Positions 1 through 64,000 are shown, numbered from the stretch's first letter. The stretch is 64,000 bases of DNA from Acholeplasmataceae bacterium (GCA_963675245.1 OY775910.1:768001-832000), one strand, 5' to 3'. Notes: generated by a model from the letters alone, not told the origin. Numbers and translations: made by a program.

Positions 1-179
1 GCGGTGAATACGTTCTCGGGGTTTGTACACACCGCCCGTCAAACCACGAAAGTCGACAATACCCAAAGCCGGTGGCCTAACCCGAAAGGGAGGGAGCCGT
101 TTAAGGTAGGGTTGATGATTGGGGTTAAGTCGTAACAAGGTATCCCTACGGGAACGTGGGGATGGATCACCTCCTTTCT
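1..179 (+). rRNA. rrs: 16S rRNA, 3' end (partial)
   Basis: GTACACACCGCCCGTC, AAGTCGTAACAAGG and anti-SD GATCACCTCCTTT. Confidence 0.98.
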
Positions 180-293
180 AAGGAGAAAGGCGAGTCGTAA
201 CAGACTCATTACAATTCTCACTTATGGGTATTCGCAAGAAGACCTGTAAACATTACACTCATCATATTCAGTTTCCAAAGACCCTTAACATAT

Positions 294-370
<77 letters not shown>

Positions 371-414
371 TATAATGATTTATACGGTTTACCCTTTTTT
401 AGTCACAAAAAAAA

Positions 415-490
415 GGGGCCTTAGCTCAGCTGGGAGAGCGCCTGCTTTGCACGCAGGAGGTCAGGGGTTCGAGCCCCCTAGGCTCCACCA
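415..490 (+). tRNA. tRNA-Ala(TGC)
   Basis: GGGGCC acceptor, TT-TGC-AC loop, CCA end. Confidence 0.97.
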
Positions 491-496
491 ATATTA

Positions 497-529
497 AAGA
501 TCTTTGAAAAGTAGATAAAAGCTGTCATA
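497..529 (+). other. 23S precursor processing stem, 5' strand (pairs with ~3550-3580)
   Basis: ATCTTTGAAAAGTAGATAAAAGCTGTCATA is largely complementary to TATGACAGCATTTATCTAGTTTTGAAGGAT. Confidence 0.7.
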
Positions 530-587
530 AAAAAGAAAAGTTGTTTTTAAGGCAAAACAACGTGTTGATTATTCTAACGAATAACAA

Positions 588-3436
<2,849 letters not shown>

Positions 3437-3579
3437 TTAGTTTTGAAAAAACGAATAGCACGAGGGTTTTCCTAAGGAAAGCCAGTGCACAAGTTAACAA
3501 TGAAAGCCTTATAGACAACAAACTCTTGATTTTCCTAGTGAAAAACAAGTATGACAGCATTTATCTAGTTTTGAAGGAT

Positions 3580-3691
3580 TGTCTGGTGGCGATGGCGAAG
3601 TGGACACACCTGTTCCCATCCCGAACACAGCAGTTAAGCACTTCTGCGCCGACGATAGCACTAAGGTGCGAAAATAGGACGCTGCCAGGCA
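3580..3691 (+). rRNA. rrf: 5S rRNA
   Basis: CCCATCCCGAACAC motif; terminal pairing TGTCTGG/CCAGGCA. Confidence 0.95.
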
Positions 3692-3709
3692 TTTCTTTAA
3701 TAATTAAAT

Positions 3710-3785
3710 GGGAGTTTAGCTCAGTTGGGAGAGCATCTGCCTTACAAGCAGAGGGTCAGCGGTTCGAGCCCGTTAACTCCCACCA
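3710..3785 (+). tRNA. tRNA-Val(TAC)
   Basis: Cloverleaf, anticodon TAC, CCA. Confidence 0.96.
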
Positions 3786-3792
3786 TTTAATT

Positions 3793-3868
3793 GCCGAAAT
3801 AGCTCAATCGGTAGAGCAACTGACTTGTAATCAGTAGGTTGCGGGTTCAATTCCTGTTTTCGGCACCA
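3793..3868 (+). tRNA. tRNA-Thr(TGT)
   Basis: Cloverleaf, anticodon TGT, CCA. Confidence 0.96.
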
Positions 3869-3874
3869 CTTTTC

Positions 3875-3950
3875 GACCCGTTAGCTCAGTCGGTAGAGCA
3901 CTTGACTTTTAATCAAGGTGTCGAAGGTTCGATTCCTTCACGGGTCACCA
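3875..3950 (+). tRNA. tRNA-Lys(TTT)
   Basis: Cloverleaf, anticodon TTT, CCA. Confidence 0.96.
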
Positions 3951-3957
3951 CTTTTAT

Positions 3958-4045
3958 GCCCGGATGGTGAAATCGGTAGACACGAAGGACTTAAAATCCT
4001 TTGAGCGATGAGCTCGTGTCGGTTCAAGTCCGACTCCGGGTACCA
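3958..4045 (+). tRNA. tRNA-Leu(TAA)
   Basis: Long variable arm, anticodon TAA, CCA. Confidence 0.95.
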
Positions 4046-4048
4046 ACC

Positions 4049-4124
4049 GGGGCCTTAGCTCAGCTGGGAGAGCGCCTGCTTTGCACGCAGGAGGTCAGGG
4101 GTTCGATCCCCCTAGGCTCCACCA
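4049..4124 (+). tRNA. tRNA-Ala(TGC)
   Basis: Nearly identical to 415-490. Confidence 0.96.
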
Positions 4125-4165
4125 AGAGATGCCTTATGCATCCCTAGTAAAACAAACAATTGAAT

Positions 4166-4243
4166 GGCGGTGTAGCTCAGCTGGTTTAGAGCGTACGGCT
4201 CATACCCGTAAGGTCGAGGGTTCAAGTCCCCCCGCCGCTACCA
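4166..4243 (+). tRNA. tRNA-Met(CAT), elongator
   Basis: Anticodon CAT; position in the Ala-Met-Ile-Ser-fMet-Asp-Phe cluster. Confidence 0.9.
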
Positions 4244-4248
4244 ACTAG

Positions 4249-4325
4249 GGACCCGTAGCTCAGTTGGTTAGAGCAGCCGGCTCATAACCGGCCGGTCGTA
4301 GGTTCGAATCCTACCGGGTCCACCA
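4249..4325 (+). tRNA. tRNA-Ile2(CAT, lysidine type)
   Basis: Anticodon CAT in CCGGCTCATAACCGG arm; Ile2 identity from conserved cluster order. Confidence 0.85.
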
Positions 4326-4365
4326 TTCATTATTTTAAATAGATAAAGCTTATGTTATAATAGTT

Positions 4366-4456
4366 GGAGGAATACCCAAGTCTGGCTGAAGGGACTGGTC
4401 TTGAAAACCAGCAGGCTGTCAAAGGCGCGGGGGTTCGAATCCCTCTTCCTCCGCCA
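4366..4456 (+). tRNA. tRNA-Ser(TGA)
   Basis: Long variable arm, anticodon TGA, GCCA end. Confidence 0.95.
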
Positions 4457-4490
4457 CTAAGAAATTCCTTTAACTAAAGTTTAAATATAT

Positions 4491-4567
<77 letters not shown>

Positions 4568-4576
4568 AAAAAATTC

Positions 4577-4652
4577 GGTCCGGTGGTGTAGGGGTTAACA
4601 TGCCTGCCTGTCACGCAGGAGATCGCGGGTTCAATTCCCGTCCGGACCGCCA
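4577..4652 (+). tRNA. tRNA-Asp(GTC)
   Basis: Cloverleaf, anticodon GTC. Confidence 0.96.
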
Positions 4653-4657
4653 TACTT

Positions 4658-4733
4658 GGCTCTGTAGCTCAGTCGGTAGAGCAAAGGACTGAAAATCCTT
4701 GTGTCGGCAGTTCAATTCTGCCCGGAGCCACCA
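4658..4733 (+). tRNA. tRNA-Phe(GAA), anchor of the cassette array
   Basis: AAGGA-CTGAAAA-TCCTT anticodon arm, CCA end; last tRNA of the cluster. Confidence 0.97.
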
Positions 4734-4747
4734 TGGAGACCTTAAAT

Positions 4748-4774
4748 AAGCCATTTATAGTGGCTTTTTCTTTT
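4748..4774 (+). terminator. Intrinsic terminator of the tRNA cluster (copied in the array repeats)
   Basis: AAGCCAT-ttata-GTGGCTT followed by a T tract. Confidence 0.85.
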
Positions 4775-4864
4775 ATAAAACGCTTAAAAGTCAATCATTT
4801 GATTATATATTGTCTAGATTAATTAAACAATGGTATAATAAAAGAAAATTGTTGGTGGGGATTT

Positions 4865-5416
4865 ATGAAAAAAATTCTAATAGTTTTATTGTTTATTTTT
4901 TTGCTAACTGGTTGTGCTAAACAACGAACGGAAAATATTGTTGAAGATTTAAATGAGAGCAGTAATTTTGAATATGGCTTATTAATAGAAGTCACTAGTG
5001 ATATTAAAACTCATTTCAATATTAGTCCCGGTTTTGGAGTATATACACTTTTTGATTCATCCATTGAAATAGATATTCAGCAGGAAAGCATTCTAAGTTA
5101 TATAGATGAATATGAAACAACCACATATGATGTAACAGCATATCCAGATTATTCTGATGGTGGAGAATATATTACAATGATTTGGACGACCGATCCAGAT
5201 GTTCATATTTATGACTTATCTGTAGGTGATTCATATACTGAAGAGGAACTAAGTGAATATATGTTATCTTTAGGATTCACTCGAACAAACGATTCAGAAA
5301 ATATATTTATGTATAATAAAGAGCGATTAAATATTTCGATCTTCGTTGAGAGTAACATCATCACGAAGATGTATGTAAGAGTAGATATTACTAATAGATG
5401 GAATATTCAGTATTAA
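4865..5416 (+). CDS. Cassette 1: hypothetical lipoprotein
   Basis: MKK-hydrophobic-LLTGC lipobox; TGGTATAAT at 4831. Confidence 0.85.
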   Translation: MKKILIVLLFIFLLTGCAKQRTENIVEDLNESSNFEYGLLIEVTSDIKTHFNISPGFGVYTLFDSSIEIDIQQESILSYIDEYETTTYDVTAYPDYSDGGEYITMIWTTDPDVHIYDLSVGDSYTEEELSEYMLSLGFTRTNDSENIFMYNKERLNISIFVESNIITKMYVRVDITNRWNIQY

Positions 5417-5444
5417 TTAATAGAATGAATTAGTAAAAGTTGCT

Positions 5445-5538
5445 TGAAACGACTGAAAATCCTTGTGTCGGCAGTTCAATTCTGCCCGGAGCCACCATGG
5501 AGACCTTAAATAAGCCATTGATAGTGGCTTTTTCTTTT
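5445..5538 (+). repeat. R1: TGAAAC + tRNA-Phe 3' half + terminator
   Basis: 5451-5538 matches 4687-4774 at 87/88 nt. Confidence 0.98.
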
Positions 5539-5633
5539 GTATATGGGGAAGCTTGTCCTTGTATTAACCAAGTATTGTCCTCATTTGAAACTAATGCTAT
5601 AATTAAATTAATTAACACATGGGGGTAGAATTG

Positions 5634-6110
5634 ATGAAAAAAATAATTTTAATTTTTTTTGCAACATTCGTAGTTTTATTTATGTCAGCATGTAAACCAT
5701 ATACATATAACGGAAAAGAAATCGAGTCATTAAAATTCGTTGATATTGATTATTTTGGAGACTATAGACATGAATCAATCATTGATCTACAAAATGGAGA
5801 AGTACTCCACAGACAGTACTCGCCTGAAATCCCAACCCCAGATTATGAAATAGATTTTACATTTGATACTTCCGAAGTTGATTCTTTTTTGGATGAGTTT
5901 GGTTCATCAGGCATATTCAATTTAAAAGAAGAATATCATACAATCTATCATGTTGATGATGGTGGCGGATGGATATTTACAATTTATTATTCAGATGGAA
6001 CCGAAAAAACATCTACAGGAGATAATTATTGGTTAACGAAAGTTTTTGAAAAAGCAGGAACAGCGACTATCAATTTATACGGAGATAATTTATTTGATCC
6101 AGTACACTAG
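5634..6110 (+). CDS. Cassette 2: hypothetical lipoprotein
   Basis: MKKIILIFFATFVVLFMSAC lipobox; GGGGG RBS; TTGTCC-17-TATAAT promoter. Confidence 0.85.
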   Translation: MKKIILIFFATFVVLFMSACKPYTYNGKEIESLKFVDIDYFGDYRHESIIDLQNGEVLHRQYSPEIPTPDYEIDFTFDTSEVDSFLDEFGSSGIFNLKEEYHTIYHVDDGGGWIFTIYYSDGTEKTSTGDNYWLTKVFEKAGTATINLYGDNLFDPVH

Positions 6111-6131
6111 TCGATATATAGTTTGGCAGTA

Positions 6132-6223
6132 TGAAACGACTGAAAATTCTTGTGTCAGCGGTTCAATTCTGCCCGGAGCCACCATGGAGACCTTAAATAA
6201 GCCATTTATGATGGCTATTTCTT
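6132..6223 (+). repeat. R2: full repeat
   Basis: TGAAACGACTGAAAATTCTTGTGTCAGCGGTTCAATTCTGCCCGGAGCCACCATGGAGACCTTAAATAAGCCAT...ATGGCT. Confidence 0.97.
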
Positions 6224-6268
6224 ATTGAAGATGATATAATCAAAATATGATTTCAGGGGGTTACACTT

Positions 6269-6811
6269 ATGAAGAAGACTATTATATTTTTCATGATGAT
6301 ATTAATTTGTGTATTACTTTATTCTTGTAATGGATATAATAATTTAATGTATGATCACTTGAGTGATTTGAATAATTATATATCAGTTACGGGAACGATA
6401 GAAAATATAGTATTTTTTGATGCAGATTGGAATGAATTGAATTGGGATTTATCTGATGATGATATTCCGGATTTATATGAACACTTATGCATATATATCA
6501 AGTTTTACTCTGAAGATGACTATCTGCAATTCACAGGAACATCAAATATTCCCGAAAATTTTGAGTATCAGTCAGTATCTATAATGTTTGATATGATTAA
6601 AACAAATATTGAAATATTAAACGAGAATAGCTTTTTTAAAGAATCGATGATTGATGAAGAAGTTTCAATAGTTACTTCAAATTGGATATATATGGATACA
6701 AATTTTTTTCAAATAGTTGGGCTGAGCTTTGAGGAGATTTCCTACCTTGATCCAGAAGAAGGGTTAAATAATTATAGTACTTATATGGAAGACAATAGTT
6801 CATTGTTTTAG
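6269..6811 (+). CDS. Cassette 3: hypothetical acidic lipoprotein
   Basis: MKK-hydrophobic-LLYSC; TGATATAAT and AGGGGG upstream. Confidence 0.8.
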   Translation: MKKTIIFFMMILICVLLYSCNGYNNLMYDHLSDLNNYISVTGTIENIVFFDADWNELNWDLSDDDIPDLYEHLCIYIKFYSEDDYLQFTGTSNIPENFEYQSVSIMFDMIKTNIEILNENSFFKESMIDEEVSIVTSNWIYMDTNFFQIVGLSFEEISYLDPEEGLNNYSTYMEDNSSLF

Positions 6812-6825
6812 AAAGAAAGGGTACG

Positions 6826-6919
6826 TGTAACGACTGAAAATCCTTGTGTCGGCAGTTCAATTCTGCCCTGAGCAACCACGGAGACCTTAAATAAGCCATT
6901 TGTGATGGCTTATTCTTTT
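6826..6919 (+). repeat. R3: full repeat (GCAACCACGG allele)
   Basis: TGTAACGACTGAAAATCCTTGTGTCGGCAGTTCAATTCTGCCCTGAGCAACCACGGAGACC plus hairpin. Confidence 0.97.
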
Positions 6920-7008
6920 GTAAATTCAGTAAAAGTCCTTTTGCTTACTACGTTTTGTCGAAAACTAAATAGTAATGATATAATTAAAGAAAACTTTTTG
7001 GGGATCAC

Positions 7009-7512
7009 ATGAAAATAGAATATTTTATGATTGAACTTAAAGACATTTTAAAATCCTATTACTGTATATGGTATTTTTCTGAAAATAGCGAAAAGGATTT
7101 TTTAGTTAAAAGCAACAATAAGATTGCCGTATTTGATTATATTGAATCTGTAATTTTATATGCAAGTGTGAATAATATTGGATTATTGGATGAAAAACAG
7201 CATGCAATATACGATTTAAATTATATTCAAGATTTAGTTAATGGAAAAACATCTCACATTGATTGTAGCGATATACTTGATTTTTGGAATATAGTTGATG
7301 CAATATGTAATACACTGAATATTGTTTTCATTGGATTGGAACATAGATTTGATAAACTGTATGATAAATTATTCAGAGGATGTAATACAATATTAAATAA
7401 AGAAATATACACACCTCAATGGAGTAAAAGCGAAATTAATCAGATAAAAAAGTTATTGACAGAATTCCTATTGATTATTAGCAATGTGTTAAAAGGTGCA
7501 CGAAACGACTGA
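7009..7512 (+). CDS. Cassette 4: hypothetical protein (stop codon inside R4)
   Basis: 167-aa ORF with GGGGA RBS and TGATATAAT. Confidence 0.8.
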   Translation: MKIEYFMIELKDILKSYYCIWYFSENSEKDFLVKSNNKIAVFDYIESVILYASVNNIGLLDEKQHAIYDLNYIQDLVNGKTSHIDCSDILDFWNIVDAICNTLNIVFIGLEHRFDKLYDKLFRGCNTILNKEIYTPQWSKSEINQIKKLLTEFLLIISNVLKGARND

Positions 7513-7594
7513 AATTCCTTGTGTCGGCAGTTCAATTCTGCCCGGAGCAACCACGGAGATCTTAAATAAGCCATTGATAGTGGCTTTTTCTTTT
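7501..7594 (+). repeat. R4: full repeat (GCAACCACGG allele)
   Basis: CGAAACGACTGAAATTCCTTGTGTCGGCAGTTCAATTCTGCCCGGAGCAACCACGGAGATC plus hairpin. Confidence 0.97.
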
Positions 7595-7682
7595 GGAGAA
7601 TCATCAATAATCCCTTTGTCAACAATGCCTTGTCTAATTTTCATGAATAATATATAATTAAATAAAAAAGTGGGGAGTATAT

Positions 7683-7988
7683 ATGACACCAGAGATGGAA
7701 AAACTTTACAACAGTCTTAGTACGGTTAAAGTTAAAAATGTTGCACAAGCATATGATTATTTAGGTAACGAAGTAAATGGGCTTGATATGGATCATAAAT
7801 TGTCGTTTGAGATGACTCTAGAAGCTTTAAAGAACGTCAATAAAGATTATAAATTATTAAAAAAATATTATAAAGGTAAAATCGATACTAATCTTGAAAG
7901 TGTTTATACTAAGTATCCAGAAGATTCAGAAGAATATTTCTTTTTAAAGTGCTTAATTAGATTGACTGAATATAATGTCACGAGATAG
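7683..7988 (+). CDS. Cassette 5: hypothetical protein
   Basis: 101-aa ORF, GGGGAG RBS, TTGTCT-17-TATAAT. Confidence 0.8.
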   Translation: MTPEMEKLYNSLSTVKVKNVAQAYDYLGNEVNGLDMDHKLSFEMTLEALKNVNKDYKLLKKYYKGKIDTNLESVYTKYPEDSEEYFFLKCLIRLTEYNVTR

Positions 7989-8007
7989 AGGGTTTGACAT
8001 TTGTGTA

Positions 8008-8026
8008 TGAAACGACTGAAAATCTT
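8008..8026 (+). repeat. R5: truncated repeat (core only)
   Basis: (GTA)TGAAACGACTGAAAATCTT, then diverges. Confidence 0.9.
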
Positions 8027-8055
8027 TATATTTACTCGTAAAAGGGGAAGTTAAA

Positions 8056-8370
8056 ATGATATTGTCTGAAAAAACAGATTTAAGTTTCTTTCACGACTCA
8101 AGAGTTGGTGAGATTAATTATAATTATGCGAGCAAATCTTTAATTTTTCACTTGTGTTTAGATAGTTCATCATCAATTAGAAGAGAAGTTGAACTCAAAG
8201 CTAACATTGTTTTTTCTGTAGAATTAAATTCGATAGAGCCTTGGGGACCAGGAATATACATAAATGAGGTCACATTAGAAGATAAAATAGAATTTAAAAG
8301 GCTATCAATAATAATAAATTCAGGAGATATATTTGTTATTGATGCAAATTTATTTGAAATAATTATTTAA
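8056..8370 (+). CDS. Cassette 6: hypothetical protein (FHD motif; possibly immunity-like)
   Basis: 104-aa ORF, AGGGGA RBS. Confidence 0.75.
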   Translation: MILSEKTDLSFFHDSRVGEINYNYASKSLIFHLCLDSSSSIRREVELKANIVFSVELNSIEPWGPGIYINEVTLEDKIEFKRLSIIINSGDIFVIDANLFEIII

Positions 8371-8376
8371 CATGCA

Positions 8377-8400
8377 TGAAACGACTGAAAATCCTTGTGT
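8377..8400 (+). repeat. R6: truncated repeat
   Basis: TGAAACGACTGAAAATCCTTGTGT fused directly to TATAAT. Confidence 0.93.
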
Positions 8401-8455
8401 TATAATTATATAATTTAATAACAGGAACAAAAAACTAAGTAAGGAAGAAAATGTC

Positions 8456-8854
8456 ATGAAAACATTAAAGGATATTGAAATTAAGGATTTCAATGAAAGT
8501 AATCTCATTAGATTTAAAAATATAAATATTGATGAAGATACCGAAGTTTACAATGTCACCATGCATGTTTTTGTTAAGAATAATTTTCTACAATGCATAT
8601 CAGAATCATTGACTTTTCATTCTAAAGAACTGTTAACATTTTTTGATAACTGCAAAGACATTTATGATAAATTGACCGGAAACACAACTATTGAATCGAT
8701 AGAAAACAAAAAATGTATATTGACATTGAAAGCAATAAGCAAAGGATATATTGAAATATCTGGAACAATAGAGCAATTAATTGGTTCAAACAAGTGCGAA
8801 TTTACTCTACTTTTTGATCAAACATGTCTCAAGGATAAATTTAACATATCATAG
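8456..8854 (+). CDS. Cassette 7: hypothetical protein, possibly WapI-like immunity family
   Basis: 132 aa; IYDKLTG...KGYIEISGTI...FDQTCL pattern. Confidence 0.7.
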   Translation: MKTLKDIEIKDFNESNLIRFKNINIDEDTEVYNVTMHVFVKNNFLQCISESLTFHSKELLTFFDNCKDIYDKLTGNTTIESIENKKCILTLKAISKGYIEISGTIEQLIGSNKCEFTLLFDQTCLKDKFNIS

Positions 8855-8889
8855 AATTCTCAAATTATTATATTAGTGAAGTTGTTGCA

Positions 8890-8980
8890 GGAAACGACTG
8901 AAAATCCTTGTGTCGACAGTTCAATTCTGCCTGGAGCCACCATGGAGACCTTAAATAAGCCATTCAATATGGCTTTTTTT
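8890..8980 (+). repeat. R7: full repeat
   Basis: GGAAACGACTGAAAATCCTTGTGTCGACAGTTCAATTCTGCCTGGAGCCACCATGGAGACC plus hairpin. Confidence 0.97.
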
Positions 8981-9032
8981 ATTTCACTTTGATATAATTT
9001 AGTTAAGTAAATACGCAATTGGGGAGAAAAAT

Positions 9033-9455
9033 ATGATTAAATTCAGTTTTGTTAAATCAATCAAAAATGATTATGCTTTATTTGGTTCTGCAATAGTAGT
9101 AATACTGTTAATACCCTTTGTAGTTTATAATATTGTAAAAGGTGAATTTAATGCTGTATATGTTTTTGGATCAATAGATTTGTGCTTTATATTTTTATTT
9201 TTATGGCGGTTACTTGTAATCAAATCATATTTTAATGATTCTATAGAATTAGAAGGAACAATAACTAAAATTTGGTTTTATAAAGATAGAGGAAGAGTGG
9301 AATTTTACTATAAAATCGAAACCCGTGAATTTGGAAAGGGACATGCAATAATGAAGACAAAAGCTACTTTAGCATTAAATAAAGGCCAAAAAGTCAAACT
9401 ACTAATTAAAAATAGAAATCACCAGAAAGCAATTATTGCTGACTTGTATTCGTAG
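9033..9455 (+). CDS. Cassette 8: two-TM membrane protein with basic beta-rich C-terminal domain (DUF3592-like)
   Basis: Two hydrophobic segments, then GTIT...VEFYY...KGQKVKLL. Confidence 0.75.
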   Translation: MIKFSFVKSIKNDYALFGSAIVVILLIPFVVYNIVKGEFNAVYVFGSIDLCFIFLFLWRLLVIKSYFNDSIELEGTITKIWFYKDRGRVEFYYKIETREFGKGHAIMKTKATLALNKGQKVKLLIKNRNHQKAIIADLYS

Positions 9456-9479
9456 AAACATACAATATTTTATTTATGA

Positions 9480-9500
9480 GTATTAAACGGCAGAAAATTC
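9480..9500 (+). repeat. R8: degenerate core-only repeat
   Basis: GTATTAAACGGCAGAAAATTC matches GTATGAAACGACTGAAAATCC at 17/21, in the expected intergenic position. Confidence 0.75.
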
Positions 9501-9509
9501 AGTATTTTT

Positions 9510-9824
9510 GTGGAGAAACCAAATAGAATAATGCAAAAGACTGATTATCGAAAAGAATTGCTTATTGAATTTTCTTTCCTTGATATTGACAAAAAAAGAG
9601 ATTATTCCTTATACAGACCTCATCTTGTTGTACAAGGAGATTCAGAATATTTAGGTATAGCGTTTTATGCTGATACCATAAAAAAAGAAGGAAATAAATA
9701 TACAGCAAGAATTCATTGCATATATGAAGGTGTAAATTATAATAAACTACTCTCAAATGTTTTATTTGAAATAAGGGAGGGACCCATTATTTTAGCTAAA
9801 GGAAGGGTATTGAAGGAATTATAA
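9510..9824 (+). CDS. Cassette 9: stand-alone EF-Tu domain III-like protein (start uncertain, 9510 or 9531)
   Basis: YRPHLV...FEIREGPIILAKGRV resembles EF-Tu YRPQFY...FAIREGGRTVGAGVV. Confidence 0.7.
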   Translation: MEKPNRIMQKTDYRKELLIEFSFLDIDKKRDYSLYRPHLVVQGDSEYLGIAFYADTIKKEGNKYTARIHCIYEGVNYNKLLSNVLFEIREGPIILAKGRVLKEL

Positions 9825-9844
9825 TCTAACGTCACCGGTTTGTA

Positions 9845-9927
9845 TGAAACGACTGAAAATCCTTGTGTCGGCAGTTCAATTAACCAAGGAGACCTAAAAT
9901 AAGCCATTCTATGTGGCTTTTTCTTTT
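9845..9927 (+). repeat. R9: repeat with internal deletion
   Basis: ...GGCAGTTCAATT^AACCAAGGAGACC; lacks CTGCCCGGAGC. Confidence 0.96.
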
Positions 9928-10016
9928 ATATAAAGGGAGATTGTCGTTCTATCGATTGTATCTTGTTCAACTTTAATGAATAGTGTTATAATTAAAGAAA
10001 ATATTGGAGGGCCAAT

Positions 10017-10325
10017 ATGAACAAATATGTTAAGGGTTTAACATTTGAAAACATTATTGGTAAGTTAATTTTGGTTGGTATTACATACGAAAACAAAAAC
10101 GGTGATGTGTTGAGTTATAGACAATTTCATGGACGAGTTATACAAGCAGATTCAATTAAAGGTATAACAATTAAAAACGAAAGTAATCAAACATATAATT
10201 TACCACCAGATTTAAATTATTTTATAGTTGCTAAACCAGGTGAATATCGAGAAAAAGAATCGGGGATAGTCATTAGTGATCCAGATTATATCACCCAATG
10301 GATTTCAACACAATCAGACACATAA
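10017..10325 (+). CDS. Cassette 10: hypothetical protein
   Basis: 102 aa, GGAGGG RBS, TGTTATAAT; LPPDL...PGEYR...DPDY motifs. Confidence 0.82.
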   Translation: MNKYVKGLTFENIIGKLILVGITYENKNGDVLSYRQFHGRVIQADSIKGITIKNESNQTYNLPPDLNYFIVAKPGEYREKESGIVISDPDYITQWISTQSDT

Positions 10326-10365
10326 TTATTACTCATTGTATTATAATAACTTTATGAATAGAGTT

Positions 10366-10455
10366 TGAAACGACTGAAAATCCTTGTGTCGGCAGTTCAA
10401 TTCTGCCCGGAACCACCATGGAGAACTTAAATAAGCCATTTCGATGGCTTTTTTT
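10366..10455 (+). repeat. R10: full repeat
   Basis: TGAAACGACTGAAAATCCTTGTGTCGGCAGTTCAATTCTGCCCGGAACCACCATGGAGAAC plus hairpin. Confidence 0.97.
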
Positions 10456-10709
10456 ATGACTGATTAGGGATGATTCTTGTCATGACTCACACTTGTTATC
10501 ATGAATAGATTAGTGCTATAATAATAGTTAATTGGTAATCGATAACTTAAACATATTTATCACAAGCAAAAGTGAATCATAATAATAAGAGTTATTGTTT
10601 CATTTCAACTCAATATAGACACGCATGTATAACTTCAGGGGACAGCATGGACATGGTGTTTTTTATTTAAGGATTTCATCCATATATGATAAGAACGGAA
10701 GGAGAACAT

Positions 10710-13700
10710 ATGAAAGGATCAAAACTATTCAATAGGGGGTTTTCTCTAAAACTACTCATGTTTTTAACGATGTGTTGTTTGATGTTACTTGTATCACCAA
10801 TTATTATTGTTGCTACTAAAAGTACACTAGTCACATCTTTTACCAGCAATTATAATGACCAAAATGAAGTCTATCAAGCGGCTAATGCATTTAACGAAGC
10901 GCTTGTTGAAGAAGGAATTGTGCTTCTAAAAAACGAGAATCAAGCATTACCGTTAGCTGCTGGATCTAAAGTTAATGTTCTGGGTAAGAATTCTCATGAT
11001 ATCGATCTTGGAAACACAACCATAGGTTCAATAAATTATGATGAAGCATTCATATCACCAATGACGTTATATGAGAGTCTGGAAGCAGTTGGTTATATAC
11101 TTAATCCTGACCTAATATCTTTCTACGAAAATGATAATTTATCAGGTACTGGTAGACATGTGTCAAATCTTGGCATATGGCCAGTACCAATCTCAATTGG
11201 TGAAACACCTCAAGAAAACTACTCACAAAGCCTATTAAGTACTTATGCTGATTATTCGGATGCATCTATTGTTGTATTCACCAGAATAGGTGGTATAGGG
11301 TTTGATTTGCCAACCACCATGACAGATGCTTTGGGTGATCCAGATGTCGGATCAGAAGAAGGAGACCATTACCTTGAGTTAAATTTGAATGAAGAGGCGT
11401 TATTATTATCACTCGAAAGTGATCCTAGCGTTAGTAAGGTCATTGTGATCATCAATGCTAGTCAACCGATGGAACTTGGCTTTTTAAACGATTCTGAGAC
11501 GTATTCTAAAATTAAAGCTGCGCTTTGGGTTGGAGGACCAGGAGTATCTGGTGTATCTGCCATTGGTCGTGTATTGGTTGGTGATATTAATCCATCAGGA
11601 CATCTTGTAGATACGTATATAACAGATTTTAAAACCGATCCAACATGGTTTAATTTAGTGAATCGTGAAAATAAAAACAGATATGGCATGATGATTGATG
11701 ATATGTTCACAGAAACGAATGTCAGTTTTGTCGATTATGAAGAGGGAATTTATGGTGGTTATCGTTATTGGGAAACTGCGGGTTTTGACGCCAATGACAA
11801 CTGGAGTTGGTATGACAATCATGTTGTCTATCCATTTGGTTATGGATTGAGTTATTCGACATTTAATTGGGAACTTGTTGGTTCACCTATTTTTCCAGAA
11901 ACACTCACAGTTGATTCAAGCATTTCAATAACCATTAGGGTTACGAATACTAGCAGTGTACCGGGCAAGGACGTTGTTCAACTATACTATACACCACCTT
12001 ATTATGATGGTGGTATTGAAAAATCATATATCAGGTTGGCTGATTTTGAAAAAACACCGTTGTTAAATCCTTCAGAATCAGCAGATATTACATTGACAGT
12101 TTCATTAAAGGATCTCGCATCATATGATTATCAGGATGCGAACAACGATGGATTTATAGGGTATGAACTTGAGGCGGGTAGTTATATCTTTAATGTCTTA
12201 CAAAATGCGAATATCCGTTCAACAAATGGTGTTTCAGATATGACCTTAGTCGTACCAGTGGCACCAGGAAATGGTGCAACTTCAGGACAGACTGGACTTC
12301 ATTTTGCCTATGATGAAGTCACGGGACACGAGATTGAAAATCTATTTAATGATGTATCACAAAAAGCGCTTAATGGACAGTTGGATAATCTTAACACACA
12401 AGCAGTTAAGGATAGCGGCGGTGTGATGCATGTGATGAGTCGTGCTACGGCTAAAGGAGGGCTATCTGGAACCATACCAATAGAATACCCAAGTGATGCT
12501 GATCGAACTATCACACAAACGTTTATTGATAACGGAAATATACCAGTAGATACCACATCACGTAATGTCGCAGATATCACACAACCATGGTATCAGACAA
12601 CATATCCAATTCAAGCTGAAAGTGAAACGGGCACTGTATCCGTTTTACTAAAAGATTTGATTGGTTTAGATTATAATGATCCACTATGGGAAACATTTAT
12701 GAATCAAATGACCTATCAAGAAATGGCGACATTAATTGGTGATGGTACATTCCATACGATACCGATATCAAGGTTAGGTAAGCCATGGTCCATTGAACTT
12801 AGTGGGACAACTGGCTTGATTCCAAGACAAGAGACGACGACGTTAGAATCTATGAATGAGGCAATTGCATGTGTTTATGCAACACAACCCGTTGTAGCGG
12901 CTACTTGGAATAAATCGTTGGTTTATGATTTCGGTGAAATGGTTGGTGAAGAATCTATTTGGGGTAATACTGAATTTGCTTATTCGGGTATTTATGCTCC
13001 AGGATTAAATATCCATCGATCACCATTTTCAGGACGCAACTTTGAATATTATAGTGAAGACGCTGTTCTATCAGCTAAGATTGCTAAAGCATTTTCGTCT
13101 GGTGCTTACTCAAAAGGACTTAGTACAATTATGAATCATCTTGTCTTAAATGAGCAAGAAACAAATCGAGAAGGACTCACTTCATGGGTGGATGAACAAA
13201 CATTGCGTGAAATATATTTATACCCATTTGAAAAAGTAATAAAAAATGGACAAACACATGGCGCGATGGTTTCTTATAGTAAGATTGGTAATACATGGAC
13301 CAGTACGAGTTATGCATTACTCACAGAACTTTTGAAAGATGAATGGGGATATGAAGGCATGATCATGACGGATTGGGTGACATATTCATCCAAAATGGAA
13401 TGGATGATTCGTGCAGGTGTTGATCTATTATTAACCGGAAATGAACCGGCGGTTTTAAATTATGAAGGTGAGGATTTAACGGCCACTCAAGCATGGGCAT
13501 TACGTAATGCATCAAAAGATGTTTTGTTCTATGTTGCAAATAGTAATGCTATGATTCCGAGATTATACTATGAAGGTGAATCATCTGAAGTCGAAGATTT
13601 CACAAGAGGAGTAGCGTATACACTTGATGTTTCTGGTGTACAGACAAATTATGAATTAGACACACCATTAAGTGTGACCTATACTGCTGAAGGATTACCT

Positions 13701-15095
13701 AATGAACTACTAATGGATCCTTCGACTGGTATTCTTACTGGCACACTGCCTGTAGCCAATCCTAGCCAGTGGTGGAATACGCCACCAACTTCTTATACAT
13801 TTACAGTAACGGTAACAGTCCCCGAAGGTACAACAATCAATACGTCCATATCAAAGGAATTTACGATTCATCAAGCGAGTATGCAAGAAATATATCTTCT
13901 TGATACAGCTACAGTAGGTGAAACTTATTATTCAGATGCTATTAGAGTTTCATCAAGTATTCCCGTTGATGCTACTGATATTATGTTCGAAATAGATCCC
14001 GGATTAGCGCTTTATAATTTGGTTGTCAGAGAACCATCTCAACCATTACCAGATGGTTTGGTTATGAATCCGGATGGTACGATTACCGGCATACCAACAA
14101 CACCAAGTGAACCGGTCGATATTACGGTTCAAGTGACTGCACCTGGATTTGTTACCACATATATTACAAGAACCATATCTGTGCGACCTGCAGATCCAAA
14201 AATCGTAATGAATAATGTGATATTACCTAAAGCTGAAGTCAATCAAACATATCAAGCAATTTTTGTAGCAACCGGTAGCGATGAGATTACTTTCACATCA
14301 GATGAAATACCTATAGGTTTAGCTCTAAATCCAAACGGCACACTTTCTGGCACCCCTGAAGAAGTAGGAACACACATGTTTCATGTAACAGCATCTGCAA
14401 TCGATATGGTTCCAGTTTCCGCTGTTGTCGTTCTTGTTGTCTACGACACCATCGAAATTTCTAGTTTAACATTCCAAGATAAGTTACTAGAATCTGGACA
14501 AGTTGGTATATCATATAACGCTTTATTATCTGCTAGTGGTGCTGACGATATTGTCTTTACATCACATGATTTGCCACCTGGAATCACATTAAATGATAAC
14601 GGAACTCTAACAGGAATTCCAACAGAGGCTGGTGTGTATTTATTTCACGTAACAGCAACCGCGTCAGGTATGCCATCGAGTGAGGCTATCATGTGCCTTA
14701 GCATTACTGAAACAGAGATCATTTTACCTGTAATTACATTAAACCACATTGAATTAGACGCTGGTGAAGTTGGGTCAGCATATAGTGCAACAATTACAGC
14801 AAGTGGTGCAACAAATATCATATTCTCTACAGAAGATCAGTTACCAACAGGGTTGACTTTATCAACAGATGGCATACTTTCAGGTACACCAACCGATGCA
14901 GGCACATATATATTTAAAGTGACAGCATCAGCTGATGGAACAACAGAAGCTACTGCATTTATTGCCATTCAAATCAATCCAATCGTAGCATCATCAACGG
15001 GTTGTGGGTCAACAATAAATATGTCGGCTGCAATCGTGTCTTTTATGTTAATTATGATAGCTTGTGCCTACTTAGTAAGTAGGAAAACATACTAA
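10710..15095 (+). CDS. Cassette 11: membrane-anchored GH3 glycoside hydrolase (C-domain first) with repeated Ig-like domains
   Basis: GIVLLKNE, YPFGYGLSY, GKDVVQLY, GRNFEYYSED, IMTDW; LPxGLxLxxxGxLSGTP repeats; N- and C-terminal hydrophobic segments. Confidence 0.9.
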   Translation: MKGSKLFNRGFSLKLLMFLTMCCLMLLVSPIIIVATKSTLVTSFTSNYNDQNEVYQAANAFNEALVEEGIVLLKNENQALPLAAGSKVNVLGKNSHDIDLGNTTIGSINYDEAFISPMTLYESLEAVGYILNPDLISFYENDNLSGTGRHVSNLGIWPVPISIGETPQENYSQSLLSTYADYSDASIVVFTRIGGIGFDLPTTMTDALGDPDVGSEEGDHYLELNLNEEALLLSLESDPSVSKVIVIINASQPMELGFLNDSETYSKIKAALWVGGPGVSGVSAIGRVLVGDINPSGHLVDTYITDFKTDPTWFNLVNRENKNRYGMMIDDMFTETNVSFVDYEEGIYGGYRYWETAGFDANDNWSWYDNHVVYPFGYGLSYSTFNWELVGSPIFPETLTVDSSISITIRVTNTSSVPGKDVVQLYYTPPYYDGGIEKSYIRLADFEKTPLLNPSESADITLTVSLKDLASYDYQDANNDGFIGYELEAGSYIFNVLQNANIRSTNGVSDMTLVVPVAPGNGATSGQTGLHFAYDEVTGHEIENLFNDVSQKALNGQLDNLNTQAVKDSGGVMHVMSRATAKGGLSGTIPIEYPSDADRTITQTFIDNGNIPVDTTSRNVADITQPWYQTTYPIQAESETGTVSVLLKDLIGLDYNDPLWETFMNQMTYQEMATLIGDGTFHTIPISRLGKPWSIELSGTTGLIPRQETTTLESMNEAIACVYATQPVVAATWNKSLVYDFGEMVGEESIWGNTEFAYSGIYAPGLNIHRSPFSGRNFEYYSEDAVLSAKIAKAFSSGAYSKGLSTIMNHLVLNEQETNREGLTSWVDEQTLREIYLYPFEKVIKNGQTHGAMVSYSKIGNTWTSTSYALLTELLKDEWGYEGMIMTDWVTYSSKMEWMIRAGVDLLLTGNEPAVLNYEGEDLTATQAWALRNASKDVLFYVANSNAMIPRLYYEGESSEVEDFTRGVAYTLDVSGVQTNYELDTPLSVTYTAEGLPNELLMDPSTGILTGTLPVANPSQWWNTPPTSYTFTVTVTVPEGTTINTSISKEFTIHQASMQEIYLLDTATVGETYYSDAIRVSSSIPVDATDIMFEIDPGLALYNLVVREPSQPLPDGLVMNPDGTITGIPTTPSEPVDITVQVTAPGFVTTYITRTISVRPADPKIVMNNVILPKAEVNQTYQAIFVATGSDEITFTSDEIPIGLALNPNGTLSGTPEEVGTHMFHVTASAIDMVPVSAVVVLVVYDTIEISSLTFQDKLLESGQVGISYNALLSASGADDIVFTSHDLPPGITLNDNGTLTGIPTEAGVYLFHVTATASGMPSSEAIMCLSITETEIILPVITLNHIELDAGEVGSAYSATITASGATNIIFSTEDQLPTGLTLSTDGILSGTPTDAGTYIFKVTASADGTTEATAFIAIQINPIVASSTGCGSTINMSAAIVSFMLIMIACAYLVSRKTY

Positions 15096-15202
15096 AATCA
15101 TAAAAAAGAAGACTACATGGAAGTTGATTTGTCATAAAAGATAGTGCTATCAATTTTCTTATAGATAGTTTAATCTTTACCAGATACATCTAGGTAGAGA
15201 AA

Positions 15203-15285
15203 AAAATCCTTGTGTCGGCTGTTCAATTTCGCCTAGAGCCACCACGGAAATCTTGAATAAGCCATTTGAAATGGCTTTTTCTTTT
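15203..15285 (+). repeat. R11: diverged repeat lacking the left arm
   Basis: AAAATCCTTGTGTCGGCTGTTCAATTTCGCCTAGAGCCACCACGGAAATCTTGAATAAGCCAT...ATGGCTTTTTCTTTT. Confidence 0.93.
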
Positions 15286-15325
15286 GTGTGTTATACTCAA
15301 ACTATAACCAATAAAGGGTGATTAT

Positions 15326-15877
15326 ATGTCTTTATATAATAAACATTATCAAAAACAAAATTATTTTGGTGAACCATATCCTGAGTTACTCGAATATTTT
15401 AATAAACTTGATAGAGAATTAACTGTGTTGGATTTAGGATGTGGTCAAGGTCGAGATGTTTTAGGTATTGGAAAAATGGGGTTTAGTGTTGTCGGTATTG
15501 ATCTATCAGAAGTAGGGATTAATCAACTTAATCAGTATGCTAAAAATGAAAATCTAAATGTCAAAGGAATTGTTTGTGATTTGGACAGATTTGATCAAGT
15601 GAGTGAGTTTGATATTGTGTTATTAGATTCCATGTTTCACTTTTATAAAAATGACATTGATATTGAAACGGCAAGATTGCATCGAATATTGAATAGCATA
15701 AAACCAAATGGTATTGTTATAATTGTTTTACAAGAAAATAAGTTTAGAATTAATTACTTAAAAAGTATCATATTAAGTGATTTATATCATTTTGTTATTG
15801 ATGTAGAAGAGCATCTGATTTACAAAGAAGTAAATAGTAAGTTTTATATGATTTCTGTTCAAAAAATCAACTATTAG
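15326..15877 (+). CDS. Cassette 12: class I SAM-dependent methyltransferase (TehB-like)
   Basis: VLDLGCGQGRD, VVGIDLS motifs. Confidence 0.88.
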   Translation: MSLYNKHYQKQNYFGEPYPELLEYFNKLDRELTVLDLGCGQGRDVLGIGKMGFSVVGIDLSEVGINQLNQYAKNENLNVKGIVCDLDRFDQVSEFDIVLLDSMFHFYKNDIDIETARLHRILNSIKPNGIVIIVLQENKFRINYLKSIILSDLYHFVIDVEEHLIYKEVNSKFYMISVQKINY

Positions 15878-15914
15878 TATAAAATTACTAAATTTTCATG
15901 TGTTCGAAATTCAA
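15877..15914 (+). repeat. R12: highly decayed repeat relic
   Basis: 26/38 ungapped identity to the consensus left part, directly at a stop codon; TTAAAAAAGCCAT follows at ~15941. Confidence 0.55.
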
Positions 15915-15991
15915 GAATATAAAGCTTCAGTGTAGAAGCTTTAAAAAAGCCATGCTATAATAAATTTACTTAGTTATTATAAGGAGAATAT

Positions 15992-16285
15992 ATGAAAAAA
16001 GCTGTCTTGATATTAACGATTATCGATTGGCTGATCTTAGGGTTTTTACTTTATTTTGCTGGTTCAATCATTGTAACTGTTGCTAATAACAATGATGGTT
16101 GGGCAACACTTGCTTTAGCCGTTGTATCCTTATATTCATTTTTTGGTATGATTATCTTATGTATCCCAATGGTTATACTTGTGAAGAAATTGACTTTAAA
16201 AGAAACGAAAATATATTTCTATTCAACACTAGGTAATGTATTATTAACGGTAATCATGTTCTCGATCGCTTTGCTATTTTCATAA
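15992..16285 (+). CDS. Small 3-TM membrane protein
   Basis: Hydrophobic ORF, AAGGAG RBS, TGCTATAAT. Confidence 0.8.
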   Translation: MKKAVLILTIIDWLILGFLLYFAGSIIVTVANNNDGWATLALAVVSLYSFFGMIILCIPMVILVKKLTLKETKIYFYSTLGNVLLTVIMFSIALLFS

Positions 16286-16314
16286 ACACGATATTTAAAA
16301 TGATTCATACATCA

Positions 16315-16341
16315 CTTAAAAAAGCCACTCATGTGGCTTTT
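16315..16341 (+). terminator. Terminator related to the array repeat (R13 relic)
   Basis: CTTAAAAAAGCCAC-tcat-GTGGCTTTT versus CTTAAATAAGCCAT-N5-GTGGCTTTT. Confidence 0.65.
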
Positions 16342-16474
16342 AGTCTGTAATTTTTGAATAAAACTATAAATTAAAGTGGTGTTATAATCTATTCTTTTTT
16401 AAAATGAAAATGTAAAGATGTCGTAGTATAATGAGAGTATCTAGTGGTCGCGATGATAAAAGGAGAATATAATT

Positions 16475-16915
16475 ATGAGTCAAGGTATAAAACATTTTCG
16501 AAAATTTGATTTTTCAGGGATTAAATTTATTTGTTTTCTAGCAATTGAATTAATCATTATTGTGGGTGGCACGATTTATTTGACAATTATTTCTGAAAAT
16601 ATGACACTTGCCTTAATTGTACTTGTGTTTTCTTTTCTGATTGCAATTGTTATAACAATGTTGGGGTTGTTTTTAACCACGATAACAAGGATTAATCTGT
16701 CATATATAGTGATTCATATTGCTCTAGCATACCCGGTCATCCGTGCATGGCTGGATATGATACAAGAAGAAGACTGGTTGCAAGTACTTGTTGATTTTTT
16801 GGTGCTATCACCCATGTTAGGTGGCTTGCTGCTGAGTTTACCATTGATACTAGTTTTTAGAAAAAAAACTGCAGCAAAACAAACAGTTAGTAAAATTGAA
16901 GAAATAGACAATTAA
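16475..16915 (+). CDS. Hypothetical membrane protein
   Basis: About 4 hydrophobic segments, AAGGAG RBS. Confidence 0.8.
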   Translation: MSQGIKHFRKFDFSGIKFICFLAIELIIIVGGTIYLTIISENMTLALIVLVFSFLIAIVITMLGLFLTTITRINLSYIVIHIALAYPVIRAWLDMIQEEDWLQVLVDFLVLSPMLGGLLLSLPLILVFRKKTAAKQTVSKIEEIDN

Positions 16916-16937
16916 GCCACGCTTTGTGGCTTTTTTT
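16913..16937 (+). terminator. Terminator, possibly a repeat relic (R14)
   Basis: TAAGCCAC-gcttt-GTGGCTTTTTTT. Confidence 0.6.
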
Positions 16938-17039
16938 GAATCATAAGATGTGATTTTTGCAATTAATCTTTTAAATATGGCATTTATTAGACATTTTTGA
17001 TATCCTTAATTTAGACACAAACGTCCATGGAGGGGTCAT

Positions 17040-17390
17040 ATGTTTCAAGTTATTGTGGATGTATTATCAAGCGATTTAATATATAACATTTTAGAGGCGT
17101 TGTTGATATTTAATGTCATTTTAGTTTATGTTACGTACATCGATATGCAAATCAATGACCGTATTTTTATTATTAAACTCATCTTTAAAAAACGACAATT
17201 TGATTGGAAAAAAATGAATCAAAAATTTAATATATTACTCATTCTAATGATTGTAACAACCTTTTTTATACCGTTTTTATTGATGATATTTTATGATATA
17301 AGAGCGCTAATGTCTGTCGTTGTAATCGGGTATTTCGCGAGTATAATCTTATATAGTCTATATATTGTAAAATCATCAACTGTATTATAA
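17040..17390 (+). CDS. Hypothetical membrane protein
   Basis: Hydrophobic ORF, GGAGGGG RBS. Confidence 0.75.
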   Translation: MFQVIVDVLSSDLIYNILEALLIFNVILVYVTYIDMQINDRIFIIKLIFKKRQFDWKKMNQKFNILLILMIVTTFFIPFLLMIFYDIRALMSVVVIGYFASIILYSLYIVKSSTVL

Positions 17391-17405
17391 GAAGAGGAGA
17401 TTATT

Positions 17406-17789
17406 ATGCCACATCTAATATATATTATGGGTGCCTATTTGTTTTATATAATATCGATTATGGTTCATGTGTTAGTCATTAATAAAAAAATTGATTACAC
17501 ACAAATCAATGGTGGAAGAAGCGAATCTTTTGAAGCACAATATAAAATATCGATTGTTAGCATCGTTATTTTAGTAATCGGTTTTGTTATCATTATCGTA
17601 TATAATGTTTACCCACCAATCACGAAGACATACTTTAGTGTCATTTTAATGGGGTTGATGTCGTTATATTGGTTATTAGGTTTTGTGATGCAATTATTAG
17701 GTACTTCATTTGAAAGAACATATTTAACACCGGTTCTATTGCTAGGATTTGTGTCGCATGTGATGTTATTGATTGAGTACTTTATGTAA
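17406..17789 (+). CDS. Hypothetical 4-TM membrane protein
   Basis: Hydrophobic ORF with INGGR and GTSFER motifs. Confidence 0.8.
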   Translation: MPHLIYIMGAYLFYIISIMVHVLVINKKIDYTQINGGRSESFEAQYKISIVSIVILVIGFVIIIVYNVYPPITKTYFSVILMGLMSLYWLLGFVMQLLGTSFERTYLTPVLLLGFVSHVMLLIEYFM

Positions 17790-17801
17790 GGAGTGATTGA
17801 C

Positions 17802-18581
17802 ATGGATGTTAAGTATTGTTTGATTACTGGTGCAGCAGGAGGATTCGGAAAAGCATATACACATACGCTAATTGAACGGGGATACACGCTCATCTTAACG
17901 GATTTCAATGCTGATCATTTGAATGCCTTAAAAGAGGAATGTCAAAGGCGTTATGGAAAAGAGGTTACAACCTTTATTTCAGATATTAGACAAGATGGTG
18001 GTATGCAAAACATATGGCATTATTTAATGCTAAATGATATTAAACTATCGCTTGTCGTGAATACCGTAGGTTTGGAAATTGAAGGGTTATTCAGCGATTT
18101 AAAACCTGAACATATGTCAAACATCGTTAAGACGAATGTTGTTGGTTTTACGAATGTCATTGCATATAGTTTATTATATAAAGCTGAAAAGATGGAGATC
18201 ATTAATTTTGGCTCAATGGCGGGATTTTATGCAATGCCATTTAAAGCCGTATATGCAGCATCAAAGGCCTATATCATTAGTCTGTCAAGAGCACTTCATT
18301 TGGAATTAAAAACAGATGGTGTATCGATATTAGTTGTATGTCCTGCAGGTGTACCAACTAGACAAGAAGTCATTGATCGTATTAAACGACAAGGTGTTTA
18401 TGGTAAGTTGACAACATCTAAGGTGGATGAAGTAGTTAACAAATCCATTATGTTGGTTCGAAAGGGAAAAGCGGTATATGTTCCAAAATGTTTCAATCGG
18501 TTCTTAGTATTTATCACAAAATTATTACCTAGTCTATTGGCAAGTAAGTTAATTGCTAAAAGATGGACGCCAAAAGATTAA
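17802..18581 (+). CDS. SDR family oxidoreductase
   Basis: ITGAAGGFG and YAASK motifs. Confidence 0.92.
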   Translation: MDVKYCLITGAAGGFGKAYTHTLIERGYTLILTDFNADHLNALKEECQRRYGKEVTTFISDIRQDGGMQNIWHYLMLNDIKLSLVVNTVGLEIEGLFSDLKPEHMSNIVKTNVVGFTNVIAYSLLYKAEKMEIINFGSMAGFYAMPFKAVYAASKAYIISLSRALHLELKTDGVSILVVCPAGVPTRQEVIDRIKRQGVYGKLTTSKVDEVVNKSIMLVRKGKAVYVPKCFNRFLVFITKLLPSLLASKLIAKRWTPKD

Positions 18582-18593
18582 AAAACGGGGGTT

Positions 18594-19514
18594 ATGATGG
18601 TTAAATATAAAAAAATAATCAGTGTCATATTAATGGGGTTGTTGTGTCTTGTTTTGATGCCCGTAAGTTATGGTGATATGGGACCAAAGCCAACAACGGA
18701 TGTTGAAATTATTGGTTTGGATGAACCATACTATTTTGATTTACTCGCTTATTACGATGAGGAAGACGTTATTGTACTTGATGATAATCAAATCATTGAA
18801 AGAATTGATTATGATTACTATCTAGATGATTTTCCTAGTGTTTTGAATGGTTACCGAGATGAAGATGGGTTTGGATCATATACACTTTATAGCTTTGCAC
18901 CACATACTATTAGGCAAAATGACAATGTTTATCATTGTGGTTATTATATGCCACCTGATGTTTTTAAAATTGTGTTAGTCTTAGAGTCAGGTGATATGAT
19001 TGTCTCAGACATAATAGAAAAAGAATTGTTTGCTGCATATATTACGTTTGATCTAAGTGATTTTTCGATCACTCAATCAGATAGTGAAGCGTACAACGAT
19101 ATTATGATTTATTATCCAGGTGATCTCGCAGAAGAAAGCATACCAGTTGGGGCAGTCATTATTCAAGTGGTTGTCACAGTGGTTTTAACGATTTTGGTTG
19201 AAGGGCTTATTTTATTTGCGTTTGGTTATCGATCTAAAAAGTCGTTCTTGCTCATTTTATATGTCAATCTTGCGACACAAGTATTATTGTATCTAGCCAT
19301 TGATATAAGCTATTTATATGCGAACTTCTTTGGATTCTTTGGCGCATTATTCTTAGGTGAAGCAGTCGTATTTATTGCAGAAGCGATTCTTTATGGTACA
19401 CTTCTAAAGGAACATTCAAAAACAAAGGCTGTGATATACGCAATTGTTGCTAATCTTGTCAGTTTAGTAGGTGGTATATTGAGTGCGATGTTCCTTCTAT
19501 CCTTGATGATATAA
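18594..19514 (+). CDS. Membrane protein with signal peptide, extracellular domain and 4 C-terminal TMs
   Basis: DMGPKP after signal peptide; hydrophobic C-terminus. Confidence 0.82.
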   Translation: MMVKYKKIISVILMGLLCLVLMPVSYGDMGPKPTTDVEIIGLDEPYYFDLLAYYDEEDVIVLDDNQIIERIDYDYYLDDFPSVLNGYRDEDGFGSYTLYSFAPHTIRQNDNVYHCGYYMPPDVFKIVLVLESGDMIVSDIIEKELFAAYITFDLSDFSITQSDSEAYNDIMIYYPGDLAEESIPVGAVIIQVVVTVVLTILVEGLILFAFGYRSKKSFLLILYVNLATQVLLYLAIDISYLYANFFGFFGALFLGEAVVFIAEAILYGTLLKEHSKTKAVIYAIVANLVSLVGGILSAMFLLSLMI

Positions 19515-19579
19515 TCAAATCATTATCAAATATTTAAACATTTTGTTAAAATTGATAAATAAATAGTTAGGAGTAGCAT

Positions 19580-19762
19580 ATGTTTGAGTATAAAGTGATT
19601 AAAGACATCTATAATTATTCAGAACAACCTCATGATTATGAACGCTTTGAGGAAAAATTGAATGAATTGGCTAAAGAGGGATGGCGTGTTGTATCAGCCC
19701 AAGCAGTGAGTGATAGTTTTACGCACTTAACATGTTTTGCAGTTTTAGAAAGAAACGCATAA
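19580..19762 (+). CDS. DUF4177-like small protein
   Basis: FEYKV...LNELAKEGWRVV motif. Confidence 0.8.
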   Translation: MFEYKVIKDIYNYSEQPHDYERFEEKLNELAKEGWRVVSAQAVSDSFTHLTCFAVLERNA

Positions 19763-19866
19763 GAACACGCTAATTGGCGTGTTTTTTCTTGCATTTAAAA
19801 AGAAGTATGTTATCATAATATTAACCAATTGTTTTGAACATCAAAATAAAATAAGGGAGAATATTT

Positions 19867-20718
19867 ATGAGTAAGATTGGAATTATCGTTTGTGGGAATT
19901 CGGGTGTCGATTACATGAAGCTTGATTACCCAGTCAGATTGATTCGTTCGACATTAAATTTGGATGGAAAAGAATATGAAGATTATGTCGATATTCAAGC
20001 AAAAGAGTTTTATGAAATTTTAGAAAACAATCCTGATGTTGATCTTTCAACATCACAAACATCAACCGGAAAAATAGCACACGTTTATGAAGAAATGAAA
20101 GCTGAAGGATATACTGATATTTTAGTCATCGTTATTTCAGCTAAACTAAGTGGTACATATCAAGGTGCATTATTGGCGAAAGATATGGTTGATGGTGTAA
20201 ACATCTTTGTCCTGGATTCAAGAAGTGTATCATATGGAGAGGCGTATTTAGTAGAAGAATCCATTCGTATGATTGGCGAGGGCATGTCCGTGATTGATAT
20301 ATATGATGAACTTGAGCACATTCGTGATCACATTTATCTATATGTATTAGTCGATACACTTAAATTCTTGGTTAAGAATGGCCGCTTATCTGCGACTTCT
20401 GGCTTTTTAGGAACACTGTTAAAGATTAAACCACTCTTACAAGTTCAAAAAGATGGTAGTTTGGTACCTTATGAAAAGATTAGAACGACAAGAAAAGCTA
20501 GATCTCGATTATTAGAAATTATTGAACATGACATTACAGGAAAAAATGTTATAATATTTATAGCATATACGAACAATAAAGACGATGCTGAAGCCCTAAA
20601 ACAGGATATTCAAGATAAGAGACCAGATGTTTCAATTCGCATTGTACCACTTACGCCTGTTGTTGGTGCACACGCTGGTCCAGGTACCCTTGGTGTCGGT
20701 TATATTGTTTTGCAATAA
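19867..20718 (+). CDS. DegV/FakB family fatty-acid-binding protein
   Basis: TSQ, ISAKLSGTYQ, GAHAGPG motifs. Confidence 0.93.
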   Translation: MSKIGIIVCGNSGVDYMKLDYPVRLIRSTLNLDGKEYEDYVDIQAKEFYEILENNPDVDLSTSQTSTGKIAHVYEEMKAEGYTDILVIVISAKLSGTYQGALLAKDMVDGVNIFVLDSRSVSYGEAYLVEESIRMIGEGMSVIDIYDELEHIRDHIYLYVLVDTLKFLVKNGRLSATSGFLGTLLKIKPLLQVQKDGSLVPYEKIRTTRKARSRLLEIIEHDITGKNVIIFIAYTNNKDDAEALKQDIQDKRPDVSIRIVPLTPVVGAHAGPGTLGVGYIVLQ

Positions 20719-20730
20719 CTGGGAGGTTGT

Positions 20731-21171
20731 TTGATGGTAGACCCTAAACAAGTCATTAATGAGTTACTTGTTGATGTTTTTAATCACATTCTAAGCATAG
20801 AATCAGAAACACTTAAAAAAAGAGGGATTAGACTTTCAATGACAGAAGTTCATGTCTTAGAAGCTATCCGCAGTACTGACGTACCCATTATGGGTCATAT
20901 CGCTCAGAAATTAAGAGTGACTTTAGGTACGCTCACAACATCAATCAATGTGCTTGTAAGAAAAGGCTTTGTCTATCGATACAGAGATGATAACGATCGC
21001 AGAAAGGTCTATATTAAACTAAACCAAACAGCATACGATGTCTTAAAAATTCACGATGATTTCCATGATGAAATGATAGAATCGCTGTTCAAAGACCTTG
21101 AACTTGAAAAAGATGAAGTCTTGATGAAATCACTGGAAAACATTAGTAATTATTTCAAAAAGAGATATTAA
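20731..21171 (+). CDS. MarR family transcriptional regulator (FabT-like)
   Basis: Winged HTH with DRRKVYIKL. Confidence 0.9.
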   Translation: MMVDPKQVINELLVDVFNHILSIESETLKKRGIRLSMTEVHVLEAIRSTDVPIMGHIAQKLRVTLGTLTTSINVLVRKGFVYRYRDDNDRRKVYIKLNQTAYDVLKIHDDFHDEMIESLFKDLELEKDEVLMKSLENISNYFKKRY

Positions 21172-21253
21172 AAATAAGGCGTTTAAACGCCTTTTTCTTT
21201 TCCGTGACTCATGATATAATAGTTTCGGTTATATGTTTGTATGGAGGATTATT

Positions 21254-22186
21254 ATGCGTAACTTTGTTTATGGTGTTGATGTTGGTGGAACTGCTATAAA
21301 AATTGGGCTTTTCACGATCGGCATGCACCATGTTGAAAAAATAGAATTAAACACACCTAAAGAAGACCACGACACATCTGTTTTTGATATGATTATCGAA
21401 GGGATTAATATCCTTAATCAAAAAAACGGATTAAAGTTCAATGATATCGTTGGTATTGGTGTAGCAGTACCTTGCCCTATTAAAGGTGGGTATGTTGAAA
21501 AGTGTCCAAATTTATCATGGTATCAAATTAACCTCACTGAAAACTTTAAAAAGTGGGTACCAGAAGGTGTCATCGTAAGATTTGCTAATGATGCGAATAT
21601 TGCCGCCCTTGGTGAAAAATCCATGCTTTATGACATGTTTAGTGATGTTGTCTTAGTTACACTTGGTACAGGTGTTGGTGGTGGTGTGATTGTTGATGGT
21701 CACATGATTGAAGGCGCTAGGGGATCTGGCGGTGAAGTCGGACACATGAAGGTGTTTGAAACCAACGAAGTATGTGGATGTGGATCATCTGGTTGTTTAG
21801 AACAAATTGCTGGCACAAAAGGCATTTTGAATTATACAAAAGATATGATTGAAGCACATCCTGAATCAGTCTTAAAAGGAAAAGAATTTACAGTTAAAGA
21901 TGTATTTGACGCAGCTAAGCAAGGTGATAAAGCAGCAATGTATACATTCGAACGTGTCACTGATGCGTTAGCACTCGCTTTGGCGAATATCGCAATCGTC
22001 ATTGAACCGGAAATATTCATTATCGGTGGTGGTGTATCAAAAGCAGGTAATTTCTTATTAGAGTCTATTCAAGAAAAGTATAAAAAGATTGCAAGATTTA
22101 ATACAGGAGAAATAAAGTTTGCGTTAGCTGTTACTGGTAATAATGCTGGTATCATTGGGGCAGCTTTAATGATCATAGAATCTTAA
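21254..22186 (+). CDS. glcK: ROK family glucokinase
   Basis: GVDVGGT, NDANIAALGE, GEVGH, CGCGSSGCLE. Confidence 0.9.
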   Translation: MRNFVYGVDVGGTAIKIGLFTIGMHHVEKIELNTPKEDHDTSVFDMIIEGINILNQKNGLKFNDIVGIGVAVPCPIKGGYVEKCPNLSWYQINLTENFKKWVPEGVIVRFANDANIAALGEKSMLYDMFSDVVLVTLGTGVGGGVIVDGHMIEGARGSGGEVGHMKVFETNEVCGCGSSGCLEQIAGTKGILNYTKDMIEAHPESVLKGKEFTVKDVFDAAKQGDKAAMYTFERVTDALALALANIAIVIEPEIFIIGGGVSKAGNFLLESIQEKYKKIARFNTGEIKFALAVTGNNAGIIGAALMIIES

Positions 22187-22206
22187 TCATTATTCGGGGG
22201 GATAAA

Positions 22207-23628
22207 ATGAAGCATATAGATGATAGTTATAGGTCACGAACACATATTGTGGTTATTGGTGACCTTTTTTCTTACCAAATTCAAGAACATCGTTTTGATG
22301 TCGTTGTGAGTCGTGTATTGGATAACATTGATACCATGCTAAACAATCACGCTTTAATGGACACTTTATTTGGTGGAGATGGTATTGATTCTTATGACAG
22401 GATTGTCATGTTTAAAAGCATATTTGATGTGAAGAAAATTAAATGTTTGATATATGAGAAACAAAAAGAAGCCATGCATGTTGGTATCATCAACATTATG
22501 AAAGAAATCTTAGATGATTTAGTATCCGTATGTCATGGTGCAACAAGTATAATCGAGGATCAAATACTACTTGATACATATAGAATTATACTTCATGAAG
22601 TAACGGTAGATGAAGTAGATGATTTATGGATAAAATTAAACACTTTTGATGTGAGATTTCTCTATCAATTAGATGATAAAATATTGGGATTCATTTTACC
22701 AAAAGCATGTATTAAGGCGCATGATTTAATGATTGCGAAGATGCTGAATATAGGGTTGATTGAAGATATACCTATTAAGCCGTTTGAACAGGACATCAGG
22801 GCTGATGCTCCTTATCATATGAACGATTTAAACGTGTATATGGAGGTAGCGGGTAACAGACATATTAAACGAATTAATCATAGCTTTTATAAGGGCATCT
22901 TTTATCATAGTGAATATGACATCATTCTCAAAGGGTTAATGATTTCAGATGAAGAGATTTATCATATGTATAGCACGTTATTCAGTGAAGTTGGTCACAC
23001 ACCTATTTTAATGAAAATTCCTACATTTACAGATCATTTTAATTTAATGATAGATCACACATTGAAAACGGAGGTTAATCAATTTTCTTTTTCACATTTA
23101 GGTCTTAAAAATTGGATATCAGGATTGGCAAAAGCCATCCAAAGATATCACCCTCATTTGGTATTTATTATTCCTCAGTTAAATAGCAAACACGATCTTG
23201 ATTTTTGGGACCATGAAATCAATGTGTTATTTATGCATTTGAAACACGATTATCAAGTAGGGATGACCATTGAAACAGAAGCGGCACTTCAGTATTGTGA
23301 AGACTTCGAGAAGTTAGAACCAGCTATTTTACTATTGGATGAGCTAATGAGCGAATATAGTGACAAACAAAATAATAAGCATATATTTCATGGCGAGTTG
23401 CGCTTCTTGATTGATGATTTGAAAGATGCACATACTATTTTTCGTTTAAAACAGATTAAATCACATATTATATCAGGTGAGGTATTAAAAGATAAAAACA
23501 CACTACGAAAGTTGATTAACATGGGGTTTAAAGAATTCGCATTAACAATCGATCAATTATGTGATGCAAGTACTGTTTTCGAGAAATGGGAAAAATCAAG
23601 AGGTAAATACAGCAAAAAGAAGAGTTAA
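22207..23628 (+). CDS. Highly diverged PTS Enzyme I (PtsI)-like protein
   Basis: Collinear degenerate EI motifs: [46 protein letters not shown]. Confidence 0.65.
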
Positions 23629-23671
23629 TCAAAATATTTTTAAAGAATATGAGGTTTATATTATAAAAGGG

Positions 23672-23836
23672 TTGCAATTACCCTTTTTATTTTATATAAT
23701 AGTAACGCTCGTGCGTATGCAGGAGAAGGCTGTGAAATGGGAGGTTGCCGGCACGCGGATAGCCGTTGTCTATGTAGCTGGGGTATTTCCATGGAGCAAG
23801 TCTATACATGATTATAGGCGAAAGGAGCTTAAAAGA
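23672..23836 (+). promoter_or_regulatory. S10 operon promoter and structured leader
   Basis: TTGCAA-17-TATAAT; GC-rich leader GAGGTTGCCGGCAC...TTTCCATGGAG resembling Firmicute rpsJ leaders. Confidence 0.7.
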
Positions 23837-24145
23837 ATGGCAAAAGATGTTATTAAAATTCGTTTAAAGGCTTACGATCACAGATTATTAGATCAAGCTG
23901 CGAAGAAGATTGTTGACAGTGCAATCCGTACTGGTGCAGAGGTACAAGGACCAATTCCACTACCGACACAAAAAGAAATCTTCACGATCTTACGTTCACC
24001 ACACAAATATAAAGACTCACGTGAACAATTTGAACGTAGAACACACAAGCGCTTAATCCAAATTATTGATCCAAATCCAAAAACGATTAGTGCCTTGATG
24101 GATATTGATTTACCATCAGGTATTGACATTGTCTTAAAGAAATAA
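23837..24145 (+). CDS. rpsJ: 30S ribosomal protein S10
   Basis: [24 protein letters not shown] before ATG 23837. Confidence 0.98.
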
Positions 24146-24181
24146 GACCAAAAGGCAAAATAAATTAAGAGAGGTAAAAAA

Positions 24182-24820
24182 ATGGCCAAAGGAATCTTAG
24201 GTAGAAAATTGGGCATGACACAAGTCTTCGACGAAAACGGTGTGTTAGTTCCAGTAACCGTAATAGACGTGGCTGACAATGTTGTTCTTCAACAAAAGAA
24301 TGTTGAAACAGACGGATACGTCGCAACACAAGTCGGTTTCGATACTAAACGGGAAAAATTAAGTAACAAGCCTGAATTAGGGCACGTGAAAAAAGCTAAT
24401 ACAGCACCTAAGCGCTTCGTAAAAGAACTCCGCTTTGATGAAGGGCTTGAAAATGAGTTGCTAAGTATAGCGGTCGGCGCGCCAGTTAGTATTGAATTAT
24501 TTAAAGCAGGCGAAACAGTTGATGTTCAAGGAACGTCAAAAGGTAAAGGGTTCGCAGGTAGTATTAAACGACACAATCAACATCGTGGACCGATGGCACA
24601 TGGTTCTAGATACCATCGTGGACCTGGTTCAATGGGACCTATCAAAGGTAACATGAAGGGTAAAAACCTTCCAGGACAAATGGGACACGAAACAGTGACC
24701 ATTCAAAACTTAAAAATTGTTAATGTTGATGTTGAAAATCAAGTGTTGTTAATCAGCGGAAGCATCCCAGGTCCTAAAAAAGGATTTGTCGTTGTTAAAT
24801 CTGCTGTGAAGGGTAATTAG
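24182..24820 (+). CDS. rplC: 50S ribosomal protein L3
   Basis: [11 protein letters not shown]. Confidence 0.98.
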
Positions 24821-24831
24821 GAGGAACGATC

Positions 24832-25461
24832 ATGCCAAAAACAGTTTTATTAAATCAAGCAGGCAAAAAGGTCGCTGACCTTACATTATCTGATTACATA
24901 TTCGGCATTGAACCACATCAACAAGTTCTTTATGAAGTTGTTAACGCACAACGTGCAGCAATGAGACAAGGAACACATGATGTTAAGAACCGCGGCGAAG
25001 TCAGCGGTGGTGGTAGAAAGCCATGGCGTCAAAAGGGTACAGGTCGTGCTCGCCAAGGATCTACACGTTCACCACAATGGCGTCACGGTGGTGTTGTCTT
25101 CGGACCTACACCTAGAGGTTATGCAGTTAAGTTAAATCAAAAGGTTAGACAACTTGGATTACGCTCAGCGTTATCTTATCAATTTGAAAATGATCAATTG
25201 AAAGTTGTTGATGCGATTGATTTTGAAGCACCTAAAACAAAAGCATTTGTTGGATTCTTAAATGATCTTGGTGTTGAAGGTAAAGTTTTAGTCGTTGGTA
25301 AAGATTTTAGTGATGCAGTTATGTTAGCGTCAAGAAACGTACCAACAGTTAAGCTTGTTGAGGCTTCACATGTTAGCGTCTATGACCTCTTGAATTGCAA
25401 TGCGCTTGTTGTAACTAAAGATGCGGTTGCAGCATTTGAGGAGGTATTAGGTAATGACTAA
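24832..25461 (+). CDS. rplD: 50S ribosomal protein L4
   Basis: KPWRQKGTGRAR. Confidence 0.98.
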   Translation: MPKTVLLNQAGKKVADLTLSDYIFGIEPHQQVLYEVVNAQRAAMRQGTHDVKNRGEVSGGGRKPWRQKGTGRARQGSTRSPQWRHGGVVFGPTPRGYAVKLNQKVRQLGLRSALSYQFENDQLKVVDAIDFEAPKTKAFVGFLNDLGVEGKVLVVGKDFSDAVMLASRNVPTVKLVEASHVSVYDLLNCNALVVTKDAVAAFEEVLGND

Positions 25462-25741
25462 GTATTATGATATTTTGAAGGCTCCTATTATTACGGAGCA
25501 AACAACAAAACTTATCGAAGGTTTTAATAAGTACACATTCAAAGTTGCAAGAACTGCGAATAAAGTTGAAATTAAAAAAGCAGTTGAAGTAATCTTCAAT
25601 GTTAATGTCATTTCAGTTAATACAATCAATATGAAACCTAAGAAAAAACGTGTTGGTAAGTATGAAGGGTACACACAAGCTTATAAAAAAGCGGTTGTAC
25701 AGTTAGCAGAAGGCCAAAAGATTGATGCCTTCACAATCTAA
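25454..25741 (+). CDS. rplW: 50S ribosomal protein L23
   Basis: PIITE, ANKVEIKKAVE. Confidence 0.97.
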   Translation: MTKYYDILKAPIITEQTTKLIEGFNKYTFKVARTANKVEIKKAVEVIFNVNVISVNTINMKPKKKRVGKYEGYTQAYKKAVVQLAEGQKIDAFTI

Positions 25742-25769
25742 GTGAAGAACTAGAGGAGGTTTAACCGAA

Positions 25770-26600
25770 ATGGCGGTTAAAAAATACAAAGCGACCACTA
25801 ATGGTCGTCGTAACATGAGCGTATTAACCTACGACGAAATCACAACTTCAACTCCTGAAAAATCACTACTAGAACCATTTTCTAAATCGGGCGGCAGAAA
25901 TGCGCAAGGTAAGATTACCGTTAGACATATTGGCGGTGGTCATAAAAGAAAATATCGTGTAATTGATTTCAAAAGAAGAAAAGATAATATTATTGGTAAA
26001 GTGGCAACGATCGAATACGATCCAAACCGCACAGCTAATATTGCGTTAATTAACTATGTAGATGGTGAAAAACGCTATATCATCGCACCTCAGGGATTGG
26101 TAGTTGGCCAGGAAATTCTTTCTGGTGAGCACGTCGATATTAAAGTTGGTAATGCAATGCCAATTATGAACATTCCAGTAGGTACGATTATTCACAATAT
26201 CGAACTAAGTCCTGGTAAAGGTGGACAAATCGCACGTAGTGCTGGCGCGTCTGCACAAATTCTAGGTCGTGAAGAAAAGTATGTATTAGTTCGTTTACAA
26301 TCTGGCGAAGTTAGAAAGATCTTAGGCACATGCCGTGCAACGATTGGCGTTGTTGGTAATGAGTCATGGGAACTTGTTAACATCGGTAAAGCAGGCCGTA
26401 AACGTCATATGGGCGTTAAGCCAACAGTTAGAGGATCAGTCATGAATCCAAACGATCACCCTCACGGTGGTGGTGAAGGTCGTGCACCGATCGGTAGAAA
26501 GTCACCGATGACACCTTGGGGCAAAAAAGCTCGTGGTGTTAAGACGAGAGACAGCAAAAAAGCTTCGAATGACTTAATCATTCGTCGCCGTACGAAATAG
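25770..26600 (+). CDS. rplB: 50S ribosomal protein L2
   Basis: [13 protein letters not shown]. Confidence 0.98.
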
Positions 26601-26613
26601 GAGGAAATGAGAC

Positions 26614-26895
26614 ATGGCACGTTCAATTAAAAAAGGACCATTCTGTGATCATCACTTACTTGAAAAAGTTCGCAAACAAAATGCAGCTAATGAAAAGAAA
26701 GTTATTCAAACTTGGTCACGCCGTTCGACGATTTTCCCTGATTTCATCGGACACACTATCGCTGTCTATAATGGCAAATCGCATGTTCCTGTCTACGTTA
26801 CTGAAGACATGGTAGGTCACAAGTTAGGTGAATTCGCACCTACACGTACATATCATGGACACAGTAAAGAAGATAAGAAAGCTAAGAAGAATTAA
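26614..26895 (+). CDS. rpsS: 30S ribosomal protein S19
   Basis: [13 protein letters not shown]. Confidence 0.98.
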
Positions 26896-26906
26896 TTGGA
26901 GGAGAA

Positions 26907-27245
26907 ATGATGGAAACGAAAGCAACAGCTAAAACCGTTCGCATTGCTCCACGTAAAGCACGTCTAGTCATTGACTTGATTCGTGGTCGCGACGTTAAAG
27001 AAGCGAAAGCCGTATTAATGTTCACACCACGTGGTGCATCACCAATTATTTTAAAGGTGTTAAACAGTGCGATAGCGAACGCAGAAAATAACGATAATGC
27101 AAATGTTGACAATTTATATGTCAAAGAATGTTATGTATCTGAAGGTGTACGTCTAAAGAGACTTTTGCCACGTGCAAAGGGTCAGGGCGACATCATTAAG
27201 AAGAGAACAAGCCACATCACTGTTGTTGTGGCAGAAAGAGAGTAG
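26907..27245 (+). CDS. rplV: 50S ribosomal protein L22
   Basis: PRKARLV, PRAKG. Confidence 0.98.
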
Positions 27246-27255
27246 AGGTGAGCAC

Positions 27256-28029
27256 ATGGGTCAAAAAGTACATCCAGTAGGCATGCGTGTTGGCATTATC
27301 CGTAATTGGGATTCTAGATGGTATGCAGAAAAAGGTAATGTTCCTGCACTCGTCAAAGAAGACGCTGACATCCGTAAGTATATCAACACATTTTATAAAA
27401 AAGCAGCCGTTTCTCACGTCGAAATCGAACGCGTTAAAGGTAAAGGCGGTAAAGACCGTGTGAAAATCACACTACATACTGCTAAGCCTGGTATGGTCAT
27501 TGGCCGTGATGGCGTGATCAAAAAAGAAGCAGTTGGAAAACTTGAAAAACTAACTGATAAGGAAATCGTCTTATCAATTATAGAAGTGTCACACCCTGAA
27601 AGAGTTGCAACATTAGTTGCACAAAGCATTGCAGAACAACTAGAAAATCGTGCATCATTCAGACGTGTACAAAAAATTGCGATTCAACGTGCATTAAAGA
27701 GCGGCGCTAAAGGTGTTAAAACACTTGTAGCTGGTCGTCTTGGCGGTGCTGAAATCGCACGTAGTGAAGGCTATTCAGAAGGACAAGTACCACTACACAC
27801 TTTACGTGCAGACATTGATTATGCAACTGCAGAAGCACACACAACTTATGGTGTTTTAGGTATTAAAGTATGGATCTATAATGGTGAAGTATTACCTGGA
27901 CAAACACGTGAAGAAAACTTAAAGAAACAATTAGAACGCGTACCACGCGGCGGCGGAAATCGTCGTGGCAAACGCGGCGGCGGTAATAGCAACAATCAAA
28001 ACCGCGGTAACAAAGGAGGCAATAATTAA
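27256..28029 (+). CDS. rpsC: 30S ribosomal protein S3
   Basis: [22 protein letters not shown]. Confidence 0.98.
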
Positions 28030-28031
28030 TC

Positions 28032-28448
28032 ATGTTAATGCCTAAGAGAACAAAATTCCGTCGTCCTCATCGTGTCAGCTATGAAGGTAAGGCAAAAGGT
28101 CGTAACGAAATCCTTAATGGTGACTTCGCATTAGTCGCTTTAGAAGGTGCTTGGATTACAAACCGCCAAATCGAAGCTGCACGTATCGCGATGACGAGAC
28201 ATATGAAGAGATTGGGAAAAGTTTGGATTAATATTTTCCCGCATTTGGCAAAAACCAAAAAACCACTTGAAGTGCGTATGGGTTCCGGTAAAGGTGCTCC
28301 AGATCACTGGGTGGCAGTCGTCAAAGTTGGTAAGATTATGTTTGAAATCAATGGTGTAAGTGAAGAAATCGCAAGAGAAGCACTTCGCCTAGCTTCACAT
28401 AAACTCCCTATTAAGACGAAAATTGTCAAAAGAGGTGAGCAAGCATGA
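28032..28448 (+). CDS. rplP: 50S ribosomal protein L16
   Basis: RMGSGKG. Confidence 0.98.
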
Positions 28449-28636
28449 CGAAAGCTAAAGAACTAAGAAAGGTCAGTACACCTGATCTTGAAAAAAGAAT
28501 CGTTGAGTTGAAGAAAGAATTATTCAACTTACGCTTTCAGCTTGCAGTAGGACAACTTGAAAATACAGCGCGTATTAGTCAAGTTAAGAAGTCAATCGCA
28601 CAGATGAAAACTATCATCGGCGAACGTACGGAATAA
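28445..28636 (+). CDS. rpmC: 50S ribosomal protein L29
   Basis: ELFNLRFQ; operon position. Confidence 0.97.
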
Positions 28637-28646
28637 GGAGGATACC

Positions 28647-28907
28647 ATGGAACGTAATGCTAGAAAAGTGTTCACTGGAGTTGTGACTTCCGATAAAATG
28701 GATAAAACGATATCTGTTGAGGTAACTACATACAAAAAAGACCGTCTTTATGGGAAACGTGTTAAGGTATCCAAAAAATTCCATGCACACGATGAACAAG
28801 GTTTAGCAGTAATTGGGGACACCGTTATTATTCAAGAAACACGTCCACTTTCCAAAACTAAACGTTTCCGTTTAGTTAAAGTCGTTGCTAAAGCCGACTT
28901 GGTTTAA
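28647..28907 (+). CDS. rpsQ: 30S ribosomal protein S17
   Basis: [17 protein letters not shown]. Confidence 0.98.
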
Positions 28908-28921
28908 GGAGGAAATAAGCT

Positions 28922-29290
28922 ATGATACAACAGGAAACTAGAATGATGGTTGCTGATAACACTGGTGCTAAAGAAGTCTTAGTTATTAAGGTTTTAGGTG
29001 GTACTGGTCGTCGTTATGCGAATATCGGTGATATCGTCATTGTTACAGTTAAAAAAGCCACACCTGCGGGTATGGTTAAAAAGAGCGAAGTCCTTAAGGC
29101 TGTCGTCGTAAGAACTAAAAAAGGATTACGTCGTGCAGACGGATCTTATATTAAATTTGATGAAAACGCAGCAGTCATCATTCGTGATGATTTGACACCA
29201 CGTGGCACGAGAATCTTCGGTCCAGTGGCAAGAGAGTTAAGAGAAAAGAACTTTATGAAGATCGTTTCTTTAGCTCCAGAAGTACTATAA
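28922..29290 (+). CDS. rplN: 50S ribosomal protein L14
   Basis: [16 protein letters not shown]. Confidence 0.98.
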
Positions 29291-29297
29291 GGAGGTC

Positions 29298-29645
29298 ATG
29301 TCTATGTACATCAAAGCTGGAGATACAGTTGCAGTGATCGCAGGACGTGATCAATTCGCAGTTGATAAAAAGGGTAAAAAGACGAGAAAGACCGGCCGCG
29401 TCTTAAAAGTATTCCCAAACACAGATCGTGTAATCGTTGAGGGTGTTAATATGATGAAAAAACATCAACGTCCAACCAACGCAAATGATAAAGGCGGTAT
29501 TATTGACAGAGAAGCGCCAATCCATGTTTCAAATGTAGCGCTAATCGACCCTAAAACAGGTTTACCAACAAGAGTTGGTTATAAAGTTGTTGAAGGTAAG
29601 AAGGTTCGCTTCGCTAAAAAATCTGGCGAAGTCCTTGATAAATAG
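29298..29645 (+). CDS. rplX: 50S ribosomal protein L24
   Basis: [18 protein letters not shown]. Confidence 0.97.
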
Positions 29646-29653
29646 GAGGTTTG

Positions 29654-30196
29654 ATGATGAGCGTAATTCAAGATAAATATGAAAAAGTAGTCAAACCCGA
29701 ATTAATTAAATCATTCGACTATTCATCAATTATGGAAGTTCCTAAAATTGAAAAGATTGTCGTAAATATGGGTATTGGCGATGCTGTATTCAATCCAAAA
29801 GTATTGGATGATGCAGTCGTTGAATTAGAACAACTTACTGGACAGAAGCCAGTCATCACTAAAGCAAGCAAATCAATCTCTAACTTCAAGTTAAGAGAAG
29901 GCATGCCAATTGGTGCTAAAGTGACACTTCGCGGTAAGAGAATGTATTACTTCCTTGAAAAGTTAATTAATGTTGCGCTTCCACGCGTGCGTGACTTTAG
30001 AGGAATTAGTTCAAATTCATTTGATGGCCGCGGTAACTATACAGTTGGTATCAGAGAACAAATTATTTTCCCTGAAATCAGCCTTGATAAAGTTAAAAAA
30101 GTTCGCGGTATGGATATTGTTATTGTAACAACGGCTAAGAGTGACCAAGAAGGTAGAGCATTATTGTCTGCACTTGGTATGCCGTTTAAGAAGTAG
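29654..30196 (+). CDS. rplE: 50S ribosomal protein L5
   Basis: LPRVRDFRG. Confidence 0.98.
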
Positions 30197-30206
30197 GAGG
30201 CGTATT

Positions 30207-30476
30207 ATGGCAAAAAAAGCAATGATCATTAAAAATGAGAAAAGACGTCAAGTTGCTGAACGTTATCGTGAAAAAATTGCAGAACTTAAAGCTAAAGGTG
30301 ACTATGAAGCACTTGCTAAGCTTCCAAGAAATGCATCAATGACACGTGTACGTAATCGCGATGCTATTGATGGACGTCCACGTGCCTATATGCGCAAGTT
30401 TGGCTTATCTCGCTTGAAGTTCCGTGACTTAGCTCACAAAGGTGAACTTCCAGGCGTTAAAAAAGCAAGTTGGTAA
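30207..30476 (+). CDS. rpsN: 30S ribosomal protein S14 (89-aa, Cys-free type)
   Basis: [20 protein letters not shown]. Confidence 0.97.
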
Positions 30477-30491
30477 GAAGGAGGAACTAAC

Positions 30492-30890
30492 ATGGTTATG
30501 ACTGATCCAATTGCTGATATGCTAACGCGTATCAGAAATGCTAACAGAATGCGTCATGCAGTTGTTGAGATGCCGGCTTCAAGACTTAAATCAGACATTT
30601 TGGCTGTTTTAAAGAAAGAAGGGTTCATCGTCAACTACCAAACTGAACAAGATGGAGCATTTAGCAAAATTGTTGTCACATTAAAGTACACAGACACTAA
30701 AGAACGTGTTATTAAAGGATTAAAGCGGATATCGAAACCAGGCCTTCGCATCTACACAAATGTAGGTGATTTACCAAAGGTGCTTAATGGTTTAGGTGTT
30801 GCATTAATCTCAACATCAAAAGGTATTATGACAGATCGTGAAGCGCGCTTGGCCCAAGTTGGTGGCGAAGTATTAGCGTACGTCTGGTAA
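30492..30890 (+). CDS. rpsH: 30S ribosomal protein S8
   Basis: [12 protein letters not shown]. Confidence 0.98.
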
Positions 30891-30905
30891 TAGAAGGAGG
30901 AAATT

Positions 30906-31445
30906 ATGTCACGCATAGGTAATAAGGTGATTCAAGTTCCTGCTGGCGTTACCGTCACGATTAGTCCTGAAAACTTTGTTGAAGTTAAAGGACCTAAAGG
31001 TCAACTTGAATCTCAATTCAATCAATCATTAAAGATGACGTTAAATGGTACTGAACTTTTAGTTGAAAGACCAAATAACGATATCTTTACAAGAAAAATC
31101 CATGGCACAACAAGAGCATTATTAAATAATATGGTCGAAGGTGTCACAAATGGATTTAAGAAACAATTAGAAATCCGCGGTGTTGGTTACCGTGCACAAT
31201 TGCAAGGTAACACAGTCGTTCTTCAAATGGGATTCTCACATCCTGTGGAATTACCAATCCCTGAAGGTGTTACGGTTACACTACCTAAAAACACTGATGT
31301 GATCGTTGAAGGTATCGACAAACAAGTCGTCGGAGAGTTTGCAGCAAAAATTAGAAGCGTTAAAAAACCAGAACCTTACCTCGGAAAAGGTATTCGCTAT
31401 GTTGGTGAATATGTCTACCGTAAGGCTGGTAAAACTGCTAAATAA
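30906..31445 (+). CDS. rplF: 50S ribosomal protein L6
   Basis: [16 protein letters not shown]. Confidence 0.98.
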
Positions 31446-31460
31446 GGAGATGAATGATTT

Positions 31461-31814
31461 ATGATAAAAAAACAATCTAAGAATGTCTCACGTCATAAGC
31501 GTCATCTTCGTATTCGCAAAACCATAAAAGGTACTGCAGAACGTCCAAGACTTTCAGTCTATCGTTCTAATACGGCGATTTATACGCAATTAATTGACGA
31601 TGTGAATCAAACAACATTATTCGCGGCTGATAGTCGTGAAGCAGGTCTTGCACATTCAAATGTTGAATCTGCAAAGGCAGTAGGTAAGCTCATCGCAGAG
31701 AAGGCTTTAGCTAAAGGCATTGAACAAGTAGTATTTGATCGTAGTGGTTATTTATACCATGGTCGTATTAAAGCACTTGCTGATGCTGCACGCGAAGCTG
31801 GACTCAAATTTTAA
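31461..31814 (+). CDS. rplR: 50S ribosomal protein L18
   Basis: [11 protein letters not shown]. Confidence 0.98.
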
Positions 31815-31828
31815 GGGAGGCAAACGAC

Positions 31829-32341
31829 ATGGCAAAAAATTATAAACGTAATGATGAACCACAAGAAAAGCAATACGAAGAACGCGTCGTTGCCATTAAC
31901 CGTGTAACGAAAGTTGTTAAAGGTGGACGTCGTTTCCGCTTTGCAGCACTCGTTGTAATTGGTAATGGTCAAGGCCAAGTAGGATTTGGTACTGGTAAAG
32001 CTTCTGAAGTACCAGCCGCTATTAAAAAAGCGATTGAAGCTGCTAAAGCAAATCTCATCACAGTGCCTTCAGTTGGAACAACTATTCCACATGAAGTAAC
32101 TGGTGTATATGGTGCTGGTAAAGTTTTCTTAAAACCCGCATCTGAAGGTACTGGTGTTATCGCTGGTGGCCCGGTTCGTGCTGTATTCGAGCTCGCTGGC
32201 ATTAATGACATCTTATCTAAATCAATTGGAACAAGTACACCAATCAATATGATTCGTGCAACATTCCAAGGATTAAAATCACTTCGCACACCAGAAATGG
32301 TTGCTGCGTTACGTGGTGTTGACGTTTCGGAGCTTTCATAA
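31829..32341 (+). CDS. rpsE: 30S ribosomal protein S5
   Basis: [10 protein letters not shown]. Confidence 0.98.
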
Positions 32342-32520
32342 TGAAAAAGCTAGAAATTAAGTTAACAAGAAGCCTAATCGGCAGAAAACCTAATCAAGTT
32401 AAAACAGCACACGCATTAGGTTTAAAAAAGATTAATCAAGTCGTTGTAAAAGAATCTAATGACGCAATTGATGGCATGGTAAAAACCATTGCTCATTTGA
32501 TTGAAGTCAAGGAAGTATAA
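32341..32520 (+). CDS. rpmD: 50S ribosomal protein L30 (not in ORF track)
   Basis: Translated by eye: [28 protein letters not shown]...; lies between rpsE and rplO. Confidence 0.95.
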
Positions 32521-32530
32521 GGAGGCCTAC

Positions 32531-32968
32531 ATGTTAAACGAATTAAAGCCTGTTGCAGGCGCTAGAAAAAATCGCAAGCGTGTTGGTAGAGGACCTGGTT
32601 CAGGTATGGGTGGTACATCAACTAGAGGAGATAAAGGTCAACTTGCTCGCTCTGGTGGTAATCCTCGTCCTGGATTTGAAGGTGGACAAATTCCTTTCTT
32701 CCAACGTCTTCCAAAGCGTGGATTCAAAAACTATACACGTAAGGAATACGCGATTGTCAATTTATCAGAGCTTGACAAATTTAATAACGGTGATGTTATT
32801 ACACCAGACGTATTACTTTCAAACAACGTTATTAAAAAATTAAAGTCAGGCGTTAAAGTTCTTGCTAACGGTGAACTCACAAAGAAATTAACCGTTAAAG
32901 CTAACGTCTTTTCAAAGGCTGCTGAAGCAGCAATTACAAAAGTCGGTGGAACAGTAGAGGTGATTTAA
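32531..32968 (+). CDS. rplO: 50S ribosomal protein L15
   Basis: [15 protein letters not shown]. Confidence 0.98.
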
Positions 32969-32970
32969 AG

Positions 32971-34293
32971 ATGTGGTTACGTATTAAGAGAGTTCTAAGC
33001 AACAAAGACGTGATGCTACGTTTAGCATTCACATTGCTCATTCTATTAATGGTTAGAATCATCAGTTTTATTACGGTCCCACTCTTTAACACGCAAGCGA
33101 TCACAGATTTCATGAGATCAAGCGGAAGCTTTGTCGAAATCTTGAATAACTTCAGTGGTCGTTCATTACAGAACTTCTCCATCATGTCACTTGGTATTAC
33201 ACCATACATTACATCTAGTATTGTTGTACAGATGTTACAAATGGTTTTACCTAAGTTCAAAGAATGGAGTGAACAAGGCGAAGTAGGGAAACAAAACTTA
33301 ACTAGAGTAACGCGTTACCTTGCGATTGCATTAGCATTCTTCCAAGCGATGGCACTTATCTTAGGTGTTTCGCCATACGGTGGTGCTTTACTTCCAAGCT
33401 TAGAAGCTAGCCTCGTTTCAAATACATTTGCACGTTATATGCTTTATGTGTATATGGCCCTTGTTATGGCTGCTGGTACAGCAATTGCAATGTGGTTCTC
33501 CACACTCATCACCAAAAAAGGTGTTGGTAATGGAGCATCCATGTTAATCGTAGCTGGTATCGTAACCAGTTTGCCTGCAATGTGGACAACACTTTGGAGC
33601 AAATATATAACAAATAGTGTAAATGGTTGGTCATATGTATGGTTTATCTTCATCATTTTATTATACTTCGGTATTTTATTAGGTGTTGTATACATGCAGA
33701 TTGCACAAAGAAAACTACCTGTTCAATATGCAAATAGACAAGGTAAATCGGATTCGAACATTCCACTTAAGCTTAATGCTGGTGGCGTTATTCCAGTTAT
33801 CTTTGCGCAAACCATCATGAGTATTCCACTAACCATTATTGGGTTCTCTAACAGCACAAGCACTGCGACGGCATTCTTCACAGATATGTTTAGTTACCGT
33901 CAACCATTAGGATTTATTGTTTATGTGATGTTAATTGTCATATTCTCATTCTTCTATTCATTCGTACAAGTCAACCCAGAGAAGGTAGCGAATAACTTAT
34001 CACAGTCAAATGCTTATATTCCTGGTGTGAGACCTGGTATGGATACACAAGACTATGTCGCAAGTTTGTTATTTAAGATCACGGTCATTGGTACGGTATA
34101 TCTTGTCATTTTGGCAATCTTACCAGTTATCACAGCTGCAGTCTTTAACTTCACATCAACTGAAGCAAATGCAATCACATTAGGCGGTACAAGTTTATTG
34201 ATTATCGTTGGTGTTGCGATTGAAACAACAAAACAAGTTGAAACAGATGCAAGTCAAAAAGAATATGGCAGCATCCTTAATCCATTTAAGTGA
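32971..34293 (+). CDS. secY: Preprotein translocase SecY
   Basis: LGITPYITSSI, IPGVRPG, GGTSLLIIVGV. Confidence 0.98.
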   Translation: MWLRIKRVLSNKDVMLRLAFTLLILLMVRIISFITVPLFNTQAITDFMRSSGSFVEILNNFSGRSLQNFSIMSLGITPYITSSIVVQMLQMVLPKFKEWSEQGEVGKQNLTRVTRYLAIALAFFQAMALILGVSPYGGALLPSLEASLVSNTFARYMLYVYMALVMAAGTAIAMWFSTLITKKGVGNGASMLIVAGIVTSLPAMWTTLWSKYITNSVNGWSYVWFIFIILLYFGILLGVVYMQIAQRKLPVQYANRQGKSDSNIPLKLNAGGVIPVIFAQTIMSIPLTIIGFSNSTSTATAFFTDMFSYRQPLGFIVYVMLIVIFSFFYSFVQVNPEKVANNLSQSNAYIPGVRPGMDTQDYVASLLFKITVIGTVYLVILAILPVITAAVFNFTSTEANAITLGGTSLLIIVGVAIETTKQVETDASQKEYGSILNPFK

Positions 34294-34317
34294 TGATCGG
34301 TCATAAGGAGTGAGAAA

Positions 34318-34968
34318 ATGCGTTTAATCCTATTAGGACCTCCTGGTGTCGGTAAAGGCACTGAGGCAGAAATATTAAAAAAGCATTATCAAATTCCGCA
34401 CATTTCTACTGGAAACATCTTTAGAGAGCTTTTCCATCAAGAAACAGAAATCGGAAAGATAGCCAAGTCTTATATTGACAAAGGACAATTAGTACCCGAT
34501 GATATTACAAATGAAATTGTTCGTCAAAGACTGTATCATGATGATGTAAAAGATGGATTTATGTTTGATGGATATCCACGTAACGTTGGACAAGCAGAAG
34601 CGTTTGATAAAGCACTAGATGAGCTTGGTGTTAAGCTTACAGCAGTGATTGATATCGAAGCAGATGATGATTTGATTCTTAATAGAATCAGTGGTCGTCG
34701 TGTTTGTGAGTCATGTGGCGCTGTATATCATACAGAAAACAAAAAACCAAAAGTTGATGGTATATGTGATCAATGTGGTGGAAAATTAATTCACCGTGAA
34801 GATGATCAACCTGAAACAGTGAAAAACCGTTTAAAAATCTATCATCAACAAACAGAACCAGTTATTGGTTATTATAAAGAAAAAGGTTTACTCATTTCAG
34901 TTGATGGATCAACATCCATTGAGTGGACCAATGAGCAGATCTTAAAAGCATTAGGTGAGCAAAAGTGA
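34318..34968 (+). CDS. adk: Adenylate kinase
   Basis: GPPGVGKGT, DGYPR, Zn lid CxxC...CxxC. Confidence 0.98.
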   Translation: MRLILLGPPGVGKGTEAEILKKHYQIPHISTGNIFRELFHQETEIGKIAKSYIDKGQLVPDDITNEIVRQRLYHDDVKDGFMFDGYPRNVGQAEAFDKALDELGVKLTAVIDIEADDDLILNRISGRRVCESCGAVYHTENKKPKVDGICDQCGGKLIHREDDQPETVKNRLKIYHQQTEPVIGYYKEKGLLISVDGSTSIEWTNEQILKALGEQK

Positions 34969-35723
34969 TTCAGATTAAATCATCACGAGAAATTGAGCTG
35001 ATGCGTCAAGCAGGACGCATACTGGAAAGTACGCGTCAAATGGTTAGCACACATGTGAAACCAGGTGTCACGACATATCAGCTCGATCAGCTTGCTGAAG
35101 CACACATTATAAAGCTTGGTGGCATACCATCATTCAAGGGTTATCAAGGTTTTCCGGGATCCATTTGTACATCCGTAAATGAAGTCGTCGTACACGGCAT
35201 CCCATCAAAGAGTAAAATCTTAAAAGCCGGGGATATTATTACGTTAGATTTTGGTGTCAATTATAAAGGATATCATGCCGACTCAGCAACCACTTATCCG
35301 GTGGGTGAGATTAGTGATGACATCAAACAATTATTAAAGGTTACTGAAGAAGCACTTTACGAAGGGCTTAAATATGCAAAACCAGGACAACATGTCTCTG
35401 ACATATCACATGCAATTGAGGCTTATGTTAAACCATATGGTTATGGTATTGTAGAAGAATTTACAGGTCATGGCATTGGCCGTGAATTGCACGAAGATCC
35501 TTATGTCCCAAACTTTGGACAAGCTGGATTAGGTGCTGTACTTAAACCAGGTATGACCTTTTGTGTGGAACCCATGGTAAATCTTGGAACGAAGCACATT
35601 CGCATCTTAAGAGATAATTGGACAACCATTACATCTGATAAAAAACCAAGTGCCCATTTTGAGCACATGATTGTAATTACGGAAACAGGATATGACATCC
35701 TGACGGCAACCGAAAAGGAGTGA
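34965..35723 (+). CDS. map: Methionine aminopeptidase type I
   Basis: VVHGIP, GHGIG, SAHFEH. Confidence 0.97.
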
Positions 35724-35727
35724 CGCT

Positions 35728-35949
35728 ATGGCAAGACAAGACCTAATTGAAGTAGAAGCAAAAGTTGTTGAGATACTACCAAATACAAAATTTAAGGTAG
35801 AATTATTACAGAACGGGCATACAGTGATCGCGCACGTGTCCGGTAAAATCCGCATGCATAACATACGCATTTTACCTGGTGATAGAGTAGTAGTAGAACT
35901 ATCACCATATGACTTAACCCGCGGAAGAATCACTTATCGCCGTAAATGA
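35728..35949 (+). CDS. infA: Translation initiation factor IF-1
   Basis: [19 protein letters not shown]. Confidence 0.98.
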
Positions 35950-35962
35950 GGAGGAACATTTT

Positions 35963-36079
35963 ATGAAAGTAAAAGCATCCGTTAAAAAACGTAGCGAAGA
36001 TGACATTATCGTAAGACGTAAGGGTCGCGTGTATGTGATCAATAAGAAAAATAGAAGACATAACCAGAGACAGGGTTAA
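35963..36079 (+). CDS. rpmJ: 50S ribosomal protein L36 (Cys-free; not in ORF track)
   Basis: [38 protein letters not shown]. Confidence 0.96.
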
Positions 36080-36088
36080 GGAGGAATT

Positions 36089-36454
36089 ATGGCTAGAATT
36101 GCAGGTATAGACGTTCCACGCGAAAAGCGCGTTGTGGTTTCGTTAACATACATATATGGCATTGGACTAACAACGTCCAAACAAATTCTAAAGGACGCGA
36201 ACGTCAGTGAAGACACACGTGTTCATGCGCTTACAGAAGATGAGTTATCTCGTATTCGTACAGAAGTTGCAAACTATCAAACAGAAGGTGACCTTCGTAG
36301 AGAAGTCACTATGAATATTAAGAGACTTATGGAAATTGGTTCATACCGTGGTATGCGCCATCGTAGAAACTTACCAGTACGTGGTCAAAACACAAGAAAC
36401 AATGCACGTACACGTAAAGGCAAGCCAAAGGCTATTGCCGGTAAGAAAAAATAA
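36089..36454 (+). CDS. rpsM: 30S ribosomal protein S13
   Basis: [13 protein letters not shown]. Confidence 0.98.
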
Positions 36455-36468
36455 GGAGGGAATAAATC

Positions 36469-36855
36469 ATGGCTCGTAAAAAGACAACGAAACGTAAAGT
36501 TAAAAAGAATATTCCCCTTGGTGTTGCTCACATTCACACAACATTTAACAATACAATCGTAACGATTACTGATGTTGACGGTAATGCCGTTTCATGGGCA
36601 AGTGCTGGTGCACTAGGCTTCAAGGGTAGTCGTAAATCAACACCATATGCAGCACAAATGTCAGCTGAAGCAGCTGCTAAATCTGCTATGGATAATGGTA
36701 TGTTAAAAGTTGAAGTTTCAGTTAAAGGACCTGGTCCTGGTCGTGAAGCAGCGATTCGTTCGCTTCAGACAGCTGGCTTAGAAATTACTGCTATCAAGGA
36801 TGTAACGCCGGTCCCACATAATGGATGCAGACCGCCAAAACGTCCTCGCGGATAA
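36469..36855 (+). CDS. rpsK: 30S ribosomal protein S11
   Basis: [14 protein letters not shown]. Confidence 0.98.
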
Positions 36856-36874
36856 TGTGAAGGAGGGGTAACGA

Positions 36875-37864
36875 ATGAAAGAGTTAAAGTTTGAAAAACC
36901 GACTGCGGTTGAAGAGCTATCGGTCGATGGTAATAAAGGTCGTTTTGTGATTAAACCACTCGAACGTGGATACGGCATTACGCTCGGTAACGCACTTCGT
37001 CGCGTCTTGCTTTCGTCGCTTCCCGGCGCAGCAATCGTCAATATCAAAATTGATGAAGTAGAGCATGAATTTGCTACAATTGATGGCGTCTATGAAGATG
37101 TCATGGGTATTGTATTAAACTTAAAGAAAGTCATTTTCCAAGTAGAATCAAATGATCCAAACTTTGAACAAAAACTTGAATTATATGCATCTGGTGCTGG
37201 CGAAGTAACAGCTGCAGACTTCATTCACGTTGATGGCGTTGATGTGGTTAACCCTGATCAAGTGATTGCTCATCTTGAAGAAAATGGATCATTATCAATG
37301 GTCGTAACTGTTAGACGTGGTGTAGGCTATGTCAGTGCAGAAAAGAACAAAGCTTTCAGTAAAAATGAAAAGAGTGTTATTGCAATTGATTCAATTTATA
37401 CACCAGTAACTCGTGTGAGCTATCATGTTGAAAAAACAAGAGGCGACACAGATGAACTAACATTAGAAATTGAAACTAATGGTGCGATTGAAGCGAAAGA
37501 TGCTTTAGCACTTGCAAGTAAGATGTTAATTGATTATTTTCAAGTCATCGTAGAGATTAGTGAATCAGCACAAGATGCAGATTTCATTTATGAAGCAGAA
37601 GATGAACCAGTTAACAAGAAGCTTGAAATGAAGATTGAACAACTCGATCTTTCAGTCAGACTATTCAATAGTTTGAAACGTTCTGGTATTTATACCGTTG
37701 CACAAATCATTCGTTTAACGGAAGAGGATGTAATGCGCCTTAGAAGTCTTGGACGTAAATCGTTTAAGGAATTAAAGGAAAAACTTGCAGAACATGGCCT
37801 CGAATTTGAAAATTCGTCAAGTAAAGATTCAAATGTATTTGCTGACGATATAGACAAGGAGTAA
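36875..37864 (+). CDS. rpoA: RNA polymerase alpha subunit
   Basis: PLERGYGITLGNALRR. Confidence 0.98.
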   Translation: MKELKFEKPTAVEELSVDGNKGRFVIKPLERGYGITLGNALRRVLLSSLPGAAIVNIKIDEVEHEFATIDGVYEDVMGIVLNLKKVIFQVESNDPNFEQKLELYASGAGEVTAADFIHVDGVDVVNPDQVIAHLEENGSLSMVVTVRRGVGYVSAEKNKAFSKNEKSVIAIDSIYTPVTRVSYHVEKTRGDTDELTLEIETNGAIEAKDALALASKMLIDYFQVIVEISESAQDADFIYEAEDEPVNKKLEMKIEQLDLSVRLFNSLKRSGIYTVAQIIRLTEEDVMRLRSLGRKSFKELKEKLAEHGLEFENSSSKDSNVFADDIDKE

Positions 37865-37867
37865 ATC

Positions 37868-38224
37868 ATGGCATATTCTAGATTAAGACGTACAAGTGAT
37901 CAACGTAAAGCATTATTACGTGACCTTGTTACAGATATCATCATCAATGAACGCATTGTGACGACAGAATCAAAAGCAAAAGAACTTAAAAAATTAGCAG
38001 ACAAAATGGTAACACTAGCTAAAAATGGTTCACTAGCTGCAAGACGTCAAGCTGCTGAAACTGTTCGTTTTGAACAAGTAAGCGAAACACAAAATGCGCT
38101 TCAAAAATTGTTTGATGAAATCGGACCTCGTTATCAAGATCGCAATGGTGGATATACAAGAATCATCAAGACGGTACCTCGTCGTGGTGATGCTGCACCA
38201 ATGGCGATTATTGAATTTGTTTAA
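37868..38224 (+). CDS. rplQ: 50S ribosomal protein L17
   Basis: [17 protein letters not shown]. Confidence 0.98.
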
Positions 38225-38250
38225 AAACAAGCTTCGGCTTGTTTTTTTTC
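38225..38250 (+). terminator. Terminator of the ribosomal protein cluster
   Basis: AAACAAGC-ttcg-GCTTGTTTTTTT. Confidence 0.9.
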
Positions 38251-38308
38251 TTGAATAATTGACGTGTTAAGTTTACAATAAGAGTGGTTGAAAGAAAAGA
38301 GGACTATC

Positions 38309-40441
38309 ATGAAAAAAATACTACTATCAATGATGGCATTATTCACTGTCATTTTACTTGTCGCATGCGTAAACATACCAAAATATTCAATAGATGATAT
38401 TGAGAATGCGATTGAAATCACTTATGCAGTAGGCGATGATCAAGATCATGTTACTGAAGATATCATCTTGCCACGCACACACATATCATATGCAGAAGCA
38501 TTCATAACTTGGCAAAGTAATAATATCGATGTGATAACAAATAGCGGTGCAGTTACGAGAACATCTGTAGACGTTGAAGTAACTTTAATTTACTCAATAA
38601 GTTATAATGGTCAAGCAAGAGTAGGATCATTTACAGTCACAGTATTGTCTGAAAAACCTACCTTAGAAGAGATTGCTGCAGCGATTGAAATAGGATTTTC
38701 TGATGGTGATGATGCGGATCATGTGACACAGGATATTATACTACCTGAGGTTTCTGTTTTAGATGAAAATGCGATAATTACATGGAGTAGTTCAAATAGA
38801 GATATCATTAGTGGTAATGGAGTAGTTCATAGAGATGAAAATACACATTTAATTATTCTAAATTTTATCATTATATATGATAACAATTTGGCGAGTGGGT
38901 CTTTTGGATTAACAGTTTATCCTGAAGATGTCTACTATAGTGTTGTTTTTGATACAAATGGTGGCTCTTATATAGAAGATATATCGCAACTTGAAGGTAC
39001 AGCTGTTTCTGAACCTACTCAACCAACAAGAGAGGATTATACGTTTGTAGCTTGGTATATTGATGAGGCGTTAACAATACCATATGATTTTACTGAGGTT
39101 GTCTGGTCAGATATTACCCTTTACGCTAAATGGGATACTAATCTAACCTATCATACAATCACATTTGAAACAAATGGTGGTATTGATATCCCACCATTAC
39201 TTGCTTTAGATAATACAACAATATCTAGACCAACACCAGTAAGAGAAGGTTTTATTTTTAAAGGTTGGTATGCAAATGATTCATTAACAATTCCTTATAA
39301 TTTTTATGCACCTATTACATCAAATATAACCATATATGCTATGTGGACGGTATCTTACACAGTCACGTTTAATACAGTAGGTGGTTCATATGTGTCACCT
39401 ATAGAAGTTCAAGAAAATGAAAGTATCACACAACCGAGTGACCCAACAAGAAGTGGTTTCGTATTTGTTGGTTGGTTTACAGATCAAGCATATACAACGG
39501 AATTTAATTTTTATTCATCCATCACAGAAGATAAGATACTATATGCAAAATGGGAATCAACTGCAGTTTATTTCACTGTATCATTTGATACAAATGGTGG
39601 TACAAACATTCCATCTAACGAAGTCGCTGTTGGCACTACGTTAACAAGACCAAATGATCCATCAAAAAATGGATATGTATTTCTAGACTGGTACACAGAT
39701 GTTTCATTAACAACAGTCTATTCTTTCTCAAATATCGTAACTCAAGATATTATCTTATATGCTAAGTGGATTGAACCATCATCTACCGATTATACAGGTA
39801 TCTATGATGGGGCTGAAGGTCTTTATGGTTCAATGTTAATAGATTTTTTATATGATGTTGTGGTAGAAAATATCTCTGGTAAAGAGCAAGACTATGGTGA
39901 TGCAAGATACACACTTGATGAAGCAGACCGAGATCCAAATAATCCAAGTAATGTTATTTTAGTATACTTAGGAACGTCCGTAAGCGGTGTGTGGGATGGT
40001 GGTGCAACTTGGAATCGTGAACATGTATGGCCACAATCACTACTAGGTGTATCGGCGGATAACAGTACCGTTAATATGGCATCAGATTTACATAATCTAA
40101 AACCAGCAAATCCTTCAGAAAATAGTTCTAGAAGCAACAAATGGTTTGGTGATACGACGACAGCATATTCATACGCACCTAGAACGGATGTCAGAGGGGA
40201 TATTGCGAGAATTCTCTTCTATATGGCAATTAGATATAATGATACATTAACACTTATTAATATTACTTCTGGTGATCCGAGTGTTCATCAAATGGGTGAT
40301 TTGGCAACACTATTAAGATGGAATCTAGAAGATCCTGTTGATACATTTGAAATGAATCGTAATGATGTTATTGAAAGTTATCAAGGTAATAGAAATCCAT
40401 TTATTGATTATCCTGATTTTGCGTATCTTATTTGGAGTTAA
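38309..40441 (+). CDS. Lipoprotein endonuclease I family nuclease with Ig-like and InlB B-type repeats
   Basis: LLVAC lipobox; four FxTxGG...GWY...LYAKW repeats; WNREHVWPQS, DLHNL, QGNRNPFID. Confidence 0.9.
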   Translation: MKKILLSMMALFTVILLVACVNIPKYSIDDIENAIEITYAVGDDQDHVTEDIILPRTHISYAEAFITWQSNNIDVITNSGAVTRTSVDVEVTLIYSISYNGQARVGSFTVTVLSEKPTLEEIAAAIEIGFSDGDDADHVTQDIILPEVSVLDENAIITWSSSNRDIISGNGVVHRDENTHLIILNFIIIYDNNLASGSFGLTVYPEDVYYSVVFDTNGGSYIEDISQLEGTAVSEPTQPTREDYTFVAWYIDEALTIPYDFTEVVWSDITLYAKWDTNLTYHTITFETNGGIDIPPLLALDNTTISRPTPVREGFIFKGWYANDSLTIPYNFYAPITSNITIYAMWTVSYTVTFNTVGGSYVSPIEVQENESITQPSDPTRSGFVFVGWFTDQAYTTEFNFYSSITEDKILYAKWESTAVYFTVSFDTNGGTNIPSNEVAVGTTLTRPNDPSKNGYVFLDWYTDVSLTTVYSFSNIVTQDIILYAKWIEPSSTDYTGIYDGAEGLYGSMLIDFLYDVVVENISGKEQDYGDARYTLDEADRDPNNPSNVILVYLGTSVSGVWDGGATWNREHVWPQSLLGVSADNSTVNMASDLHNLKPANPSENSSRSNKWFGDTTTAYSYAPRTDVRGDIARILFYMAIRYNDTLTLINITSGDPSVHQMGDLATLLRWNLEDPVDTFEMNRNDVIESYQGNRNPFIDYPDFAYLIWS

Positions 40442-40461
40442 CACTTGAAGGGAGTGTGTGT

Positions 40462-41442
40462 ATGAAGTATAGAAAATTTGGTAAAACGGGTATTTCTGTT
40501 TCAGAAGTGTCTTTAGGCACATGGCAACTAGGCAGTAAATGGGGAGATCCATTTTCTGATGAGGTTGCGAAAGAAACATTAGAAGAAGCGACACGTCAGG
40601 GCATTAATTGTTATGACACAGCAGATGTTTATCAAGGTGGCGCAAGCGAAGTCGCTATTGGAAAATACATTAAAACGTTAGATCAAAAACCGTTTGTTAT
40701 TACCAAGACAGGTAGACAAATGGCACAAACCGTCGAGAATTATTCTGAAGAAAACATCAGAAAGTATATTGATGATAGTAGAGCAAGATTGGATGTGGAC
40801 AGATTAGATATGGTTTTACTTCATTGTCCACCTACGGAACTTTATCAACATCCTGAGGTTTTCAAGATTCTTGATCAATTAAAAGAAGAACATAAGATTA
40901 AACATTATGGTGTATCAATAGAGAAAATTGAAGAAGGCATCAAAGCCATGGATTATCCAGGCGTTGAAGCAATTGAAGTCATTTTTAATATGTTTAGATT
41001 ACGCCCTGCAGAAGAACTCTTTGAATTAGCTAAAAAGAGAAATGTCGCTATCATCGTTCGTGTACCTTTAGCAAGTGGTCTATTAACTGGTAAATATACA
41101 AAGAACACAACGTTTGGTGCTGAAGATCATCGTACCACCAACAGACATGGCGAACTTTTTGATAAAGGTGAAACATTCTCAGGTGTGGATTTTGACTTAG
41201 GTCTTCAAGCAGTTGAAGCGTTGAAAAAAGTATTTAATAAAGATAATTTAACGCAAATAGCGATTAGATGGGTGTTAATGTTTGATGCTGTGAGTACAGT
41301 CATTCCTGGAGCGAGTAAAGCATCATATGTTAAAGCGAATGCTGATGCGTGTGAACTGCCACCACTCTCAGATGAACAAATGAAACAAGTCAATGATATC
41401 TATGACAAATATATAAAACCATCTGTACATCATTTATGGTAA
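40462..41442 (+). CDS. Aldo/keto reductase
   Basis: LGTWQ, DTADVY, PLASGLLTGKY. Confidence 0.93.
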   Translation: MKYRKFGKTGISVSEVSLGTWQLGSKWGDPFSDEVAKETLEEATRQGINCYDTADVYQGGASEVAIGKYIKTLDQKPFVITKTGRQMAQTVENYSEENIRKYIDDSRARLDVDRLDMVLLHCPPTELYQHPEVFKILDQLKEEHKIKHYGVSIEKIEEGIKAMDYPGVEAIEVIFNMFRLRPAEELFELAKKRNVAIIVRVPLASGLLTGKYTKNTTFGAEDHRTTNRHGELFDKGETFSGVDFDLGLQAVEALKKVFNKDNLTQIAIRWVLMFDAVSTVIPGASKASYVKANADACELPPLSDEQMKQVNDIYDKYIKPSVHHLW

Positions 41443-41528
41443 ATTACGTATAAAGCGGTTATCAACCGCTTTTTATATAATGTGACTAATGTCGCTTAAC
41501 ATGTTACAATCAAAGTGGAGGGTTTATC

Positions 41529-42161
41529 ATGATTAAAGCAGTTATATTTGATTTAGACGGTGTGATTGTGACAACCGATCACCTTCATTATCTCGCATGG
41601 AAGAAAATGGCAGATAAAGAAGGAATCTATTTTGATGAGAAGATCAATAATAGATTACGTGGTGTTTCACGCATGGCATCCTTAGAAATCATTTTAGAAA
41701 AAGCACATAAATCATACACAAATGAAGAGAAAAGTGCATTAGCCACATTCAAAAATGATGTGTATGTGTCATTACTGGAGGATTTAGATGAACAGGATAT
41801 TTTGCCTGATGTCATTGAGGTCATTGGAAAATTAAAAGAGCGTGATATAAAAGTCGCAATTGGTTCTAGTTCTAAAAACACACCGATCATATTAAAAAGA
41901 ATTGGATTAGATCATGCATTTGATGGTATATCTGACGGTAATAACATCACACATTCAAAGCCTAACCCTGAAGTCTTTTTAAAAGCCGCTCAGTATATAG
42001 GTGTAGCACCTGAAAATTGTATGGTTATTGAAGATGCAGAAGCAGGCATTGAAGCTGCTAAAGCCGCTCATATGTATGGGTTTGCTGTCGGGGATGCAAA
42101 AAAATCAGCCATTGCTGATTACAAGTCAGATCATTTATTGGACATACTTAAGGTCATTTAA
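41529..42161 (+). CDS. pgmB: Beta-phosphoglucomutase (HAD)
   Basis: FDLDGV, LRGVSRMASL, KPNPEVF. Confidence 0.9.
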   Translation: MIKAVIFDLDGVIVTTDHLHYLAWKKMADKEGIYFDEKINNRLRGVSRMASLEIILEKAHKSYTNEEKSALATFKNDVYVSLLEDLDEQDILPDVIEVIGKLKERDIKVAIGSSSKNTPIILKRIGLDHAFDGISDGNNITHSKPNPEVFLKAAQYIGVAPENCMVIEDAEAGIEAAKAAHMYGFAVGDAKKSAIADYKSDHLLDILKVI

Positions 42162-42194
42162 AAGGACGCTATCATAGCGTCCTTTTTGATGTGA

Positions 42195-43124
42195 TTATTT
42201 GTGAGAAAGATACTTTAATATATAATCATCAAAGTCTTCGATGTTAAAATCTCTAAATAAATAACTTTGATAGCGTTTGGTTTTAGATAAATCATTTTCA
42301 AATTGTAAAACATTATATAACCCAGAAAGCATGCTTGAAATCTGTTTGGGTTCATTTAAACGCTGATATGCCAACGCAGCAAACAAATAAAAATCTTCTA
42401 ATAAGTAGTGATATTTCAACTCTTTGCACGCTTGAATACCTTTAGATGCGAATTGTAGCATTGAGGAAGGATCACCATAACGTTTATGATAATCTGCTAG
42501 GCGATACAAGCATAACAACATGATTTTTTGATTATTTCCACTAATGATTGTGCTTTTATGATTCAAAGCATCAGATAGTACTTTTACAATTTTATCTTTT
42601 TCTTTGCATTCATCATAAACAAGTAGTGAAGAAAGAATGATAATTTCTGTTGATGAGAAGGCGTGGTGTTTTAGTATATTTGGGTAATTAAGTAAAGATT
42701 TAAGTTTTTCAATTAGCGTGATTTGCGCCATTTGATTTGAATTATAAGAAAATAGTGCTGTCGCGTATTCATATATTAAAAGATGATTGGGTTCTGTGAT
42801 TGTTTCAGGATTAAATTGTTTTTTTAAAGAAGTTACTTTTTCGACATTGTGATTAATAACTGCATTATGATAATCGTTCGCTAATTTTGATTCTCTAAAC
42901 GTATTCCCTCTAAATTCGAAAACTAAGTATTCAATATTTAAACCTAATCGTTCAGCAAATTGATCAAACACGTAAGGAGCAACATCAGATTCACCACGCA
43001 AATATCGTCTATATTGGCGCATTGAAACAATACCATTTGTAAAATCTTCTTGTGTCATATTCTTTTTGGTACGTAATGCATCTAGATAATTTGCAAGAGA
43101 TTGAGAAAAATTTAGATTTGCCAT
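42195..43124 (-). CDS. XRE-HTH regulator with helical C-terminal domain (Rgg/PlcR-like)
   Basis: LRTKKNMTQEDFTNGIVSMRQYRRYLRG, followed by ~240 aa of TPR-like helices. Confidence 0.8.
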   Translation of the reverse strand: MANLNFSQSLANYLDALRTKKNMTQEDFTNGIVSMRQYRRYLRGESDVAPYVFDQFAERLGLNIEYLVFEFRGNTFRESKLANDYHNAVINHNVEKVTSLKKQFNPETITEPNHLLIYEYATALFSYNSNQMAQITLIEKLKSLLNYPNILKHHAFSSTEIIILSSLLVYDECKEKDKIVKVLSDALNHKSTIISGNNQKIMLLCLYRLADYHKRYGDPSSMLQFASKGIQACKELKYHYLLEDFYLFAALAYQRLNEPKQISSMLSGLYNVLQFENDLSKTKRYQSYLFRDFNIEDFDDYILKYLSHK

Positions 43125-43200
43125 AGTGCCTCCAAAATAAAAAATACTTCAATAATAATGAATAGTGATATATTATAGATATATGTGAAAGGGGTATTTC

Positions 43201-43353
43201 ATGTTTATACATTTAAAAAATATGCTTGGTTTATCTTTGAGTAAACCAGATTACAAGTCAGATAATGAGCGTGATGATCAACAACCAGAAATATCTGAAC
43301 TTTCTGCATTAAATGACATTGATGAAGAAAGAACAGATGTGCTATCAGACTAA
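43201..43353 (+). CDS. 50-aa small peptide, divergent from the regulator (not in ORF track)
   Basis: GAAAGGGG RBS; MFIHLKNMLGLSLSKPDYKSDNERDDQQPEISELSALNDIDEERTDVLSD; terminator follows. Confidence 0.65.
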   Translation: MFIHLKNMLGLSLSKPDYKSDNERDDQQPEISELSALNDIDEERTDVLSD

Positions 43354-43369
43354 TTGTAGCATATTTAAG

Positions 43370-43410
43370 TAAAGAAAAGCCTTGATTTATTCAAGGCTTT
43401 CTTTCTTATT
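43370..43410. terminator. Bidirectional terminator
   Basis: AAAGCCTTGA-ttta-TTCAAGGCTTT flanked by A and T tracts between convergent genes. Confidence 0.8.
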
Positions 43411-44025
43411 TTATTCAAAATCCAGTTTATAATCAGAGTGATTAATATCGTATTCTGAATTTTTACCCCTAATATCTACATAGAAATTAGCGATAGCAGT
43501 GTTCACATAAGGAATAACGAAAAATATTCCAATACCAAATGTCAACGCTCCAAGGATGTACCAACCAATAAAACTAAAGAGTAAGCAAAATAGACGCCAC
43601 TTATTACCCTTCATGAGCTCTTGGCTCTTGTCTAATGCTTCAGTCGCCGTTAAGTCAGGATCTTCAGCGATGATATATTCCGTCATACTAAAAGCAAAAG
43701 CCTTAACAATACCGGGAATAATAAATAACAATGACCACAAGAAGATAAAAACAGCTTTTAAGATATAAGCAATAATCGCTGTTCCCAAACTGTTTTTAAA
43801 TCCATGAAATAATGTTTCCATGTTATCTGCATTATCAGAATCTTCAATATTGTTAATCAAATACATACTATAGCCTACCATCAACGGCCCTGTAATAATA
43901 ATCCCTACAAACATTGGAACACCTGCAGCACTCACTGCATAAACAATTAATGAAACAACAAAAACCATCCAATAATTCTTTTTTAATTGCTGCCAAGCAA
44001 GTCTTCTTATTTCGCCAGCTCTCAT
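43411..44025 (-). CDS. DUF975 family membrane protein
   Basis: LWSLLFIIPGIVK, ALDKSQELMKGNKWRLF. Confidence 0.88.
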   Translation of the reverse strand: MRAGEIRRLAWQQLKKNYWMVFVVSLIVYAVSAAGVPMFVGIIITGPLMVGYSMYLINNIEDSDNADNMETLFHGFKNSLGTAIIAYILKAVFIFLWSLLFIIPGIVKAFAFSMTEYIIAEDPDLTATEALDKSQELMKGNKWRLFCLLFSFIGWYILGALTFGIGIFFVIPYVNTAIANFYVDIRGKNSEYDINHSDYKLDFE

Positions 44026-44147
44026 AAATACACTCCCTTTCATTGGTATTATTATAACATTTATAAGGAGGTATTACATAAGTTTTACCAAACAAACGCA
44101 GTTTTGTTATGCTATAATAGTAGTAAATATTTCAAAGGAGTTAAATC

Positions 44148-45839
44148 ATGACATTTAGCGAATATCCATATCAAAGACCTGATCTTGAAAAACTCAAAAA
44201 AGATCTTGAAGAAAACATTGCTTTAGTCGGTGAAAACGAAAGTTTAGAAACAGAAATAAAAGCGATTAGACGTATGAATGAAATCGATGATGAAGTCGAT
44301 TCAATGTTTACCCTTGTTTCAATTAGAAACAGCTTAAACACAAAAGATGAATTTTATGAAAAAGAACAAGCATTCATTGATGAAAACGGACCCGTCTTAA
44401 GACAGTATAGTCACGCATTAATCCAAAAGATGCTTAATTCTAAAAATCGTGAAGGTTTAGAAAAAGAATTTGGTTCTTTATTATTTAAGCAAGCAGAAGT
44501 GCAACAAAAAACATTTAAACCTGAAATTATTGCTGACCTACAAAAAGAAAACAAATTATCAACAGAGTATTCTAAATTAACAGCAGGTGCACAAATCGAA
44601 TTTGATGGTGGTACATATAACCTCAGTCAAATGGCACCATTCTTAACGAATAAAGATCGTGATATTCGTCATCGTGCACAATTAGCCGTTTCTGGGTTCT
44701 TTAGTGAAAACGAGAAGGAAATTGATCGCATTTATGACGAAATGGTTAAAGTTAGAACAGAAATTGCACATAAGCTTGGTTATGAAAACTTTGTTCAACT
44801 GGGATATGACAGATTAGGTAGAACGGATTATGATTATAAAGATGTTAAAACATATCGTGATCAAATCTATAAAGATATCGTGCCTCTAGTGACTGACTTA
44901 ATAGCACGTAAAGCAAAACGACTCGGTATTGAAAACCCTAAATCATATGACCTAGCTTTATCTTTCTTATCAGGCAATCCAACACCTAAAGGTGGTCGTG
45001 AATGGATGGTCGAAAGAGCAACCAAGATGTATCATGAAATGTCAAAAGAAACAGGTGAGTTCTTTGATTTTATGGTAGAACATGAATTGTTAGAATTAGA
45101 TTCTAAGCCAGGTAAATCTGGTGGTGGATACTGTACATATATTCCAAAGTATCGTTCACCATTTATTTTCGCAAACTTTAATGGTACATCACATGACGCA
45201 GATGTTTTAACACATGAAGCAGGACATGCATTCCAAGTGTATTCAAGTCGTGATTTAGAGCCAGCCTATCGTTGGCCAACCATGGAAGCAGCAGAAATTC
45301 ATTCCATGAGTATGGAATTTCTTGCATGGCCATGGATTGATTCATTCTTTATAGAAGATACCGCTAAATACAAATTCAATCATTTAGCTGGTTCAGTTTC
45401 ATTCTTGCCATATGGTGTATTAGTAGATGAATATCAACATGAGGTTTATCTACATCCAGACATGTCACCAGATGAAAGAAAAAGAACCTGGAGAAGACTT
45501 GAAAAGAAATATCGTCCATCTCTAGATTATGGTGATGATGATTTCATGGAAAAAGGTACATATTGGTTCCGTCAAGGTCATATCTTTGGTGCACCATTCT
45601 ATTATATCGACTATACGTTGGCACAAGTATGCGCATTCCAATTCTGGGTAGCAAGCCAAGAAGATCACGCAAAAGCTTTTGAAAACTATTTAGCATTATG
45701 TAAGTTAGGTGGTTCAAAGAGTTTCTTAGGATTAGTCGAGGCAGCTAAACTTAAAAACCCATTTGTTGATGGCACAGTTGAAAAGATTGTTAAGCCTATC
45801 AGAGCATATCTCGATGGTGTAGATGATACAAAATTATAA
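44148..45839 (+). CDS. M3 family oligoendopeptidase
   Basis: HEAGH zinc motif, EIHSMSME, PFYYIDY. Confidence 0.93.
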   Translation: MTFSEYPYQRPDLEKLKKDLEENIALVGENESLETEIKAIRRMNEIDDEVDSMFTLVSIRNSLNTKDEFYEKEQAFIDENGPVLRQYSHALIQKMLNSKNREGLEKEFGSLLFKQAEVQQKTFKPEIIADLQKENKLSTEYSKLTAGAQIEFDGGTYNLSQMAPFLTNKDRDIRHRAQLAVSGFFSENEKEIDRIYDEMVKVRTEIAHKLGYENFVQLGYDRLGRTDYDYKDVKTYRDQIYKDIVPLVTDLIARKAKRLGIENPKSYDLALSFLSGNPTPKGGREWMVERATKMYHEMSKETGEFFDFMVEHELLELDSKPGKSGGGYCTYIPKYRSPFIFANFNGTSHDADVLTHEAGHAFQVYSSRDLEPAYRWPTMEAAEIHSMSMEFLAWPWIDSFFIEDTAKYKFNHLAGSVSFLPYGVLVDEYQHEVYLHPDMSPDERKRTWRRLEKKYRPSLDYGDDDFMEKGTYWFRQGHIFGAPFYYIDYTLAQVCAFQFWVASQEDHAKAFENYLALCKLGGSKSFLGLVEAAKLKNPFVDGTVEKIVKPIRAYLDGVDDTKL

Positions 45840-45909
45840 TGATAACTAGATAAAGATATAAACATCGCGATATAGTATATATGGCGATGTTTTTGATTCA
45901 AACAATAAT

Positions 45910-45926
45910 AGCAACCATCCGTTGCT
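45910..45926. promoter_or_regulatory. Palindromic operator candidate
   Basis: AGCAAC-catcc-GTTGCT upstream of an XRE gene. Confidence 0.5.
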
Positions 45927-45975
45927 TGCTATTATATAGGTTTCATTTTACACTGGAGATATAAGGAGGTAGAAC

Positions 45976-46539
45976 ATGCTTAATTTGGGAATCATCGGTC
46001 AAAGAATTGCAACTCATAGAAGAGCACATGATATGAATCAAAATGATTTGGCTGAAGCACTTTTTGTTACAAGACAAGCTGTAAGCAAGTGGGAAATTGG
46101 GAAAGGCCTACCCAGTATTGAAATTTTGTTAGCGCTGACGAAATTATTCAATATCTCAATCGACAGTTTATTAGAGGCTTCGGATATAAACCAATATGAT
46201 TATAAAGATATGCTAGCTACATATCCAAGAGAATCTGTTGTTTATAAGTTTTTAGAATCTGATACGCCAGATCTACATGTGAAGGATATATTTTACCTCT
46301 TAACACCAACTGAGAGAATGCAAATGATTAATCAATCACTTAGCAATCGAATTAATCTATCGATTAAAACCATTTGGCCATATGCAAGTATAAGTGAAAG
46401 AAAATATATCTTGGGAAACATATTGTCTAAAGGATCAGTTGAAAGAGTTGAAGAGTTTTACCCAATGTTGACCGATGAAGAACGGGTGATGGTCTCTAAG
46501 ACACATCACATGCACACAGTTGTTTATCATCATAAATAA
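45976..46539 (+). CDS. XRE family transcriptional regulator
   Basis: QNDLAEALFVTRQAVSKWE. Confidence 0.9.
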   Translation: MLNLGIIGQRIATHRRAHDMNQNDLAEALFVTRQAVSKWEIGKGLPSIEILLALTKLFNISIDSLLEASDINQYDYKDMLATYPRESVVYKFLESDTPDLHVKDIFYLLTPTERMQMINQSLSNRINLSIKTIWPYASISERKYILGNILSKGSVERVEEFYPMLTDEERVMVSKTHHMHTVVYHHK

Positions 46540-46558
46540 TCGTAAAGGAGAAAAGAAA

Positions 46559-46933
46559 ATGAAATATACACATTTATTACCATTTATGGATAACGAAGAA
46601 TTAAAAGAAGTCGCTTTACAAGTGTTAAACGGAGAATTACAAGGCGTTAAATTAAATCGGTTTTTCCCATTTCTAAACAAAGAAGATTTAAATGAGATTG
46701 TTGATAAAATCATCGAAACAAAAAACACGAAATTGCTAAATCATGCGATTCCCTTCATGTCAAAACAAAAAATTGGAGAAATCTATGAAAAAGCAGAACG
46801 TGGAGACATTCCTGATTTCAACGCCGAAAAGTGTATTCCTTTCTTAGGTTCAGAAAAGATCAAAGAAATTTTTAAATCATTGATTAAAAAAGCATCTGAA
46901 GAACCTGATGAAGATGAAGAAAAAGAAGAATAA
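46559..46933 (+). CDS. Hypothetical helical-repeat protein
   Basis: AAGGAG RBS; four hxPF(L/M) repeats. Confidence 0.8.
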   Translation: MKYTHLLPFMDNEELKEVALQVLNGELQGVKLNRFFPFLNKEDLNEIVDKIIETKNTKLLNHAIPFMSKQKIGEIYEKAERGDIPDFNAEKCIPFLGSEKIKEIFKSLIKKASEEPDEDEEKEE

Positions 46934-46953
46934 AATTGTATAAAAAAAATCCC

Positions 46954-47832
46954 TTATTCAGAAGTAAGGGATTTTTTGTTATTGTTTAAACAGTTATAAA
47001 TCATTTCTGCAACCATCATGCCATCATAAACAGCTTTTGCTATTTGTAATTTTCCACCTATGATATCACCTGCTGCGAAGAGTCCTGGAATATTTGTTTC
47101 GTAGTTCTCGTCAACGACAATGTTTTGTTTATCCATGACGATGCCTAATGTTTGGGCAAACTCTAAAGCGCTAGGTGTGCCGATGGCAACAAATGCGCCA
47201 TCAAAAGGATAGACATTTTTTGTGGTGTGAATCTCTTGAAGCTTTTGTTTGCCAACAAAAGATTTAATCGGTTCAGTCACAACCGGATAACCTGTTTCTT
47301 CATTAAAAGGTTTACCATTCGTGAAAATGGTAATATCATCTGTGACACGTTTTAAGTGAGATAATTCTTGTAACATATACTTACCAGTTCCAATAATAGC
47401 AAGCTTCTTTTTACGATAGAAGAAGCCGTCACATGTCGCACACAAGCTGATACCTTTACCAATAAACTTTTTAAAACCAGGTTTATTTAAAGCTAATCGC
47501 CTTTTACCAGTTGCCAGTAATACTGCTTTTGTTTGATATTCATGATGCTCTGTTTTCACTATGAATCCAGATTCGATTTCTGATAAACCAATCACTGGTT
47601 CATTAGCAAGTTCAATACCTTGTCTTTTAGCTTGTTTTAAACCATTTTCTATAAGATCTTTCCCATTGATTGTTTCAGAGAATCCGTAATAGTTATCAAT
47701 ATCTTCTCTACCAGAAGAAAAAGATCCATGGTCTTTACCAATAACAAAAGGATCTATACCAGCGTGCTTTAGATAAAGAGCTGCTGAAATACCTGCAGGG
47801 CCATACCCTATAATAATGACTTGTTTCATCAT
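46954..47832 (-). CDS. Thioredoxin reductase-like flavoprotein
   Basis: IIGYGPAG, CATCDG, FAAGD. Confidence 0.9.
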   Translation of the reverse strand: MMKQVIIIGYGPAGISAALYLKHAGIDPFVIGKDHGSFSSGREDIDNYYGFSETINGKDLIENGLKQAKRQGIELANEPVIGLSEIESGFIVKTEHHEYQTKAVLLATGKRRLALNKPGFKKFIGKGISLCATCDGFFYRKKKLAIIGTGKYMLQELSHLKRVTDDITIFTNGKPFNEETGYPVVTEPIKSFVGKQKLQEIHTTKNVYPFDGAFVAIGTPSALEFAQTLGIVMDKQNIVVDENYETNIPGLFAAGDIIGGKLQIAKAVYDGMMVAEMIYNCLNNNKKSLTSE

Positions 47833-48140
47833 AAACCAAGACGTTTTTTGAGCTCGTCTTTTGATTTAATCCCAACAAATGTATCGACAATTTCACCATT
47901 TTTGAAAATGATGGTTGTTGGGATACTTAGGATTTCATATTGATCTGCAATGTCAGATGCATTATCTACTTCGAGTTTAGCAATGATTGCTTCACCATTT
48001 AATTCTTCATCCAAAGCTTTGAGTATTGGTGTATATCTTAAGCATGGAGAACACCATTCTGCCCAGAAATCGACTAAGACTGGTTTGTCGCTTTCTTTAA
48101 TCGTTTTGTCAAATGTTTCATTCGTTAATTCTATAACCAT
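47829..48140 (-). CDS. trxA: Thioredoxin
   Basis: DFWAEWCSPC, SIPT. Confidence 0.93.
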   Translation of the reverse strand: MVIELTNETFDKTIKESDKPVLVDFWAEWCSPCLRYTPILKALDEELNGEAIIAKLEVDNASDIADQYEILSIPTTIIFKNGEIVDTFVGIKSKDELKKRLGL

Positions 48141-48285
48141 GTTAGCACCTCTCTTATGTTCATATATATTATAAGGAAAAGTAGTCGAAAATGAAAGTCA
48201 AACACGTTATTAAGTCACTAAAATTAATTATGAATAACGCTTTATTGATTGATAGATACATGATATAATACTTTCGTGAACGTAG

Positions 48286-49101
48286 GTGATGACACAGATG
48301 ATTAAAATTAGCGATTTATGCTTTTCATATACAGGTAAAGATGATGCAATTAGTCATGTTGATTTAGCGATAGAGAAAGGATCTTGGGTGTCAATTTTAG
48401 GGCATAACGGGTCTGGTAAATCCACACTTGCTAAGTTAATGGTAGGCTTGCTTTCTCCTGCCTCAGGAACGATAGAAATTGATGGTATCCTTTTGACAGA
48501 AGAAAACTTATTAGAAATTAGAAAACGTATTGGTATTGTCTTTCAAAATCCAGATAACCAATTTGTCGGTGTCACAGTTAAACATGACATCGCTTTTGGT
48601 TTAGAAAATCAACAGTTACCTTATGAAGAGATGGTAAAAAAAATTCATTTGTACGCGACATTGGTTGGTATGGAAGAATTTTTAGATAAAGAACCACACA
48701 AACTTTCGGGTGGACAAAAACAAAGAGTTGCGATTGCTGGTGCACTAGCAATGGAACAAGATATTCTTATCTTGGATGAAGCAACCTCCATGCTAGATCC
48801 TGAAGGTACAGAAGAAATTATTACATTAATTAAAAAACTTAATAGAGAATATCATAAAACAATTATCACGATTACACACGATTTGGAATTTGCAAGTGAA
48901 GCAGATCACCTCGTCGTGTTAAAAGGTGGTAAGAAAATTCTAGAAGGAACGCCAGATGTTGTCTTCCGTGAAGAAGAACTTTTAGAGAGTTCGCATTTAG
49001 AATTACCTTTCGCATTAAAGTTATTTAATCAATTGGAAAAAGATGATACGATCAATAAAGACATAGCGGAGGCTGTATGGGCATTCAGTTCAAACAAGTA
49101 G
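48286..49101 (+). CDS. ecfA1: ECF transporter ATPase A1
   Basis: GHNGSGKS, FQNPDNQF, LSGGQ. Confidence 0.94.
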   Translation: MMTQMIKISDLCFSYTGKDDAISHVDLAIEKGSWVSILGHNGSGKSTLAKLMVGLLSPASGTIEIDGILLTEENLLEIRKRIGIVFQNPDNQFVGVTVKHDIAFGLENQQLPYEEMVKKIHLYATLVGMEEFLDKEPHKLSGGQKQRVAIAGALAMEQDILILDEATSMLDPEGTEEIITLIKKLNREYHKTIITITHDLEFASEADHLVVLKGGKKILEGTPDVVFREEELLESSHLELPFALKLFNQLEKDDTINKDIAEAVWAFSSNK

Positions 49102-49922
49102 GTTTCTCCTACCGCGGCCTTAAGAAAAGTTATGTCGCGTTAAAAGATATTAATATAAACATTGAAGAAGATGGTGAGTTTGTTGCGATTGTAGGTCATA
49201 CCGGATCCGGCAAATCGACACTTGTGCAACACATGAATGCATTGTTGCTTCCGACATCAGGAGAACTTAATGTGTTTGGTCAAAAACTACCACCTAATAA
49301 AAAAGAAAAGATTAACCACTTAAGAAAAAAGGTTGGTCTTGTTTTTCAATTTCCCGAATATCAATTATTTGAGGAAACGATCATTAAAGATATCATGTTT
49401 GGTCCTAAAAACTTTAAAATCAGTGATGAGGAAGCTAGGGCACATTCAGAGTACGCTGCCAAAATAGTGGGCATTCCAGAATCTTTATATGAGAAATCAC
49501 CATTTAGAATAAGTGGTGGACAAATGCGTCGTGTCGCGGTTGCCGGTATATTAGCGATGCAACCCAAAGTACTCGTATTAGATGAACCGACTAGAGGTTT
49601 GGATCCTAAAGGTCGTAAAGATTTAATGCAAGTCTTTATTGATCTTCATAAAACAGAAAACAAGAGTATCGTCTTAATTTCTCATGATATGGATATTGTT
49701 TCAAAATATGCAAAACGCGTGATTGTATTAGAGAAGGGTGAAGTTATTTTTGATGGCAAAAAAGAAGATTTATTTGTTCATCCTAACTTTGATTCATTCC
49801 ATCTGGAACTTCCTACGTCACTTAGAATTTTAAAACATCTTGAAAAGACTTTAGGTATACCATATGAACCCAAATATGATTATGAGAGTTTACTTGCTTA
49901 CCTCAAGGAGGTGAAGCGATGA
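49077..49922 (+). CDS. ecfA2: ECF transporter ATPase A2
   Basis: GHTGSGKS, FQFPEYQLF. Confidence 0.94.
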   Translation: MGIQFKQVGFSYRGLKKSYVALKDININIEEDGEFVAIVGHTGSGKSTLVQHMNALLLPTSGELNVFGQKLPPNKKEKINHLRKKVGLVFQFPEYQLFEETIIKDIMFGPKNFKISDEEARAHSEYAAKIVGIPESLYEKSPFRISGGQMRRVAVAGILAMQPKVLVLDEPTRGLDPKGRKDLMQVFIDLHKTENKSIVLISHDMDIVSKYAKRVIVLEKGEVIFDGKKEDLFVHPNFDSFHLELPTSLRILKHLEKTLGIPYEPKYDYESLLAYLKEVKR

Positions 49923-50902
49923 ATATCACCATTGGTCAATATATTCCTGGGAACTCATGGCTTCATCGATTAGACCCAAGATTCAAAGTGTTAAGTTTAC
50001 TTGTATTAATTGTCGCAACCTTTGTGATTCCTATCTCATCAGAGATCACGCCACTCATTATGATGGGGTCTTTATTTGTGGGTGCTATTCTTTTAACGGT
50101 ATCTTCTAGAATTCCGATTGGAAAAGTCATGCAAGGGTTAAGAGGTATTGTCTTCTTATTAACATTTACGTTTGTCCTTCAATTATTTTATATCCAAGAA
50201 GGACCATCTTTAACAGCAGAACCAATAACGATGTATATATCATTATCGAGTATCGCTGCAATCATCGTATTCATCTTTTTTTACAATTGGTCAAAGAAAT
50301 ATGTCAAATTCAGAACATTGTATTTCTTTATAGCTGTCGTTGCATTCTTTGCACTTCAAGCTGTATTACCTTATGTAAATTTCACATCTTATGAATTAAA
50401 CATCACTGAAGGTGGTCTGCTAAGAGCGGCATTCATCTTTGTTCGTTTAATCACGATTATTGTCATTACGTCACTATTAACATTTACAACGATGACAACC
50501 GATTTGAACTTTGCTATTGAATCACTTTTAAAACCTTTAAAAGTCATTAAATTCCCTGTTGATATGATCGCGATGTTATTATCTTTAACATTAAGATATA
50601 TTCCAACATTATTATCAGAAACAGAAAAAATTATGAAAGCACAAGCTTCTCGTGGTGTTGATTTTAAAGAATCAAAACTGAGAGAAAAAATTGTGCAAGT
50701 CATATCATTGTTATTACCTGTGTTTGTTATTTCTTTTAATCGCGCAGAAGATTTAGCAAACGCGATGGATGTTAGAGGATATGTGATTGGTGCACCGCGT
50801 ACAAAGATTGATCAATATCGCATTGGTTTCAAAGATATCTTTACACTGATCATGTCACTGATTATTTTAGCGGCTATCATATATGTGAAGGTGGTTATAT
50901 GA
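49919..50902 (+). CDS. ecfT: ECF transporter T component
   Basis: LDPR, AQASRG, AMDVRGY. Confidence 0.93.
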   Translation: MNITIGQYIPGNSWLHRLDPRFKVLSLLVLIVATFVIPISSEITPLIMMGSLFVGAILLTVSSRIPIGKVMQGLRGIVFLLTFTFVLQLFYIQEGPSLTAEPITMYISLSSIAAIIVFIFFYNWSKKYVKFRTLYFFIAVVAFFALQAVLPYVNFTSYELNITEGGLLRAAFIFVRLITIIVITSLLTFTTMTTDLNFAIESLLKPLKVIKFPVDMIAMLLSLTLRYIPTLLSETEKIMKAQASRGVDFKESKLREKIVQVISLLLPVFVISFNRAEDLANAMDVRGYVIGAPRTKIDQYRIGFKDIFTLIMSLIILAAIIYVKVVI

Positions 50903-51618
50903 GGTATTTAGCCACTGTAAGTTATGACGGGACACAATATGCAGGTTTTCAGAAACAAGAGAATGCGCTAGGTATACAGACGGTTATAGAGCGTGCTTTC
51001 CGTTTGATGACACAAACAGAAATAGCGATTCATGCTTCTGGCAGAACTGATAAGGGTGTTCATGCCCTTGCACAACGATTTCACTTTGATAGCAACTTAA
51101 ATTTAGATGATGAAACATGGCTACGTGTTAATGATCGTTTACCAATTGATATTCGTGTATTAAAAGTTAAACGTGTTGATGATGATTTTCATGCAAGACA
51201 TAGTGCAAAATCTAAGAAATACAAATATGTGATTGCTAAAACACCTAGTACAGTGTTTAAAGCGAACTATGAAGTATATATTAAAGATTTTAATATTGAG
51301 CCGGTGAAAAAAGCATTACTTTTGTTAGAAGGTACCCATAATTTCAAAGGGTTTTGTCAATATGTAGAAGGTAAAAACCCTATACGTACGATTTACTCAG
51401 CAAACGTGAAAGAAACTAAAACACATTATATATTTACGTTCCATGCCAATGCATTTTTGAAATATATGGTTCGTTCTATCATGGGAACACTTATTGAAAT
51501 AGGGACAGGCAAACTTGATGCAACAATCATCACTAAAATTTTAGAAACAAAAAACCGAAAATTAGCTGGTAAAACAGCTGAATCTAGAGGCTTGTATTTA
51601 GAACATGTTTACTATTAA
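50899..51618 (+). CDS. truA: tRNA pseudouridine(38-40) synthase
   Basis: YDGT, GRTDKGVHA. Confidence 0.96.
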   Translation: MRYLATVSYDGTQYAGFQKQENALGIQTVIERAFRLMTQTEIAIHASGRTDKGVHALAQRFHFDSNLNLDDETWLRVNDRLPIDIRVLKVKRVDDDFHARHSAKSKKYKYVIAKTPSTVFKANYEVYIKDFNIEPVKKALLLLEGTHNFKGFCQYVEGKNPIRTIYSANVKETKTHYIFTFHANAFLKYMVRSIMGTLIEIGTGKLDATIITKILETKNRKLAGKTAESRGLYLEHVYY

Positions 51619-51654
51619 AATGTTATAATATATGAAAAGAGAGGAGTTGAGGAT

Positions 51655-52257
51655 ATGTTCATCTCATTTGAAGGTGGAGACGGTACTGGCAAAACGACAC
51701 TGATTAAACGTCTTTATGATGCACTAAAGAAAGAGTATAACGTTATTGTTACAAGAGAACCAGGTGGATCACCCATAGCTGAAATTATTCGTGATGTTGT
51801 CCTCAATCCAACATATAAAGGTATTACCGCACGAACTGAAGCGCTATTGATTGCTGCTTCACGTGCACAGCATTTAGATGATACAATTTTACCTGCATTA
51901 AACGAAAACAAAATCGTTTTATGCGATCGTTATATTGATAGTTCACTAGCATATCAAGCAGTGGCAAGAGATTTAGGATTTGATTATGTCTTAGCTATTA
52001 ATCAATATGCGACTGAACATATGCCAGATTTAACATTTTATATTGACTTAGAGCCGGAAGTCGGTATTTCAAGAGTGGTTAATCGGAAGAAATATGATCG
52101 CCTTGATCAAGAAACGATTAAATATCATCATCTCGTTAGAAAAGGATATTTTGAAGTCGTAAAACATTATGCTAATCGAGTGATGGTCATTGATGGATCA
52201 AACACACTTGATGAAATGTATGAAGAGATATTACAAGTCATTAAACAAAAACTATGA
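51655..52257 (+). CDS. tmk: Thymidylate kinase
   Basis: FEGGDGTGKTT, REPGG, DRYIDSSLAYQ. Confidence 0.96.
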   Translation: MFISFEGGDGTGKTTLIKRLYDALKKEYNVIVTREPGGSPIAEIIRDVVLNPTYKGITARTEALLIAASRAQHLDDTILPALNENKIVLCDRYIDSSLAYQAVARDLGFDYVLAINQYATEHMPDLTFYIDLEPEVGISRVVNRKKYDRLDQETIKYHHLVRKGYFEVVKHYANRVMVIDGSNTLDEMYEEILQVIKQKL

Positions 52258-53198
52258 ATCAAGCACTTCATTTTTTCAAACAAACGATTAAAAAAAATCG
52301 GCTCTCACATCTTTATTTAATCAGTGGACCTAAAGGTTCTGGTAAAAGTGATTTGGTAGAGGAAATCATCTTTCTATTATTAACGAAAGATAAAACACCA
52401 TCCGCTCACCTGAAAGTCCAAATAAAACAACATACCTTAACGAATGTCATGATCATTGAACCTGATGGGCAAATGATTAAAAAAGAACAGATTCTCGAAT
52501 TACAACGAGAATTTTCTAAGACTGCGTTAGTGAGTGGTCCACGTATTTATGTCATAAAGAATGTTGAGAAGATGAATCAGAGTGCAGCAAACTCACTGCT
52601 TAAATTTATGGAAGAGCCATTAAGTGAAGGTGTGTTTGGTTTTCTCTTAACTGAAAATATTGATCGTATGATTAGAACGATCTTATCAAGATCACAAGTC
52701 ATTCATATGAATAATAGGAATGAAGAAGATTTAGAACATGAGTTATTAGCATTAGGTGTAGATGAAAGAATTTCTATTTTAGCACCTTATTTAACGAAAG
52801 ATATTGATGAAGCTACGTTACTCGCAGATGATCCAAATTTTATTGCAGTCATTGATTTCATCGAAGAGATTGCTATTCAGTGGCAAAATAAAGAAGTATC
52901 GTTTCCATTGTATTTTTCAGCAGAAGGAAACTTCTTATTACAAGATAGGGAATTCTTTAAGAATTTTCTAGAATTATTGTTATTATACTTTGTGGATTTG
53001 ATTCACTATCGTGCCAACCAACCGATTGTTTATCATTTTTTGAAAGAACAAATTCAGGCACAAAGTGACGCAATGAAAACTTTTGAAATAAACGAGTTGA
53101 TCACATCGATTCAAGAAATCTTGAAACGACAAACATATTTTATTAATTTAGAATTAGCATTGGATCAACTTGCCATACTACTAGAAAAGAAGAGGTGA
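52254..53198 (+). CDS. holB: DNA polymerase III delta' subunit
   Basis: AANSLLKFMEEP, TILSR; follows tmk. Confidence 0.9.
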   Translation: MNQALHFFKQTIKKNRLSHLYLISGPKGSGKSDLVEEIIFLLLTKDKTPSAHLKVQIKQHTLTNVMIIEPDGQMIKKEQILELQREFSKTALVSGPRIYVIKNVEKMNQSAANSLLKFMEEPLSEGVFGFLLTENIDRMIRTILSRSQVIHMNNRNEEDLEHELLALGVDERISILAPYLTKDIDEATLLADDPNFIAVIDFIEEIAIQWQNKEVSFPLYFSAEGNFLLQDREFFKNFLELLLLYFVDLIHYRANQPIVYHFLKEQIQAQSDAMKTFEINELITSIQEILKRQTYFINLELALDQLAILLEKKR

Positions 53199-53202
53199 TG
53201 GT

Positions 53203-54006
53203 ATGCAGGTTTCACTCATTAAGTTTAAGGAAGCCGGTAAGAAGTATTATTTCTCGTATGAGGGATTAGATATAAAATTAAATGACAAGGTCGTTGTCGA
53301 AACAGCTAGAGGGTTAGAAATAGGATCGGTTTATCTATTCAAAGAAATAGAAGAATCTGATTTAACAAGTGAGCTAAAACCTGTTTTACGTTTAGCGACA
53401 CCTGAGGATCTTGAAGATGATCGTTATAACCAAGAAGCAGAAATGAGTGTCATTGAACAAACCAAGCAACTTGTTAAACAGAATGAACTAGATATGAAGG
53501 TTTTAGGTGCTGAATATACACTTGACCGTAAACGTCTACTGATTTATTTTGAAGCTGAAGGTAGAGTTGATTTCAGACAACTTGTTCGTGATCTATCAGA
53601 AGTTTATCACACACGTATTGAACTACGTCAAATCGGACCGAGAGATGCTGCTAAGATGATTGGTGGTATTGGTCCATGTGGTTTGATATTATGTTGTACG
53701 AGTTTTATTGGTGAGTTTGAGACAGTTTCTATTCGAATGGCTAAAAATCAAAATCTCGCATTAAACCCTCAAAAGATATCAGGTGTTTGTGGTAAGTTAT
53801 TATGCTGCATTCGCTATGAAGATGAAGCATATACAGAGTTAAAGAAAGTATTACCAGATATACATGAATATGTTCAGACCGAAAGAGGAAAAGCATTTGT
53901 ACTTGATATCAATATTTTAGGACAGAAAATTAAAGTTAAATATACTGATAATGATGAATCGGGTATTGAATGGTTAGGGAAAGATGCTTTTGAAAGGATG
54001 AATTAA
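53203..54006 (+). CDS. ricT: PSP1/YaaT (RicT) family protein
   Basis: RVDFR, RIELRQIG, GPCG..CC, CGKLLCC. Confidence 0.9.
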   Translation: MQVSLIKFKEAGKKYYFSYEGLDIKLNDKVVVETARGLEIGSVYLFKEIEESDLTSELKPVLRLATPEDLEDDRYNQEAEMSVIEQTKQLVKQNELDMKVLGAEYTLDRKRLLIYFEAEGRVDFRQLVRDLSEVYHTRIELRQIGPRDAAKMIGGIGPCGLILCCTSFIGEFETVSIRMAKNQNLALNPQKISGVCGKLLCCIRYEDEAYTELKKVLPDIHEYVQTERGKAFVLDINILGQKIKVKYTDNDESGIEWLGKDAFERMN

Positions 54007-54705
54007 GTGATTCGAAAACTCATTGGATCAAATCGACAAATTGAGCAAACGAGAAAGAACGCATTTAATCTAGACACGATCCTTTTAGCGCATTTTGTTA
54101 AAATTCCTTATCGCGCAAAAACGGTAATTGATGTGGGAACCGGTAACGGTGTTTTAATGCTTTATCTAGCTGACCAAACTAAAGCGCAAATCATCGGTGT
54201 GGAAATTCAAGAAGAACGCGCAGATCTAGCAAAGAAGAATATTGTATTAAATGGCCTGAAAGACCGTTTATCCGTCATAACCGATGACATAAAAAATGTT
54301 GAACTCAAAGGGGTAGACTGTGTGGTCTGTAATCCCCCTTTTTTCAAAGTGAATGAACTCACAAAAAGAAACATTGATCCTGCAATCGCTGTTGCGAGAC
54401 ATGAAGTTAAATTAACATTAGAAGAACTTGTGATATCAGTGAGTAAGATGTTAAAGCAAGGTGGATATTTTTTTGTCATTCATAGACCGGATCGCATTAG
54501 TGAAATTATCGCGACGTTAGAAAAATATCACTTAACCGTTAAGCGCATGCAATTCGTACATCCTTATATAGGAAGTGAAGCGAACCATGTTTTAATCGCC
54601 GCGATGAAGTATGGCGATTTTGGGACACGACTTGAAAAACCGCTTATCTTATATAAAGATAAACATGTCTATTCGGATGAACTTAAAAAATTGATGGAGG
54701 AATAA
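54007..54705 (+). CDS. tRNA1(Val) adenine(37)-N6 methyltransferase (YabB-like)
   Basis: DVGTGNG, CNPPFF, ARHE. Confidence 0.88.
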   Translation: MIRKLIGSNRQIEQTRKNAFNLDTILLAHFVKIPYRAKTVIDVGTGNGVLMLYLADQTKAQIIGVEIQEERADLAKKNIVLNGLKDRLSVITDDIKNVELKGVDCVVCNPPFFKVNELTKRNIDPAIAVARHEVKLTLEELVISVSKMLKQGGYFFVIHRPDRISEIIATLEKYHLTVKRMQFVHPYIGSEANHVLIAAMKYGDFGTRLEKPLILYKDKHVYSDELKKLMEE

Positions 54706-54708
54706 TGG

Positions 54709-55542
54709 ATGCAAGTTAGTTTTAAAGATCATAAACCAACTTTATATGTTGTAGCAACACCCATTGGTAATCTATCTGATATGACATTTCGTGCGGTTGA
54801 AATTTTAAAATCCGTCGATATGATACTTGCAGAAGATACACGTAACTCTGGGAAACTACTAAAACACTTTGAGATTGATAAACCGTTAATGAGTTATCAT
54901 GATTTTAGCGATGATGTTAAAGAAAATAGAATTTTAGACTTATTAAAAGAAGGTCAACATATAGCACTCATTAGTGATGCGGGTACCCCAGGTATTAGTG
55001 ATCCAGGTTATGGTATTATCACAAAAGTGATTAAAGCTGGTTATCATGTCGTTTCTATCCCAGGTGCGAGTGCAATCCTTACGGCGTTAGTCGCTTCTGG
55101 GTTAGTCATGCAGCCATTTACATTTATCGGTTTTTTACCACGCAAACAAAGCGAAAGAAATAGTTTACTACAAATGTATCAAGACAGATCAGAAACACTA
55201 GTCATTTATGAATCACCTCTACGAGTTAAAAAAACGATTGAGGATTTGTATGCATCATTTGGTAACAGAGATGTCTCATTATGTCGAGAATTAACAAAAA
55301 CATTTGAAACAATTATTAGAACTGATTTGTCAAATGCTATTCAATTAGAACATAACACGAAAGGTGAATATGTTATCGTGGTGAGTGGTGCATTACCTAT
55401 TTCCTATGAAGATATTGATCTATCAAAACATGTTCAAATGTTAATAGATGAAGGTTACAATGAGAAAGACGCGATGAAAGAGGTAGCTAAACGTCATCAC
55501 GTATCAAAGTCTGTTGTGTATAAAGCATACAAAATTGATTAA
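54709..55542 (+). CDS. rsmI: 16S rRNA C1402 2'-O-methyltransferase
   Basis: ATPIGNL, SDAGTPGISDPG, RELTK. Confidence 0.95.
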   Translation: MQVSFKDHKPTLYVVATPIGNLSDMTFRAVEILKSVDMILAEDTRNSGKLLKHFEIDKPLMSYHDFSDDVKENRILDLLKEGQHIALISDAGTPGISDPGYGIITKVIKAGYHVVSIPGASAILTALVASGLVMQPFTFIGFLPRKQSERNSLLQMYQDRSETLVIYESPLRVKKTIEDLYASFGNRDVSLCRELTKTFETIIRTDLSNAIQLEHNTKGEYVIVVSGALPISYEDIDLSKHVQMLIDEGYNEKDAMKEVAKRHHVSKSVVYKAYKID

Positions 55543-55589
55543 TCTTAGTTGCAAATATTCACGTTTATCGTTATAATAATAGATGTTAA

Positions 55590-55815
55590 TAAAGCGTTGA
55601 TAAAGAGAGTAACTTAGTGTAGTCGTAAATAGAGAATTCGCGGTTGGTGAAAGCGAATCGAACATGAAGTGAACATGACTTTTGAGCTTTTTAGTCGATA
55701 AGTAGACTAGAACGTATCTCTGCGTTAAAGAGTTGAGTGCTAGAAAGCAATTTCTAGAATTAAGGTGGTACCGCGATTATTCGTCCTTATTGATTTTTGA
55801 GGACGATTTTATTTT
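55590..55815 (+). promoter_or_regulatory. T-box riboswitch (Met specifier)
   Basis: GGTGAAAGC loop, ATG specifier at 55675, AATTAAGGTGGTACCGCG T-box, terminator TCGTCCT...AGGACGATTTT. Confidence 0.92.
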
Positions 55816-55832
55816 TGATTGGAGAGATGATT

Positions 55833-57401
55833 ATGGAAAAGAAACCTTTTTATTTAACAACCGCGATTGCATATAGTTCTGCAATTCCACACATTGGGAA
55901 TGTCTATGAGGCAATCTTGGCTGATGCGATGTGCCGCTTTAAACGAGCATTAGGATACGATGTGCGTTTTCAAACGGGTACAGATGAACACGGACAAAAA
56001 ATAGAAAATAAAGCGAAAGATAATAACTTAACACCACAGGTTTATGCGGATACAATATCTAATGAGATTCGTCGTATTTATGATCTTGTTGATGTCAAGT
56101 ATGATAAGTTTATTCGTACAACAGATGAAGATCATGTAAAAGCCGTTCAAGCTATTTTTAAAAAGCTTTATGATCAAGGTGATATTTATTTAGGTAAATA
56201 TGAAGGATGGTATTCTGTCTCAGAAGAATCTTTCATTCTTGAAAAAGATATTGTTGATGGTAAAGGACCAGCAGGTGATGTACCTGTTTGGACATCTGAA
56301 GATGCCTATTTTTTCAGAATGTCTAAATACCAAGAACGCTTATTAAAACATATTGAAGACAACCCGAGTTTCATTTCACCTGAATCACGTAAAAATGAAA
56401 TGATTCAAAACTTTTTAAAAGAGCCACTTCCTGATTTATCTGTTTCTAGAACCTCATTCAAATGGGGTGTACCTGTAACTTTTAATGAGGACCACGTCAT
56501 TTATGTTTGGATTGATGCGTTAATCAACTATATTACTGGATTAGGTTATCATCCCGATCAAGAACCAACCGAACTCTTTCACACATACTGGCCAGCAGAT
56601 GTCCATTTAATTGGTAAAGATATTTTAAGATTCCATACCATTTATTGGCCAATCATTTTAATGGCATTAAATGTCGAATTACCAAAACAAATCTTTGGAC
56701 ACCCATGGGTATTAGTGGATAAGAGTAAAATGTCAAAGTCAATCGGTAATACGATGTATACGGATGACTTGGTTAAATATTTTGGAATCGATGTTGTTCG
56801 TTATTATGTGTTACATGAAATACCTTACGCATCAGATGGTAATATCACATATGAATTAATCATTGAAAGAAATAACTCTGATTTGGCCAATACGATTGGT
56901 AATCTTGTCAATAGAACCATAGGTATGGCAAATAAATACAGAGAAGGGTTTGTTAAGAAGGTTGTTATTGATGAACCTTTTGAATACAATTTAAAAGATA
57001 AAGCATTAGAAACATTACCTCGCATGATTACATTGATAGATGATTTTAGAGTTGCAGACGCACTAGAAGAAATTGTTGTTTTAGCTAGAGCTGCGAATAA
57101 ATATATTGATCTTTCTACACCATGGGTATTATTTAAAGATCCAGAAAGACAAGAAGAACTTGATTATGTGCTTTACCAATTATTAGAAACAGTTCGTTTT
57201 GTTGGTGTATTATTAAAACCGTTTATTCCTAAAACATCAAAACGCATTTTAGATCAAATTGGTGTCACTGATGATTCATTTGAATCACTTGAATCTTTTG
57301 GTGCTTATAAGGATCAAAAACTTGGCAAAGGTGAAGTGTTATTCGAACGCTATGATGCCAATAAGAAATTACAGGAGATTTTAGACGATCGACATGAATA
57401 A
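55833..57401 (+). CDS. metG: Methionine--tRNA ligase (short form)
   Basis: HIGN, GTDEHG, YVWIDAL, KMSKS. Confidence 0.96.
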   Translation: MEKKPFYLTTAIAYSSAIPHIGNVYEAILADAMCRFKRALGYDVRFQTGTDEHGQKIENKAKDNNLTPQVYADTISNEIRRIYDLVDVKYDKFIRTTDEDHVKAVQAIFKKLYDQGDIYLGKYEGWYSVSEESFILEKDIVDGKGPAGDVPVWTSEDAYFFRMSKYQERLLKHIEDNPSFISPESRKNEMIQNFLKEPLPDLSVSRTSFKWGVPVTFNEDHVIYVWIDALINYITGLGYHPDQEPTELFHTYWPADVHLIGKDILRFHTIYWPIILMALNVELPKQIFGHPWVLVDKSKMSKSIGNTMYTDDLVKYFGIDVVRYYVLHEIPYASDGNITYELIIERNNSDLANTIGNLVNRTIGMANKYREGFVKKVVIDEPFEYNLKDKALETLPRMITLIDDFRVADALEEIVVLARAANKYIDLSTPWVLFKDPERQEELDYVLYQLLETVRFVGVLLKPFIPKTSKRILDQIGVTDDSFESLESFGAYKDQKLGKGEVLFERYDANKKLQEILDDRHE

Positions 57402-58353
57402 GTTATTTGTTAGGCTTCAAGATGAAGCCTTCAAGTCTCGCTTATGGCAAGAAACAAAACGTATTTTAGTTGTTGTTGGCTTCACCTTTATTTATGGTAT
57501 TGGTGTTTCTTGGTTTTTAGAAGCGTCCATCGTACCACTTTATACAGGTGGTATTCCAGGTATTGGACAGCTGATTCGAGACATTATTCAAATTATTTTT
57601 AGAATTCAATTAGGAGATAACTTCCTAGGGATCTTCATTTTTATAGCGAATATCCCATTACTCTTTTTAGGATGGTTTGGCGTCTCTCATCGATTTACGA
57701 TTTACAGTTTAATATCTGTTCTCATTCAATCCTTACTTCTTAGTTATATCCCTGTATTTGATATGGGATTATCATCAGAAGTACATGCTTTGGCAAGTGC
57801 AGTATTAGGTGGATTATTAATCGGTGTTGGTGCCGGTGGTGCACTTCGTTATGGTACATCTACAGGTGGTCTTGATATAGTTGCACAATATTTAGCGTTT
57901 AAAAAAGGTCAAAGTGTTGGTTTCTTTTCAATGGCTATGAATGTTGCTATTGCTATTTTAGGGGGTATCATCATTGGTGGTAGAGCTAATTTAAGTGGCG
58001 TCGTGATTTCTGGTGGTGTGATTGCTTCTTATACGATTATACGTATTATTATCTCAACCATCATGACCGATCGAATGCATACGGCATATCAATATTTATC
58101 TGTGAATATTATTACGATTAATCCAAATGAGTTGGTGGATGCAATATTAACAAAACTATATCGTGGTGTCACACTCATCAATGTTCAAGGTGCGTATTCA
58201 CATCATGATAAAACTATGGTGTATGTCATTATATCGGCCTATGAACTTCACGCATTAATCCAGATGATTAAACAACAAGATGATAAGGCGTTTGTCACAA
58301 CAACACCTGTTAAAAATGTATTTGGTAATTTCAAACGAAAAACAATTGCATAA
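57394..58353 (+). CDS. YitT family membrane protein
   Basis: YTGGIPG, STGGLDI, RGVT...GAYS. Confidence 0.88.
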   Translation: MNKLFVRLQDEAFKSRLWQETKRILVVVGFTFIYGIGVSWFLEASIVPLYTGGIPGIGQLIRDIIQIIFRIQLGDNFLGIFIFIANIPLLFLGWFGVSHRFTIYSLISVLIQSLLLSYIPVFDMGLSSEVHALASAVLGGLLIGVGAGGALRYGTSTGGLDIVAQYLAFKKGQSVGFFSMAMNVAIAILGGIIIGGRANLSGVVISGGVIASYTIIRIIISTIMTDRMHTAYQYLSVNIITINPNELVDAILTKLYRGVTLINVQGAYSHHDKTMVYVIISAYELHALIQMIKQQDDKAFVTTTPVKNVFGNFKRKTIA

Positions 58354-58385
58354 AAAAAGCCTGAATCGAATTCAGGCTTTTCTTT

Positions 58386-59069
58386 TTATTCAGCTTTAGG
58401 TTTTTTAAATAGTTCTATATGAACAAACGCAGCTAACATACCACCAACAAGCGGACCGACGATATAAAGCCATAAGTTTGTTAAGGCAGAACCACCTTGT
58501 AAGATAGCTGGTGCGATTGAACGTGCAGGATTAAAACCAGCACCTGTATAACCTATACCTGCAAAAATTAGTGCAGTTAATGCTAAACCAATGACGAGGC
58601 CAACGACATTTGAATACTTTTCGTTTGCTGTAACAGCGAGAATCACTGTGACAAATAAGAAAGTAAGAATAACTTCAACAAGTAAACCAACAAGTACGGC
58701 TGGATCAGCAAGTGATGCAGATAAATCAGTCGCAGCCAAGTTTGAGAAACTACCGATAAAGATACCTAAGAATAAGGAAGCGATGAAAGCACCAAATAAT
58801 TGAAAGACGACATAGAATCCAAAATCTTTCCAACTTAAGTCTTTTCTAATCACCATAGCAAGTGATACAGCGGGGTTGAAGTGACCACCTGAAATATGTC
58901 CTACGGCATAAATCATGACCATCACGATTAAACCAGTAGCGAGTGCGGTTGCTACAGGATTGACAACACCAAGCACTGATGTAAGAATAGGTGTACTTGT
59001 TCCGACAAATACGAGGGCAAACGTACCTAGCGCTTCAGCAAAGTAAGCACGCAATTTTAAATTTTTCAT
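58386..59069 (-). CDS. MIP family channel (aquaporin)
   Basis: SGGHFNPAVS and FNPARS. Confidence 0.94.
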   Translation of the reverse strand: MKNLKLRAYFAEALGTFALVFVGTSTPILTSVLGVVNPVATALATGLIVMVMIYAVGHISGGHFNPAVSLAMVIRKDLSWKDFGFYVVFQLFGAFIASLFLGIFIGSFSNLAATDLSASLADPAVLVGLLVEVILTFLFVTVILAVTANEKYSNVVGLVIGLALTALIFAGIGYTGAGFNPARSIAPAILQGGSALTNLWLYIVGPLVGGMLAAFVHIELFKKPKAE

Positions 59070-59142
59070 ATCTAAATCTCCTTGTGTACATAGTCTATCT
59101 TTATTATAGTTAATATTAAAAAAAAGAGGTGCAATATGCACC

Positions 59143-59655
59143 TCAACTCATACGATTTAGTTCAAATATATACTTAATAAATGACATACTGTAAATAGGA
59201 AGAAATTGTTTTTTATGAATCAACAATAGAATTTCATCTTCACTAGCCCATTTAGCATCACAGACTTCATGATCAACAAATGATATTTGATCAATCGCGA
59301 TATTTTTTCTAGCAATATATATATCGTCAAATCCTCTTTCGAAGGTTAGGGTCAGTCGTGGTAACTGATTGGAAAAATCATGTTTGATACCTAACTCCTC
59401 ATAAGACTCCCTGGAAGCGGCATGTTGTGATGTCTCACCAGATTTTACTGCGCCACCCACTGAGATATCCCAAAGACCTGGCCATCCTTCTTTATTAAGT
59501 GATCTCTTTTGGATAAGCATTTGGTTTTGTTGATTAAAAAAGCAGACATGAATGACCAGATGATATTGTCCAGGTTTTAATGATTTACCTCTTTCAACGA
59601 TATTGTTTGTTTTTTGTCTACTGGCATCATAGACATCCCATAGTTCTTTTTCCAT
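59143..59655 (-). CDS. NUDIX hydrolase
   Basis: GGAVKSGETSQHAASRESYEELG. Confidence 0.92.
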   Translation of the reverse strand: MEKELWDVYDASRQKTNNIVERGKSLKPGQYHLVIHVCFFNQQNQMLIQKRSLNKEGWPGLWDISVGGAVKSGETSQHAASRESYEELGIKHDFSNQLPRLTLTFERGFDDIYIARKNIAIDQISFVDHEVCDAKWASEDEILLLIHKKQFLPIYSMSFIKYIFELNRMS

Positions 59656-59798
59656 TGTTCTCCTGCTTAATTGATTTATAATAATTATAGATGATTTATA
59701 TTCATCATAACATAATAAGAATTTTATTGACATAGTGAAAGAAACGGTTTAAAAAAGAGCAATTAATTGCTATAATTAACATAGAGCGATATAAGGAG

Positions 59799-60692
59799 AT
59801 GAAAATCATGATCTATACTTTTACAGCAAACCCAGCGGTCGATTATCATATCTATTCTGAATCAACAGATAGTGATCACGTTAACCGCGTACATAAATCA
59901 TATTTTGAACTTGGTGGTAAAGGCATTAATGTTTCAAAAGTGTTATGCCGGTTAGGTGTACCATCAGTTTGCTTAACATTTTTTGATGATATGTTTTGGT
60001 CAATGTTTAGAGGTGCAATGGAAAGTTATAAACTAGTCACATTCCGTCCCGTACACTTTGACGGACAAATGAGAGAAAATGTTAAAATTCACAGTAAGGA
60101 ACTTTATGAGTTCAATAGTGAACCTAAAGGTGTTACTGAAGAAAACGTTGAAGAGTTACTAGCAAGCACTGATCGTATTACAGAAGATGATTATTTAATC
60201 ATCAGTGGTAGTGGTTTACGTGACTTCCCGGATTTATATGATAAACTCGTGAAACGTATAGCTAAGCAAAAACCAAGCGTTATTGTCGATACACCATGTA
60301 AGTACTATGATAAATTTTGGGAAACAAAACCTATTTTATTAAAACCAAACAAAAATGAACTTGAAAATTATTTTGATACTAAAATCAAAGATGAAGAAAT
60401 TGTTGGTTATGCAAAACAACTACTTGCAAAAGGTGCTCAAAACGTTTTAGTATCTGATGGAAGATCAGGTTCATACTTCGTAACAAAATCAGGTAATTAC
60501 CGTATCAAAGCAGTTGAAAAAGACTATGATAATACAGTGGGTGCAGGCGATTCACAAGTGGCCGGATTTATGTCTAACTACGCGATCACACATGATGGTT
60601 TAGAAGCATATAAGGCAGCACATGAAGCGGCACTCGCTTTCTTAGAACAAGATTATAAAGGATCTCATAAATTCGAAATTGAGGAACTATGA
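59799..60692 (+). CDS. fruK: 1-phosphofructokinase family (PfkB) kinase
   Basis: NPAVD, GGKGINVS, KPNKNEL, NTVGAGDS. Confidence 0.88.
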   Translation: MKIMIYTFTANPAVDYHIYSESTDSDHVNRVHKSYFELGGKGINVSKVLCRLGVPSVCLTFFDDMFWSMFRGAMESYKLVTFRPVHFDGQMRENVKIHSKELYEFNSEPKGVTEENVEELLASTDRITEDDYLIISGSGLRDFPDLYDKLVKRIAKQKPSVIVDTPCKYYDKFWETKPILLKPNKNELENYFDTKIKDEEIVGYAKQLLAKGAQNVLVSDGRSGSYFVTKSGNYRIKAVEKDYDNTVGAGDSQVAGFMSNYAITHDGLEAYKAAHEAALAFLEQDYKGSHKFEIEEL

Positions 60693-61144
60693 TGAAAATT
60701 GATGAATTCATGAATGAAAGTTATATCAAATTAAATCTTGAAGGACAGACAAAAGAAGAAGTGATTCGTGAACTCGTTCAAGTATTGGATGATGCAGGTG
60801 TTGTCAATGATTATGAGTTACTAGTTGATGATGTACTCGTAAGAGAAAAATTATCATCTACAGGTATTGGACTAAGAATTGGTTTACCTCATGCAAAATC
60901 ACGTCATATTTTAAAACCTTCGATTGCTTTTGGTGTTTCTAAACAAGGTGTCGATTTCGACAGTATGGATCAAGATAAAGCCCATATTTTCTTTTTGATT
61001 TGTATGCCAGAAGAAGGATTTAACCTACATTTAAAAGTATTAGCAATGTTATCAAGAAGTTTGATTAATCCATCCTTTAGAGAAGCACTTGAAGTAGCTG
61101 AATCAACAGAACAAGTCATGCAACTCTTAAGCCAGGTTGAATAA
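60689..61144 (+). CDS. PTS fructose-family IIA
   Basis: RE..STGIG..IGLPHAK. Confidence 0.9.
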   Translation: MMKIDEFMNESYIKLNLEGQTKEEVIRELVQVLDDAGVVNDYELLVDDVLVREKLSSTGIGLRIGLPHAKSRHILKPSIAFGVSKQGVDFDSMDQDKAHIFFLICMPEEGFNLHLKVLAMLSRSLINPSFREALEVAESTEQVMQLLSQVE

Positions 61145-61440
61145 TGAAAATTATTGCTGTATCAGCTTGCCCATCAGGATTAATGCATACATATATGGCT
61201 GCTGAAAGTCTACAACAAGCAGCACTTAAACGTGGTATTGATATTAAAATTGAAACGCATGGTGCCATTGGTGTAGAAAACGTATTAACAAAACAAGATA
61301 TTGACGAAAGTGACTATGTTATTTTAATGGTTGATATTACTTTTGATGAATCACGTTTTCAAGGAAAACCAATGATAACCGTGAGTACCGCTTATGCTGT
61401 ACGGCATGCTGATGAATTACTTAGTCAGATTGGAGCATAA
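61144..61440 (+). CDS. PTS fructose-family IIB
   Basis: ACPSGLMHTYMAAE. Confidence 0.9.
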   Translation: MKIIAVSACPSGLMHTYMAAESLQQAALKRGIDIKIETHGAIGVENVLTKQDIDESDYVILMVDITFDESRFQGKPMITVSTAYAVRHADELLSQIGA

Positions 61441-61443
61441 TTT

Positions 61444-62445
61444 GTGAATAATGGTATTTACAAAAAATTAACTTATAGTCTTGCATATATCTTACCGATT
61501 TTGGTCGTCTCTGGCGTACTGTTTTCAATCGGTTTTTTATTTGAGCCACCATTTCAATCCTTTCTATTTGAAGTTGGTCTTAATACTTATTACTTAAGTT
61601 ATGCTGTATTAGCTGCAGCGATTGCTTACGCGATTGGTGATAGAGTTGCTATCGTTCCAGCACTCATTGGTGGTTACTTATTAAAAGATGGCTCAGTCGG
61701 ACTATTAGGTGCTGTGGTTATTGGCTTTTTTGTAGGTTATTTGACAAAAGCGTTCATGAGTTTATTTAGTGGTGTACCTCGAACACTAAGTGGCATATTA
61801 CCTATATTCATTTATCCTGTAATCATCACATTGATGACATTAGGTTTATCGTATTTAATGAATCAATATCTAAGTGATCCACTTACAGAAGTGTATGCAT
61901 TCTTATTTTACGATTATCACTGGTTAGTGATTGTACTAAGTGTTGTACTGTCATCTCTTATGGCATTTGATTTAGGCGGACCTGTGAATAAAATGGCATA
62001 TTTGATTGCTATTGTATCATTGGCTGATGGATTAACATCAACTATTATGGCGGCGGTGATCGCAGGCGGTATGGTGCCACCGTTAGTCGTATCCGTGATT
62101 CAAATGTTTAGTCAAGATGAAAATGAGCGTCATTACTGGTGGAAGACAGGTATTCTAGGATTATCATTTATGTCGGAAGGTGCAATTAACTTTGTAGAAA
62201 GAGATAAAAATACGATTAGACCTCTCATGATGATTGGTAGTGGTGTAAGTGGTGGTGTGGTTGGTTGGTTTTCACTTTCCACGAGATTACCACACGGTGG
62301 TATCTTGATTTCACTGTTTATGAATGAGTGGTATTATTTCCTTTTAGCACTTGTTATTGGCATGGTTGTCACATCCATCTTATTAGCAATTTTTTCATCT
62401 AAAATCAAACGTAAAAAAACTAAAAAAACACCTTTACAAGCATAG
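61444..62445 (+). CDS. PTS fructose-family IIC
   Basis: FDLGGPVNK, GGMVPP, SEGAI, PHGG. Confidence 0.88.
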   Translation: MNNGIYKKLTYSLAYILPILVVSGVLFSIGFLFEPPFQSFLFEVGLNTYYLSYAVLAAAIAYAIGDRVAIVPALIGGYLLKDGSVGLLGAVVIGFFVGYLTKAFMSLFSGVPRTLSGILPIFIYPVIITLMTLGLSYLMNQYLSDPLTEVYAFLFYDYHWLVIVLSVVLSSLMAFDLGGPVNKMAYLIAIVSLADGLTSTIMAAVIAGGMVPPLVVSVIQMFSQDENERHYWWKTGILGLSFMSEGAINFVERDKNTIRPLMMIGSGVSGGVVGWFSLSTRLPHGGILISLFMNEWYYFLLALVIGMVVTSILLAIFSSKIKRKKTKKTPLQA

Positions 62446-62478
62446 GTGGCTTTGATATAATTATTAAGTATTCAATCT

Positions 62479-62546
62479 ATCGTATAATCGACCTAATGTG
62501 GTGGTCAAGTTTCTACCGCTCAACCGTAAATCTGAGCGACTACGAT
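62479..62546 (+). ncRNA. Purine (guanine-type) riboswitch
   Basis: ATCGTATAAT...GTTTCTACC...CCGTAAA...GACTACGAT; C at the discriminator position; terminator AAACCAC-attca-GTGGTTTTTTT at ~62585-62612. Confidence 0.93.
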
Positions 62547-62662
62547 GTGAAAACACTTTTTTCTGATGTTTTCATAATGTAGAGAAACCACATTCAGTGG
62601 TTTTTTTGTTTTTTGATTGCATATGTTTGAATACAACAAAACAGAAAAAAGGAGATTTTAAA

Positions 62663-64000
62663 ATGGGATTTATCAAAAAGTTCTTCAAGCTTGAAGAACG
62701 TGGTACGAACGTTCGTACTGAAGTCGTCGGGGGACTTGTAACATTCTTAGCTATGGTTTACATCGTTGGTGTTAACCCTAGTATTCTTAGTGGTGGTGGA
62801 TTCCCTGCTGGTGGTGTATTCTTTGGTACTGCTTTAGCAGCTGGTGTCGCGACTATCTTAATGGGTTTAATAGCAAATTACCCAATCGCGCTTGCTCCTG
62901 GTATGGGCGTTAATGCTGTTGTTGCATTCACATTAACATATAGCATGGGCTTCACATGGCAAGAAGCATTAGCAGTTGTCTTAGTGTCTGGTATTATCTT
63001 CTTAATCATTTCACTTACACCTGTTAGAACATGGATTATCAATGCTGTTCCAAGAAGCTTGAAAAAAGCAATTGGTGCTGCAATTGGTTTCTTCATCGCA
63101 TTTATCGGTTTACAAAATGCTGGCATTATCATGGATGACGCGAATACTCTAGTTAAACTTGGTCATTTCGATGATCCAACAGTATTACTTGCATTATTCG
63201 GAATCGTTGTTGTTTTCGTATTATACTCATTAAGAAATAAAATTTCTAAATTTGCATTAATTATTTCTATGTTAGCTACAGCAGTTGTTGGTGTAGTTCT
63301 TGGCTTAGTTGGTGTTGCAGGTATGCCAGCATTTGATTCATTCAACTATAGTTTATTATCAGAAGTTCCTGAAACAATGGGTGGTGTTTGGGTTGGTATT
63401 AGTACGATTTGGACAAATCCACAACTAGCTTTTGCATTATTCACTTTATTATATATTGACATTTTCGATACAGCTGGTACACTTATCGCTGTTTCTGAAC
63501 CTGCTGGCTTATTAAATGAAAAAGGTGAATTAGAAAACGTTAATAAAGCAATGTTAGTTGATGCTATTGGTACAACATTCGGTGCATTAGTTGGTACTTC
63601 TACAGTAACATCTTATATTGAATCTAGTGCTGGTATCGAATATGGTGCTAGAACTGGTTTATCATCAGTTGTTGTTGGTCTACTTTTCTTAGTCACAATC
63701 GCATTATTCCCAATCTTCAATATTTTTATTAACTACTCAGCTTTGACTTCAATGGCATTAGTCCTTGTTGGTGTTCTTATGTTCTCACAAATTAAAGACA
63801 TTGACTGGAAAGATACACCTATCTTACTTTCAGCTTTCGTTACAATCATCATGACTATGTTAACTTATAAGATTGGTGAAGGGATTGCTTTCGGATTCAT
63901 CACATACGTTGTTTCAATGGTTGCTCAAAAACGTTTCAAAGAAGTTAGCCCAATGATGTATGCTTTATCAGTTGTATTCTTAGTATACTTCGTTTTATAT
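62663..64000 (+). CDS. NCS2/AzgA family purine permease (runs off the window end; not in ORF track)
   Basis: MGFIKKFFKLEERGTNVRTE, APGMG, FDTAGT, YIESSAG; downstream of a purine riboswitch. Confidence 0.92.
   Translation, partial: MGFIKKFFKLEERGTNVRTEVVGGLVTFLAMVYIVGVNPSILSGGGFPAGGVFFGTALAAGVATILMGLIANYPIALAPGMGVNAVVAFTLTYSMGFTWQEALAVVLVSGIIFLIISLTPVRTWIINAVPRSLKKAIGAAIGFFIAFIGLQNAGIIMDDANTLVKLGHFDDPTVLLALFGIVVVFVLYSLRNKISKFALIISMLATAVVGVVLGLVGVAGMPAFDSFNYSLLSEVPETMGGVWVGISTIWTNPQLAFALFTLLYIDIFDTAGTLIAVSEPAGLLNEKGELENVNKAMLVDAIGTTFGALVGTSTVTSYIESSAGIEYGARTGLSSVVVGLLFLVTIALFPIFNIFINYSALTSMALVLVGVLMFSQIKDIDWKDTPILLSAFVTIIMTMLTYKIGEGIAFGFITYVVSMVAQKRFKEVSPMMYALSVVFLVYFVLY

Follow-up and report, generated by a model that had tools for sequence, protein, structure and literature searches.

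An array of ten short cassettes lies behind the sole tRNA-Phe gene of a small, wall-less bacterium with a complete genome of 1.63 Mb, and comparison with related arrays shows that such cassettes are exchanged between arrays and that the exchange is bounded by a 22-nt site. Such a cassette system is site-specific and integron-like. We consider it likely that the array consists of non-autonomous, mostly single-gene mobile cassettes and was built by conservative site-specific recombination.

The tRNA-Phe array and its cassettes

All coordinates refer to the window, the whole 64-kb stretch of DNA that was analysed. The tRNA-Phe (GAA) gene (4658-4733, + strand) closes a run of 11 tRNA genes behind an rRNA operon; the anchor site is its anticodon arm, whose core GACTGAAAATCC occupies 4687-4698. 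It is followed by the trailer TGGAGACCTTAAAT and the intrinsic terminator of the rRNA-tRNA operon (4734-4775, + strand), a block that is repeated whole in cassette heads; alignment to same-genus genomes without an array extends beyond the end of tRNA-Phe, reaching 4775 in the nearest genome.

Ten same-strand site copies lie 3' of the gene, each composed of a cassette-borne arm (consensus TGCATGAAAC) and the core. Identity with the tRNA begins at GACTGAAAATCC in every copy, and the arm 5' of the core is conserved and is not tRNA sequence. We give positions as the G of GACTG, 6 nt past the starts in the sequence-only reading, which include TGAAAC. Six copies are full (5451, 6138, 6832, 7507, 8896 and 10372), running from the core to CCA and on through a trailer, (T/C)GGAGA(C/T/A)CTTAAAT, to a terminator. 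The copy at 9851 lacks the acceptor strand and the T arm's 3' side, those at 8014 and 8383 are reduced to arm and core, and that at 9487 is degenerate. The copy at 15198 is a relic in which the GAAAC arm is missing and GGTAGAG of the D arm is kept instead; the one at 15877 is barely recognisable by eye.

A 19-mer of the core found nine matches at up to three mismatches, with 0.00 expected by chance, and a 20-mer of trailer plus terminator found nine with 0.01 expected. When the genome was searched for arm plus core (up to three mismatches), all ten matches, one being tRNA-Phe itself, fell within 4682-10389 on the + strand, and the motif is absent from the rest of the genome. The array first noticed in the sequence, with tRNA-Phe followed by ten arm-plus-core copies, is thus real, its chance expectation being close to zero, and its repeats are confined to the tRNA-Phe locus and to one strand. 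Terminator-like hairpins number 18, against 4.2 +/- 2.4 in shuffles; the + strand AAGCCA...TGGCTT hairpins lie at 4748, 5512, 6200, 6890, 7568, 8957, 9901, 10433, 15259 and 16914. A terminator relic at about 16320-16345 was seen by eye, the hairpin scan making no call there.

Within 4687-10371, the expected single gene, a + strand ORF of at least 50 aa, was found in eight of nine site-to-site intervals; the ninth (8896-9850) has two ORFs, separated by the degenerate site at 9487. The repeats were also said to begin close behind the stop codon, and the distances are indeed 30, 23, 16, -10, 21, 8, 37, 22 and 42 nt. The ORFs are mutually unrelated, as had been proposed, no BLASTP pair at E < 0.1 being found among the 16 ORFs of 4865-17789.

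All ten cassettes lie on the + strand. Cassette 1 (4699-5462) comprises a head, a lipoprotein ORF (4865-5416) and a site (5441-5462); its head consists of the tRNA 3' half, the terminator and a promoter-like TTGTCT..TGGTATAAT, and the cassette has 80% nucleotide identity to one in another genus, the homology stopping at the site. Lipoprotein-like ORFs follow the heads of cassette 2 (5463-6149; ORF 5619-6110, site 6128-6149) and cassette 3 (6150-6843; ORF 6269-6811, site 6822-6843 with the arm GTGTAAC). Cassette 4 (6844-7518) has a head and an ORF (7009-7512) whose end overlaps the arm of its site (7497-7518), and cassette 5 (7519-8025) a head, a 101-aa ORF (7683-7988) and a site at 8004-8025. 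The heads are short in cassette 6 (8026-8394; ORF 8056-8370, site 8373-8394), where the tRNA 3' half is missing, and in cassette 7 (8395-8907; ORF 8456-8854, site 8886-8907), whose ORF has a weak WapI-like immunity match under the Pfam cut-off. Cassette 8 (8908-9498) has a head, a membrane-protein ORF (9033-9455) and the degenerate site (about 9477-9498), cassette 9 (9499-9862; ORF 9510-9824, site 9841-9862) is headless, and cassette 10 (9863-10383; ORF 10017-10325, site 10362-10383) has a head whose tRNA 3' half is partly deleted. The last displaced tRNA 3' half, with trailer and terminator, occupies 10384-10450 (+ strand).

TG-extended -10 motifs, which are consensus matches only, occur in heads at 4810-4839, 5575-5603, 6955-6984 and 10493-10522, and promoter consensus matches total 83, against 71.7 +/- 8.7 in shuffles. 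A 515-nt contig of a groundwater metagenome run covers 8407-8921 with five differences; contigs of the runs that carry the window locus are broken at every repeat, their depth is even, and they showed neither an excised circle nor an empty-site variant.

Beyond the array the variable island, which comparison with seven same-genus genomes places at 4734-19780, is partly decayed. It includes a gene for a surface glycoside hydrolase of 1469 aa with GH3 plus He_PIG repeats (10686-15095, + strand), which has no bounding type-1 sites (the arm-plus-core sites of the array). A decayed tRNA-Phe copy without a cassette arm follows (15187-15277, + strand), keeping part of the D arm, a damaged anticodon arm, the T arm, CCA, trailer and terminator. 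The SAM-methyltransferase ORF at 15326-15877 (+ strand), a decayed cassette, has 57% protein identity to a cassette between two perfect sites at a metagenome locus (L096). At about 15880 the core recurs in very degenerate form, and two small membrane-protein ORFs (15992-16285 and 16475-16915, within 15877-16937, + strand) are each followed by an AAGCCA..TGGCTT terminator relic.

Site conservation and cassette exchange

We compared the tRNA-Phe locus in eight of nine same-genus genomes. The site is empty in seven, in which a homologue of the window from about 19.8 kb onward lies some 0.8-3.5 kb behind tRNA-Phe. The eighth, G006, has a different array with five exact core copies including tRNA-Phe, and has one cassette in common with the window, at another position: window 7503-8034 (cassette 5) is 91.5% identical to the first, tRNA-adjacent cassette of G006, and the two diverge directly after GACTGAAAATC. 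The content at tRNA-Phe is accordingly variable, as the sequence-only reading implied, and arrays are patchy, being present in two of ten genomes of the genus including the window's own.

Across related genomes and metagenome contigs we collected 143 unique type-1 sites with the consensus TGCATGAAAC|GACTGAAAATCC|aTgtgTcg, the conserved part being 22 nt long and non-palindromic. This 22-nt site bounds 135 intervals with a median length of 691 nt; one same-strand ORF is present in 99 of them, in 122 the longest ORF lies on the same strand as the site, and the family-wide median stop-to-site distance is 37.5 nt. Array-bearing records, titled Acholeplasmataceae, Mariniplasma and Ca. Izemoplasmatales, span at least two orders; the site also occurs on more than 150 environmental contigs. 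The cargo includes lipoproteins, Fic/DOC, GNAT, HNH and Mrr nucleases and methyltransferases; these families, together with the 72 of 103 cassette proteins that have no family, point to surface variation and conflict systems.

The tRNA 3' half is kept at only 44 of the 143 sites, and at the other 99 the shared sequence is merely about 22-30 nt; most cassettes must therefore have entered at cassette sites. Moreover, the tRNA does not always serve as the anchor: at nine of 45 array loci, more than 2.5 kb of upstream sequence contains no tRNA-Phe. The proposal of repeated insertion at one tRNA site thus stands as regards tRNA-Phe as an anchor and fails as regards its being the only entry point.

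Homologous cassettes at different loci form 19 pairs, four of which belong to one same array. Eleven of the remaining 15 were testable, and all 11 have different neighbours; the exchanged pairs include ones of 99.8, 99.2 and 98.4% identity, and the identity breaks at the site. DNA folding of 40 sites that lack the tRNA T arm gave no sign of a hairpin (mean z of -0.29 and -0.27 for the two strands relative to shuffles). Integron-like capture on a tRNA-derived site in place of an attC hairpin, as first suggested, is supported by both results.

Mechanism, recombinase and rival explanations

The units had also been called integrase-less, and we found no recombinase in or beside any array examined. 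PF00589 has no match in the window, the genome's six matches being at least 227 kb away, and the genome encodes no serine recombinase. A tblastn search with seven tyrosine recombinases (E<=1e-4) had no match in 67 metagenome and 17 genome-derived array loci. None of the 103 cassette ORFs belongs to a recombinase or transposase family, and neither integrase nor other tycheposon hallmark families occur among them or among the window's 19 ORFs. The cassettes are bounded by att-like sites and carry no recombination or transfer genes.

In the mechanism that we propose, each cassette is a unit of a head, one ORF and a 3' attachment site formed by arm and core. The head is either the tRNA 3' half with trailer, terminator and promoter-like region or just a short promoter and ribosome-binding leader. 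Recombination of a cassette site with the tRNA-Phe anticodon arm would insert a putative circular intermediate, the crossover falling in or beside the anticodon loop at a point that is itself presumed. A cassette with the tRNA 3' half would restore the single, essential tRNA-Phe on insertion there, one without it would enter only at a cassette site further down the array, and recombination between two sites would excise or reshuffle cassettes.

The tRNA anticodon arm is a classical target of tyrosine integrases. We infer that the cassettes are most likely served by a small tyrosine integrase (~290 aa) that recognises the anticodon arm of tRNA-Phe and is supplied in trans, probably by integrative elements; in some relatives such elements sit at exactly this tRNA-Phe site. 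Five related genomes have homologues of a 289-aa PF00589 integrase immediately downstream of tRNA-Phe; a 6.2-kb element in G132 encodes its own integrase, and the distal arm TGCAGCAAAG of one tRNA-Phe integrase element matches the cassette arm at seven of ten positions. None of the integrase-bearing elements found has the exact type-1 arm. In the window's genome, islands at tRNA-Lys(CTT) and tRNA-Gln have displaced 3' halves starting in the anticodon loop, and each has its own integrase of about 290 aa. Genomes with the candidate integrase have at most three core copies each, and at E<=1e-30 the family is absent from array-bearing G006, G112, G115, G116, G120, G122, G140 and G142 and from the window's genome, where the array probably stays unchanged as long as no such enzyme is brought in. 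In G112, G115, G116 and G122 (MAGs 79-92% complete) the only PF00589 matches are two Xer-like ones, a pattern just as compatible with a housekeeping or unknown enzyme as with one that is present transiently.

Alternatively, the cassettes might be moved by the chromosomal XerC-like/XerD-like pair acting on the 22-nt site, in the manner of Xer-dependent modules and of integrative elements at dif-like sites. Among the genome's tyrosine recombinases, this pair alone has orthologues in the array-bearing genomes compared with it (83-85% identity in G006; 70-73% in G116, G120, G122 and G142), the four genomes just named have no other PF00589 match, an Izemoplasmatales-titled array genome has the pair plus one more, and the site is short (about 22-30 bp), like simple recombinase sites. 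However, arrays are found in two of ten genomes of the genus although Xer-like genes are found in all ten, the site arms are not inverted repeats (by eye), and the site matches a dif-like candidate near the skew terminus at 11 of 27 positions, a score that 1975 of 2000 shuffles reach. We regard this explanation as unlikely. That the intervals are decay remnants of integrase-bearing islands accreted in tandem at tRNA-Phe, and not mobile cassettes, we judge very unlikely: a conserved non-tRNA arm on 143 sites is not predicted by random decay, nor are single-ORF intervals in 99 of 135 cases, a median stop-to-site distance of 37.5 nt and heads with terminators and promoter-like regions; the 84 loci hold no integrase fragments, and cassettes 98-99.8% identical lie between different neighbours. 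It draws support from the integrase-bearing elements that use the tRNA-Phe site in relatives, from the decayed distal island at 10.4-17 kb (relics 15198 and 15877 and the terminator-only relics), and from the stacked integrations with partial tRNAs described in those parts of the tycheposon account used here (10.1101/2020.12.28.424599).

Homologous recombination between repeated heads and sites after DNA uptake would need no site-specific enzyme. Heads within the genus are repeats of 102-175 nt with 63-86% identity, and some unequal crossing-over is possible; exchange of this kind, by homologous recombination after DNA uptake, occurs at the 'minimal mobile element' loci of Neisseria. We nevertheless hold it to be extremely improbable here, as RecA-type exchange, by the usual understanding, would need a longer and less sharply bounded stretch than the roughly 22-30 nt shared at 99 of 143 sites, the identity of shared cassettes breaks at the site and not within the longer heads, and the anchor is precisely the anticodon arm.

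A more far-reaching version, possible but in our view rather doubtful, is that wall-less Bacillota have a second kind of integron: a standing platform with an autonomous, tRNA-Phe-derived site and an enzyme encoded elsewhere. The equivalent of attC would be the 22-nt non-palindromic double-strand site, once the tRNA-Phe anticodon arm, which would function independently of a nearby tRNA gene and of the tRNA 3' half, and the recombinase would be a chromosomal housekeeping enzyme or one of an unrecognised family, rather than that of visiting mobile elements.

Relation to known systems

The cassette system reaches an integron-like outcome by another route, with one-gene arrays, a tRNA-derived site and no recombinase at the array, and its cassettes are shuffled between species, and even orders, of small-genome wall-less bacteria. 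The system's 22-nt site, the complete genome with its ten cassettes and the more than 150 environmental contigs make it testable. One can ask how non-autonomous cassettes arise and move and what enzyme acts on them, and also what share of their accessory genome streamlined bacteria acquire as cassettes.

As in tRNA-targeting integrase islands, the 3' part of the tRNA is repeated from the anticodon loop, but the cassettes have no integrase of their own. Additive flexible genomic islands of Alteromonas gain cassettes at tRNA hot spots, tRNA-Phe among the most used, with stacked additions marked by partial tRNA repeats; the portions of that account considered here describe cassettes such as clusters for metal resistance or hydrogenases, without defining a cassette-borne site common to them (PMC4898812). 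Here, by comparison, the unit is one gene plus a conserved 22-nt site. In Prochlorococcus tycheposons, again as far as the part consulted goes, successive integrations at one tRNA push older elements inward with partial tRNAs between them, and the elements have an integrase and further hallmark genes, whereas the present cassettes have neither (10.1101/2020.12.28.424599). The minimal single-gene form with a conserved autonomous site was not found in the literature searched. The suggestion that the system was undescribed thus survives for the minimal, integrase-less single-gene form, to which novelty is limited, the general kind being already in print (PMC4898812, 10.1101/2020.12.28.424599).

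Cis-mobilisable elements that accrete in tandem, as in the Streptococcus ICESt1 family, are att-bounded and rely on the integrase of a related element. Like the cassettes they lack recombination genes of their own, but they are few, multi-kilobase remnants beside a resident ICE, whereas here up to ten one-gene units of about 0.7 kb share a dedicated conserved arm and have no resident helper. Xer-dependent modules, such as the pdif modules of Acinetobacter plasmids and dif-using integrative elements, have sites of about 28 bp and are likewise small gene modules without a recombinase, the enzyme being encoded elsewhere; their sites resemble dif, with its two 11-bp arms and 6-bp spacer, and the site here does not.

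Integrons, the textbook example of a platform on which single genes accumulate as cassettes, combine IntI, attI and arrays of attC cassettes, with CALINs as attC clusters lacking the integrase, and are to our knowledge largely confined to Gram-negative lineages. The present arrays differ in having no intI adjoining them or, as far as found, in the genome, and in being anchored on a tRNA gene. Their site is 22 nt long, non-palindromic, tRNA-derived and hairpin-free, whereas attC sites are imperfect palindromes that fold into single-stranded hairpins, and many of their cassettes have their own terminator and promoter-like head. Integron cassettes are promoterless and are expressed from a common Pc promoter at the platform; the promoter-like elements of the present heads are consensus matches only. 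The present arrays resemble integrons in their layout, with mostly single-ORF cassettes of about 0.5-1 kb that all point the same way and have the site just behind the stop codon, in a cargo that is largely uncharacterised, its named families including acetyltransferases, Fic/DOC and nucleases, and in the shuffling of cassettes between arrays.

The repeat unit and its site

At the start of the window, 11 tRNA genes follow an rRNA operon; the last of them, tRNA-Phe(GAA) at 4658-4733, is the only tRNA-Phe gene in a genome of 42 tRNA genes on a single contig of 1,626,300 bp. Repeat finding resolved the direct repeats 3' of this gene into four nested families, and when the copies were aligned in register the unit was seen to comprise a short non-tRNA arm (most commonly ATGAAAC or TTGAAAC), tRNA sequence from the anticodon stem and loop, GACTGAAAATCC (the core), through CCA, the trailer TGGAGACCTTAAAT, and a terminator of the AAGCCA..TGGCTT type. 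The sequence-only reading had taken the unit to be the same in 12 copies. In register, this holds for the six full copies, which start at 5451, 6138, 6832, 7507, 8896 and 10372, but not for the others: the copy at 9851 carries an internal deletion, those at 8014 and 8383 are reduced to arm and core, that at 9487 is degenerate, that at 15198 lacks the arm, and that at 15877 is barely recognisable.

The intervening ORFs are mutually unrelated and most lack a Pfam family, while two repeat motifs each match nine times against chance expectations of 0.00 and 0.01, and 18 terminator-like hairpins occur against an expected 4.2 +/- 2.4; the proposal that unrelated ORFs are each bounded by a tRNA-Phe-derived unit was thus borne out. 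The repeats are likewise confined to the locus rather than dispersed, all ten genome-wide matches to arm plus core falling at this array on a single strand. The half copies score no match in Rfam, whose matches are the true rRNAs and tRNAs only, and the G+C content of the array proper is 29.3%, compared with 33.9% for the genome. All four runs examined are stored as contigs; in the two of the likely source organism, unitigs break at each repeat with even depth and each cassette is confirmed, parts without cover being left out. Also left out were the few joints listed, whose sides are 20-29 nt long and lie inside repeats, and one that 'goes back 5245' is a repeat-end overlap.

The site extends well beyond this genome. 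A scan of 172 genomes of the bacterial family found multi-copy arrays in a second genus, and a species-level genome collection has 20 stretches with an exact match to a 19-mer of arm plus core. Of these, 14 come from records under the titles Mariniplasma, Acholeplasmataceae, Acholeplasmatales, Ca. Izemoplasmatales, Bacillota or just 'bacterium', the six in unrelated taxa probably being chance matches. Metagenome contigs gave at least 157 stretches with the site, including, among the matches listed, one 9.5-kb contig that bears as many as ten sites, 8 of them exact and all ten within 3 mismatches. We sorted the 198 unique core occurrences in the loci compared by arm type. Nine are tRNA-Phe genes; 143 carry the arm, with the consensus TGCATGAAAC-GACTGAAAATCC-aTgtgTcg; nine have an arm of a second type, TGCAaTTTTG; and in 37 the arms are other or degenerate, some not being cassette sites and three being the look-alike arm of another tRNA gene.

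What is conserved is not the tRNA half, as only 44 of the 143 arm-bearing sites retain its T arm, but a site of about 22 nt with a further 8 nt of weak conservation. The site showed no fold as single-stranded DNA (mean z of -0.29 and -0.27, 40 sites). Insertion is thus not confined to one tRNA site, as first supposed; moreover, 9 of 45 array loci have no tRNA-Phe over more than 2.5 kb upstream. Contig 49 of the related genome G116 bears a ten-site array whose first site (L025, 8998) has a tRNA-type arm (..AAAG) with the tRNA 5' half missing; no tRNA gene lies in the 20 kb examined, the genes upstream look ordinary, and either a tRNA relic or an independent site seems to serve as anchor. Within another array (L106, near 6761, minus strand), GACTGAAAATGC is followed after 9 nt by the reverse complement of arm plus core, this inverted core pair forming a small palindrome.

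Cassette content and exchange

The 135 site-to-site intervals have a median length of 691 nt (quartiles 529 and 1019); 99 of them contain a single same-strand ORF of at least 50 aa, the longest ORF is on the strand of the site in 122, and the median distance from stop codon to site start is 37.5 nt. Relatives and metagenomes supplied 103 distinct cassette proteins, of which 72 match no Pfam family at E<=1e-4; the remaining 31 include Fic/DOC proteins (4), GNAT acetyltransferases (4), HNH nucleases (3), methyltransferases (2) and RDD proteins (2), together with an Mrr nuclease, an MFS transporter, YccF, and Ig-like and repeat surface domains. No recombinase or transposase family appears among the 103. 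We also considered whether the eight intervals longer than 2 kb were autonomous elements, and rejected this, as 17 of their 20 ORFs were scanned with no recombinase family and tblastn was negative.

Nine other genomes of the genus were available for comparison, eight with the exact tRNA-Phe core. In seven of these, tRNA-Phe stands alone, the homologue of the window from ~19.8 kb onward lying within about 0.8-3.5 kb downstream of it, and therefore the whole stretch 4734-19780 is an insertion. The eighth, G006, has five exact core copies including the tRNA, with gene content different from that of the window, and thus bears another array. Content and order at tRNA-Phe, whose variation between relatives was implicit in the sequence-only reading, do vary, with seven empty-type loci and one different array. 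A single cassette (window 7503-8034) is common to both arrays at 91.5% identity; it adjoins the tRNA in G006 and is fifth in the window, and the sequences diverge directly after GACTGAAAATC. Similarly, window cassette 1, encoding a lipoprotein, has 80% DNA identity to a cassette in another genus, the homology running from the ribosome-binding region to the site, where it ends.

Between different loci we found 19 homologous cassette pairs, four of which are one same array seen twice. Of the remaining 15, four have no comparable neighbour and 11 have at least one, and in 11 of 11 the neighbour differs; with cassettes regular, bounded by sites and exchanged in this manner, the array is integron-like in its working, as had been proposed. 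In the pairs examined at their boundaries (99.8, 99.2, 98.4 and 93.7% identity), unrelated left flanks switch to identity inside the site, and on the right identity stops just past GACTGAAAATCC, except that in one pair it extends 36 nt through a common short head to the start codon of a different ORF. As read from these alignments, the pattern is that predicted for recombination at the site. Were the arrays products of the decay of larger islands, or the shared cassettes products of homologous exchange, identity boundaries at the site would be hard to explain. The 36-nt head, shared downstream of the common cassette in L079 and L144 ahead of different ORFs, contains a ribosome-binding site and a -10-like TATAAT; it may be that short heads are used more than once, before different genes, which, if real, bears on how cassettes arise. 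A groundwater metagenome run has a 515-nt contig that spans 8407-8921 with 5 differences, and among the alignments listed a 1503-nt contig overlaps only 8374-8436, a hint only that the cassette at 8407-8921 occurs in another context.

The methyltransferase ORF at 15326-15877 sits between two decayed copies and has 57% identity to a metagenome cassette with two perfect bounding sites, which marks the distal part of the island as old, decayed array. The relic at 15187-15277 has no cassette arm but retains GGTAGAG from the D arm, and by these features looks like a decayed longer copy of tRNA-Phe rather than a cassette site. A separate event may have brought in the 4.4-kb glycoside-hydrolase gene upstream of it (10686-15095). 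At the island's distal end, the stretches 17406-17789 and 19536-19755 have counterparts in G006, at 67% and 82% nucleotide identity, but in none of the other same-genus genomes, and thus the far end of the island is older than the array.

Candidate recombinases

No recombinase gene was found in or near any array examined, in keeping with the cassette proteins and with the initial description of the array as integrase-less. The window's genome encodes six tyrosine recombinases (C1 coordinates are positions in the whole genome): a XerC-like protein; a XerD-like protein whose gene lies near a dif-like site at the skew terminus; integrases A and B, in islands at tRNA-Lys(CTT) (C1:121853-139240, ~17 kb) and tRNA-Gln (C1:990416-995299, 4.8 kb), each with a displaced tRNA 3' half from the anticodon loop; and a tandem pair of 323 and 318 aa (C1:1131524-1133448), followed by a 392-aa ORF with, by eye, an ATPase-like N-terminus. 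Integrases A and B are small and both islands classical, one gene of the tRNA-Lys(CTT) island having an N-terminus that by eye is DNA methyltransferase-like; the tandem pair resembles one in a same-genus genome without an array (G008). No serine recombinase was found in the window's genome, while the five other array genomes checked have them. The dif-like 28-mer is at C1:1494095-1494122, about 3 kb from the XerD-like gene and close to where cumulative GC skew peaks (~1.48 Mb). The skew is lowest at ~0.68 Mb, the likely origin, which puts the array ~90 kb away from it, on the leading strand.

A shared accessory integrase was rejected, given that the four non-Xer recombinases have at most 42% identity to anything in the recombinase loci of G006, G116, G120, G122 and G142. 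The Xer-like pair, by contrast, is the only one of the six with orthologues in other array genomes, and by per-genome counts four array-bearing MAGs show this pair and no other tyrosine recombinase. That the pair recombines the cassettes is nevertheless improbable, as the cassette site bears no likeness to the dif-like candidate, and the arrays are patchy, yet Xer-like genes are present in 10 of 10 genomes of the genus. A phage origin was rejected as well: the 22-mer has no match in viral contigs, and the 17-mer has five, all in unrelated coding sequence without the arm.

In five related genomes a family of ~290-aa integrases lies directly 3' of tRNA-Phe in opposite orientation (L033, on G132 contig 76, and L231-L234), and one of these elements has a far arm that agrees with the cassette arm in 7 of 10 positions. 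In G132 the element spans 6.2 kb and has an arm ending in ..CATCTTG, which resembles the rarer second arm type. The family is absent from every array genome examined, nor did we find an element in which an integrase is combined with the exact arm. With this family at tRNA-Phe and the likeness of the arms in mind, we infer that the cassettes would be non-autonomous passengers, served by tRNA-Phe-specific integrases circulating in these lineages. Cis-mobilisable elements at ICE sites are a known kind.

Relation to known systems

Literature searches, with subscription journals mostly outside their coverage, returned no description of this cassette system, so the suggestion that it was undescribed stands for the system itself, but not for its kind, which is known in outline. 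Additive islands at tRNA genes have cassettes marked by partial tRNA repeats, with tRNA-Phe among the most used targets (PMC4898812), and tycheposons are stacked with partial tRNAs between them (10.1101/2020.12.28.424599); in these respects the arrays share repeats and target with the former, and the present array shares stacking with partial tRNA copies with the latter. With integrons the arrays share their regularity. It is well supported that the locus is a site-specific cassette array, an integron-like variant of tRNA-anchored integration with a putative recombinase and putative circular intermediates. The variant is set apart by a minimal unit of one gene, a conserved arm that the cassettes themselves carry and that is common to at least two orders, sites that have lost the tRNA 3' half, arrays with no tRNA-Phe nearby upstream (the 9 of 45 loci), and the integron-like regularity.

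Follow-up and report, generated by a model that had tools for sequence, protein, structure and literature searches.

Behind the tRNA-Phe gene of an Acholeplasmataceae bacterium (GCA_963675245.1, referred to below as G000) lies a series of short genes separated by partial copies of that same tRNA gene, and the question raised by this locus is how the series was assembled and which enzyme could have assembled it. The window considered here, meaning the whole stretch of 64,000 nucleotides that was analysed, begins within an rRNA operon and continues into a tRNA gene cluster, the last member of which is the intact tRNA-Phe(gaa) at 4658-4733 on the + strand, as identified by ARAGORN. The genome is a single contig of 1.63 Mb with 33.9% GC, and only one of its 42 tRNA genes is a tRNA-Phe gene, so that any insertion into this gene would be obliged to rebuild it. 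From the core sequence GACTGAAAATCC of the tRNA (4687-4698), an array extends along the + strand to 10450, comprising ten cassettes with one + strand open reading frame (ORF) apiece, and its GC content is 28-32% as compared with about 34% genome-wide.

The ten ORFs are located at 4865-5416, 5619-6110, 6269-6811, 7009-7512 (with its stop codon inside the core of the fourth junction), 7683-7988, 8056-8370, 8456-8854, 9033-9455, 9510-9824, and 10017-10325. They encode products of 101-183 aa that are mutually unrelated, the best pairwise E-value being 0.04, in agreement with the earlier claim of a sequence-only reading of this locus that the same short element is conserved behind unrelated genes. 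Comparison with Pfam revealed a lipoprotein signal in one ORF and no family match for nearly all of them; the ORF at 8456-8851 shows a sub-threshold match to a WapI immunity family (E 1.5e-4; 22.4 bits against a cut-off of 27), two further sub-threshold matches are present among the ten, and PADLOC returned a match for 0/10. The GH3 gene that flanks the array distally (10686-15095) is not matched by any gene behind tRNA-Phe at the loci of ten relatives.

Each of the ten junctions in the array, all of which lie on the + strand, joins a 10-nt arm that is not part of the tRNA (consensus TGCATGAAAC) to the core GACTGAAAATCC, which corresponds to tRNA positions 30-41 and consists of GA, the loop CTGAAAA, and TCC. 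The first junction, at 5441-5470, reads TGCTTGAAAC GACTGAAAATCC TTGTGTCG, with the arm TGCTTGAAAC at 5441-5450, the core at 5451-5462, a tRNA 3' half identical at 47/47 positions that runs to 5497, and a terminator hairpin at 5512-5530. The second (6128-6149) is composed of AGTATGAAAC and GACTGAAAATTC with 44/47 identities in the tRNA 3' half, the third (6822-6843) of TACGTGTAAC and the core with 45/47, and the fourth (7497-7518) of TGCACGAAAC and GACTGAAATTCC, again with 45/47. The fifth (8004-8025; TGTATGAAAC followed by GACTGAAAATCT) is devoid of the tRNA 3' half, and the sixth (8373-8394), the sole exact 22-mer consensus in the window, consists of TGCATGAAAC, the core, and TTGTGT before passing into unrelated sequence. 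The seventh (8886-8907) joins TGCAGGAAAC to the core and retains 45/47 positions of the tRNA 3' half; the eighth (9479-9500), AGTATTAAAC followed by GGCAGAAAATTC, is degenerate and carries no tRNA 3' half; the ninth (9841-9862) joins TGTATGAAAC to the core and to a tRNA 3' half (38/47 ungapped) that contains an internal deletion; and the last (10362-10383), AGTTTGAAAC plus the core, is followed by 46/47 positions of the tRNA 3' half and by a terminator at 10433-10450.

This arrangement is real and far beyond chance. With at most one mismatch allowed, the core has 11 matches in the window, all on the + strand, where 0.45 would be expected, and 0/100 shuffled sequences reach 11; these matches comprise one tRNA-Leu, the tRNA-Phe, and nine partial copies starting at 5451, 6138, 6832, 7507, 8014, 8383, 8896, 9851, and 10372. 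The tRNA 3' half is retained in 7/10 junctions, six of them at 44-47/47 and one (9851) at 38/47, while the core copies at 8014, 8383, and 9489, which are without it, show 21, 25, and 18 of 47 ungapped identities, respectively. The resulting tandem geometry is that of an intact tRNA-Phe followed by seven copies of its own 3' half in direct (+) orientation. The tRNA terminator hairpin recurs behind the tRNA-Phe and the seven tRNA-like copies, giving eight hairpins on the + strand, and terminator-like sites amount to 10 in total against 1.7 expected; the cassettes carry their own terminators and also promoter-like sites. Taken together, the tRNA part and its terminator tail form a repeat of about 88 bp, the copies of which are 70-86% identical. 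Among the ten junctions, the three arm positions next to the core (-3 to -1) hold the full 2.0 bits of information, positions -10 to -4 hold 0.84-1.53 bits, and positions -24 to -11, ahead of the arm, only 0.15-0.84 bits. All ten 10-mers that the sequence-only reading had listed in front of the core were recovered as given and in the same order; its statement that tRNA identity always begins at GACTG holds for 9/10 copies and fails for the degenerate one at 9479. In a search of the whole G000 genome, the combination of arm and core was found nowhere beyond this array (the tRNA-Phe itself aside), and a genome-wide search for the left arm alone was too noisy to use.

The arm had been described as sequence foreign to the tRNA, a description that is correct for the C at -1, present in 10/10 arms where the tRNA has G, and too strong for 5/10 positions that arm and tRNA have in common in G000 (T at -10, A at -7, and AAA at -4 to -2). 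Since the arm has AAA at -4 to -2 like the tRNA (TAGAGCAAAG), a decayed anticodon stem would be conceivable from G000 alone. Comparison with a second family, f22, distinguishes the two possibilities: there the tRNA-Phe reads CAATG-GACTGAAAATCC-ATGTGTC, with the stem CAATG-GA...TCCAT, and at the junctions the right side tracks the local tRNA (ATGTGTC...), whereas the arm stays TGCATGAAAC. Because the arm remains AAAC-GA where the host tRNA has CAATG-GA, it is not a decayed tRNA stem; it is likewise unchanged at junctions without a tRNA 3' half. Judged by this comparison, the arm is an independent, conserved element.

The conservation of the arm in other genomes, the lack of which would have refuted the sequence-only reading by its own account, extends well beyond the present locus. 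The genus-mate G006, an Acholeplasmataceae metagenome-assembled genome (MAG), has six partial copies behind its tRNA-Phe, found by a core-only pattern with no arm in the query, and the arms preceding them are TATGTAAAGC, TGCGTGAAAA, TGTATGAAAT, TGCATGATAC, CGCATAAAAC, and TTACATAAAC; no partial copies were found in the seven other genus-mates examined. When one genome per species was scanned, arms of this type came up in nine additional records, assigned to Acholeplasmataceae, Mariniplasma, Izemoplasmatales, and a Bacillota MAG, and the matches from Bacteroidota and Verrucomicrobiota in the same scan have unrelated arms and look like ordinary single islands. Additionally, at least 167 metagenome stretches contain arm and core, and in a class-wide sample the site is present in 15/401 genomes, among them 12 of the 22 genomes from family f22. 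Viral contigs searched with CATGAAAH plus the core yielded 0 matches. A sequence logo of homologous arrays was built from 149 distinct sites with at least 6/10 arm matches, out of 163 core-bearing sites in 64 loci; positions -10 to +11 are conserved at 86-100%, the right side remains more weakly conserved (WTKTGTC) out to +18, and every position upstream of -10 stays below 0.5 bit. As the loci were found by patterns holding part of the arm, these percentages are upper bounds and the site counts are inflated; this bias does not touch the abrupt start of conservation at -10 or the secondary sites inside the arrays.

The segments between sites behave as exchangeable units. The arrays yield 119 distinct inter-site segments of 236-3930 bp (median 675 bp), of which 112 have their longest ORF in the orientation of the array and 83 contain a single ORF of at least 80 aa. 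The first cassette of G006 corresponds to the fifth cassette of the window (7507-8014) with 92.6% identity over 485 bp, the first cassette of the window has an 81% relative at the second position of another array, and two metagenome arrays share a pair of cassettes, at 98-100% identity, in reversed order. Protein homologues of 5/10 window ORFs are encoded inside other site-bearing loci. A groundwater contig of 1503 nt matches the window solely at 8374-8436, where the match starts with the arm; ahead of it, the two sequences differ. In every cassette comparison, the arm accompanies the cassette upstream of it, and everything from position +12 on accompanies the cassette downstream, a pattern that bounds the exchange to the 12-bp core. 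The crossover thus appears to be confined to GACTGAAAATCC, an interval wider than the 7-nt loop; among 276 sites, shared variant cores provided no informative pair for narrowing it.

With a probability of roughly three in four, the junctions can be read as attR-type scars left when small circular cassettes inserted in succession, by site-specific recombination, in the anticodon loop of tRNA-Phe. The att-site interpretation of the sequence-only reading is supported at the level of sequence comparison, having withstood both of its own refuting conditions, scattered breakpoints and a left arm not conserved in other genomes. According to this model, a cassette would consist of a single ORF with the conserved arm TGCATGAAAC-GA at the 3' end of the ORF and, at its other end, a duplicate of the tRNA sequence that starts at the anticodon loop, reaches the 3' end, and is followed by the tRNA terminator, and would presumably travel as a circle. 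A small Xer-like tyrosine integrase without an arm-binding domain would pair the cassette site with the tRNA, and strand exchange would take place inside the common 12-bp core GACTGAAAATCC. The tRNA would be rebuilt from its own 5' half and the 3' half of the cassette, so that the intact gene at 4658-4733 would represent the regenerated, attL-type target, while the old 3' half would be displaced downstream behind the cassette arm and older cassettes would move outward; the last junction would then hold the oldest displaced tRNA 3' half. Cassettes without a tRNA 3' half, which make up 3/10 of those here and about half elsewhere, would probably insert at existing array junctions rather than at the tRNA. 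This model would account for the 5.8-kb low-GC run of ORFan genes in the window.

The dimensions of the site are compatible with such an enzyme. For a simple tyrosine recombinase, a core site of about 30 bp suffices, and the conserved block from -10 to +18 measures 29 bp. The half-sites comprise the cassette arm CATGAAACGA, the 5' stem side of the tRNA, GAGCAA(A/T)GGA, and the right side, which in reverse complement reads GACACA(A/T)GGA; the three share merely a loose nAnnnAnnGA around the 7-nt loop, so that the dyad is imperfect. An imperfect dyad of AACGA and TCCTT around the loop had been noticed before and is indeed complementary at 4/5 positions, and over the whole site the symmetry is weak, about 5-6/10 in G000 and lower in f22, which counts against the model. 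The earlier suggestion that GAAACGA is the cassette-borne half-site located the element correctly and made it too short, the conserved half-site being TGCATGAAAC plus GA.

Evidence for the type of enzyme required comes from three other genomes (G206, G257, and G374), in which an integrase element of 3.3-4.5 kb occupies precisely the interval that separates the intact tRNA-Phe from the first junction of the TGCATGAAAC type, an arrangement that fits the earlier proposal of a regenerated tRNA with older cassettes pushed outward. In G374, a complete element of 3.33 kb on one contig, encoding a 289-aa tyrosine recombinase, is situated between tRNA-Phe and a ATTGCATGAAAC junction; from GACTG rightward, its attL and attR agree over 52 nt or more, and just to the left they differ (G in the tRNA, C in the arm), which is exactly the boundary of the window junctions. 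The f22 genome G206, a single contig of 2 Mb, contains 55 matches to the 19-mer, 37 of them exact, in about ten arrays on both strands, and all of its non-Xer tyrosine recombinases (5/5) lie within 8 kb of an array. The array behind its tRNA-Phe begins with an IS200-like ORF, followed by a 289-aa integrase on the opposite strand, a 273-aa Rep, an HTH_3 regulator, a TGCATGAAAC junction, and eleven more junctions. The rolling-circle Rep matches PF23343 at 46.8 bits. The layout in G257 is as in G206, with an integrase that is 67% identical and a Rep matching PF02407 at 46 bits. A Rep was detected only in the elements of G206 and G257, in a scan that excluded four small ORFs of the G374 element. 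Most arrays of G206 are located away from tRNA-Phe, and the simple model leaves these unexplained.

Integrases at least 60% identical to that of G206 occur at seven loci in 6/71 f22 genomes; five of these loci abut tRNA-Phe, and two are contig stubs with no tRNA in the available stretch. Paralogues that are 44% and 38% identical abut tRNA-Trp and tRNA-Arg(cct), respectively, so that close relatives sit at tRNA-Phe and distant ones at other tRNA genes, and target choice tracks the clade as it does for tRNA-specific integrases. In f1, the family to which the window belongs, the best relatives are 36-37% identical and are found in 4/121 genomes; three of them, from one other genus, abut tRNA-Phe. 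The integrases of this clade are short and Xer-like and fall below every NCBIfam cut-off, and no phage matches to the integrase were found at E 1e-10 or better. The tRNA-Phe clade is presumably the cognate enzyme of the cassette sites.

Neither G000 nor its array provides a close counterpart of this enzyme. The window contains no match to PF00589, all six tyrosine recombinases of G000 lie outside it and reach at best 30% identity to the tRNA-Phe clade, with no close relative among them, and no serine recombinase was found in G000. A close relative of the clade is likewise lacking in G006, and no Phe-type site was found beside any non-Xer integrase of G000, G006, G062, or G063. By tblastn, no integrase was found beside the arrays in the first 55 genome loci, save in three ordinary islands with a different arm, nor in 160/161 metagenome loci, 85 of which span less than 2 kb; no integrase was found either by Pfam analysis of 129 cluster representatives (ORFs of at least 200 aa from 62 loci). 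One metagenome locus, with 620 bp of sequence, shows a site followed by the 3' end of a convergent integrase (L216). As integrases were not seen beside these arrays, action in trans is assumed. Further searches concerned other candidates. The phyletic profile of the four non-Xer integrases of G000 was uninformative, since relatives of 25-44% identity occur whether or not a genome has an array; integrases of G000 are located at about 128.4 kb and 993.3 kb, with a pair at about 1.132 Mb. IS110 was detected in G000 (four identical-scoring copies), G061, and G063 and is missing from the array-bearing G006 and G062; it therefore does not track the arrays. No Y1/HUH transposase was found in G000, G006, G061, G062, or G063.

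Given cassettes that contain no integrase and a genome that contains no cognate, the window array is most likely an orphan, a slowly decaying record of insertions by an integrase that would have been supplied in trans. The exact arm is present in 1/9 junctions of G000 and 0/4 of G006, both of which are without the integrase, as against 40/52 in G206, which has it; from these small samples of related genomes, the comparison is suggestive of orphan arrays in decay in G000 and G006.

An enzyme of the host itself might be considered, namely that XerC and XerD integrate the cassettes as they do IMEX elements. Among the tyrosine recombinases of the array-bearing genomes G000, G006, G061, G062, and G063, only the XerC-like and XerD-like proteins have orthologues (70-86% identity) in all five, and an invariant site suggests a conserved enzyme; this explanation nevertheless seems improbable, as 7/9 genus-mates possess Xer proteins and no array, and a dedicated integrase clade occupies tRNA-Phe in other genomes. 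A dif candidate near 1.494 Mb, at the GC-skew maximum, has the inner arms ATAA/TTATG around TATATA, and the array site ACGA-CTGAAAA-TCCT is unlike it, with 3-5/11 matches per arm as counted by eye.

Nor is it probable that the 22-mer is maintained for a role in RNA or transcription (a 3'-UTR, processing signal, or promoter element) or as a nick site of Rep rather than as an integrase site. The site does stand at the 3' end of every cassette ORF, the sequence TTGACA-18 nt-GAAAAT spans the truncated fifth junction, and helper elements encode an HUH-type Rep. The core is, however, the tRNA-Phe anticodon region, and the intact tRNA with its displaced 3' half has the attL/attR geometry of integrase islands, including the long identity measured in G374. 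A Rep as the acting enzyme would further have to be reconciled with its detection in two of the three helper elements only (with the four small G374 ORFs outside the scan), and no Rep of this family was found in G000, G006, G199, G061, or G063. No conserved secondary structure of the site was found.

Still less credible is an origin by RecA-type homologous recombination or unequal crossing-over on the 88-bp repeat, with an arm that plays no part in recognition: the repeat is long enough and similar enough between copies, and the genome region is without an integrase, but the breakpoints are not scattered, since the left edge is the same in 9/10 copies and the 149-site logo starts sharply at -10, the arm lies outside the tRNA homology and is conserved across families with different tRNA sequences, many junctions consist of the 22-29 bp site alone with zero tRNA homology, and the ORFs between junctions are unrelated. 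Similarly implausible is an integron-type system, in which an IntI-type integrase would act on attC-like sites in a folded single-stranded form. It would explain the co-oriented and mostly single-ORF cassettes, their reshuffling between arrays, and the lack of an adjoining integrase in most arrays as in CALINs. Against it, neither strand of the two junctions examined shows a single-stranded fold (MFE 0 to -2.1 kcal/mol, z +0.36 to +1.33), the integron-integrase model TIGR02249 gives the linked integrases 60-76 bits where its cut-off is 265, the cassettes have terminators and promoter-like sites of their own, and the primary site is a tRNA gene instead of attI beside intI.

Building on the reading of serial integration into tRNA-Phe, a wider and more tentative interpretation, which we consider not quite as probable as its converse, is that of a second, integron-independent system of gene-cassette capture. 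It would comprise hundreds of integrase-less insulated units, each with terminator, promoter, and ORF and ending in TGCATGAAAC-GACTGAAAATCC, for whose mobilisation a small Xer-like integrase, encoded by a rolling-circle replicon of 3-4.5 kb, would act in trans; the tRNA-Phe loop would serve as the primary site and the junctions as secondary sites, arrays would be seeded at many chromosomal places, and the window array would be an orphan relic.

Several known systems share individual features with this array. Williams, in 2002, is said to have described the preference of integrases for sublocations within tRNA genes. In the Islander database (PMC4383910), anticodon-centred att sites are the commonest class, with 2083/3919 islands, and tandems of three or more are rare (4 among 3919 islands), being counted only if each member has its own integrase. 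Like islands of the anticodon-loop class, the present array places displaced, directly oriented 3' fragments of a tRNA behind the intact gene, has identity from the anticodon loop past the 3' end, and would have newer elements pushing older ones outward; the integrase beside the regenerated tRNA is seen only in the helper elements of G206, G257, and G374, and the window cassettes do not carry an integrase inside the inserted element as that class does. Unlike Islander tandems, the array has ten members (elsewhere up to 12 or more) that are integrase-less, single-gene, and about 0.25-1.5 kb long; the element-side arm is a near-invariant 10-mer common to hundreds of different cassettes, and the tRNA part is missing from many members, either through loss or from the outset.

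Tycheposons of Prochlorococcus (bioRxiv 10.1101/2020.12.28.424599) are described as elements of 10-20 kb with their own integrase, a tRNA-specific tyrosine recombinase, which form tandems split by partial tRNAs with the newest at the tRNA and leave island material without clear boundaries. The order of the tandem members, newest at the tRNA, is alike under the present model, the joining of integration and replication modules is paralleled by the integrase and Rep of the helpers in G206 and G257, and the growth of islands from left-behind material is also similar, whereas the window cassettes are single-gene and sharply bounded, have a common 22-nt signature, and contain neither integrase nor replication module. 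Partial tRNA repeats mark cassette insertion in integrase-less islands of SAR11 (PMC11796062), and tRNA-targeted 'additive' islands are known from Alteromonas (PMC4119200). There, too, partial repeats of the neighbouring tRNA mark insertions with no integrase inside; the two reports describe one repeat per island and multi-gene cassettes, and describe no conserved non-tRNA arm or recurring architecture.

A functional parallel is offered by the only textbook example of site-specific gene-cassette arrays. Integron cassette arrays are found mainly in Proteobacteria, and CALINs are clusters of attC sites lacking an integrase. The arrays considered here resemble them in their co-oriented single-gene cassettes, which are shared and reordered, in the many arrays without a neighbouring integrase, and in a cargo rich in ORFans and toxin- or defence-type genes; unlike integrons, they have no IntI, no folded attC, and no attI/Pc platform, and their primary site is an essential tRNA gene. 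The array works like an integron and is not a member of the integron family. Another parallel is offered by CIMEs and site-specific accretion at the att sites of ICEs. CIMEs, which are integrase-less, att-flanked, and mobilisable by the integrase of a related element, are decayed ICE remnants with few per locus, in contrast to the large family of uniform single-gene cassettes described here.

Anticodon-loop att sites and tRNA-anchored islands are therefore known already, and the new features are the uniform integron-like cassettes, the near-invariant 22-nt signature, and the spread to many loci in some genomes. A full-text literature search, limited to main texts, found no published description of the signature or of such arrays in Acholeplasmatales-like bacteria. 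In wall-less and related low-GC bacteria, whose genomes measure 1-2.4 Mb, the usual chemistry of tRNA-targeting integration seems to produce an outcome like that of integrons: unrelated genes, each expressed on its own, are lined up one by one and are exchanged and rearranged from genome to genome. If mobilisation in trans is correct, it would provide a concrete mechanism for the integrase-less islands of streamlined genomes that are marked by partial tRNAs, a 22-bp search key for cassette cargo in metagenomes, and, as a candidate tool, the compact pairing of an integrase (about 289 aa) with its att site (about 30 bp).

Sequencing runs give a few additional views of the array. Neither a circular cassette nor an empty site nor an excision joint was seen, and contigs from the organism's own runs (X3 and X4) break at every repeat, which makes them unsuited to showing excision or circles. 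In run X2, the candidate joints from 4705/4773 to 8372/8373 have short sides of 20-29 nt with ambiguous letters between them and carry no weight here, and a marine run (X1) contains parts of the stretch only, at low depth. In a groundwater run, the seventh cassette is present with 5 differences in 515 nt.

In three genomes (G206, G257 and G374), an integrase-bearing element lies between tRNA-Phe and the first array junction, spanning about 4.2 kb in G206 (positions 3418-7620 of locus L312, cut from G206:C1:1,243,000-1,262,000), about 4.5 kb in G257 (positions 1247-5771 of locus L314, on G257:C29) and about 3.3 kb in G374 (locus L336, on G374:C11). The elements of G206 and G257 encode a small tyrosine integrase, a rolling-circle Rep (PF23343 or PF02407) and an HTH_3 regulator, and the Rep of G206 shares 33-37% identity with the replication initiators of small ssDNA phages. 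In G206, an ORF for an IS200-like Y1 transposase is situated between the tRNA and the integrase. In the G374 element, which also holds four small ORFs, identification covered the integrase alone. The element adjoining tRNA-Phe resembles an integrating rolling-circle replicon or a satellite.

Arrays of the Phe-type site, which combines the conserved arm with the core of the tRNA-Phe anticodon loop, also occur away from tRNA-Phe. The 2.0-Mb genome of G206 carries approximately ten such arrays on both strands (loci L304-L313), just one of which is located at tRNA-Phe; others are found downstream of tRNA-Leu(caa), tRNA-Lys(ctt), tRNA-Trp and tRNA-Arg(cct). At several of these non-Phe arrays, a paralogous integrase adjoins the respective tRNA, and one such integrase is a pseudogene. 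In G000, the genome containing the window, the gene of a 293-aa integrase maps to about 993.3 kb, approximately 1 kb from tRNA-Gln(ttg) (locus L088, G000:C1:991,849-995,724), and a paralogue in the genus-mate G006 adjoins tRNA-Leu(caa) (locus L270). Both share the reversed orientation of the tRNA-Phe clade, the integrases related to the 289-aa enzyme of G206, and this shared orientation, together with the tRNA placements, suggests a broader family of small integrases in which each member is tied to one tRNA.

A second type of arm, TGCA(A/G)TTTTG followed by G-GACTGAAAATCC, is present in some arrays; in genome G437 the same arm precedes GATTGAAAATCC instead. Sites of this type lie at position 2315 of locus L050, at 3107, 5331 and 6634 of L065, at 430 of L144, and at 4048 and 5315 of L337. 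The second arm co-occurs in G437 with an integrase 65% identical to that of G206, and may belong to a sister subclade of the integrase.

Regarding cargo, the larger cassettes of metagenome arrays encode Fic/DOC, AbiEii, HNH, Mrr-type nuclease, barnase-like RNase, XRE-type HTH and GNAT proteins, a repertoire that points to conflict-related cargo. Within the window, the ORF of cassette 7 (8456-8854, 132 aa) matches the WapI immunity-protein family below threshold (E 1.5e-4), scoring 22.4 bits where the cut-off stands at 27. The truncated junction 5 may double as a promoter driving the next ORF, as judged from a TTGACA box that is located at the end of cassette 5 and stands 18 nt from a core-internal GAAAAT (window 7994-8023), a promoter match of 10/12; the TTGACA is also retained in the homologous cassette of G006 (locus L031, about 985-1020).

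Directly after the window array lies the gene of a 1469-aa surface protein (10686-15095), in which the glycoside hydrolase family 3 domains are permuted, with the C-terminal domain first, and stand alongside one Fn3-like domain and five Ig-like repeats of the He_PIG type. No counterpart was found behind tRNA-Phe in the loci of ten relatives. On the scale of the G000 chromosome, the GC-skew minimum near 0.688 Mb was taken as the origin, which places the window 80-144 kb from it. A canonical-looking dif candidate, whose 11-nt arms flank TATATA, the first closing with ATAA and the second opening with TTATG, is located outside the window at the GC-skew maximum, at 1.49 Mb (G000:C1, about 1,494,090-1,494,115), and a XerD-like gene (approximately 1,490,100-1,491,050) lies 3-4 kb from it. 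Among the insertion sequences noticed in G000, one alone is obviously multi-copy: a member of the IS110 family, whose four transposase copies (G000:C1 155,847; 635,249; 846,324; 1,356,460), all outside the window, score identically and have frames of 405 aa.
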